From Nemertoderma westbladi (lineage: Eukaryota > Animalia > Xenacoelomorpha): a stretch of 35,329 nt of DNA. The notes beneath the pieces are model-generated. The model saw only the letters and a list, made by a program, of their open reading frames with translations, had not been told where the DNA came from and ran no database searches. A program made the translations under genes and the position numbers. Below are positions 1 to 35,329 of this stretch, one piece after another (positions within the stretch are counted from its first letter, which is position 1; each line of letters begins with the position of its first letter). The stretch spans positions 1 through 35,329 of the forward strand of contig JAUCBJ010001473.1 of the NCBI GenBank assembly GCA_032718475.1, in the 5' to 3' direction.

Positions 1-246
1 ATATATATCAAATGTTTCTATAATACTAAACACTGAATAATTTTTAAATGGGTTTTGGTCAGATGATAAATGTTTGATTAATATTGATTAAATTCTATGG
101 TAAAGCAAAAAGGATACGTCGGTTTTTAAATGCAAGTCCTACGAATTTATGCCTGCTTAACAAATACATTTTGTCACCACTATGAAATCCACAATTGGCA
201 AGCCCAATGCAGCGTGCATTAAAAATTCTATGCGGGCTTATTAACA

Positions 247-860
247 AAGTTGCACCTCCAGAACTTCCTATCACCCATGACATTTGCTAGATCATCCGCA
301 TCTTCAAGGCCAGGGTCCTTTAGGAGGCGCCACAAGAAAGTTATGGGCTGTCCACCATGCTTACAGAAGTTTTTCCATGGGGCTGCCAAAGCACAAGATT
401 GTGCACAAGGTGGTCCTCACGGACCAATGAGACACTTCTAATGTTATATATAGTGTCTGATTGGAGATGTGTGCATTGTACCAAGTGAACCCGAAGTACA
501 TTATTGTGAATGTGCCATCCAGAGATTTGTGTCCTCAGCAGTTAGAGCCCAGTATGGTCTCCCATAGAGGAGTACTGGAACTACTTCTGCTCTAAATAAT
601 TGGGCCTTAAGTTTCCGACGTATTCTGTTCAATAATGCCCGTGCCTTTCCCTTATGTATTCGAAGGTCCTCACCAGACTTCCGGTTCCACGATCCCAGGT
701 AACAGAAATTGTCCACATGCTCAAGCATACCATCCTTTGAGTTTATGCTCATCCGATCAGAGATTTGCTGACTTTTTCAAAGTTAACTGTAAAAATGTTG
801 GTCTTTTTGGAGTTAATAAAAATACCAACACTAGAAGCAGCCTGTTCTAATGAGCTGAGG
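247..860 (-). mobile_element. Degenerate RTE-clade non-LTR retrotransposon fragment (end of RT and post-RT region)
   Basis: Minus-strand translation gives LEQAASSVGIFINSKKT, VDNFCYLGSW, EDLRIHKGKA and VVPVLLYG. Clearly homologous to the cleaner copy at 5621-6211 but with deletions and frameshifts. Boundaries approximate. Confidence 0.85.
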
Positions 861-1148
861 AGGCGATTTTATTTTCCACCATAACCGTATTTTATCTTTC
901 ATTTAACTGGGCGAATAAATAGCCCTAATAATTAAATATACAGTATATAAAAACCGGGGGTAGGAATGGAATATTGCGTATACAAAGTGTCTATGGTTTG
1001 GTTATGGTGGAAAAAGTGTAACGAAATTCATTTGAATGGTTCCTTCACATATTCTCCCCAGAGGGAATTCCAGTACGAATTTAGCTACCATTTAAGGAAG
1101 CGAGATGCGCCCTGCTAGTCCTTGAAGACTTCGTTCCGAAATTAACAA

Positions 1149-1411
1149 CTACTAGGATCGGCATGCTGCATTGCAGCTGAATTTTTAAGAATGCTGTGCC
1201 GGCTTATCGACAAAATTGCACCGCCACAACTCCCTATCACCCATGACATTTGCTAGATCATCCGCATCGTCAAGGCCAGTGTCTTTTAAGATGCGTCTCA
1301 AGAAAGTCATGGGCTGGCCACCATGCTTATTCACTCCATGAGGCTGCCAAAGTACAAGATTATGCATATGCACTGGCTGGTCCTCACGGCGAAAGCAATG
1401 TCCTGCAAAGC
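1149..1411 (-). mobile_element. 3'-terminal fragment of the same RTE-clade LINE family
   Basis: Near-identical reverse complement of ~5945-6200 (FAGHCFRREDQPVH...LWQPHG...DRELWR), with the 3' UTR GCAGCATGCCGATCCTAGTAG and the start of the (TAG)n tail. Confidence 0.9.
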
Positions 1412-2996
1412 TATACTGCCCTCCTGGGGGAACTCGACGCAAAATCCGCCTTGGCGAAGTAATATCCCGCATCAATGTTAAATTCTGAATTTAGGGAAAG
1501 GTGCAGGTTACAGTGGCACGATATTTTAACCAAAGCAATAAACTAAACACAAAAGAACAGGTTACAGTTTTATTTTTGAGAGTAATCATCTGTTATTTGC
1601 GTTATTCTATATATATATGTATATACCTATATTCTATATATGCTGTTATTCCCCTGGAGAGGGATGAATTTTTATTGCCCCCCTATTCCCGCCCAGTTTC
1701 CCCCCATATCTGTTATATTCCGTGGATTTTGGAAACGGTAGTACTGTAGGCCTCTAAACGTTGTCATATTGTTGGCCTTTGTCACAGACTCGTTTCGCAT
1801 CTCCTAGCCGCACTAGCAATCTTAAACTGCGCTGTAGAATTTCAAATAATTATAATGTATTATCGCAGCATGATTCGGTCCTGTGATGGCTGTGAGCAAT
1901 TTAATTCGTGTCACATCGATTTCTCAATCCGATGAGATTACAGGACAATTCCTAACTAATCTGTTGCTAAATATTAAATCAATTATTTATACAACACCTG
2001 CCCCGGTTGTTATAGCAACGATAATACAGAATATAAAAATTGAAAATGCAATTTGTTTTCTCTACATTCATTCAAATTAATGTTTAATATAATTTTGTAA
2101 TCAAAAATTTCAACAGAAAGGTGATTTTGATTATAATACCGATATTATGGTCAGTCGATAAACAACATTTCCATCTTTCTGCTGTTTTACTGTTTGTATA
2201 ACCTAAGTAAAGTTGCATTGGTATTTTAAATTGCATTCTATGTATTAAATCTTAAATTATTAAACCGCAAACTAACTAACTGCGACTATAATATTAATAA
2301 AAATTGTCCTATATAGTTCATATTGAAATATTCCATAATTTTGTGAATAATATGTTTCTTCTGTAGGCCCGACTACTGTATGTAAAAGGTTTAGTATTTT
2401 TTATGTCAACCATATAGTTCAGTTGTAAATTTCACCAGGAATTTCTATAATTTATTATTCTATATTTACTATAATAATTCAAGTCCATACTGCTTCTAGT
2501 TGCTGAGACAAAGGGTAAAACGTAAAAAACACCATTCTTAGATAATCGCGATTAAACAAATAAGAGCGATGAGCTCGAATCGTACAATCCAATTTACAAC
2601 ATTGAAAGGAGCTTTAGTACAATGGGGGTAATTCAACCACGCTGATTCCAAATCTGGTTTTAGGTTTTTCTGGCACAAGTTTATTCATAATCTCCAATAA
2701 ACTCTCAAATTACTTATCAGGCACAACTTATATCTTATTTCACTGTAATGAGAAAAAAGTTTCTTCGATAATATTCGCATGTTTTCGGTATGTTTATTAT
2801 ACATAATTCGACATTCCTGATTCCAAATCGGGTTTTAGATTTGTCTTAGCTAACAAGAAAAATCGAACCGTTTTGAACTTAGTAATAATCAACCATAATA
2901 ACAATCATAATAATTATTATTTTAAATTTTGTAAAGAACAAGAATAAGCAACCTATTCGACCTTGTAAGGTCATCATTATTGTATAAACCTAAACC

Positions 2997-3133
2997 ATGT
3001 TATCTCGCACACATAAAGATAAACAGAATTGGTCTGTCCTTGAAACAATGAATATTCGCAATGCAGTTGAGAGCAACTCTAAAATTAGCCACCGCCATAA
3101 TTCTCTTATAGAAGTGTTGCAGGGAGAATCGAG
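2997..3133 (+). CDS. Putative exon 1 of an uncharacterised host gene (MLSRTHKDKQNWSVLE...)
   Basis: AAACC-ATG at 2997, 45 open codons, then a consensus donor AG|GTAAGT at 3133/3134. Ends in phase 2, matching the acceptor at 4515. Confidence 0.6.
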
Positions 3134-3536
3134 GTAAGTTTATGATAAATTCAGAGACTTTCAAAGCAATAAAAGTTCATCCCGCCCCAGGGGAAAATCG
3201 ATGCAAATTCGATGCAATAACTGATTGCTCTAAAAAAAACGGTAACCTTTTCTATTAATTAATTTTTTTATTTTTTAGTTAGAATAACGTGCCACTTCTG
3301 AAGTGATAATTTTGTATTACTTCACCGAGATGGGCTTTGCGGCCCATTTTTACAAAAAATAATAAATTATTCTGTTCCACATCGTAGCTTCAAGCTGAAA
3401 TTGCACAAACCTAAAACAATCTATTCCGCATCTATTGGAATACATATTAAGGTGCTAAAATCATGTATTATATGAGAAATAAGCGTTTTCCCGAGTCGAG
3501 TTTTCTGGTTCACGCCTCCTACTCCATATAGGAGGC

Positions 3537-3586
3537 TTGAATAATATATAATAATATATATAATATAATAATATATAATAATATAA
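3537..3586. repeat. AT-rich (ATA/TA)n microsatellite
   Basis: Direct reading: ATAATATATA ATAATATATA TAATATAATA... Confidence 0.8.
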
Positions 3587-4099
3587 GGGGGTTAGGAGGG
3601 TTGAACCACCCATAGAAGCAATGTTATCAAATGAATATATGTTAATGAAAATTAGTCTTTCTGTCTGTTTGTTTGTGTTTTTCAGTGTTTGTCTGCCAGT
3701 GACTGTTCTATCTTCATTAAAAACTGTCGTTTTTTTATTTTACAATAATACCAAATGCACATTGAGTTAATTATTGTTTATTTAGTTCAATTATAGGTAA
3801 TCAGGTGCGTTTCTTATTCTCCCCCTCCAGTGACTATACCCTGTGGCTCTGGTTTGGACTCACAATGAACATCTTCCGACTCTGCCTCTACCGTTATCTA
3901 CTACCTGGGACCTCAGGTTGACAAGAAAGTAACCATGAAACAAGCATAGTCCATTATTCATACTAAATACCATCCATACCTGTAGATAAATACCCATAAC
4001 AACCAACATGAAAGTGGTTCAACCCATCCATCCAAAGTGATTCAAGCCTCCCACAATACTCCATTTTGTGAAAAATGCATTGTGTACGAAAAGTGCAGA

Positions 4100-4390
4100 C
4101 CATAGCACTTTTCGTACACATACCTAATTTTGAAGATGAATAATTTCTCCGCCAGAAAAGTATCACATTTATTGGTGAATTGTCAAATCATTCTAGTGGG
4201 AGGGATCCAAAACGGAGGTATCCGTTCTAGAAAACAGGTGGCAAAAGTATACTTCCCTTCATAGCAAAACAGCACGTCGGCCAGAAGTGGACTAAATACA
4301 CCAGTAGGTGCAGTTTTTAATTGTCTATCTAATGCTGTATCCATGGAAACGCCAAACCCAAGCGTTCTCTTTAAATTGCACTGATTCACC
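4100..4390 (-). pseudogene. Possible highly decayed Penelope-like RT fragment
   Basis: GVSMDT...FSPLLADVLFCYE resembles the PLE RT motif GIPMGTNCAPLLADLFLYxYE, and KIRYV lies downstream. No intact YxDD and the segment is interrupted. Confidence 0.3.
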
Positions 4391-4514
4391 CGTCCTCGTG
4401 GTTCAACCCTCCCTGCTCTCCTCTATGACCTTTCTTTTTCAGTAAATTACATTATTTACTGATTTTATTTATAATAATTTTTTTAATATATTAATTATCG
4501 CATGTTTCTTCTAG

Positions 4515-5483
4515 ATTTAATGTTAAGTCGCTGATTTCAAAAGTTTGGTATGTGAAGCCCAACCAGGTTCTATGTTCAACACGAAAATGTTATTCAAACG
4601 CGAATACGTCTCACCATTTAGAGATGAGTCAAATTGGTGGTGCCTTGCGTGAAGTTGATCTGAAGAGGTTGAACGATTACCACCAAAAACAACGATCGAA
4701 AAGTGCTGGCTCCGAAGAAGAACAATTAAACCCCAAATTAAAATCAGTTCGTAGACAAGTCCGCAGAGCTCTGGTAACTCGAAACCGCCCACATACAGCA
4801 CATTATTACGGTTATGACGTAAACAGGGAATCTCCATTTTCTAAATCCCACACTACCATTTGTCCTTCGATATTACGGACTAATCCTGAGGATAGTGATT
4901 CATCAGTAAGGATAATGCGACGACCTCAAAGCAACTGCAGTCGCCACAGCAAACTGGAAAGGAGAAACTTAACCTCAGCAAGCCAACTAACCTATGGAGA
5001 ATATAATGCTGCAGACAACGACATGATACCGCCATTAACGCAACGAAGAACATCTAGAATTCATGGTGATCAACCAATCGATAATGCCACTACAAAGATG
5101 AAACCCGAAACACAATCCCGACGATGTGCAATCACTGATAATCAATCGTCTTTACAAGCGATTTTAGAGAAAGAAGAATATCTAAGATTGAAACCATTTA
5201 TTATTAAATACTTTGAAGAGCAGGAGGAGGATAATTACTTAAAACCGGCATATAAAACCAGTAACCATGACTGCAAGAAGAATGCTCTAACCCCAGAACC
5301 CGACGTGAGACCTCTATGGGTACAGAAGATAGTTAAAGAAAATCGTTCGACAAGAAATGAAGCGAATAAGGTGTCTCTGTCGTTGTTGATTGGCAGGAAA
5401 GAGAAGGGACTTAAGGGAGTTGCTCTGTTCCGAAGATACGCCTATGCTATTATATTCCTGAAGGCCATGGGAATCTCATTGGG
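4515..5483 (+). CDS. Putative exon 2 of the uncharacterised host gene (969 nt)
   Basis: Pyrimidine-rich acceptor TTTCTTCTAG|A at 4514/4515. Frame open from 4516 (includes the 311-aa ORF 4552-5487). The ORF's TAA lies inside a consensus donor GG|GTAAGT at 5483/5484. Long ORF in AT-rich DNA. Confidence 0.7.
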
Positions 5484-5620
5484 GTAAGTTTATTCTTATT
5501 TGTTGTGAAAGATCTTGTTTATTTTACAGACTAAATAATACAGAGTAAAATATATAAAATAATAATACCTTAATTAATCCGTGTGGGATTTTACAGTAGC
5601 CGGAATTGAGTATATTTGGA

Positions 5621-6211
5621 AGTCAGGTGAGGACCTTCGAATACGTAAGGGAAAGGCATGGGCAGCCTTGAATAGGCTTTCCAGGATTTGGAAGTCACCT
5701 AGAATTAATCGGAAACTTAATGTCCGATTATTTAGAGCAGCAGTAGTTCCAGTACTCCTCTACGGGAGCCCATGCTGGGCTCTAACTGCTGAGGACACCA
5801 AATCTCTGGATGGCACATTCACAAGAATGTTACGCCGGGTACATTGTGTCAAGTACAATGCACACATCTCCAACCAGACACTATATAACATTGGAGGTGT
5901 CTCATTGGTTCCCCCAAGCTTGACACTAGAACAAAATCGCCTCCGCTTTGCAGGACATTGCTTTCGCCGTGAGGACCAGCCAGTGCATAATCTTGTACTT
6001 TGGCAGCCTCATGGAGTGAATAAGCATGGTGGACAGCCCATGACTTTCTTGAGACGCATCTTAAAGGACACTGGCCTTAAAGATGCGGATGATCTAGCAA
6101 ATGTCATGGGTGATAGGGAGTTGTGGCGGTGCAATTTTGTTGACAAGCCGGCACATTATTCTTAAAAATGCAGCTGCAATGCAGCATGCCGATCCTAGTA
6201 GTAGTAGTAGT
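5621..6211 (+). mobile_element. 5'-truncated RTE-clade LINE with (TAG)n tail and 12-bp TSD
   Basis: Encodes KGKAWAALNRLSRIWKS...VLLYGSPCW...RLRFAGHCFR...LVLWQP (post-RT region typical of RTE LINEs). Ends in TAG repeats. Flanked by AGTATATTTGGA at 5609-5620 and 6212-6223. Confidence 0.92.
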
Positions 6212-7377
6212 AGTATATTTGGATGGCCAGAAGGAGTTTGTCAACTGCTGCTACACACTATAATCTTGCCCTGCTGGTCAGCTTTATTGACAATATTATC
6301 TTGTAAATTCGTAAATTATTTTATTTAAACTAGCAAAATAATTATTATTTTAATAGTAGACATTGTTAATGATATCCAATATCATCTTGTCAATAAAACG
6401 ACTAATTTTTTCGCCAAAATTATTAATCTTAATTATTAAAGCTTAATTGCCAGCTCTTCTTGCCAGTTTGTCAAGGGTATATATTTAGGACACTATTTTT
6501 TTAGTGAAAAATTATACCAAAATTATCGAAAGATGGAAAAATATGAAAAAAATTGCTGAAAAATGTTACGGCACTTTGTAACTCTTTCATGTGGATTGGA
6601 GAGGAGAATATTTGGGGAAAAAAATCGTAATATACTAGAACAAACTTGCTGAACTGAAGTATAATTATAAATTCAGATTGAATAATAACAAGAATTAATA
6701 TAAAGTTTAGAAGTAAAATAAAGTAAGATACCAAAGTTTTATTAAAACTGAACACCTAATAAAACTGTATTTGCACTGAAAATTAGAAACACCAAAGTAC
6801 GATAGATTAAATAACACCAAATTACGCTCGATGTTCAATACGACATAATTAAGTAGTATTATTAACAACTGTGTGTTTTCGGAAAGGCCAAGGTGACAAT
6901 TAATCTCTAACATCACTGATACAATCAGCCCTCCCAGTCAAAAAAGGAAAAAAGGAATTTATATTTAAAAAAAAAAGGAAAAAAGGATCGCATACGGTTA
7001 AAAAAAAGGGAAAAACTGAATGATCTTTAAAAAAAGGATAGTAAACATTATATTTCATTAACCTTATACAGGCCTATTAAGAAACGTCACTGTATGAAAT
7101 GATGTATGGAAGAGATCAAAGTGTGTTCAAATATAGAAACACAGAAAGAGAACGACCACGGCAATAATGGCAATATAATTATTATAAATCAACATATCAA
7201 TGAAATCAGAGATGGTTGAGCTCGACCGATTGATGGTCATTGATAGAGGTTTATCAAACGCTTGTAAATAGAAATGTAATTTGCAAGTGATATAAAAACT
7301 TTGGTACGGATTTCCGGTCAAGGCTACATTTATATAAATAACAAAAATGCTTTTAGACGCAATCAGAATTCAAGCAT

Positions 7378-7475
7378 CTTCAGGGGAATCCCTGATGCGA
7401 TTTAATAGAATTCTGTTGTATAGATTTGCAGCAATTGAGAATAACGAGATTCCACGAAAAGATCCACTTTTAGGT
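7378..7475 (-). mobile_element. LINE RT N-terminal motif fragment (RTE-like)
   Basis: Reverse strand reads KSGSFRGISLFSIAANLYNRILLNRIR, the conserved 'R.ISL.S...K.Y.RILL.RI' RT motif. Confidence 0.8.
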
Positions 7476-7611
7476 TGTTGCTGCACGTGTGAACTTAGCC
7501 TTTTAGATTACTTATTTTACTAATTTTAAGTTCAAAACACCATTTTATATTGATAAAGTTGGTACGATATAATATCGTCTATTTTGGTTAAATTATGCTT
7601 TACTAAGGGTG

Positions 7612-7969
7612 TGACGCCATCTAGTGATATTATCTGCATATCCAGCTTGTATAATTTTGCCATATTGGCTATGCTCCTTACTGATAAGCTGATATATAAG
7701 TACGATTAGTTCTGTGGTTTATTCACTCTTTTTGTTATTGTTGGACAGAAGAAGTCGTATTGCCCAAGCAGAGGCACTGATCCCCGGTCAGGTTTAATTG
7801 ACTGGTGGTTATTACAGGCCTAAGGTCTAAACTTAAAGAGTTAATAATTGAATTATAATTATTTATCGTTATATTGGATATTCTACTGGTAAATTCAATT
7901 TGTCCTTATTATTTGCTTAATATATCGCCGATATTACAGAATCAAGGAAGTTTTACACGCGCCACAACA
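7612..7969 (+). mobile_element. Candidate solo LTR (Gypsy-like)
   Basis: TG...CA ends (TGACGCCATCTAG ... CGCCACAACA), internal TATATAAG near 7693, and GGTG on both sides (7608-7611, 7970-7973) as a possible 4-bp TSD. Confidence 0.4.
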
Positions 7970-8589
7970 GGTGGGTTGCTGTAATTAAGTATCAGTGATA
8001 ATCTGGACAATTGTATCATATTTGTGTGTTGTCATATCTCTGACTTACTAAATAATTAATATATGGCGATATTTCAGACCATTAATATAAGCAAAGCTCT
8101 TATTATTAATTTACATCCGACTGAGAGTTGTCACAAATTGAATACTGTAGTGATATCAATATAATTAGACCAGAGACTTGTTACAATACGTTTCCCCTAA
8201 AGGGAAACACAATCACCAGACTTGAGTTCTTACAGAATTAATTAGTTAGACATTTCCTTGTTATACTGTGTTGCCACACCCTCCCGGTACTGTACACTTG
8301 TGCAATATAATAGATGATCAAATGCCGTATTAGACTAAGCTAAATGTAGAGCAAATCAATACATCGAAGGGATAAGGGGTAAATAAACAGATATACTAGA
8401 GCGGAGTTCGGTGACAGGTACACTAGCGCCATTCCGCTCAGGGTATCAGACCGGACATTTTGCCTTCATTTTGCACGGTTTATTTATTAAGTAACAGAAA
8501 GAAGTCACAATATATGAAAATTGAGAGTGAAAGAACATATTTTATCAAATGCGCTAACATAGGTTGCCCTTCTTTGGGGCAGGGACCAA

Positions 8590-9660
8590 TTTATTTGTTT
8601 TCATTTCTTGGGGGACTCTCTTTGTCTATACATTTCCACAATAATGGGGTGAATGAGCTCCAAACATTCAGAATTTTAAAGACCCCAGGGGGCACGCCAT
8701 CTACTCCACTATCACGATTGGTCTTGATGCTCCGTAGCTTCGGTCTTGCTTTCAGCAAAGAAGATGTCACCAATGGGGATATCTGTGAGCACAGACTCAG
8801 ATACATGATGTACCTCAAAGTTATCAGGCAATACCCTGTCATTGTTTAGAAGCTTCTCAAAGTGGTCCTTCCAACCTTTGAGGCATTCAGCTGGAGATTC
8901 AGCCTTAACCTTGGTGGTTCGTTGGCTTTTCCTCCCAGTGAGCAGGTTTATTGATTGCCATGTCTGGGGTGATTGCCTGCAATCATCAGCATTGTTAATG
9001 GCATCAACCTGTTTATTGATAATCTCAGTCAGATTATCAGAGTACTGCCTGTTAAGGGACCTAGATGCAGCTTTAACTGCATCCTCGGCTGTCCTCATGT
9101 GCCCAGGCCCGCGTTGGCACTCTTTCTGCTCTTTAGAGAGGTTATTTCGGCACTTCCGAATTCTGTGGTCAGTCCTGGGGGCCGTTTTCATTTTTCGAGG
9201 GTATACAGGAACTGTTTATGCAGCTGCTAACTTAACTGCTTTTGTTAAGGTAGTATAGCATAGCCCTCGCAATGATCTGATGCTCAGAGGCGAGAACCTT
9301 GTACCTGTTGCTTAGCTTCAGTGTGAAGCTGGATCTCACACCGAGCTGTTGCAACAGAAAGGACCAGTCGCAGTCATGCCATGTCAAGGCAGATTTTGTA
9401 ATTCTGCTAGTGAGGAGACTAAGTCTGACCTTGTTCACAATAAGGCGATGATCACTGGAGAAGGGTCGAAGTGTAAATGCACAACAGTCTTGTACAGAGC
9501 TCCTGTATTTCTATGAAACAGAATGTGATCTATATGGGACTTGTGGAGACTGTCCAGTGTAAGTCCATCTAATTTAATCCCATGTTTGTGATGTGTGTGT
9601 GTGTATACCAAGCAGTATTGGCAGCAAAATGTATAAATTCTTGTCATCACTTCAGGATGT
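8590..9660 (-). mobile_element. Degenerate RTE-like LINE fragment: end of APE endonuclease, linker and start of RT
   Basis: Minus strand has HIDHILF and SDHRL (APE C-terminal motifs), LSNRYKVL, WKDHFEKLLN and SGVDGVPPGVFK. Multiple stops and frameshifts. Confidence 0.8.
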
Positions 9661-9710
9661 AAAATTAGTGACCACATATTTCTATTTAATAAACCTTTCA
9701 TGTTTTATAG

Positions 9711-10005
9711 ACGAACACAAATGGTAACTAGGCAACAAGATACGAATTCCCGAAGGCGCCACCATAAACTGATGTTGGCCAAAGCGTTAATACGAATGCA
9801 GGTAGCTACTGAACACCCTTTGAGAAAGGAACTAAGAGCACAAACGTTGTTTAACTCGCTAAGAGTATGTAGGTATATACGTTGGAGTAAACAGCAACTG
9901 GATCTCTTACAGAAAGCCGAATCATTCGATCCACCACCACTGCATATGTTAGGTTTAAACGAAGATCAAAAGAAGTACCTCATGGAACCAATAGGAAGCC
10001 ATTAA
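9711..10005 (+). CDS. Putative terminal exon 3 of the host gene
   Basis: Acceptor TGTTTTATAG|A is phase-2 compatible with exon 2. Open for 97 codons to TAA at 10003-10005. Spliced total is 1401 nt = 466 aa + stop. AATAAA occurs downstream (~10426). Confidence 0.55.
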
Positions 10006-10093
10006 TAATACCAACAATAACTTTGTGTTGAATCCGACTAAAGGCTGTAGAAATTTCGCACTGTTGTTGTATTTATTCCATCCATGTGTAAAT

Positions 10094-10146
10094 CTGATAG
10101 GTGAAATATATGTAAGCACCATGCTTACATATATTTCACCTATCAG
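10094..10146. repeat. Perfect 25-bp inverted repeat with 3-nt loop
   Basis: CTGATAGGTGAAATATATGTAAGCA-CCA-TGCTTACATATATTTCACCTATCAG. Confidence 0.95.
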
Positions 10147-11156
10147 GTTAGTATGTAATATAAACATGGGAGATTTTGAAATGATCATCAGTATTGACCA
10201 TTTATAGAAAATAGTGACAGGTTTTTAAATAGTTATAGATTACACTTTTTCGTTTCATACCTTTAGTATACTGTAAACTTGTTGTTTCCCATTAATTGTT
10301 CATTGATATAATAACATAACATTGAGAATTATTGATGAAGTTTTTTTGATTTACTCATCTCAAAACATGGTATTTTGGCAGATGAAGTAAGTTCCCTACC
10401 ACATTTCCATGTTGATTGTAAGACAATAAAAATCTCTACTGTGGGTAGGAACAGTATGTCAAATTCTAAAAGCCAACACTAATAGTATATATAAATATAT
10501 ATATCGGCACCGTAGGACTACCTATGCAGCTGATTCTCGATCAGAACGATTTCAATGTCATCTTGTATCTATCCACAATTCCTTTGGCTATGGTATTGGG
10601 TCCAAAGTAATTTATTTTATGCATCAACTTCCACTCAATTTTTCTGCAATTTGAGCTGATGTGAAAGAAACATCGAATAAAGAATATTGGTGCTCGCCCA
10701 TTGAATTTATTGTTTAGACCCCTAAATAATAGTTTCAGTTTGGTCGGAACTGCTTTTCGAGTCTATGATTAATGATGTGGATTTTCTGTTCGTGGAGATG
10801 ATAGGCGACAGACGGTAAACAAAGAGGAATTTTCACAAACGAGACATTACATCAACAAAACAAAATAGGATGTGCGACTTTACACAAACTGGTCGTAAGA
10901 CCTTAAGCAAACAGGACGTTATGCAAACAGGACGTTTGGCAAACATATCTAAAATTGGCGTAATGTATCTTTGTCATAGGGCCTTGTTTGTGTACTGTCC
11001 TACAAAAGTCTGTCAAAAATCTTGTGTATTGTCCTAAAAAAATCCTCAATAAATTGATTTATTGGATTTGCTGATATAGAATAGAAACAGGGTGATACAC
11101 TAAAACCTGACACCGATCCTATGTATTCTAATCCCATGTTTACAAGTGAACATAAT

Positions 11157-11713
11157 CACACACCGGATATGGACTGGGAAAAGGGGATATGGACTGGGAA
11201 ATGGCAAATATTGCCTGAACTGAAATATGAAGGAGTTGGCCAAGCAGAGACCCCATGATTGCTGTGCAGGGAATGGTGAGGCGAATGAATAATGACTTTC
11301 GCGCGAAACCAAACGGCACCGAAGGCTACTACCGTTGGTTTGGATGGTTGTTGGTTATATTGGGTGACATTATACAGTGTATTATCTGACGTCGGTTGTT
11401 AAAGCAGAGAAAATCTCGGTGAAATCGGTGAGTTTAATAAGCTGAATTAGTTAGATGGTAGGTACCGGTACCGATATACCGGAATGTAGGAGGTTTACCT
11501 AATCGAATAATTTTGTCTTAGGGAGTTGTTTTTCTTTATTAAGTAAGTGTGGATATGCGATCTACGCGAGTGAACCAGTTCGCCGACATAGATAGCAAAA
11601 CTAAGGACCGTGGCCTAGCGACCAGTAGCTAGCGACCGGGTCGGATTGATGTGATAAAACAAACTATCGTTTCAGCTAAGTAAACCTGACCGATTCTGGC
11701 ATCCGTAATGTCA
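11157..11713 (+). mobile_element. Possible degenerate solo LTR related to the putative LTR-B
   Basis: Non-coding island richer in GC than its flanks. It begins CACCGGATATGGACTGG, nearly identical to CACCCGATATGGACTGG at 17635. No TSD found. Confidence 0.3.
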
Positions 11714-12916
11714 TTAGAAGTTTATTAACTAATATATTACGAGCGCCCTTGTAATTATGTTACCCCCCTTTCAATATATTTTACCCCCTTTTCAAATATC
11801 TTGCCCCTATTGCAATACCCCCCCCCCCCCCCCCCCCTCCGTCAACCTATTGTATCTATTAACTATATATGATAATTATTGTATCTACCAAATTCTTTGT
11901 TTTTATTTATTTAACGTTTTCGCGAAACCAATGGATTATGCAATGGGCCGGACTCTTCGATATGTGATGGACGGTGGTCTTCACGGTCGAAATTGAATGC
12001 AACGGATTATGTACCATCACGGCTAGTATAAATGATACGTAATATATTTATTATACTACTTCTGGAATTAAACCCACCTATTGTAATATATCAGTATTAT
12101 TCAGGCATACTTTTATTCCACAAAGATATTGATTTCATTTTAATATAAACTATTTCTACTGTGATGCTCTTATTAATACTACAGTAATATAAAATTTAAT
12201 AGTATTATAAATTATTGTTAGTAAAGTAACTTTAACTTTTAGTAAGTTAGTTTGTTTGTTTTTAATCCTTATATCTTAATTTAATACCGACTCACTCACT
12301 ACATTCGTAAGTTCTTTTGCACTGTGACATTCAAGGTATCAGAAAACAACATGGACAGAGACAGCATGTGTCTCCGTGTCTGAATAATACCAACGCGGTC
12401 CCTTCATTGGAGAAATCAAAGTATTTAAAGTATTTACTAAGACCACAGTCACATCGGTGGAAGGGTTAACAGAGGTATGGGGTTTGGATGTCGGTATGCC
12501 TGTTTGATGGAACTGATACACAGACCCGGGGATGGGTAGCCTCGACCTAGAACCTGTCACGTGGAGTAATATCTAACAATGCCGACGGTCTCTACAGTTC
12601 ACATCACTGGGGCTGTTCATTGGCGCGCGGCTAGTTCTGGAGACTTTTGAGCTGTGGGGATCTCCGATTGGCTGCTGGTTTATTTTGTACTTGCCGCTTT
12701 TCTATAGGGTGAACGGCCAGTTCGGAAGACTTGTTTGGCTCTTGAGAGCTGTGGTTGGCTGCGGTTTTACTTTTGATCATGCTGATTTTCTATATATTGG
12801 AGCACTTCAACGAAATATTATTCATTTTCAATCCAGCCAGCAGAGTTTGCTCCCTAAGTTTTTCCTTCAGTTTACATTTGATTTCCTTTTCAGTCTTATT
12901 ACTGTATTATTTTCTG

Positions 12917-13562
12917 TGTAAGCGGATTCAATTCCACTTCATTACCCACCAGAAAATGGGACTAGTGGCATTTTAGCAATATGTTGGGGATACGAGATTA
13001 CCAATATTAATCTCGCCTCATAACCAACATTGGGGGGGGGGGGGGGACACAAGCCCCAAAGCCACAGAGAAAGGTGAGAGGTCAAACCACCTTGGAGGGG
13101 ATACAGCTAGTAGAGGCTAGCAGCGGAGGGGAAACACTCCCAGGGAGTGCGAAAGTGACAAGTAGTATATTAGCCAATAGTGGGGAGGGAAGCACGTGAT
13201 AGGGAACAGGAAAGCATCCATTGGGTAGAAGGCCAAAGGTAGAGTAGGAGGTAAACCAATATTCAATGTATTAATCATATATTATCTTACATTACTGGTT
13301 TACCGGTCAGTTGTGTTATTCAGTTCAGTGAGTGCAGACCGGTCATAGTTAATGACCGCCGCCGCCATACCGGTAACAATTAATCTGTATTCTCTGCTTT
13401 TATCTAACTACGTGCTATTATCGTCCATGTTAATTAATATCGAAAGACAACAGGAACTTTCACTGTTTTCCCGAAAGGCCTCAGCCAAAGCTAGTAGCAC
13501 GATCCCAGCAGAACGGTGACGCGTACATTTCTAACCCGGTCAGGATCTCCGATCCCGTCACA
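12917..13562 (+). repeat. 5' LTR (LTR-A, 646 bp)
   Basis: TGTAAGCGGATTC...GATCCCGTCACA. Matches 26141-26498 joined to 33350-33644, with roughly 15-20 differences counted by eye. Confidence 0.95.
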
Positions 13563-15200
13563 GTCATTAACTCTACCACCTGCCAATAAACTGTGACTGC
13601 AAGAACAAAGAGATCGAGATGAGCGATAGGGAGCCCCGATTATCAGAGGGAGAGAGGACGCCGCCGCGGACCCCGGACGATACCAACCAAACGATCCGCG
13701 AGGCCACGACGAGACGGTATCGGCCGGCCACGCCAGACTCGCCGATGAGAGACGATCCGGCTACCCAAGCGGAGGGTGGCCGTCAACCACGAGGGAGAGA
13801 CGAGTCGGCGGTCGGGGTAACGAAGTCGCCGGCCAGAGCCACAGGCCGAGGGTGACGGACAGCCCACCGGAACGGCGACGGTGGGGCAACCGGTACGACG
13901 CCGGACGAGGAGAGGAGGAGTCCGCGAAGAGGACGTCGGGACGAGTGATCAGCTACGACGGGCCTACAACGCCACCAAGAAACTGCTCAAGGAGGCCAAA
14001 GCAGGGAGATAGGTAGACCAGCCTAAACTGCATCAGGGGCTAGGTGAGTCGAATAAACATTTTCTATATTTAGTCTGTTTTGGACAGGGAGAACTGGCGA
14101 GTGAGAGAGCAAGGGGGGTCGCCATGGAACTGTCTGAATTGTGGCGATCCGGGGTAATGGAGCCTGAGGTAGTGTATGTAGGGCCTTACTTAGTGGATGC
14201 TAGGGGAATTAAGTTAGTGGGTTGGGCGGAACCGCACGATGGCGAACCCAAGGTTAACCCCGAGGATTCGGTGTCATTGGTCAGTGAGAACCCCAGAAAG
14301 CGGGGGAAAGTTAGTAGGACAGAGATGCGACGGGAGTCCGTCGAGACCAATAAGTCCGCTACATCCTCCGCAAAAGCAAGAAGGTGTTAGAGATCGATCT
14401 GGCGTGTCAACTAGACCTTGTGGCGCTGGATCAGCAGGAGTTGGAGAGGCAACTGGAAGAGGGAACCGCGTTATTAGAGAAAGAGAGAGAGTTAGCGAGG
14501 GAATGTAGAGAGAGGGCCAAGAGGGTGGCGGGAAACTGTAGGGAGCGGGAGGTGAGAGAGATAAACGAGCGCGAGGAGCGGGAGGCGAGAATAGAGAAAG
14601 AGCGCAAAGAAGAAGAAGCGGAAGAGGCAGCGAGGATAGGGAGGGAAACGAACAAACGTAAAGAGCGAGAAGTGAGAGAGGTAGTGAGGGCGGAGAGAGA
14701 AACGAACGAGCATAGAGAGCTGGAGGCAAGGGAGGCATAATTAGCGAACCAACATTTGCGAGAGGATAGAGAGAGAGAGAGAGCGGGAAAGCGTATGCAG
14801 GATGATATGCATGCCCGGTTAAGGGGGCTTATGCAATACCAGGCAAAGCAAAAGCGCCGATTAGAACTGGCGCAGTTGGGATTATCTGAGAGTGAGGCCG
14901 GTTCGCCGTAGTTCGGGTAGTATTTATGAGGAGCCCGAAGTAATGGAAACGTTTGTTAATACCCCACTTACAGGCACCGGGCGACAGACCCAGGACTGGT
15001 ATAACCGTACGGACGGGGGGGAGGGGGGTAATAATAATAATACGTTAGAAGGAATTAATATTAATAGAACCATAGTAGACAACCCTAATCACACCTTTGT
15101 TGCAGGAAATAATATTTTACCCGGTAATAATAACTTTGATTCAAATGTGCAAAATAATCCAAATAATAATATTAATTCAAACGTACAAAATAATCCAAAT

Positions 15201-16010
15201 GACTACACTAACACTAACACTAACCGAAGTAGCGCATAACGTCGCGGTCGAACCTCATTTGCAGCCAGTCACCGGTGAGCAGTTCATCCGACATTCCACT
15301 TCAACCGACGACCAAGCCCGCCTCGATGTGTCAGTCTGCGGTTTCTGGGGTTCCAGGTATCAGAAGATATTCCTGGATGTCTCCATCTTCAACCCCGTAG
15401 CCCCCACGAATGCTGCAATGCCTCTCGCCGATGCCCACCTCCATCACGAGGCCTGCAAGCGCAATCTTTATGACGAGCGGATTCGTGAAATTGAGTTGGC
15501 AACATTTACGCCGCTCATATTCTCGGCGTATGGTGGCTTCTCGCCAACCACGTCTCAGTTCGTGAAGCGACTCGGGATATTACTCTCAGAGAAGTGTGAG
15601 GCACCGTACTCCGAGTGTATTCGTTGGATCCGCCGTGAATAGAGTTTCGCACTCCTCCGCGTGGGTTTAATGTGTCTGCGGGGTGCGCGTTCTGCACGGA
15701 ATCGACCGGTACGCTGCGATACTCCGATACAGATGTCCAACTCCGACACCGACAAGTCGCCGTACCCATAGGCAACTAAATATAAAAAAACCTGTCTGCA
15801 TATCCAGGTTTTGAACTGCGCATCACGACTATTAGGCCTAATTTTAGTAATATACTGGTATTTTCTGATTTTTATGTAGGCCTATATTGTTATTGTTTAT
15901 ACTTGTTACCTAGGCTACGTCAGCTGGTGGTGGGACAATGTTTGTTTTTATATATTACATATATTGATATTAAAATGGAAGTTACAAATTAAAAAAAAAA
16001 AAATAATAAT
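15201..16010 (+). mobile_element. 5'-truncated CRE-clade non-LTR retrotransposon (RLE domain, 3' UTR, A/AAT tail)
   Basis: EPHLQPVTGE...ARLDVSVCGFWG...FLDVSIFNP...E..KRNLY..RIREIELATFTPLIFS..GG...CLRGARS. Poly(A) plus (AAT)n tail. AATAATCCAAAT at 15189-15200 and 16011-16022 is the likely TSD. Confidence 0.88.
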
Positions 16011-16243
16011 AATAATCCAAATAATAATATTAATTCAAAAGTACAAAATAATCCAAATAATAATTTTAATTTAAATGTACAAAATAATCCAAATAATCCT
16101 AATTTAAATATACCAAACATTCCAAATAATAGCCCTAACTCTGAGCAAAATAATTTAAGTGGTTTAAATAATTTAGATAACAATATTATTGATAATGGTG
16201 CTATTAATACGAATGTAGGGGACACAGGTGGTCCGGCCAGCGA

Positions 16244-16385
16244 GAGCCTGCAAGGCCACGTAGTTACGCAGGGAGTAGCGGGGGTGAGTCACCCCGACGG
16301 GAGCCTGCAAGGCCACATAGTTAGGCAGGGAGTAGCGGGGGTGAGTCAACCCGACGGGAGCCTGCGAGGCCACGCAGTCGCACAG
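16244..16385 (+). repeat. 57-bp in-frame tandem repeat (~2.5 units)
   Basis: GAGCCTGC at 16244, 16301 and 16358. Unit encodes SLQGHxVxQGVAGVSxPDG. Confidence 0.85.
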
Positions 16386-17629
16386 GGGGGGGGGGGGGGG
16401 AGTAGACCCAGCCGGAGTAGAGACAGTGCGTTGACTAGAGAGGGGCGTAGAAGCGAAGTAGGAGGTAGTGAAGTAAGAATGGAGGGGGGGGGGGGGCTAT
16501 GGGCACCCCACCACGAGAGATTAGTGGCGAGAGGGGGGGGGGCAGGGAATGTCCCACAGGCGTCCGCGGATAATGCGCTGGGCAAGTTAGGTGAACTGTG
16601 GCACCCGACGACGGAGAATAGTAGGGGGATTGCGAGTATCCCCAGGAGTGTCCAACCGGGTAGACAGAGAGGTTGGCGCCTTGAGCGGGCAAGCGAAGAG
16701 ACGTCGAGCCCAGTCGGAAGACAGAAGAAGAACAGTAGAGTTTAACTGGGAGGTCGAAGAGAGATCTCATGAGCGGGAGCGCTACACTGAAGAGAGAAGA
16801 AGTGAAGAGAATAGAAGAAGCGTTGCTACGAGCAACCGGAGAGCAAGGACGGACAGCAAACCGTCGGTAGTAGAGATGGAGTTAGAGAGTCAGTGGGTTC
16901 GAACTCTGGGAGATTGCCGTCGCCCCGGAGAGACGCAGCCTGGTGAGATATACCATGCACCGGGAGAAGGGTACAGGATGTACCAGTACGAGGATGAGGA
17001 CAGAAGAGGGGATCGAAGAGATACTTCCCAACGGGATATAGCTGCCGATCGATTGTACGGTAGTCACAGGGAGGACTTCTTGGAATATTCGAGAAGATTA
17101 AACTTCGGTCCGGAAGGACACAGGCAGACTGCAGGTCATACTGTATGCCTTACTGCACATACTATAGGTCATGCTGGAAGAGATAGTGTAGGCGATAGGG
17201 TAGCGTGAACAATGGGATTAGATACGGAAGTCGCGGCGTACATACCGGTAGGTACGCAAGAAGTGGACGAAACGAAATTTTAATACAATGATCTTTCTTA
17301 TTTTACTATGAAAACTGAGTGGATAGCTTCACAAACCATTTTGTTAGTAAAATATGGCACTTTTTGTGAAGGTCAGTTTTTAAAAAAAAAATTGTATATT
17401 CATCTTCAGGCTTTTTTTTATATATAAAAAAATCTCATGTAGAAGGATCACTAATACTGGGTTGCAGTTCGCGGTACAAGAGTTTGGCACAATGGACCTA
17501 GCTAGATATGTAGGCAATGTTTGAGGGAATTTTCAGCATAAAATTATTGTTTTAAAAAATTATGGGTGCTTTAGTATGTTACTATATTTTAGAGACTAAA
17601 TTTTGAGGTAGACATATACTTTTTTAACA

Positions 17630-17907
17630 TGTAACACCCGATATGGACTGGAGTAATTTTGCCTCCACATTGATGAAGTATAACTTATAACTGACAGGGG
17701 AAGGTTGATTTGCAAAAAAATTATTTAGATATACTTATATAATAATATCTCAGCATAACTATCAGTGAGATTATCAAGTGGAGACTGCCGGTGTGACATT
17801 GGTATTCAAACATTCAATAAGCCAACGTGGTGTTAGATAGAACGTGGTGTGAGGTGTTAATAAGCATAACGAAACAAAACCGGTCGGGATCCACTGATCC
17901 CGTCACA
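17630..17907 (+). repeat. Putative second, different LTR (LTR-B) preceding gag copy B
   Basis: Ends CCGGTCGGGATC..GATCCCGTCACA like LTR-A but is unrelated upstream. Candidate start is TGTAACACCCG at 17630; alternative start TGTGAC at 17792. Confidence 0.55.
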
Positions 17908-17950
17908 GTACGAAATACCCAACTGTAAGCTGTGACTGCAGAAAGCAAAG

Positions 17951-20900
17951 ATGAGCAGCCAGGAGCCCCGAGACTTAGAGGGAGAGAGGACACCGCCGCG
18001 GACCCCGGACGATACCAACAACCTAACGATCCGCGAGGCTGCGACGAGACGGTATCGACCTACGACGCCAGATTCGCCGACGAGAGACGATCCGGCAGTC
18101 CAAGAGGAGGACGGCCGTCTACCACCAGGAGGAAGAGACGAGTCGACGCACGACGGCGGTCGAAGTACCGATGTCGCCGGCCAGCCACAGGCCGAGGGCG
18201 ATGGACGGCCCACTGGAACCGCCACGGTGGGGCCGCCGGTACAACGCCGAACCAGGAGGCGAGGAGGAGAGGTCGGCGACGAGGACGTCGGAACCAGTGA
18301 CCGGCTCCGACGAGCCTACAACGCGACAAAGAATCAGCTTAAGGAGGCCAGAGAAGGAGTAAAGATGACCAAGGGAAGTTGAGTCAGCGACTAGGTGAGT
18401 CGAATAAACATTTTAGATACCTAGTTCGCTTCAGACAGGGAGAACTAGCCAGTGAGAGAGCAAGGGGGGTCGCCACCGGACTATTTGAACTGTGGCGATC
18501 CGGGATTATGGAGCCCCAGATAGTGTACATAGGGCCGTATTTAGGGGTGCTAGGGGAGTTAAGTTAGTGGGTTGGGCAGACCCGCACGAGGGCGAATCCG
18601 AGATTAACCCCAAGGATTCGGTCTCGTCGGTTAGCGAGAACCCCGAAAAGCGGGGGAAAATTAGTAGGACAGAGAGGCGACGGGAGTCCGTCGCGACCGA
18701 TAGTCTGCTACATCCTCCGCAAAAGTAAGAAGGATGTTGGAGATAGATCTGGCGTGTCAGCTAGACATTGCGGCGCTAGACCAAAGAGGGTTAGAGAGAC
18801 AACTGAGCGAGGGAACCGCATTATTAGAAAGAGAGAGAGAGAGTTAGCCAGGGAATGTAGAGAGAGGGCCGAGAGAGTGGCGAGAGACTGTAGGGAGTAC
18901 GAGGAACGGGAGGCAGAAATAGAGAACGAGCGTAAAGAGCGAGAGATGAAAGTAGAGAACAAGCGTAGAGAGCGGGAGACGAGAGAGGCGATGAGAATTG
19001 AGAGGGAAAATAATGAGCGCAAGGAGCGTGAGCTGAGTCGGCTTGAGAGGGTTGCGAGAGAGGCAGAGTTGGCCGAGCAAAGTTTACGAGAGGATAGAGA
19101 AAGAGAGAGAGAGGGAAAGCGTATGCGGGATGATATGCATGCCTGGCTAAGGGGGCTTATGCAATATCAAGCCAAGCAGAAGCACCGACTAGAACTGGCG
19201 CAGTTGGGATTATCAGAGAGTGAGGCTGGCTCGGGTAGTATTTACGAGGAGCCAGAAGTAGTGGAAACGTTTGTTAATATCCCACTTACAGGCGCCGGGC
19301 GACAGAACCAGAACTGGTGTAACCGTACGGGCGGGGGGGGGGGGGGGGTAATAATAATACGTTAGAAGAAATTAATATTAATAGTACCGTAGTAGACAAC
19401 CCTAACCAAACCTTTATTGCAGGAAATATTTTACCCGGTAATTAAAATTTAAATACAAATAATTCAAATACTAATTCCTATTCAAATATTCAAAATAATC
19501 CGAATAATTCTAATTCAAATATTCAAAATAATCCGAATAATTTAAATTCAAATATAGAAAATAATTCGAACAATAATTGAAATTTAGAAAATAATAATAA
19601 TTCTAATTTAAATAATTTAAATAATAATATTGATAACTGGGCTATTAATACTAATATAGGAGACACAGGTGGTCCGGCCAACCGAAGCCTGCAAGGCAAC
19701 GTAGTTAATACGCAGGGATTAGTCGCAGAGTACATACCGGTAGGTAGGCAAGAAGTGGATAGGCCTACATCGGTACCAGCACAGCAGCATGACTATAATA
19801 TGCAGGGACATAACATATATCCAGGGGAGGGGAGAGTTATTGCGGATAGATGTATGGGCCCCAATATATTAACATCAACCCCAGTACCAAACATAATGCC
19901 GGTGGGGGGGGGGGGGGGGGCAGGGTAACATTCCCCCATTACAATATCAACTCAAACAGGAATAAGAACATCGAACCCCCTGGACGAGAACAGGTCATGC
20001 GATACGGAAATATGGAGGGGGCCATTACCGCCAATTATATATCCGACACAAGTTAAGTCAACAGGCCCGACGGGCGGACCGCACCCAACAGGAGAATCTG
20101 TACAGCATCCTTCGAACCCATTGGAGCACAGGCAATGGGAATGGCTACACTAATCGATGCACTGAAGACCAGGATCGAGTTACCACCAGTCGAGCCATTT
20201 AAATTCGACGGAAGTAGGCTGGAAGAATACCTGCAATTTCGGCGCATGTACAGCAACGAGATATTAAGTAAGAACCTGACGCAGGCGGAGTGCCTAAAAT
20301 ATCTACAGGTATATACAGGAGGCCCAGCGTACGACATCGTGAGGCAGTATCAGGGCATCGGGGGCGGCTTCACGACTGCATGGCGGGCCCTAGACAGGGA
20401 ATACGGATACCCAGCCAAGATCATCTGGCAAACCCTGAGGGGTATAACATCGGATGGCCTACAGGATAACCCCGTCAGCATAAAGACGTTTGCGAACAAA
20501 GTCAAGAAGGCGTTAATCATGCTGAAGACGCTAGACGCGCCATACGAACTCAACGCATCTAATAACATCACCACAATAGCGCAGGCACTGCCGATCTGGC
20601 TACGGAGCAAGTGGAGGAAGATCGCCTTCTCCACTCAGGAGAAGAAAGGTGCGGCGCCAGGGCTAGAGGAAATGTCAAACTTCCTCAACTATGAAGCAGA
20701 GTTGATTACAGACCCAGTCTATAGTGAGGATAGTTTGGGGAAGGCGCCAAAGACCGAATACAACAGGCCTAAACCCGAACACAATCCTGCAGATCCATTC
20801 ACGAGAGTAAGACAGTTGCTACCACACGCAGCCACACAGGGGGCTACAAGCCCACAGTTAGCTGGGAGTAGGGCCACACCGTGGTAGGGACAGAAAGAAA

Positions 20901-21190
20901 ATAACAACACAAATAAACATAATCCCAACATAACCAGTAGGCCGAGTCCAGATAACCAAAACACTAAATCGGTAGACATAAACCTACGCGCGATACGTGA
21001 AGGACTATGCAGGGAATGCTATAATCCAGGATTCGAATGTCAATTACATCGGGACGGAACCCATAAGACCATGAGTTGTAAGCACTGGCAAGTGTTGCCT
21101 AACAAGATCGTATAGCCTACACAGACGCAAACGGACTATGTCATCGTTGTGTGGTAGAAGGACACAGATCCGGAGAGTGTGGAGAAACAG
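17951..21190 (+). pseudogene. gag: BEL/Pao gag, copy B: leader, coiled coil, Asn-rich segment, capsid (DUF1759-like) and CCHC knuckle
   Basis: ELPPVEPFKFDG...EYLQF...CLKYL..YT.GPA...AW.AL.REYG...LPIWLRSKW (20135-20887) is a typical BEL Gag capsid. GLCHRCVVEGHRSGEC lies at ~21134-21180. Several frameshifts and stops. Confidence 0.9.
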
Positions 21191-21239
21191 CAGTAGGAGA
21201 CAACGAGACTGGAGGCCAAACAATGGCTACAAGCACGAC

Positions 21240-21770
21240 AGGAGTAAGAAGAAAGAGGAAAGTACTACTCGGAGTAGTACCAGTGAAGATATCAAGAAAG
21301 GGCGGTCGATCAGTTACAACATTAATGCTGGTCGACAGCGGAGCAGCCTTCACGCTGGTGGAGAATTGGGTGGCCGAGGAGATAGGGTTACAGACGAGGC
21401 CGAGTAGGTTGGCGGTAACTACTGTCTCAAGTAAAGACGAAGTCCTGGAGATGAGGATGGGACGGTGCAAGATATCAGCGATCGCACCGTGATGTGACTA
21501 TGGGGCCACCATCGACCCCATCCAGGCGATAGAATCGATAAATATCAACGCCAGGCGACCAACCAACATTGAGGTCGAACAATATAGATTCCTGGACAGT
21601 ATCGATTTCACAATGCCAGAGGTGGACGTTAGGAAGGTATCCATTATAGTAGGAATGGACTGCCCGATGGCCCACAAGAGAATGCAGACTGTCTTCGGCG
21701 AAGACAGACAGTGGGATCCGACGGCGATCCTCACGCCGTTCGGATGGACGCTTAGCGGCCCAGTTAAAAC
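21240..21770 (+). pseudogene. BEL/Pao aspartic protease region
   Basis: VLLGVVPVKI...MLVDSGAAFTLV (catalytic DSG), then SIIVGMD and PTAILTPFGWTLSGP, the BEL-specific post-protease motif. One in-frame TGA at 21490-21492. Confidence 0.9.
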
Positions 21771-21996
21771 CAAGATTCCATCCAGGGTGACGGAGACATC
21801 AGGGTGCATGTTACCAGGCACCGTAGACGCAGAAGACAAAGAGAAGAAACCGGAGATGGTAGATGAGCCAGATGGGGAAGTAACAGTAGGAGAGTGGGCG
21901 GAGGAGAATGGATTTGACACGGAAGACTTAGAGGCAATGGGATGGAACAAGGGTCCCAGCAAGTATCGGTATGGGGATGGAGAGGAGCGGACGGCG

Positions 21997-22121
21997 AGAT
22001 GTCCAGAGGACAACCCGGAGGAGTGGACGGTGAGATGTCCGGAGGACATCAGTCCGGAGGAGTGTCCGGAGGAGTGTCGGAAGGAGTGTCCGGAGGAGTG
22101 TCCAGAGGAGTGTCCGGAAGA
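21997..22121 (+). repeat. 12-bp repeat encoding (CPEE)n
   Basis: GAGTGTCCGGAG units; the protein reads SPEECPEECRKECPEECPEECPEE. Confidence 0.9.
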
Positions 22122-22269
22122 GACGCCGGTCTGGTTGAGAGGCATACCGACAAAGGGGAGGTCGAGTAAGAAGACATGGTGGAAAGAGAGAGGATGTGGG
22201 AAGATTAAACCAGGGACAGAGAAGCCCATGATGAAACGTGACAAAGTGGGAAAGTGGGAGAGGGCGTGT

Positions 22270-22811
22270 TGTACACGCATAAGGAGGTGGCAGAGTGCGA
22301 AAGGGCATTAAATGGTAAGCCATTACGTGTACCAAAGGATGACTGGGAATCATCGAGGGCTTTAATGCCGGCGCACATATTAAGGGGGAGGCCAGCGGAG
22401 GTGGCATGTACCAGTAAGAATGACATGAGGGGCGGCATTCTACCGCCAAACGATGACAAGATGAAGGGTGGCACTTTGCCACCAGGGGACGACCACGACG
22501 AGATCAGTAACATGACAGAAATACCCGATTTAAGGATGGAAGAGAAGGGAAGGTCAGTTCCAAGAGAGTTGGAATTGACAAGGAGAGTGGGGTGACGAAT
22601 TAGAGGACCTACAGGGGGGCAGTGGGAGGGTTGCCTGCTGGAAGAATCACCCATAGGTTGTCCAATAAGTTGGACTGAAGGGGGGGGGGGGGGCGAAGAT
22701 GGAAGAGTCAGATCCGTAGGAGTGAGAATAGGGGGCAAAATAGGAGCAAAAGATAGGAAGACCTACAGGAGGGCTGTAGGAAAGTGCTGCCTATTAGAAG
22801 GGGCACCGTAG
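22270..22811 (+). pseudogene. Remnant of BEL integrase C-terminus and DUF5641-like tail
   Basis: AECERALNGKPL...LMPAHILRG matches 'E.E..LNSRPL...LTP.HFL.G'. GEDGRVRSVGVR...YRRAVGKCCLLE matches the terminal 'G.DG.VR.V...Y.RP..KL' motif. Confidence 0.8.
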
Positions 22812-22975
22812 AGTTTAGTCGTCCAAATGTTGGACTGAGGGGGGTGGAAATGAGGGTGAGACGCCCTTCCCACACATAATATAAAAAAAAATAAATTTAA
22901 TTAAAATTAAGAAGTGAGATAGTAGAAAGTTAGAAAGTAATAGTAGTAGATAGTACGTAGCACTAAGTAAGTAGT

Positions 22976-23603
22976 CAGAAGTTAGGGAGTGTGGTACATT
23001 GACATACCACGAGAGTAGTAGGGTACATAGTACCATAGGCAGAAGTTAGGGAGTGTGGTACATTGACGTACCACGAGAGTAGTAGGGTACATAGTACCGT
23101 AGGCAGAAGTTAGGGAGTGTGGTACATTGACATACCACGAGAGTAGTAGGGTACATAGTACCATAGGCAGAAGTTAGGGAGTGTGGTACATTGACGTATC
23201 ACGAGAGTAGTAGGTTACATAGTACCGTAGGCAGAAGTATAGGGAGTGTGGTATATTGACATATCACGAGAGTAGTGGCAGGGTACATAGTACCGCTGGT
23301 AGAAATTAGAAGTATAGGGAGTGTGGTATATAAACATACCTCGAGAGTAGTGGCAGGGTATATAGTACCGCTGGTAGAAGTTAGAAGTATAGGGAGTGTG
23401 GTATATAAACATACCACGAGAGTAGTGGCAGGGTATATAGTACCGCTGGTAGAAGTTAGAAGTATAGGGAGTGTGGTACATAAACATACCACGAGAGTAG
23501 TGGCAGGGTATATAGTACCGCTGGTAGAAGTTAGAAGTATAGGGTATAGGGAGTGTGGTATATAAACATACCACGAGAGTAGTGGCAGGGTACGTAGTAC
23601 CGT
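22976..23603 (+). repeat. Tandem array: four 64-bp units followed by about five 75-bp units
   Basis: CAGAAG at 22976, 23040, 23104, 23168 and 23232. AGAAGTATAGGG at 23233, 23308, 23383, 23458 and 23533. Confidence 0.95.
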
Positions 23604-23994
23604 TAGAGTTAGAAGTTAGAGTTAGTAAGAGTTAGTAGTAAGAGAGTAGAGAATACAGTATATAAATATTCCATAAGAGTAATAGTAGGGTACATAGTAC
23701 CGTAGAGGTTGTGGGCACAGAGAGCGCCACGAAAAGAGAGGGGGGCACGTGGGTACAGCAGGATAGACCGTGTAGGCCGCACGAGACAGACTACTGTACT
23801 GCAAGGCCCATAGAGTAAGTTAGGATGTTTGATACAGGGCCAGGAGGCCACCTGGTACAGACTAGCACAGTAGAGAATAGCTAGTCTACCCTGTATACAA
23901 ACTATAGGGGTTATCTAAGTAAAAATAACCCACATAAGCGATAATAGCATACCAATAAAAATTAAAGTAGTATTAGAAGTAAATCCGACAAATT

Positions 23995-25415
23995 ATGGCA
24001 ACAGTAAGTAAAAGATTTTAGAACATAATAAAAGTAACTGACAGACGTACCGAAGTATCCGAGAGAACCACCGAGAAAGGACTGAATGAGGTTCATAGAG
24101 TCTGTAAACAGGGGAGGATACATGGTCCTAGACGACGAGGGGACTGTGGAGGACAAAGAGGGTTCGAGAAGAGGGTCGGTGGGATCGGCTAGAACCATAC
24201 CACTACTGCATTTGGCTGCGCCAAATGGAGACATATTCCTATTCGATATAGGAACGTACGGCAAGAAGAGCGGGCCGAAGTTAAACAGGTTGCCAAGGGC
24301 GGTGCAAGACCTAGTAAGGAAGAAGACAACGGTGAAAGTGGGATCGGCGATCCGCGACGATGCGGAGAGGATCGTCGGACCGGAGACCCCCAACCTCCTG
24401 GACATGCAAGCAGTCTATATGGCCATGACAGGGCCAGACGGGTTGCGATTGGTAGAGAAGACAGGACATTGAGGAGCAGTGGCGATGGGCCAGCTCATGG
24501 GGCTCGTCTGCCACAAGCCGATGGACTGGGGTAAGTTCCGGGAGGAGTACGGAGCGGAGCTGGCGAACTCGCTGAAGTGGGGAGCGAGGCCAGGGAAACA
24601 GGAGGTGTATCAGTTCCGGAGAGGAGCGATAAAGATATATATCAGAAGAGATATATCCTACAGGAGGATTGGATAATGATAGGTTTACTAAACCTATTCA
24701 TGGCTGTGGTTATCGGAAGAGAGCCGACGGCGTTTCTTCTATCAGGATCACCCCTGAACTACAGAAGGGGACGAGTTGCCTCTACTGCCGCGAGTCGAGC
24801 CATAGGATGGGAGCATGTCCGAGGCTGCACAACTGCTGTTCTAAGTGTAACTTCCGAGGGCACTATGGGCGCCAGTGCGACTGGATGGACAACGAGGAGA
24901 AGTTTAAGATCTTCGAGGAGTGGGCCGACGTCAGTGTTATGACGCGACAGAGGATGAAGGCCCAGGAGTTCCGGTGGGGTTTCTTCAACATCAATCAGGA
25001 AGCCCATCTGGAGATTATCAAGAGGAGACTGCCAATCACATACCAGGAGGTAGCGACAGCGGCGTCGCATGGAGGAGTCATCAACACGCAGAGGTATTTG
25101 GATAGATGGACGCCAGAAAACAGAGGAGAGTTTAGGGATTTTCTGGTGGAACACGTGCCGCAAACCATGAAAATGATCTTGTGGGAAGCTACCAGGGGGA
25201 AGCAGGAGGGGCATTTGGAAAGGCCACCTGGAAAGCGTTACCGGGAGTTAATAACACCAGCACCCAAAGAATCGACCACGGGAATTAGCAAGGCAGTAAC
25301 GGCGAGAATGAGGAGTCTCAGAGAGGACAAACCAGAGGGAAGGAAGCGGCCCAGACAGGACGATGATAGAGGGAATGAACTAAGATGGTTCCCGAAGATG
25401 GGAGGAGCGAACTAG
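23995..25415 (+). pseudogene. Extra ORF: DEDDy-type (WRN/RNase D-like) 3'-5' exonuclease plus two CCHC zinc knuckles; disrupted
   Basis: MVLDDEG (ExoI-like DxE), LLHLAAPNGDIFLFDI, LPRAVQDLVRKKTTVKVGSAIRDDAERI (ExoII-like KVG..I..D), LLDMQ, W..RP. Then CLYCRESSHRMGAC and CSKCNFRGHYGRQC. Split across ORFs 24086-24472, 24479-24676 and 24669-25415. Confidence 0.75.
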
Positions 25416-26102
25416 GACTCGGTGAGGGAGATGTGCGCGTGCCTGGAAGGCACCACATGTGAAATAATACGAACTCCTAAGTGCAAAATAATTAAGTGCA
25501 ATTAGTATGTACGTATGTAATAATCAATATAATTAGAATATAACTAAAATGAATATAATCAAAGTAAGTACTATAGTCATAAATAACCTTTTTCCAACTA
25601 GCTAGTGGGACTGGGGACCAAATGACTATGACAGGAGGACGGGACAATAGATGAATCACACTTCTTGAGTGCGACGGCACAAAAAGGGGGGGGTGGGGCG
25701 AGGCTCGTCAGGGGTGAGTGGAGTGAAACAAGCATGGGTTGAGTATAGGAATATGAGAGAAGTATGGAGAGGAAGTGTTGTGAGAGGAGTGCAATTCAAG
25801 TGTGGGGAGCGAGCAGTAAGAGAGCGAGTAAGGGACAACAGGGTCCGTGAGAGAAAGAGTAGAGTGAGATTAGAGTGAATTCAGAGCGAAGTCATATAAA
25901 ATTGTGTGGAAAGAGAGTCCACAATTGTCTCGAACAGAGATGTCAGATATCTTGGTGCAACATAGCTCGCGATTGCACCAAGGAGGAGTAGCAATAACAT
26001 ACCCAGGGGGGGCGGCCTGGAAAGCCAACCCCGAGAAAAGAACCCCACCCTACACCCGATAGTAGATTGGGTTCCAGCGGAATTGAAGCGCACTTGAGGT
26101 TG

Positions 26103-26140
26103 ATGCTATCTTCTCACCGGGAAGATAGCATGGGAGGGAG
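26103..26140 (+). promoter_or_regulatory. 11-bp hairpin followed by the polypurine tract
   Basis: ATGCTATCTTC-TCACCGG-GAAGATAGCAT, then GGGAGGGAG directly abutting the TG of the 3' LTR at 26141. Confidence 0.9.
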
Positions 26141-26498
26141 TGTAAGCGGATTCAATTCCACTTCATTACCCACCAGAAAATGGGACTAGTGGCATTTTAG
26201 CAATATGTTGGGGATACGAGATTACCAATATTAATCTCGCCTCATAACCAGCATTGGGGGGGGGGGGGGGCGACACAAGCCCCAAAGCCACAGAGAAAGG
26301 TGAGAGGTCAAACCACCTCAGAGGGGATACAGCTAGTAGAGGCTAGCAGCGGAGGGGAAACACTCCCAGGGAGTGCCAAAGTGACAAGTAGTATATTAGC
26401 CAATAGTGGGGAGGGATGCACGTGATAGGGAACAGGAAAGCATCCATTGGGTAGAGGGCCAAAGGTAGATTAGGAGGTAAACCAATATTCAATGTATT
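26141..26498 (+). repeat. 3' LTR, left part
   Basis: Matches 12917-13272 and stops at the CRE insertion. Confidence 0.95.
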
Positions 26499-26722
26499 GA
26501 TAAAGTATTGATTGGTGGGTTTTTTGACCATGAAAATGGGGTACGTTACGTACTGTACATCAGTATACCACAGTACAGCACAGCAGTACAGTCTTTGATA
26601 CTGCCGACAGCCAGACTGCTTGGCGCCAAACAAACGAGGCAAACATAACGGCGTTTTGATATTGCCGACAACATTTAACCTTCGAGGATTGCGGACATTG
26701 CTAGTTACCAACCAGCACAGGG

Positions 26723-29700
26723 ATGCCCTTTTGTTGCGGATGTGGTATAAACGGAACTTGCAAACGCGGTGCGTGGTGCGCCTGCGTGAGGGCAAGCCGA
26801 GAATGTTGGGACTGCGTTCCCGGCAAGCGAAGACGGTGCATGAACGGCGGAGTCGGTTCGCCGACTACCCAGTCTCAACCCAACCCGATTAGTGATGGAC
26901 AACGAAACCTGCCGGCGCCAGCGATCACGGCCTTCTCCCAGCCGTCTCCATCCGAGTTGGAGAGGGGTGACGATTCCCTCGACGATACGTTGTTGGACAT
27001 GTCTGACAGCGATTGCTCTTTTCACTCGCTGAGCGACACGTTGGTGCCTCGATGTTCCCCTTACCGGGACAGTAAGTCGGCCACATCGAGCCCTGAAGGC
27101 AGAGGGTTGAGTCCGGTTGTCGGTTTGTCCGTCCACATCCACGCGGGTCCGCCTGTCGGTTTGTCTGTCACCACGAGCACGTCTGTCGGTTTGTCTGTCC
27201 CCACGGTTGGGCCGTGCAAGGGTCCCCCAGACCAGATGGGTCCCCCAATTCACAAGGGTCCCCCTGACCAGTTGGGTCCCCCTGACCAGTTGGGGCCCCC
27301 AGACCATTTGGCCCCCCCAGACCAGTGGAGTCCCCCCGTTCACAAGGGTCCCCCCGTTCATAAGGGTCCCCCAGACCAGTTGGGTCCCCAAGACCAGTTG
27401 GGCCCCACAGATCAGCTGGGCCCCCCCGTTAATAAGGGTTCCCCAGACCAGTTGGGTCCCCCCGTTCATAAGGGTGCCCCAGATCAGTTGGGTCCCCCCG
27501 TTCATAAGGGTCCCCCAGACCAGTTGGGTCACCCCGTTCATAAGGGTCCCCAGCCCCCCGTTCATAAAGGTCTCCCAGACCAGTTGGGTCCCCCCGTTCA
27601 TAAGGGCCCCCCTGTTAATACGGGCCCCCCTGTTCAGTTGGGTCCCCCAGACCAGTTGGGTCCCCCCGTTCACAAGGGTCCCCCCGTTCAGTTGGGCCCC
27701 CCAGACCAGTTGGGTCCCCCTGACCAGTTGTGTCCCCCAGACCAGTTGGGTCCCCCAGACCAGTTGGGCCCCCCCGTTCATACGGGTCCCACCGTTCATA
27801 ACGGTCCCCCAGATCAGTTGGGTCCCCCCGTTCATAAGGGTCCCCCAGACCAGTTGGGTCCCCCCTTTCATAAGGGTCCCCCAGACCAGTTGGGTCCCCC
27901 CGTTCATAAGGGTCCCCCCGTTCACAAGGGTCCCCCATTTCCCTTGGGTACCCCAGACCAGTTGGGTCCCCCCGTTCACAATGGTCCCCCATTTCAGTTG
28001 GGTCCCCCAGACCAGATGGGTCCCCCTGTTTACAAAGGTGCCCCCGTTCAGTTGGGCCCCCCAGACCAGTTGGGTCCCTCAGACCAGTTGGGTCCCCCCA
28101 TTCAAAAAGGACCCCCCGTTCACAAGAGTCCCCCCGTTCAGTTGGGTCCCCCAGACCAGTTGGGTCCTCCCGTTCACAAGGGACCTCCCGTTCAAATGTG
28201 TCCCCCAGACCAGTTGGGCCCCCCCCCGACCAGTTGGGCCCCTCCGACCAGTTGGGTCCCCCCATTCATAAGGGTCCCCCAGACCAGTTGGGTCCCCCCG
28301 TTCATAAGGGTCCCCCAGACCAGTTGGGTCCCCCTATACAGCTGGGACCCTCAGACCAAATAGGTCCCCCTGTTCAGTTGGGTCCCCCCATTCATAAGTG
28401 TCCCCCCGCTAAGGTGGGTCCCCCTGACCAGTTGGGTCCCCAAGACCAGTTGGGCCCCCCACATCAGTTGGGTCCCCCAGACCATTTGGGTCCCCCACAC
28501 CAGATGGGTCCCCCCGTTTATAAGGGTCCCCCCGTTCAGTTGGGTCCCTCAGATCAGTTGGGTCCCCCAGACCAGTTGGGTCCCCCCCTTCATATGGGTC
28601 CCCCTGTTCAAAGGGGTTCCAGTACCTTTGACGACACATCGCCCTTCGGCTCACACTGGACTCCCGAAGCACCCCGCAACTCGGACCCCCAAGACCTGAT
28701 GATGAGGGCGTTTGGGGCCCCCTTGGTGGGTAAAGGTGCTCCGCCAGATGGATTGCTCCACCAGTGGAGGAGGGCCACTCAATTACGCGGCTCCAAGTAT
28801 AGACAGCCTGGGGGGGCCGTGGGTCGTGATATGGTTGAGCTGTTGACGTCGGAAGCCACAGCTTTTGTGGCGGGTTTGAGACATAACGTTGCGAACGCGC
28901 GTTCCGAACGGATCCTCCTCGCAGACTCGCTGCTCCTTCACCGGGACCCTAGGGTCATCAAAGCCGCAGATATCCGACGCCTCCTCATCCGCCGACTTGA
29001 AATGTGGAGGTCAGGGCGGCTTGAGGCGCTGCTTCAGGAGGCGGAGCGCTGCTCCAGTAAAGTTGGATCTGGAAGGCAGACCAAAGCCAAGACCCCGGAT
29101 GAGGACAAAGACCACACAGTTCGAGTTTTTACTCGCCTGATGTTGGAGGGCAAAGTGAGGAGCGCGGTTCGGTGGGTCACAAATCGTGAGGGTGGGGGGG
29201 TGTTAGACCCTGATGATGACGCCATCGATGCTGAGGGAAGAAAGGTTAAGGTCATCGACCTTCTTCGTGCCAAGCATCCCCCTGCCTCCCCACCTCCACC
29301 TGAGGCCCTTATCCAACTCGATGAGGACCTCCCTGTCTGGGTCGACGTCGACGTTACTGCCTCCCACATAGAGTCCTCCGCGCGTCGACTCCATGGAGGC
29401 GCTGGACCTGCCGGCTCCGATTCAACCCGCTGGGGCGATTACCTCCTTCGTTACGGCGCCCACAGCGAACGCCTCCGGGACGCGGTTGCTGAGATAGCAC
29501 GTTCCCTTTCCAACGCTGTCGTACCCTGGGAGTCGGTGCGCGCCCTGATGTCCTGTCGTCTGATCGCCCTGGATAAGTGCCCGGGGGTCCGCCCAATCGG
29601 CATCGGGGAGTGTTTACGGCGGATTCTCGGCAGATCCCTGGCCGAAGCAACGGGGGATGACGTCACCGCGACCTGTGGCGCCGAGCAGCTCTCCGCCGGC

Positions 29701-31545
29701 ACGTCAGCCGGCGTCGAGGCCGCCGTCCACACGATGGCGGAGTTGTTTGAGGACCACAAGGAGGACGGCTGGGGAGTTCTCCTCGTCGACGCGTCCAACG
29801 CGTTCAATTCGATGAACCGAACGGCCGCGTTGTGGAACGCTCGTCAGCTGTGGCCCAGGTGCTCACTGTTTTTGTTTAACTGCTACAGGGGGCACAGTAT
29901 GTTAATTATTAGAGGGACCAATGTGGTTCTATTTAGCGAGGAGGGAACCACCCAGGGCGATCCCCTTGCGATGCTGGAGTACTCGACCGGTATACTCCCC
30001 CTCATCCACCACCTGAGAAAGCCCCCCCTCATTCAGAACTGGTTTGCCGATGACTCAGCGGCAGCTGGCAGACTCTTCCTGATCCTGGAATGGTTCAGGG
30101 AACTGAAACGTCACGGCCCCACCCTCGGCTACTATCCGGAACCCACCAAGAGTTACCTCGTCGTAGCTCCACAGTACGAGGAGGAGGCCCGTAGAGTTTT
30201 CGCTGGCCAGGAGATAAATATAGTAACGGGACACCGTTTCCTGGGCGGGTATCTTGGTGGGACTGCAGAGCGATTGGGTTACGTTCAGGCCAAAGTTGCT
30301 GCGTGGGTCGCATCGGTTGATCGTCTCTCAGAGATGGCCGAGACCCAACCCCAAGCCGCGTTCGCTGCCATGGCCGGCTCCCTCCAACGGGAGTGGGCTT
30401 ACCTCCAGCGCGTAACCCCAGACTGTGTCGATGAGTACCAGGTGCTGGAGGACGCGCTGACTGAGCGTTTCCTTCCCGCAGTGTTTGGCGGACCGATCTC
30501 CCCAAACGAGCGTTGTCTGTTCGGCCTCTCACCTCGCACTGCAGGTCTCGGACTGCGGAATCCGGTGTCCGAGGCGGCCCACTCGTTCGATATATCGCGA
30601 GCTGGAACCCGGACCATCGCGCAGTCGTTATTGGGAGATCGGCAGTTCTCGCTCACGGACCACCGTAATTGTTTACAGCGAGTGCGGAAAGAAGGACGGG
30701 ACCAACAGCTCGGAAGGGAGAGGGCTAGTCTGGAGGCCGTGCTGGACGAGTTCCCACAGGGCCGCCGTCGGACGGTCGAGCGCGCCGCCAACTTCCGCTC
30801 CAGTGGGTGGATTTCCTCCCTCCCAATAGCCGAACACCAACTTGATCTCTCCCCCATGGAGTTCCGGGATGCGCTGGCGATCCGGTACGGCCGCCCCCTG
30901 GCGGCGGTGCCGAGTCGGTGCGATGGGTGCGGGGCCGCCTTCGATTTAAACCACGGTTTAAATTGTAAAAAAGGCGGCCTCGTAATCCAAAGACACAACG
31001 AGCTCCGGGATGTGGTCGGTGATCTCGCGGCGCGCGCGTTCGGGCCCCGGAACGTCACCCTCGAGCCGGTGGTCCGCGAACAGCAGGGAGTAGACGGAGC
31101 AGCAGGTCTCCGTTGTGATGTGGGGATTCGGGGTGCGCTAAACCCGCAGACCCAGGCGTTGATCGATATTCGGGTTGTAAACCTTGACGCCGGGTCATAT
31201 GCGGGTCGCACCCCAATGTCTGTCCTGGAGTCGGCCGAGGACCAGAAGAAGAGGCTGTACGCGGACGCAGTGACGGCCCGACGGGGCGACTTCTCGCCGT
31301 TCGTCGCCTCATGCGACGGAGTTCTCGCGCCGCAAGCGAACCATCTTCTCCGTGTGGTGGCAGACCGGCTGCACCGATCGTGGGGGCGGCCCTATAGCGT
31401 CACAATGGGCTGGATCCGTACGCGGGTTCAGTTGGCCATTATTAGAGGGGCCACCCACTGTCTGCGGGGCTCCCGCACCAAGTGGAGAAGCGCTCGGGGG
31501 CCGGATGATGGCGCAGGGCTGCCAGAAAGCTGGCAACCGGTGTAG
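26723..31545 (+). CDS. CRE polyprotein (~1600 aa if one frameshift in a C-run at ~28219-28227 is corrected): Cys-rich N-terminus, GPP repeats, RT, CCHC finger, restriction-like endonuclease
   Basis: MPFCCGCGINGTCKRGAWCACVRASRECWDC; RLIALDKCPGVRPIGIGE; LLVDASNAFN; GTTQGDPLAM; WFADD; CDGCG...HGLNC...RHNELRD; RCDV...DIRV...E..KKRLY...FSPFV. ORFs 26723-28363 and 28198-31545 carry the same repeat frame on either side of the C-run. Confidence 0.92.
27217..28612 (+). repeat. 18-bp coding minisatellite (~75-80 units; PDQLGP / PVHKGP / PVQLGP)
   Basis: Units CCAGACCAGTTGGGTCCC and CCCGTTCATAAGGGTCCC are interspersed throughout. Confidence 0.97.
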
Positions 31546-31738
31546 TACTGTGGTACAATGTAGGTGTATAATAATATATAAACATAAAAACAATCAATTC
31601 AATTTATATTTACTGTGTTTGGTGGTGGTGCAGTTTTAACTGTTTGTTGTTTAAGTTTTTAAATTTCCCGCGATTATTTAGTAGTAATTACACTGTGTTC
31701 TAGATCAATAAAATGGGACACTATATTCAATGTATTAA

Positions 31739-33349
31739 GGGGGGGGTACACCCCCCTATGGACCTTTTTTGCAAATGGCTATAATTTCTGCTTGTGTGTA
31801 ATTTTGTATATTTTATACCTTTCGGGGGATTAACATATGGCCAAAGATTGGGTTCAAAAAAAAAATTTTCAAATTTGCGTCGCCCTCTAGCGGCCACCAG
31901 CGAAATTGTTAATTTCACTAAAAACACTACTAGTCTCACAATTTTGGACGAAAATTTTCTAAACTTAGTTTTTCTGAATCAGCATCCTCGGCTCCACAAA
32001 ACTGATCGGTTACATTTTTATTTAGGTCTTAAATATTTTTTAAATATTATTAACTAATATTAATTATTACTTAATAGATATTAACTAATTTCAAGAAATT
32101 AATATGGCACAATTCAAAATTCTAACCGATAACTTTTGACCAAAACCCGAAAAGAAATCAAACAAAAAAAAAATTTCGAAAATTGGTTAAGAAATGGCTG
32201 AGTAGTAGTATTTTGAATGTGAAAAATACAATTCCGAGATAAACGCATTTAAAGTTTAAGAACAATATATTTCAAATGTTCCCGCTATTTTCAGTACTGG
32301 TATCTCTTATTTTTCCATTGGTTATCCCCTATCCATATTTTGTGATTTCTCAATGGATTTCATGAAATTTGGTTCAAAAAAACCCCTACCCACTTTTAAC
32401 AACCTGTTAAAATAATTTTAGAGTGCTTGCCAAAAAACACTTCGCGCAGCACGTGAACAAATTTCATTTTGGCGAATTGATTTGATCGCATACTATTTCG
32501 TCATTTAGTAATAAATAGTCATGGAATAATGAGACAACCTTAAGAAACATTCAAAATTATATAAAAATTTCCACATAATTTTATAATAAGCCTTTACACA
32601 GAACATTAAGCTTTGCGCAGCACGTGAAACCTTCGCGCAGCACGTGAGACATTTGCGCAGCAGGTGAAGGTTTCACGGAGCACTTAAATTCTTCATAAAG
32701 CACGTTAATTAATCGAGCACCTCGGAATGCTTTTTGATCAGAATGAGAAGCCTTCACGCGGCACATGAAAAGTTTATGCTGCACATGAAGACTTCGCGCA
32801 GCACGTGAATTATTCTCAGAGCCTGCGGAATTTAAAAAAAATAAGTTTATGGTTGTTTCCCAGAATAATTATTACTAGCTATTGTTATATGATTGTTCAC
32901 ATTTGTTATTACTAGTAGAAAACTAGTCCATTGGACAACTGTTCAATAAGTAATACAAAACTCACAAATATCTATTAAATATATATTAATTAAAATTTGA
33001 CGGACATGTTGACAGACAGACAGACATACAAACAGACAGACAGACAGACAAACTGAGAGACAGACTGAGATACAGACATAGTGATTAGATAATTCCAAAT
33101 ATTAAAACAGACATCGACATTAAGAAAAATATTAATGGTAAACATTTCAGATTGCTTATTTTATGCCCTTTTTAATATTTCGACGGACAGACAGACAGAC
33201 ATACAGACGGAAAACCAGCCATTACTCGAGAAGTAAAAGAGATCTCGCTAAGCCGTTTCCAGATTTGAAATCCGCATTAAATTCTACTCTAGATGAAATA
33301 AAAAAACAAAAAATGAAAATTTTGACCTGAGGGGGGGTGTACCCCCCCC
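31739..33349. mobile_element. Non-autonomous DNA transposon with 18-bp TIRs and TTAA TSD (Kolobok-like)
   Basis: TTAA|GGGGGGGGTACACCCCCC ... GGGGGGTGTACCCCCCCC|TTAA. The empty site in the 5' LTR has a single TTAA (GTATTAATCATA). Purine-start termini with a TTAA TSD fit Kolobok rather than piggyBac. No transposase ORF. Confidence 0.88.
32440..32810. repeat. Internal short repeats CTTCGCGCAGCACGTGAA within the DNA transposon
   Basis: Copies near 32440, 32611, 32631, 32651 and 32792, plus degenerate ones. (GACA)n tracts at ~33010-33080 and ~33183-33210. Confidence 0.85.
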
Positions 33350-33644
33350 TTAATCATATATTATCTTACATTACTGGTTTACCGGTCAGTTGTGTTATTC
33401 AGTTCAGTGAGTGCAGACCGGTCATAGTTAATGACCGCCACCGCCATACCGGTAACAATTAATCTGTATTTCTGCTTTTATCTAACTACGTGCTATTATC
33501 GTCCTATATTAACTAATATCGAAAGACCAACAGGAACTCGTTCACTGTTTTCCCGAACGGCCTCGGCCAAAGCTAGTAGCACGATCCCAGCAGAACGGTG
33601 ACGCATACATTTCTAACCCGGTCGGGATCTCCGATCCCGTCACA
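33350..33644 (+). repeat. 3' LTR, right part
   Basis: Matches 13271-13562, ends GATCCCGTCACA and is followed by the TSD TTCTG. Confidence 0.95.
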
Positions 33645-34239
33645 TTCTGATTCTGTTCTATCATGCCCCGAGACCACAAGGGCAAGTCATCCTCGCAGTG
33701 GGATGTCATCCTCAAAGGATTTGCCGAGTCGCGGCAAATTGCTTCTGCTTACTTTTCGAGAGGACAGCATCCCCGTAATCCCGAGGTCAAACTCAAAGTG
33801 GATGCAATATCGAAGTGCAGGATGCACACCAGGATCGGGACTTTGTTTCATCCCACGGGTGCACCATCGACTGAACACTGAATTAAGCTGCAGCTGCGGT
33901 TATCACTATGTCAAGGTTAGTTTCGTTTGTCAGTTTGAATAATTATAAAATATATTATAGGCCTATTCGCCTGACCAAATGGGCGGACAAATAATGTGAC
34001 ATAAAATATGGCATACTTTATGAACGCCCCCTATTAGCTTACCCAAACTGGCAAGTTAATTCGCTTGTTAAAATTGGCAATTACTGTATTGTATTTATTT
34101 TACTATTTATTTTATTATTATTATTATATGTATTTATTTTGTTTTGATTTATTTAATTAGTATTTGATTTTATTTTAACAAACTTTTTTTTAAGAGTGTA
34201 GGCACTTGTTATACTATCATATTATTATTTACTCCATAG

Positions 34240-34496
34240 CCTGAGATTAAATCAACTCCGCCACTGTCTGTAGCTGCACCAGCGCCTCAGACACTGACAC
34301 CGCCTCAGCCTGTTGTGCAACCCCAGTCTCAGCCTCTGGTACCTCCCGTACCACAGACACCAACAGCGAGTGCCCGAACGGTCCCTTCGACCTCAACAAC
34401 CACTATGCCTCCCCCGCCGCCCATGATCTTACCACGAGCTCCAGCTAGGAACCACTGTCCGGAGGGTTGGATTTCAACATTGACGGAGAGCGAGAA
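34240..34496 (+). CDS. Isolated proline/threonine-rich internal exon of an unidentified gene
   Basis: Acceptor TTACTCCATAG|C, 85 open codons (PEIKSTPPLSVAAP...HCPEGWISTLTESE), donor AA|GTGAGT. GC-rich island in AT-rich DNA. Confidence 0.6.
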
Positions 34497-35329
34497 GTGA
34501 GTAAAAATAATTAAACACCGGTGCTGCAGTCAGTGCAATTATAAATTTCTGATAAACTTTTAAACTGATCAAATTTGTTTGAACTTTATTCCGAACTATA
34601 ATGAAGTAAGAATTAATTATTTACATTACTTTCTGCTTTGTGTGACGCTATAGGGAACCTACCTGGAGAAACAATATACAACCCAGTCAACCAATCAGGA
34701 GCTAGCATTCTCAGAACTTTGTGAATGTTTGTGTTGAATTGAAGTATTTGTAACCCACTTAGTGTTTCTATAACACATATGGTCATAAAATCAATTTTAT
34801 TTCGTGTGATTTTTCATTATCACATTTCCACTACTTGTTTTTCGTGCCTCATTCAAAATTGCGAATAACTTTCTCGAATGTTATATTTGAGTTCTATTAT
34901 CGTGATCAGTGTCCAAAAAACCGCAATATACCATAAATAAATTAATTTTAGTGAACTACAGGTGTATAAAAACCTTTGAAAATTTTAGCACGACAAATAC
35001 TGGAGATGCCTGCCAGAAAAAGACCACAGCAAGGCGATAAAACTAACATGGCGATATAAATGACGTTCGTTTGCGTTGTTGGATAGCCAATTAAATTTTA
35101 GGAAAAGTCACGAAATCTCGGTTTTACAAACAAATCGGACTCAATAATAGGCCTACAGATGAACTACAAAAAATGTATAAGGTAATAGCCCCCCCCCCCC
35201 TCCCCGGGCCATATAGGGTTAAGCAATTTCAGAATATAATTTCGAATTTATTACATGGGGAAAAGAATTATAATTTTTTTTCCATTTATCTTATTTCGTT
35301 CATTTTATTAAGTTGAAAAATACATAATA

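Follow-up and report, generated by a model that had tools for sequence, protein, structure and literature searches.

How does an LTR retrotransposon start minus-strand DNA synthesis when no tRNA-binding site follows its 5' LTR? This question is raised by a nested element of 20.7 kb in a contig of Nemertoderma westbladi, which lies within the 35,329 nucleotides of DNA analysed here (hereafter the window); the end of its 5' LTR, LTR-A, is the site under study. An earlier sequence-only reading of the window had suggested non-canonical, possibly self-, priming, had pointed to two stem-loops at the LTR end and had speculated that an exonuclease encoded by the same element matures the primer.

The element is a non-autonomous BEL/Pao derivative

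LTR-A spans 646 nt from TG to CA (12917-13562, + strand). Its end, which had been placed at 13562, was confirmed by the second LTR copy, by the target-site duplication TTCTG (left copy 12912-12916, unstranded; right copy 33645-33649) and by the polypurine tract (26132-26140, +) that directly precedes the 3' LTR at 26141. The 3' LTR (26141-33644, +) is present in two pieces, 26141-26498 and 33351-33644, with later insertions between them. Both LTRs open with TGTAAG and close with GTCACA, the second copy ending at 33644. In the alignment of LTR-A with the interrupted 3' LTR, 631 of 653 columns are identical, and only 14 positions differ between the two. The TG…CA LTRs, the short target-site duplication and the purine tract are structural hallmarks of BEL/Pao elements.

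The coding regions are those of an old, broken copy. A gag-like region of a subfamily that we call A, broken and truncated, occupies 13619-17268 (+), with a retroelement fragment inserted near 15200-16000. It is followed by the BEL/Pao gag domain DUF1759 (20057-20887, +; E 2e-9) and by a zinc knuckle plus aspartyl protease with one in-frame stop (21103-21800, +), which is 27-30% identical to Pao-type polyproteins. The protease matches P0001 with an E value of 1e-16 and is 30% identical to the A17-bearing ORF of the related locus L003. Searches with stops read as X, in three forward frames over 13600-21400 and in six frames over 21400-26141, yielded no Pfam match to RT, RNase H or integrase. 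Since no pol domains were found, the element is classed as a non-autonomous BEL/Pao derivative with gag and protease, not as a full member of the Belpaoviridae. The known host range of this group points to an animal host (PMC8742986).

Several other repeats lie in the window. The two pieces of the 3' LTR are separated (26499-33350) by a non-LTR-like element and an element of ~1.6 kb that is flanked by TTAA and whose inverted ends are rich in G/C. The non-LTR-like element contains a 1211-aa ORF (27910-31545) with no Pfam match, an 18-bp tandem array at ~27200-28600 and a ~14-bp target duplication; the C-terminus of its ORF is, we presume, reminiscent of CRE-clade elements. The fragment at 15200-16000 in the gag region of copy A is a 5'-truncated piece of a similar non-LTR element. 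Related tandem repeat arrays of 64 bp and 75 bp occupy 22907-23702, between the protease region and an extra ORF, and 12-bp repeats coding CPEE lie at ~21990-22135. Long inverted repeats at 205-1411 and 5618-6205, up to 94% identical over 267 nt, are accompanied by ORFs at 4495-5487 and 5578-6165 (weak DUF6451) and probably belong to another mobile element.

The sequence after LTR-A is complementary to the LTR itself

The family profile of the Belpaoviridae describes tRNA-primed replication from an 18-nt site for tRNA-Arg or tRNA-Gly, and calls BEL/Pao replication poorly understood (PMC8742986). Such a tRNA-Arg/tRNA-Gly site is absent here: the earlier observation that TGG follows neither the end of LTR-A (13562) nor a second LTR end at 17907 held, with no TGG within 12 nt downstream of either. 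The predicted primer-binding position, GTCATTAACT (13563-13572, +), adjoins the CA of the LTR and is the exact reverse complement, 10/10 at offset 0, of the predicted self-primer AGTTAATGAC (13347-13356, +), a match that the sequence-only reading had overlooked. The sole other occurrence of AGTTAATGAC in the window is its copy in the 3' LTR (33426-33435). A 10/10 complement at offset 0 was matched in 11 of 3000 LTR shuffles and in 0.19% of 20,000 dinucleotide LTR shuffles. Among the duplex sites that the LTR offers to the primer-site 10-mer, the segment at 13347-13356 also ranks first (-11.6 versus -7.5 kcal/mol for the next), and 13340-13358 is able to form a 7-bp hairpin that covers the self-primer.

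Transcription is predicted to start at 13345 (+), in an initiator-like word (BBCABW) whose A lies at -2 from the pairing segment; 13322, 13327 and 13336 are alternatives. An initiator-like A stands 2 nt before the pairing segment in LTR-A and in the related loci L003 and L007, from which a primer of ~12 nt is predicted, close to the 11 nt of Tf1 (PMC7175516), with the proviso that LTR-A holds 14 initiator-like words and that the -2 pattern was spotted post hoc. Rfam gave 0 matches at E <=1 on 12900-18100, and ARAGORN found no tRNA over the window.

Predicted stems around the primer-binding position

The outer stem described earlier, GTCACAG/CTGTGAC with loops of 27 nt in A and 21 nt in copy B, was confirmed in its coordinates and loop lengths. 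It grows to 8 bp, with 8/8 Watson-Crick pairs in A and seven plus one G-U pair in B; in A this helix, P3 (13557-13564 with 13590-13597, +), encloses the primer-binding loop. Of the 624 ACA sites in the window, A and B among them, 1.9% have a comparable 8-bp stem. The inner stem CGGGATC/GATCCCG, here the U5 hairpin P2 (13542-13556, +), pairs at 7/7 positions in B and in the 3' LTR as had been claimed, but only at 6/7 in the 5' LTR-A, which has one mismatch; most public contigs carry the paired form.

A further helix, P1, was predicted between TGCAGACCGG (13333-13342, +), which is present in the window solely in the two LTRs, and the words CCGGTC (13536-13541) and TGCA (13598-13601), with pair probabilities of 0.62-1.0. 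These partner words are kept in B. According to the folding prediction, P1, P2 and P3 can make a perfect four-way junction with zero unpaired bases; we regard such a junction in the family of the window as plausible, although somewhat doubtful. The primer pairing is a pseudoknot and competes with the last two P3 pairs; its probability is 0 in nested folding, where P3 claims the first two bases of the primer site. The fold z-score is -2.4 for A and -0.5 for B. A check for covariation in the stems was negative: A and B differ by no compensatory change, the arms of P1 and P2 are invariant, and P3 changed on one side. Two relatives described below, family 1 and L022, have P3-like stems of 6 bp, which do not exceed chance expectation: 8.7% of ACA sites show such a stem, and a 3' LTR control reached 7 bp. 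L017 and L020 have no P3-like stem.

A second subfamily with a different loop

The feature previously called LTR-B does end at 17907, but it is not a whole LTR: only its last ~31 nt are present. Similarity to LTR-A begins at 17877, and the window holds no second copy of it. The preceding stretch (17274-17876, unstranded) is no LTR and consists of small interspersed repeat pieces (17274-17560) followed by low-depth sequence. Contig depth at 17576-17863 is the lowest and flat (0-44 in X1, 6-79 in X2), versus 24,000 (X1) and 12,000 (X2) at 17888-17911, where summed contig depth is not to be read as copy number. Copy B (17877-17941, +) retains the LTR end, the kept P1 partners, P2, P3 and a distinct primer-binding loop opening with GT. 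Copy B represents a second subfamily, 78% identical to A, of which it has the U5 end, the leader and gag; it may have come to lie inside A by nesting and then deletion, or by template switching. We also asked whether 17631-17907 could be the LTR that belongs to B, the pairing partner having decayed near 17790-17810; this was rejected in view of the depth and of the weak duplex. No upstream pairing of the B loop is better than -6.4 kcal/mol. The LTR partner of B is missing.

Public contigs across the junction came from four coded runs in three studies, with 1496, 889 and 869 junction contigs in three runs and 22 in the fourth. Their depth is high at 13326-13367 and at the LTR end, drops ~25-fold in the loop (from about 15,000 to about 600) and recovers at the start of gag. 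The joints at which contigs depart from the window lie at 13564, at 13566 and, in 2 X1 contigs, at 13572, exactly where the 10-mer ends; six X1 contigs part from B at 17919, 12 nt past its LTR end. The LTR end and the first GT are thus common to the subfamilies while the loop is variable, which argues against one shared tRNA; the contig tables are unable to tie a loop to its own LTR. The exact 24-base LTR-end pattern had 0 matches in metagenome contigs. Separately, the summed contig depth at the gag start (13641-13724) exceeds that at the LTR end, a hint of a strongly conserved signal in the DNA or RNA, for example a packaging element.

Related families with contiguous or split LTR complements

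The protease, used as a query against metagenomes, led to 17 loci, and an RT alignment, used against genomes, to 5 more, the latter presumably host DNA inside bacterial records; queries for self-pairing relatives were built from the window and family 1. Protein scans of viral contigs and a gag search at near length found no relatives. When CA sites are scanned blindly, with no LTR boundaries to guide the search, chance complements of 8-10 nt turn up, and only sites at LTR ends were therefore counted. Loci with no usable 5' LTR end or partner region were left out, namely 11 of the 17 from the protease scan (L001, L005, L006, L008-L015) and 2 of the 5 from the RT scan (L018, L021); L016 is a duplicate of L017 and was represented by it.

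Family 1, which is autonomous and only distantly related, comprises L002, L003 and L004 together with L007 (81% DNA identity) and has an intact Pao ORF of 2073 aa; the relatives carry Peptidase_A17 and an integrase. In family 1 the LTR is followed by GTTACTTCGA, which has its exact complement inside the LTR (10/10; 0-4 of 3000 shuffles). Its 10-mer differs from that of A at 6 of 10 positions, in a positional comparison that is not a proven alignment. The protease of the window is nearest to that of L003 (105 bits versus <=44 outside family 1), and the protease tree gives the window no supported place.

Four other relatives, L017, L019, L020 and L022, also have no TGG, and their primer-site positions pair with two pieces of the LTR (13/14, 11/11, 10/11 and 11/11, respectively). 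These pieces flank a predicted, canonical-looking GTRAGT…YAG intron (L017:536-635, L019:60-458, L020:4856-5017, L022:1661-1736), and its removal would yield a primer-site partner of 11-14 nt. The pairings in L017 and L020 contain one mismatch each, and the 5' LTR end of L019 was assigned from a single LTR. The split match of L017, the one among the four for which shuffling was done, was reached in 0 of 400 shuffles.

In an RT/RNase H tree of 16 rows, L003, L019, L020 and L022 belong to an eight-row clade (99/99), and all 6 rows labelled tRNA-type lie outside it; the remaining four rows of the clade carry no priming-type label. The tree was built without L007 and L017, whose matches are short, and without the window, which has no RT; L017 was put in the self-pairing clade by DNA similarity only. 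A family search that was not guided by the self-priming idea found BELs with TGG sites, 5 of its 12 loci (L050, L055, L056, L058, L059) being left out on the same grounds as above. The TGG-type controls with LTR pairs (L049, L053, L054, L060) have LTR complements of <=5 nt at offsets 0-2. The TGG site of L057 was placed without an LTR pair, and in L051 and L052 the pair ends 5-17 nt short of TGG.

Some features of these loci were observed in passing. L051-L054 are tRNA-type BELs of ~13 kb; in L051, L052 and L054 pol is followed by an additional long ORF that is possibly env-like, and L053 has tandem LTR copies. Three bacterial genome records (G001-G003) gave 2, 13 and 6 Pao-peptidase matches, which are likely host contamination; G002 also holds tRNA arrays of apparent animal origin.

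An extra ORF upstream of the 3' LTR

The window element has an extra ORF with one in-frame stop (24086-24670, +), which by its motifs is a candidate DEDD 3'-5' exonuclease. Pfam, NCBIfam and PHROGs did not recognize it, a PDB sequence search returned nothing significant, and its pairwise alignment with one PF01612 exonuclease was weak (E=0.63). Its single-sequence fold was unusable (pLDDT 32). Five phmmer matches were considered as homologues and rejected as TPR-repeat artefacts. The ORF has no tblastn match in loci L001-L022, and in L003, L020 and L022 less than 170 nt separate the last long ORF from the 3' LTR, leaving no room for an exonuclease ORF there. The earlier suggestion that an element-encoded exonuclease matures the primer was thus left unsupported, the ORF being unrecognized by the libraries and absent from the self-pairing relatives. 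The self-pairing signature therefore does not need the exonuclease. Overlapping the end of the exonuclease-like ORF in another frame is an ORF of 260 aa (24633-25415) with two CCHC-like zinc-knuckle motifs and no library match.

A model for self-priming and its alternatives

We propose that the element probably starts minus-strand synthesis from a short fragment of the 5' end of its own RNA, in a Tf1-like manner and with the RT of a helper element, and that no tRNA is used. The self-priming that the sequence-only reading considered possible is supported in this form, by the 10-nt LTR pairing and by the relatives, but not by the stem-loops themselves. We infer the start site, the pairing and the cleavage from sequence, as follows. 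Transcription would start at ~13345, and the transcript would pair back with its leading ~12 nt onto the P3 loop. RNase H of the helper's RT would then cut after 13356, as in Tf1, the copy itself encoding no RT. Extension of the freed 3' end (…AC) would begin at 13562 and produce the correct TG…CA end with no spacer; a primer that ends at 13356 and is extended from 13562 has the position required to regenerate the LTR end. The stems noticed in the sequence-only reading likely present the site in an open loop, much as the duplexes around the Tf1 site do. With a start at 13345, the LTR strand of P1 would lie in U3, and P1 would join the 3' end of the RNA to its 5' end; with a start at 13322-13331, P1 would anchor a longer primer of 26-35 nt. 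The model makes an exact prediction: DNA that begins at the LTR end should be attached to an RNA of ~12 nt whose last base is 13356. As for the relatives, it is likely that a whole BEL/Pao clade dropped tRNA priming and takes its primer from its own LTR RNA, contiguous or spliced depending on the family. A fuller version, in which clade-wide self-priming is combined with a junction-tethered primer and with trimming by the element's 3'-5' exonuclease and not by RNase H alone, appears improbable.

Alternatively, the primer could be a host RNA (a half-tRNA, another tRNA fragment or another small RNA) and the LTR match incidental. Half-molecule tRNA primers exist in Copia lineages, according to the accessible text of one source (PMC6317226), and GT opens most of the primer-binding sites found here; however, each tested family has its own distinct site that matches its own LTR. 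The best matches among 89 distinct proxy tRNAs, a weak and mostly bacterial set in which the presumed host contigs supply 10 anticodon types, reach 7/10 for A and 8/10 for both B and family 1, and we consider a host primer quite unlikely. Equally unlikely is that the pairings form a regulatory, packaging or dimerisation structure or are partly due to chance, the true primer site lying elsewhere or having decayed. The old, broken state of the copy, the low fold z-scores and the lack of double-sided stem changes would fit this explanation. Against it, the pairing begins at the exact base after the LTR CA, where the 3' end of a primer must sit, in A and, with a shift of one base in L017, in five related families, and it is absent in the TGG-type controls; moreover, with just 14 differences between the LTRs, a decayed tRNA site would still be recognizable.

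Two other alternatives keep the primer within the element. It could come from the 3' region of the RNA, that is, from the 10-mer in the 3' LTR, or from a short LTR transcript, trimmed as far as the duplex by the putative 3'-5' exonuclease. Both the 10-mer and the P1 strand are indeed present in the 3' LTR, where P1 could tether the 3' end by the primer-binding loop, and the extra ORF is a candidate DEDD exonuclease by its motifs. A role in 3'-end processing has been suggested, not shown, for the DEDDy ORFs of rotifer LTR elements, in the part of the source available (PMC5408684). However, in A, L003 and L007 the hexamers that resemble poly(A) signals follow the 10-mer and do not precede it, the 7-bp hairpin can hide the 10-mer in the 3' copy, and no such ORF precedes the 3' LTR in the self-pairing relatives, its identity in the window being putative; this origin is thus rated as improbable. 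Least probable, in our view, is that a splicing event within the LTR, with the AG at 13347-13348 as acceptor, completes the primer of A and gives a longer duplex. The primer site can be matched in two parts, of 8+4 nt, by use of a GT at 13081, and spliced primers are predicted in L017, L019, L020 and L022, but GTCAAA is a poor donor context, and the acceptor, unlike those of the four relatives, has no pyrimidine tract. The 8-nt part already belongs to the contiguous match, so that the figure of 1/400 shuffles is not independent, and the nearest family is contiguous.

Comparison with known self-priming elements

Priming from the front of the element's own RNA, which we favor, has its closest parallel in Tf1, which is self-primed by ~11 nt of its own RNA (details as given in reviews, PMC7175516). 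In the portions of the sources available, self-priming is described as shown for Tf1 and as predicted for Tf1/sushi elements (PMC4600332, PMC10085805) and for Tcn1 and TAR Copia elements (PMC6317226). As described there, the Tf1/sushi chromoviruses, including Tf1 and Tf2 of S. pombe, Tj1 and Tosmo, likewise have no tRNA site, and the site after the CA of the 5' LTR pairs with the element's own LTR (over ~11 nt). Duplexes that flank the primer site may be a further likeness, as far as these accounts extend (PMC7175516, PMC4600332, PMC10085805); helices P2 and P3 are their predicted counterparts here, with a geometry unlike the 'pretzel' and without covariation. In contrast to the three-duplex 'pretzel' of Tf1, as it is described in the text available, the site here would lie in the loop of a stem between the U5 end and the leader, possibly in a four-way junction. 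The sister families of the window element are also predicted to build their primer by splicing, unlike Tf1, and the cleavage proven for Tf1 is predicted here. The proteins differ as well: the element is non-autonomous and has BEL/Pao gag and protease in place of a chromodomain-bearing pol. The element would work like Tf1 but, with its BEL/Pao-type proteins and no pol, is no member of Tf1/sushi, a group of Ty3/gypsy chromoviruses.

With the Belpaoviridae the element shares the LTRs, the purine tract, the DUF1759 gag and the Pao-type protease; it differs in having no TGG site, RT, RNase H or integrase, and in its extra ORF. Self-priming has been predicted from complementarity between primer site and LTR for the Tcn1 chromoviruses and for plant TAR (Houba/Osr-1) Copia elements as well, so that the trait, in predictions only and as far as the accessible text goes, is not limited to Tf1/sushi and extends to other superfamilies and hosts (PMC6317226). 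An extra downstream exonuclease-like ORF (DEDDy ORF3) is found in the Juno and Vesta LTR elements of bdelloid rotifers; those ORFs were identified by profile search and are not linked to priming in the part of the source available, whereas the identity of the ORF here is putative (PMC5408684). No paper on self-priming in BEL/Pao came up in full-text searches, although subscription papers, Repbase or supplements may mention it, and the main texts of the Sinbad paper (PMC554778) and of a BEL/Pao survey (PMC3118150) do not mention primer sites. Self-priming would explain why annotation based on primer-binding sites misses such elements.

If the model is true, a self-priming BEL/Pao clade would represent a further independent origin, or a retention, of the Tf1 trick in a third superfamily. 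This bears on whether hairpin or self-priming came before tRNA priming, a question discussed in the accessible text of PMC3601003. Such elements would also be immune to silencing by tRNA fragments directed at the primer site, as that mechanism is described in the text available (PMC7472051).

What the first reader, a model, noticed from the sequence alone, without database searches (positions are those of the whole stretch)
20135..22811. Gag-protease joined to an integrase tail with RT, RNase H and the integrase core missing and (CPEE)n in their place
Seen: only ~500 bp separates the post-protease motif (TPFGWTLSGP, ends ~21763) from the integrase-end motif (ERALNGKPL, ~22300). That gap is acidic low-complexity sequence with CPEE repeats, not RT remnants. 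The locus nevertheless has similar LTRs and a perfect TSD. Inference: a non-autonomous lineage that keeps its own capsid, protease and exonuclease but borrows RT/IN from a helper, i.e. a satellite or possibly interfering element rather than a one-off deletion.
Basis: partly seen in the sequence, partly recalled or inferred. Interest (0 to 1): 0.75.

Follow-up and report, generated by a model that had tools for sequence, protein, structure and literature searches.

The report
RT-less BEL/Pao family kept in frame
This is one broken copy of a repeated animal jumping-gene family that kept its shell protein and protease but has a low-complexity spacer where its copying and inserting enzymes should be, so it likely borrows them from a helper that I could not find; the design is known from plants and mice, but I found no description of it in this branch.

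Summary
The locus is a BEL/Pao LTR element (LTRs 2.2% diverged, 5-bp target duplication). Only about 172 codons lie between the protease end and the integrase-end motif, against 941-1011 in 11 complete relatives. Profiles for the protease-RT connector, RT, RNase H and the integrase zinc finger and core find nothing. The junction is not a one-off: thousands of diverged contigs from three sequencing studies cover Gag, protease, spacer and tail. Differences shared among copies are mostly synonymous (12 of 17), and all 6 measurable rearrangements in the protease-spacer stretch keep the reading frame, one or two of them by deleting the protease active site. So the family is a 'semi-autonomous' element whose open frame seems to matter more than the spacer's letters. 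No helper was found, so trans-mobilisation is inferred, and nothing supports an interfering role. The layout is known (wheat Sabrina_SA, ATHILA, mouse IAP 1-delta-1); new are the BEL/Pao setting, the non-pol filler and a DEDDy-like third ORF. An unrelated BEL/Pao protein cluster shows the same Gag-protease-integrase-tail layout on six contigs. New variant of a known kind.

The parts
12912..12916 (.). left target-site duplication TTCTG
12917..13562 (+). 5' LTR, 646 bp, TG..CA
13563..13572 (+). leader start; no TGG primer site; exact complement of LTR 13347-13356 (self-priming lead), inside a U5-leader stem
   Evidence: 43 of 20000 shuffles
13533..16278 (+). first 5' block (R-rich ORF, coiled-coil, N-rich repeats), about 75-78% like the second block; carries an unrelated insert near 15239-15970; no Gag core follows it
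17630..17907 (+). inner LTR-like stretch (TGTAAC..GTCACA); only its last 31 bp resemble the outer LTR; no partner copy in the window
17936..19928 (+). second 5' block: R-rich ORF, E/R coiled-coil ORF, N-rich region; likely the long N-terminal part of Gag (inferred from relatives' length before DUF1759)
20135..20884 (+). Gag core, DUF1759
20888..21200 (+). zinc-knuckle region, broken by a frame change near 21100 in this copy
21223..21774 (+). aspartic protease, DSG at 21334, TPFGW motif at 21733; in-frame stop at 21490 private to this copy
21763..22241 (+). non-pol spacer: acidic stretch, CPE(E/D) array 22015-22122, basic stretch; 0 stops in the protease frame, 10 and 6 in the other two
22290..22391 (+). 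end of the integrase core (E..LNxxPL...L.P.H.L), in another frame than the spacer in this copy
22692..22802 (+). last third of DUF5641 (integrase C-terminal tail), degenerate
22971..23620 (+). tandem array, 64- and 75-bp units
24086..24676 (+). DEDDy-type 3'-5' exonuclease-like ORF3, with a stop at 24470 and a later frame change
   Evidence: 27 of 30 atlas hits DNA_pol_A_exo1, top score 0.95; Pfam and PDB sequence searches blank
24633..25415 (+). ORF with two CCHC-type knuckles, possibly the continuation of ORF3
   Evidence: atlas leads under 0.9 only
26131..26140 (+). polypurine tract
26141..26498 (+). 3' LTR, first part
26499..33349 (.). two later insertions in the 3' LTR: a non-LTR element with a 14-bp duplication (26499-31736) and a TTAA-flanked terminal-inverted-repeat element (31739-33349)
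33350..33644 (+). 3' LTR, second part
33645..33649 (.). right target-site duplication TTCTG

Best explanation
The locus is a decayed copy of a multi-copy BEL/Pao LTR family that has Gag and protease but a non-pol spacer in place of RT, RNase H and most of integrase, and that likely spreads by making its own particles from one long open frame while borrowing RT and integrase from a complete relative. Shown: the anatomy, the absence of pol domains, the target duplication and near-identical LTRs, the spread of the spacer over many diverged copies, the excess of synonymous differences in Gag-protease, and frame-keeping rearrangements through the spacer. Inferred: that the RNA is translated through the spacer into the integrase tail; that this read-through helps the RNA that encodes it (cis preference for packaging, as reported for mouse IAP 1-delta-1, or escape from decay of messages with early stops); that the spacer's sequence and the integrase tail are mostly passengers; that a helper with matching LTR ends supplies RT, RNase H and integrase. 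The helper itself was not seen.
For: Missing domains: (172 codons versus 941-1011 in 11 complete relatives). Integration by an integrase after reverse transcription: TG..CA ends, PPT, TTCTG duplication, LTR K2P 0.022. Family, not one-off: 9070, 5189 and 5270 contigs laid in runs X1, X2, X3, all 30 bins covered, summed depth 5,200-23,000 over the spacer against 7-54 for most single listed contigs; at least 12 listed contigs of 8-16% divergence cover parts of 22250-22480; a third study (X5, 16 of 25 contigs under 90% alike) runs from the protease 50 bp into the spacer, goes on with acidic codons, and has repeat-like letters before the tail. Selection: of 38 listed sites, those segregating among copies are synonymous in 12 of 17 (expected about 0.29, p 5e-4), those private to this copy in 4 of 14, the middle class in 1 of 7. 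Frame: 6 of 6 joints in the protease-spacer stretch whose inner letters are known change length by a multiple of three; small indels listed at 21244-21252 and 21952-21953 come in pairs of matching depth that cancel or sum to three, and the 2 contigs per run that span 22247 put spacer and tail in one frame (table 4). Precedent for a cis-acting in-frame fusion in a non-autonomous element: IAP 1-delta-1 (PMC6466679, PMC7411935).
Against: No helper found: no genome held, no close protein relative (best 34% identity), no hits in metagenome or viral contigs. Logan contigs are short, none spans the whole stretch, so linkage of Gag-protease to spacer to tail in other copies rests on overlapping pieces, and complete-pol copies may contribute to the Gag-protease depth and to the synonymous excess. 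Depth drops about threefold after the protease and again at the tail (within-Gag noise is as large). The tool showed only 40 of 609 substitution rows, 12 of 32 indel rows, 15 of 49 joints and 24 of 1162 loose ends. Three of the 6 frame-keeping joints lie in a 12/36-bp repeat, where slippage gives multiples of three anyway; a 2-base loss at 22049 (about 11% of depth) has no listed partner; of 7 joints with unknown inner letters only 3 would be in frame if clean. X1 and X3 are one sample and may be the window's source. No RNA evidence was available.
Confidence: 0.75

Rival explanations
1. The family is a plain parasite: its RNA is carried by a helper's particles, and the protein it once made no longer matters; the frame and synonymous signals are inherited from complete-pol ancestors or come from complete-pol copies mixed into the contigs.
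For: Derivatives that delete the protease active site reach depth 159-366 (joints 21284>21954, 21322>21802, 21180>22180). The tail is degenerate and further deleted in some copies. Short contigs cannot separate complete from RT-less copies.
Against: The spacer itself, which has no counterpart in complete elements, has 0 stops in 159 codons of the protease frame against 10 and 6 in the other frames, and the two protease-deleting joints with known inner letters are in frame.
Confidence: 0.12
2. The Gag-protease-spacer-tail protein is a dominant-negative or host-favoured restriction factor that poisons the helper's particles.
For: Only analogy (truncated Gag restriction in Ty1, recalled). The same layout recurs in another BEL/Pao cluster.
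Against: The element is dispersed, high-copy, with young LTRs and ordinary decay in this copy; no fixed, intact, LTR-less locus was seen. Nothing here measures an effect on a helper.
Confidence: 0.05
3. The junction arose once in a dead copy and was multiplied by DNA-level duplication or conversion, not by retrotransposition.
Against: Copies span under 90% to over 99% likeness, show purifying selection and frame-keeping indels, and this copy has its own target duplication with LTRs far more alike (2.2%) than the family's internal spread.
Confidence: 0.05

Closest known systems
Semi-autonomous Ty3/gypsy elements of plants: wheat RLG_Sabrina_SA and WHAM (PMC9744471, passages), Fatima subfamilies 1.4/1.5 (PMC6097303, passages), gag-protease-only ATHILA (bioRxiv 10.64898/2026.03.20.713144, passages), 28 GAG/PROT families of sugar beet (PMC13570524, passages)
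   Same: High-copy LTR elements that keep Gag and protease, lack RT, RNase H and integrase (about 3 kb lost in ATHILA, about 2.4 kb here), and are thought to be moved by an autonomous partner; shorter derivatives lose the protease too; ATHILA also carries an extra ORF after pol.
   Different: Those are plant Ty3/gypsy; this is an animal BEL/Pao. Here the gap is filled by a non-pol, repeat-bearing spacer that stays in frame into an integrase tail. Their partners are identified; this one's is not.
Mouse IAP 1-delta-1 (via PMC6466679 and PMC7411935, passages; the primary paper was not held)
   Same: Non-autonomous element with an internal deletion that leaves one in-frame Gag-to-pol-end fusion, reported to act in cis while Gag and Pol come in trans.
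   Different: A betaretrovirus-like ERV with a clean 1.9-kb gag-pol deletion; no filler, and it does not keep a whole Gag and protease. The cis effect there is measured; here it is inferred from frame statistics.
BEL/Pao retrotransposons (PMC3118150, PMC7642597, passages)
   Same: DUF1759 Gag, zinc knuckles, protease with TxxGW end motif, integrase end and DUF5641 tail in the same order; LTR length within the 0.2-1.2 kb range; 5-bp duplication.
   Different: RT, RNase H (Peptidase_A17) and integrase zinc finger and core are absent; no TGG primer site; ORF3 is exonuclease-like, not an envelope.
DEDDy ORF3 of bdelloid LTR elements Juno and Vesta (PMC5408684, passages)
   Same: A DEDDy-type exonuclease ORF between pol and the 3' LTR; the top atlas cluster for this ORF is mostly rotifer.
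   Different: Those elements have complete gag and pol; function unproven there as here. Common origin was not tested.
Protein cluster of P0043 (unnamed ENA contigs)
   Same: In-frame Gag-knuckles-protease-integrase end-DUF5641 without RT; 6 of 13 members, on 6 contigs, 92-96% identical, share one junction; protease-to-integrase-end distance 171 residues.
   Different: About 20-24% identical to this element, keeps its native connector and half the integrase core, has no filler: an independent origin. Its DNA could not be fetched, so a gene-caller's false intron is not excluded.

Membership tests
BEL/Pao LTR retrotransposon (lineage) | DUF1759 Gag and BEL/Pao-type protease | tested here: met
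   the 10 long relatives tested all carry Peptidase_A17 and DUF5641
BEL/Pao LTR retrotransposon (lineage) | LTRs with TG..CA ends, PPT and short target duplication | tested here: met
BEL/Pao LTR retrotransposon (lineage) | Domain order protease, RT, RNase H, integrase | tested here: inconclusive
   remaining parts are in the right order, the middle is missing
Autonomous BEL/Pao element | RT, RNase H and integrase core present | tested here: not met
BEL/Pao superfamily (BEL, Pao, Tas, Suzu, Sinbad, others) | Placement in a protease-RT-integrase tree | not tested
   RT and integrase absent; no named references in hand
Semi-autonomous Gag-protease element (Sabrina_SA type) | Gag-protease without RT and integrase in many copies | tested here: met
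   linkage in other copies rests on overlapping short contigs
Semi-autonomous Gag-protease element (Sabrina_SA type) | Gag-protease frame under purifying selection | tested here: met
   12 of 17 segregating sites synonymous, p 5e-4; 38 of 609 rows used; complete-pol copies may contribute
Semi-autonomous Gag-protease element (Sabrina_SA type) | Autonomous partner sharing LTR ends and primer site | not testable with these tools
   no genome; collections blank
Semi-autonomous Gag-protease element (Sabrina_SA type) | Independent insertions, each with its own target duplication | not testable with these tools
   only this copy's flanks are seen
IAP 1-delta-1 type (in-frame fusion acting in cis) | One frame from Gag to the end of pol | tested here: inconclusive
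   broken in this copy; other contigs differ at 20124, 21100, 21490 and 22247; no listed row for the stops at 20885 and 22593
IAP 1-delta-1 type (in-frame fusion acting in cis) | Translation needed in cis for mobility | not testable with these tools
   only indirect frame statistics
DEDDy 3'-5' exonuclease | Family resemblance and ExoI-III acidic residues | tested here: inconclusive
   atlas 0.95 to DNA_pol_A_exo1 clusters; DxE and second-motif D visible, third motif lies across a frame change; Pfam, PDB blank; single-sequence fold unusable
Self-priming LTR element (Tf1 type, features recalled) | Leader start complementary to the RNA's 5' end, no tRNA site | tested here: inconclusive
   10-nt complement in both LTR copies, 43 of 20000 shuffles; absent in the inner block; start of transcription unknown

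The most novel reading that the evidence does not exclude
BEL/Pao elements repeatedly evolve a division of labour: a long-lived, high-copy partner that supplies capsid and protease, keeps one frame open through any filler to the integrase tail because translation to the end licenses its own RNA for packaging, carries a DEDDy exonuclease, primes on its own RNA, and lives off a scarce pol-bearing helper; the same layout arose independently in other animals.
Probability: 0.2. Interest if true: 0.65.

Novelty: new variant of a known kind. Interest (0 to 1): 0.42.

Why it matters
Gag-protease-only partners are well described in plant Ty3/gypsy elements and an in-frame cis-acting fusion in mouse IAP, but my searches found no such family described for BEL/Pao. 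This family offers a natural test of why non-autonomous elements keep a reading frame: the spacer has no pol ancestry, varies freely in length, and yet stays in frame, so frame and protein function can be separated by counting indels in many copies. RT-based surveys, which is how BEL/Pao elements are catalogued, would miss such families altogether.

Tried and rejected
No whole genome was held, so no copy census. Word-seeded protein searches with the protease-spacer piece, Gag (longer) and exonuclease (longer) found nothing (weak evidence). Metagenome and viral contig scans with Gag, the spacer protein and an LTR-start pattern were blank. No RNA holder was listed; this says nothing on expression. 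Single-sequence fold of the exonuclease was unusable (pLDDT 36), so no fold search. Idea that the spacer is a decayed protease-RT connector: rejected at profile sensitivity. Idea that the Gag-protease unit is a second element nested with its own LTR pair: no second copy of the inner LTR-like stretch and no matching duplication; a recombinant of two subfamilies fits better but is untested. Hairpins at 22660 and 22820 are not more stable than shuffles. No tRNA genes. Look-ups of earlier findings by place and sequence were blank. Paper searches for a BEL/Pao precedent; the tool cannot match the slash in 'BEL/Pao', Repbase and most subscription papers are not covered, so absence from print is weakly shown. 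PMC3286476 (passages) describes non-coding repeat-filled elements, not this layout. No supplements were read.
Full report
Anatomy. Self-comparison shows one LTR element from 12917 to 33644. The 5' LTR is 646 bp with TG..CA ends; the 3' LTR starts at 26141 behind a polypurine tract and is split by a non-LTR element with a 14-bp duplication and a TTAA-flanked inverted-repeat element. The two LTRs differ at 14 of 645 sites (K2P 0.022) and TTCTG flanks both ends. Inside lie two related 5' blocks (75-78% alike), then Gag (DUF1759, E 2.2e-9), zinc knuckles, an aspartic protease (E 1.2e-6), the spacer, an integrase tail, a tandem array, an exonuclease-like ORF and a two-knuckle ORF.

What is missing. 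The Gag search returned 988 relatives at E<=0.001, the best at 34% identity; the 10 longest that I scanned of the 150 listed are complete BEL/Pao polyproteins. Profiles cut from those 10 were run over all 1048 stop-free six-frame pieces of the window: Gag, knuckle, protease, integrase end (E 6e-4) and DUF5641 end (E 0.025) are found in order; connector, RNase H and integrase core give no hit at E<=1, RT and the integrase zinc finger only chance-level minus-strand hits. The two weak hits are reached by 0 of 1000 shuffles each, and a connector profile from 34 relatives gives the spacer no score. Protease end to integrase end is 172 codons here and 941-1011 in 11 complete relatives: about 800 codons are gone and about 160 codons of unrelated sequence stand in their place. 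The CPEE array is about a fifth of that.

Is the junction unique? No. Six runs were listed, three holding the stretch; I laid four on 19660-22870. X1, X2 and X3 laid 9070, 5189 and 5270 contigs, most 90-99% alike, covering 30 of 30 bins; X1 and X3 are one sample and may be the source, X2 is a second study. Summed depth over the spacer is 5,200-23,000, over the tail about 1,900-10,200, over Gag-protease about 6,400-120,000, while most single listed contigs have depth 7-54. The tool warns that this is no copy number; hundreds of copies is my inference. X5, a third study with only 25 contigs (16 under 90% alike, 22 of 30 bins), has a 1179-base contig that runs from the protease 50 bases into the spacer and continues with acidic codons, and another loose end with repeat-like letters before the tail, so the RT-less form predates that divergence (inferred from 30-letter loose ends). 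No contig spans the whole stretch, and depth falls about threefold after the protease, so complete-pol copies sharing Gag-protease cannot be excluded; the helper would be such a copy.

Selection. Of the 40 substitution rows shown (of 609) I used 38, leaving out the row at the stop and one beyond the long frames. Sites segregating among copies are synonymous in 12 of 17 (expectation 0.28-0.31 with transition weighting, p 5e-4), sites private to this copy in 4 of 14, the middle class in 1 of 7. The spacer has 0 stops in 159 codons in the protease frame, 10 and 6 in the others. Of the joints listed, 6 in the protease-spacer stretch have known inner letters, and all 6 change length by a multiple of three; 2 more, which remove the end of the tail and its stop, do not; 8 have unknown inner letters and cannot be judged (3 of the 7 inside the frame would fit if clean). 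Three of the 6 lie in the repeat, where the unit length forces the result. Two of the 6, and one of the unknown ones, delete the protease's catalytic motif at 21334 and still reach depth 159-366. Small indels pair up in frame at 21244-21252 and 21952-21953; one 2-base loss at 22049 has no listed partner. The few contigs across 22247 (2 per run) place spacer and tail in one frame, and other copies also differ at this copy's breaks near 20124, 21100 and 21490; no row was shown for the stops at 20885 and 22593. The window copy is therefore a decayed member of a family whose frame was likely open.

Mechanism. Target duplication and matched LTRs show that this copy came through reverse transcription and integration, yet the family lacks both enzymes, so they must come in trans (established logic for LTR elements; helper not seen). 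Gag and protease under selection suggest the family builds or co-builds particles. That the frame survives through a spacer with no pol ancestry, even in protease-less derivatives, suggests that translation to the end benefits the RNA in cis more than any product does. The integrase tail is degenerate, lacks the first two thirds of DUF5641 and is trimmed in some copies, so I read it as a relic. An interfering role is neither shown nor excluded.

ORF3 and priming. The ORF at 24086 matches DNA_pol_A_exo1 clusters in the atlas (27 of 30 hits, top 0.95, mostly rotifer), while Pfam, PDB sequences and the word search are blank and the fold failed. DEDDy ORF3s are known from bdelloid LTR elements (PMC5408684). 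Neither 5' block has a TGG primer site; both keep a stem that pairs the LTR end with the leader, and in the outer block the first 10 leader bases complement a site in the LTR (43 of 20000 shuffles). The inner block lacks that match.

Comparison. Gag-protease-only families are common in plants, and mouse IAP 1-delta-1 has an in-frame fusion acting in cis. Among the 150 relatives, 14 carry both protease and integrase tail in one chain and 3 of these lack RT. One, P0043, stands for 13 proteins, 6 of which share the same RT-less junction on 6 contigs at 92-96% identity; another occurs twice in a pipefish annotation. These are independent deletions without filler; false introns by gene callers are not excluded. 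Eight paper searches found no described BEL/Pao family of this layout, with the limits given above.

Verdict. Real, family-wide, and of a known kind in a new branch with an unusual filler: new variant of a known kind, interest 0.42.

Noticed in passing
window 13347-13356 and 13563-13572; stems at 13555-13598 and 17900-17935: No tRNA-type primer site; the leader's first 10 bases complement a site inside the LTR, within a U5-leader stem kept in both 5' blocks. Possible self-priming; the inner block lacks the complement.
   Followed up: partly
window 13533-16278 versus 17630-19722: The 5' region is present twice at 75-78% identity, the second time behind an LTR-like stretch: likely a recombinant of two subfamilies; an assembly join was not excluded.
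   Followed up: partly
proteins P0043 cluster, P0058/P0168, P0081: Other in-frame RT-less BEL/Pao polyproteins, multi-copy in two cases; suggests the layout recurs.
   Followed up: partly
window 26499-31736: Non-LTR element with a 14-bp duplication and an intact-looking 1211-aa ORF (FADD motif, restriction-like endonuclease end; CRE-like by recalled motifs; no Pfam hit), preceded by an 18-bp array of 76 units in frame.
   Followed up: no
window 31739-33349: Non-coding inverted-repeat element flanked by TTAA with GG..CC ends (Kolobok-like by recall), holding 20-bp repeats; inserted directly next to the non-LTR element.
   Followed up: no
window 15239-15970: Short piece of a second CRE-like element (endonuclease end) inserted in the first 5' block.
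   Followed up: no
window 22548-22847: Internal duplication of about 150 bp around the end of the tail; depth jumps to 64,000-93,000 at 22792-22870 in three runs, so this piece may be shared with a larger family.
   Followed up: no
window 16278-17230: About 950 bp present only in the first 5' block, with 57-bp repeats and an R/E-rich ORF; origin unknown.
   Followed up: no
window 205-1411 and 5578-6205: Several short copies, in both orientations, of the 3' end of another non-LTR element.
   Followed up: no

Follow-up and report, generated by a model that had tools for sequence, protein, structure and literature searches.

A conserved exonuclease-like third gene in a BEL/Pao-derived retroelement family of Nemertoderma westbladi

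A conserved gene with an exonuclease-like domain, ORF3, occupies the third-gene position of a BEL/Pao-derived element family. Such genes have been published for other retroelement groups, and none was found for BEL/Pao in the literature searched. The copy described here lies in a contig of N. westbladi, and all coordinates are positions in the window, that is, the whole stretch of 35,329 nucleotides that was analysed. ORF3 and the parts of its element are all on the forward strand. We put the probability at roughly 0.4 that ORF3 encodes a WRN/EXD-type 3'-5' exonuclease, probably fused to CCHC knuckles, which would trim RNA and most likely host small silencing RNAs.

The element starts with a 646-bp 5' LTR (12917..13562, TG...CA) that has a TTCTG target duplication at its left. 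A 6.85-kb non-LTR element has inserted into the 3' LTR (26141..33644) at about 26500/33352, and TTCTG follows this LTR. The two LTRs share 631 of 645 aligned letters. The TG...CA ends, the match between the LTRs and the 5-bp duplication on both flanks therefore indicate that the unit integrated whole, with a length of about 13.9 kb when the 3' insertion is excluded. The LTR length is within the 0.2-1.2 kb of BEL/Pao elements, and a polypurine tract (PPT, 26132..26140) lies immediately 5' of the 3' LTR. A BEL-type gag is present as well (20057..20884), identified by DUF1759 (Pfam E 2.2e-9, above cut-off), a domain that we take to be a marker of BEL/Pao. It is followed by a gag knuckle and an aspartic protease with the motif DSG (21103..21489; Asp_protease_2, E 1.2e-6), by a stretch that turns low-complexity (21493..22960), and, directly upstream of ORF3, by a tandem array (22971..23700) whose units measure 64-82 bp and are predicted to form hairpins.

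The remaining enzymes of a complete pol were not detected. RT, RNase H and integrase had no Pfam match among 29 ORFs of the element, taken from 21480-23000 and from its 5' and 3' parts, and none of their motifs appeared in three frames of 21760-23990. Among all 34 ORFs scanned against Pfam, 33 had no family and one gave a weak RT match, which belongs to the nested non-LTR element. The gap between the protease and the repeat array is only about 1.2 kb and is increasingly low-complexity. The position of the primer site (13563..13572) also departs from BEL/Pao elements, as there is no TGG of tRNA type within 25 nt of the LTR, so that the 18-nt tRNA-Arg or tRNA-Gly primer site of that group is lacking. 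With these three enzymes undetected, this copy is a non-autonomous BEL/Pao-derived element. The earlier note had described a BEL/Pao element with a pol remnant. Its LTRs, PPT, gag and protease agree with that class and the remnant exists as the protease and the stretch after it, but with RT, RNase H and integrase undetected the element is better called a non-autonomous derivative.

Several other features of the element were observed. Units of the array at 22971-23700 fold better than shuffled sequences (z -2.2 to -3.1), and the array could be an internal promoter, a translation or packaging signal, or a binding site for the knuckles; Rfam had no match anywhere in the element, repeat array included. 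The 5' internal region is doubled (13533-15200 and 17877-19505, 78% identity), and each segment begins with the 3' end of an LTR and contains a Glu/Arg-rich ORF and an Asn-rich stretch, which suggests a chimeric element in which two subfamilies share a single pair of LTRs. The non-LTR element at 26501-33351 has an ORF (27910-31542) with a weak RVT_1 match (E 0.002), a cluster of Cys and His towards the C-terminus, and motifs of a restriction-like endonuclease, presumably CRE-like; a long 18-bp repeat of GPPDQL type precedes this ORF. A short 3' fragment in the first 5' segment (15202-15770) had no Pfam match and looks, on visual inspection, like the terminus of such a non-LTR element. Two decayed, oppositely oriented 3' ends of another LINE-like element were present at 205-1490 and 5578-6205 (DUF6451, weak, E 0.002).

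ORF3 lies between the repeat array and the PPT, ahead of the 3' LTR, and is interrupted in this copy. The probable N-terminus (23995..24085) is broken by stops at 24019-21 and 24083-85 and a frame change near 24040. The exonuclease-like domain from ExoI to W..RP follows (24086..24634), with an in-frame stop at 24470-72 and the motifs LDDEG (24128-24142), LLHLA (24203-24217), IFLFDI (24233-24250), LPRAV (24290-24304), KVGSAIRDD (24335-24361), LLDM (24395-24406) and WGARP (24578-24592). After a frame change near 24635, the next frame encodes the ExoIII helix and a linker (24643..24761), including RYILQED at 24649-24669 (YILQED 24652-24669), with Tyr at 24652-54, Glu at 24664-66 and Asp at 24667-69. 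A last frame change near 24762 leads into a third frame, open to 25412, with both CCHC knuckles (24777..24818 and 24837..24878, each CX2CX4HX4C) and a C-terminal region to which no family was assigned (24879..25415), predicted to be helical with a basic tail and ending at the stop 25413-15. Across six frames of the whole window, CX2CX4HX4C occurs only three times, in the two ORF3 knuckles and once in gag (21139). Three-frame translation thus recovered the motifs and both knuckles in the place that the earlier note had given them, in the ORF3 position, and the disruption it had mentioned was located as three stops and three frame changes. The ATG at 24086 was considered as the ORF3 start but is doubtful, with most of the aligned contig depth differing there. 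An HRDC domain after the exonuclease was also sought with Pfam in 24633-25412, with no match, in a copy from which a stretch at 24762 appears to be missing.

Related copies of ORF3 were found in four DNA runs under one organism label, which represent at most three samples and three studies, one of them possibly the source of the window; no RNA run was among the matches listed. The segment 23700-26140 aligned to 4806, 3195, 3398 and 40 contig pieces in the four runs, mostly 80-99% alike, which covered 30, 30, 30 and 24 of 30 bins and the whole of ORF3 in three runs. Overlapping diverged pieces connect ORF3 with the PPT by way of the 3' untranslated region. Among the best-supported rows (the best 40 of 663 and the best 40 of 120), 50 of 70 differences are synonymous relative to the 25-29% expected, a share that is a count over rows representing non-independent events and not a dN/dS. 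Four rows outside the scored segments and one at a stop were left out of the count. By part, again in the best-supported rows, the synonymous differences are 18 of 29 in the exonuclease-like part, 6 of 7 in ExoIII, 11 of 12 in the knuckles (24762-24890) and 15 of 22 in the C-terminal region. The breaks in this copy differ from much of the aligned depth (about 99% at stop 24083-85, 56-70% at stop 24470-72 and 39-51% at the 24635 shift), although differing depth is no measure of copy share. Because diverged pieces cover the whole ORF and synonymous differences are in excess, ORF3 is a conserved, selected gene of a many-copy family that is broken in this copy, and purifying selection on it is supported by the pattern of differences between copies. 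The thousands of diverged pieces and the 50 of 70 synonymous differences in the best-supported rows rule out a one-off captured host fragment, which the earlier note had named as a refutation should the segment be found in only this copy. Some contigs in three runs join 24549 to 25747-25759 and so skip about 1.2 kb from the middle of the exonuclease-like domain to the 3' untranslated region; deleted ORF3 derivatives therefore exist in the family.

Searches without a prior target returned no exonuclease for ORF3. Pfam, which the earlier note had proposed as a check against DNA_pol_A_exo1, assigned no family to the X read-through up to W..RP, a query that ends before ExoIII and stayed below the cut-off of that model. 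NCBIfam and PHROGs had no exonuclease match, and searches of PDB sequences, phage tblastn and two longer-protein searches gave nothing relevant. Among 1.84 billion protein representatives there was no true homologue; five matches were all TPR repeats with short chance likeness and were rejected. Metagenome and viral contig scans with the exonuclease part found no related locus, and the sole locus for the knuckle part was discarded, since only 24 residues matched, by chance, and the surrounding DNA looked bacterial and gave no sign of an exonuclease. Single sequences modelled with AlphaFold reached a pLDDT of 33 for the exonuclease-like part and 44 in a second model, too low for a fold to be read; Foldseek gave no match, and VIA a best Z of 3.7.

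A targeted test gave a different result. A bacterial motif led to 120 loci, 75 of which yielded the domain, and four of four checked were PF01612; their profile ranks WRN, mut-7 and EXD2 first in PDB. The X read-through matched a 38-sequence alignment at 87% (P 4e-6, residues 33-109). In a further test, the ExoIII piece was added behind an X and compared to a 41-sequence diverse profile, where hhalign gave 93.5% (E 2.3e-7) over 130 columns from ExoII to ExoIII. Shuffled sequences reached no more than 25.1 in hhalign (112 shuffles), where ORF3 scored 49.1, and no more than 10.5 bits in hmmsearch (5000 shuffles), where it scored 19.3. The ORF3 domain was also the top match of the exonuclease profile across all six frames of the window. 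These match values (P 4e-6 to 2e-7) are pairwise, would be only marginal in a blind library search, and come from profiles that are mostly bacterial. An RNase D profile built from 32 bacterial sequences reached only 0.9% in hhalign and fell below shuffles in hmmsearch, and with RNase D sequences added to a mixed profile the match fell to 71%; E. coli RNase D itself aligned in one 40-residue pairwise stretch (E 3e-4). Because the RNase D profile fails where the WRN-type profile matches, the likeness of the domain thus appears to be to the WRN/EXD/mut-7 side, as judged by mostly bacterial profiles. The description in the earlier note, WRN/RNase D/mut-7-type, is accordingly narrowed to WRN/EXD/mut-7 and loses RNase D as a group.

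The predicted catalytic positions are partly canonical. Two D-x-E candidates exist for ExoI, D16/E18 (24131-24139) from global hhalign and D23/E25 (24152-24160) from MAFFT, and D16/E18 is favoured because of its hydrophobic strand. The ExoII Asp that follows KVG (D92, 24359-24361) falls in an invariant column of the alignment. At ExoIII, QKRYILQEDW aligns to QxxYAATDAW, with Glu at Y+4, where Asp is canonical in Y-x3-D, and Asp at +5. The earlier note had left ExoIII ambiguous between YIRRD and RYILQED; the alignment and the synonymous differences in the RYILQED frame (6 of 7 in the best-supported rows) decide for the latter and rule out YIRRD. With Glu at Y+4, the label DEDDy does not hold in its canonical YxxxD sense. 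We call the domain DEDDy-like and place it short of canonical PF01612 membership because it scores below the Pfam cut-off and has Glu at ExoIII. None of the 70 differences in the best-supported rows touches the codons of D16, E18, both ExoII Asp residues, the Tyr, the Glu at +4 or the Asp at +5.

Beside the 5' LTR, the 10 nt at 13563-13572 are the exact reverse complement of LTR positions 13347-13356, a length that 63 of 20000 shuffled LTRs reach. Together with the absent tRNA-type site, this complement is a possible Tf1-like self-priming signature and would make these 10 nt a candidate self-primer site. The predicted pairing, about 1.0 at first, is only 0.02 when the folded sequence extends into the downstream leader, and a competing stem of the LTR end with the leader is present in both 5' segments. 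The second 5' segment has no comparable LTR complement (5 nt).

In the reading that we prefer, the CCHC knuckles would grip single-stranded RNA and feed it to the active site, as in Trypanosoma brucei RNase D (TbRND), and the exonuclease-like domain would trim the RNA 3' end by two-metal catalysis with Glu replacing the ExoIII Asp. The likeliest target would be the small silencing RNAs that the host directs against the element, which would make ORF3 a counter-defence gene. Host small RNAs are ranked first since DEDDy genes turn up repeatedly in unrelated mobile elements that replicate in different ways, a pattern that may suit a function directed at the host better than a part in any single step of replication. 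The 3' methyl of mature piRNAs blocks many trimmers, which counts against a piRNA-trimming role. The exonuclease-like domain and the two knuckles are likely to form one chain. At 24762-24767 the contigs of other copies, coming from the left or from the right, run out into unlike sequence as loose ends (13 contigs in X3; 2 in X4, median 139 letters), and no piece among those listed bridges the point; because of this break, this copy seems to lack a stretch here. The same loose ends would also be expected if the exonuclease-like domain and a knuckle protein were two separate products, joined here only by deletion, which we consider quite unlikely given that both sides are adjacent on the sense strand with the same synonymous excess, and that a layout of exonuclease plus CCHC exists in TbRND.

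The same enzyme might instead be carried into the particle by its knuckles, act there on the element's own nucleic acid and trim a self-made RNA primer or other 3' ends back to a duplex. This is a tentative alternative, suggested by knuckles that are nucleocapsid-like, though their best PDB nucleocapsid match (2bl6) has an E of only 3.5, by the complement of the primer site to the LTR where a tRNA-type start is lacking, and by the proposal of Rodriguez et al., in the passages of their report on ORF3, of 3'-end processing of element RNA (PMC5408684). The loss of that pairing with the downstream leader, its absence from the second 5' segment and the position of ORF3 outside Gag-Pol speak against it. 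We find it unlikely that the fold is kept while catalysis is weak or dead, leaving a protein that, like EXD1 or Maelstrom, would bind RNA as a decoy or scaffold. Inactive DEDD derivatives do serve in piRNA pathways, as is stated in part of the same report (PMC5408684), and the Glu at ExoIII, the two ExoI registers, the long inserts and the score below the Pfam cut-off are consistent with such a binder; an acidic residue is nevertheless present at or beside every catalytic position, and the catalytic codons are untouched in the best-supported rows when ExoI is read as D16/E18. Least probable, and very improbable in our estimate, is that ORF3 is real and selected while its exonuclease likeness is chance. 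The empty blind searches and the drop of the match to 71% could be read in this way, but seven motifs are in the right order, the alignment continues across the frameshift into QxxY...W, and the real scores are far above those of 5000, 112 and 86 shuffles. A more specific form of the exonuclease reading is possible though doubtful, namely a self-priming, RT-less BEL/Pao lineage that retains gag and protease and has independently captured a WRN/mut-7-type exonuclease, fused to nucleocapsid-like knuckles, as a Nibbler-like trimmer that destroys host piRNAs or finishes the element's own primer. If true, an animal retrotransposon would here carry a gene for an enzyme that serves counter-silencing or priming.

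An exonuclease as the third gene of a BEL/Pao-derived element, in a subgroup apart from the RNase D-like rotifer genes, would suggest that retroelements have repeatedly and independently taken up RNA trimmers. Relative to the neutrality described for the rotifer genes, the synonymous excess makes this family the more suitable one in which to study the role of such genes, and it makes testable whether animal retrotransposons carry enzymes against small-RNA silencing. No exonuclease ORF was found in BEL/Pao elements in the published literature, a search whose scope excluded subscription journals, Repbase and supplements. The word exonuclease is absent from the main text of PMC3118150 and PMC13524379, and such ORFs may be present among the element sequences that PMC3118150 gives in its supplement.

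Among known systems, Belpaoviridae (PMC8742986) resemble this element in their LTRs (646 bp here), a DUF1759 gag, a protease, a PPT and an extra gene in the env position. They differ in that this copy has no detected RT, RNase H, integrase or tRNA primer site, is about 13.9 kb long and carries a third gene that is not env-like, whereas the ICTV profile gives BEL/Pao third genes only as env-like and of unknown function (PMC8742986). The domain itself shares LLxLA, LP..L..L, KVG..I.DD, W..RP and Q..Y...W, in this order, with WRN, EXD2 and mut-7 (Nibbler) of PF01612. Identity to this group is about 22%, the score is below the Pfam cut-off, and the Glu at Y+4 and inserts near ExoI and before ExoIII set ORF3 apart from it.

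DEDDy exonucleases have been taken up by other mobile elements, according to the relevant passages of the reports on Dada DNA transposons, in which the domain is inside the DDE transposase (PMC3706591), and on citrus and pistachio ampeloviruses, closteroviruses with a WRN-class exonuclease gene (PMC8297929). As described there, these are a DDE transposase and plant RNA viruses, and not an LTR-element ORF3 with knuckles. In TbRND (PDB 7C42/7C45), the closest parallel in domain layout, a 3'-5' exonuclease domain is likewise followed by CCHC fingers, and the sections of that report on the C-terminal fingers state that these grip single-stranded RNA and increase both its binding and its cleavage by the exonuclease domain (PMC7797062). 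The same sections describe a cellular enzyme of the RNase D group with four fingers that trims guide-RNA U tails, whereas ORF3 has two knuckles and a C-terminal region of no assigned family, belongs to a mobile element and is only likely to be a fusion.

The closest parallel in position is ORF3 of the bdelloid rotifer LTR retrotransposons Juno and Vesta, and the statement of the earlier note that extra DEDDy ORFs occur in such elements agrees with the passages of PMC5408684 that describe them; they report DEDDy ORFs on rotifer Athena/Terminon elements as well, and the rotifer ORF3 finding recurs in the corresponding parts of reviews (PMC5718144, PMC6431247, PMC6338049). As in those passages, ORF3 here is a third ORF of its own that follows pol and precedes the 3' LTR, with DnaQ-like motifs and a putative function, and one catalytic Asp is replaced by Glu, here at ExoIII and there at another site. 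Juno and Vesta are described as having a full pol and as not being BEL/Pao, whereas of pol only the protease was detected here. Their ORF3 is RNase D-like with DEED, while the third acidic residue here is Asp and the match is of WRN/EXD type; the passages name a Cys-His-Cys motif and no knuckles, where two CCHC knuckles are present here. Compared by description only, Juno and Vesta ORF3 showed no clear departure from neutrality (PMC5408684), whereas the family described here has a clear synonymous excess.
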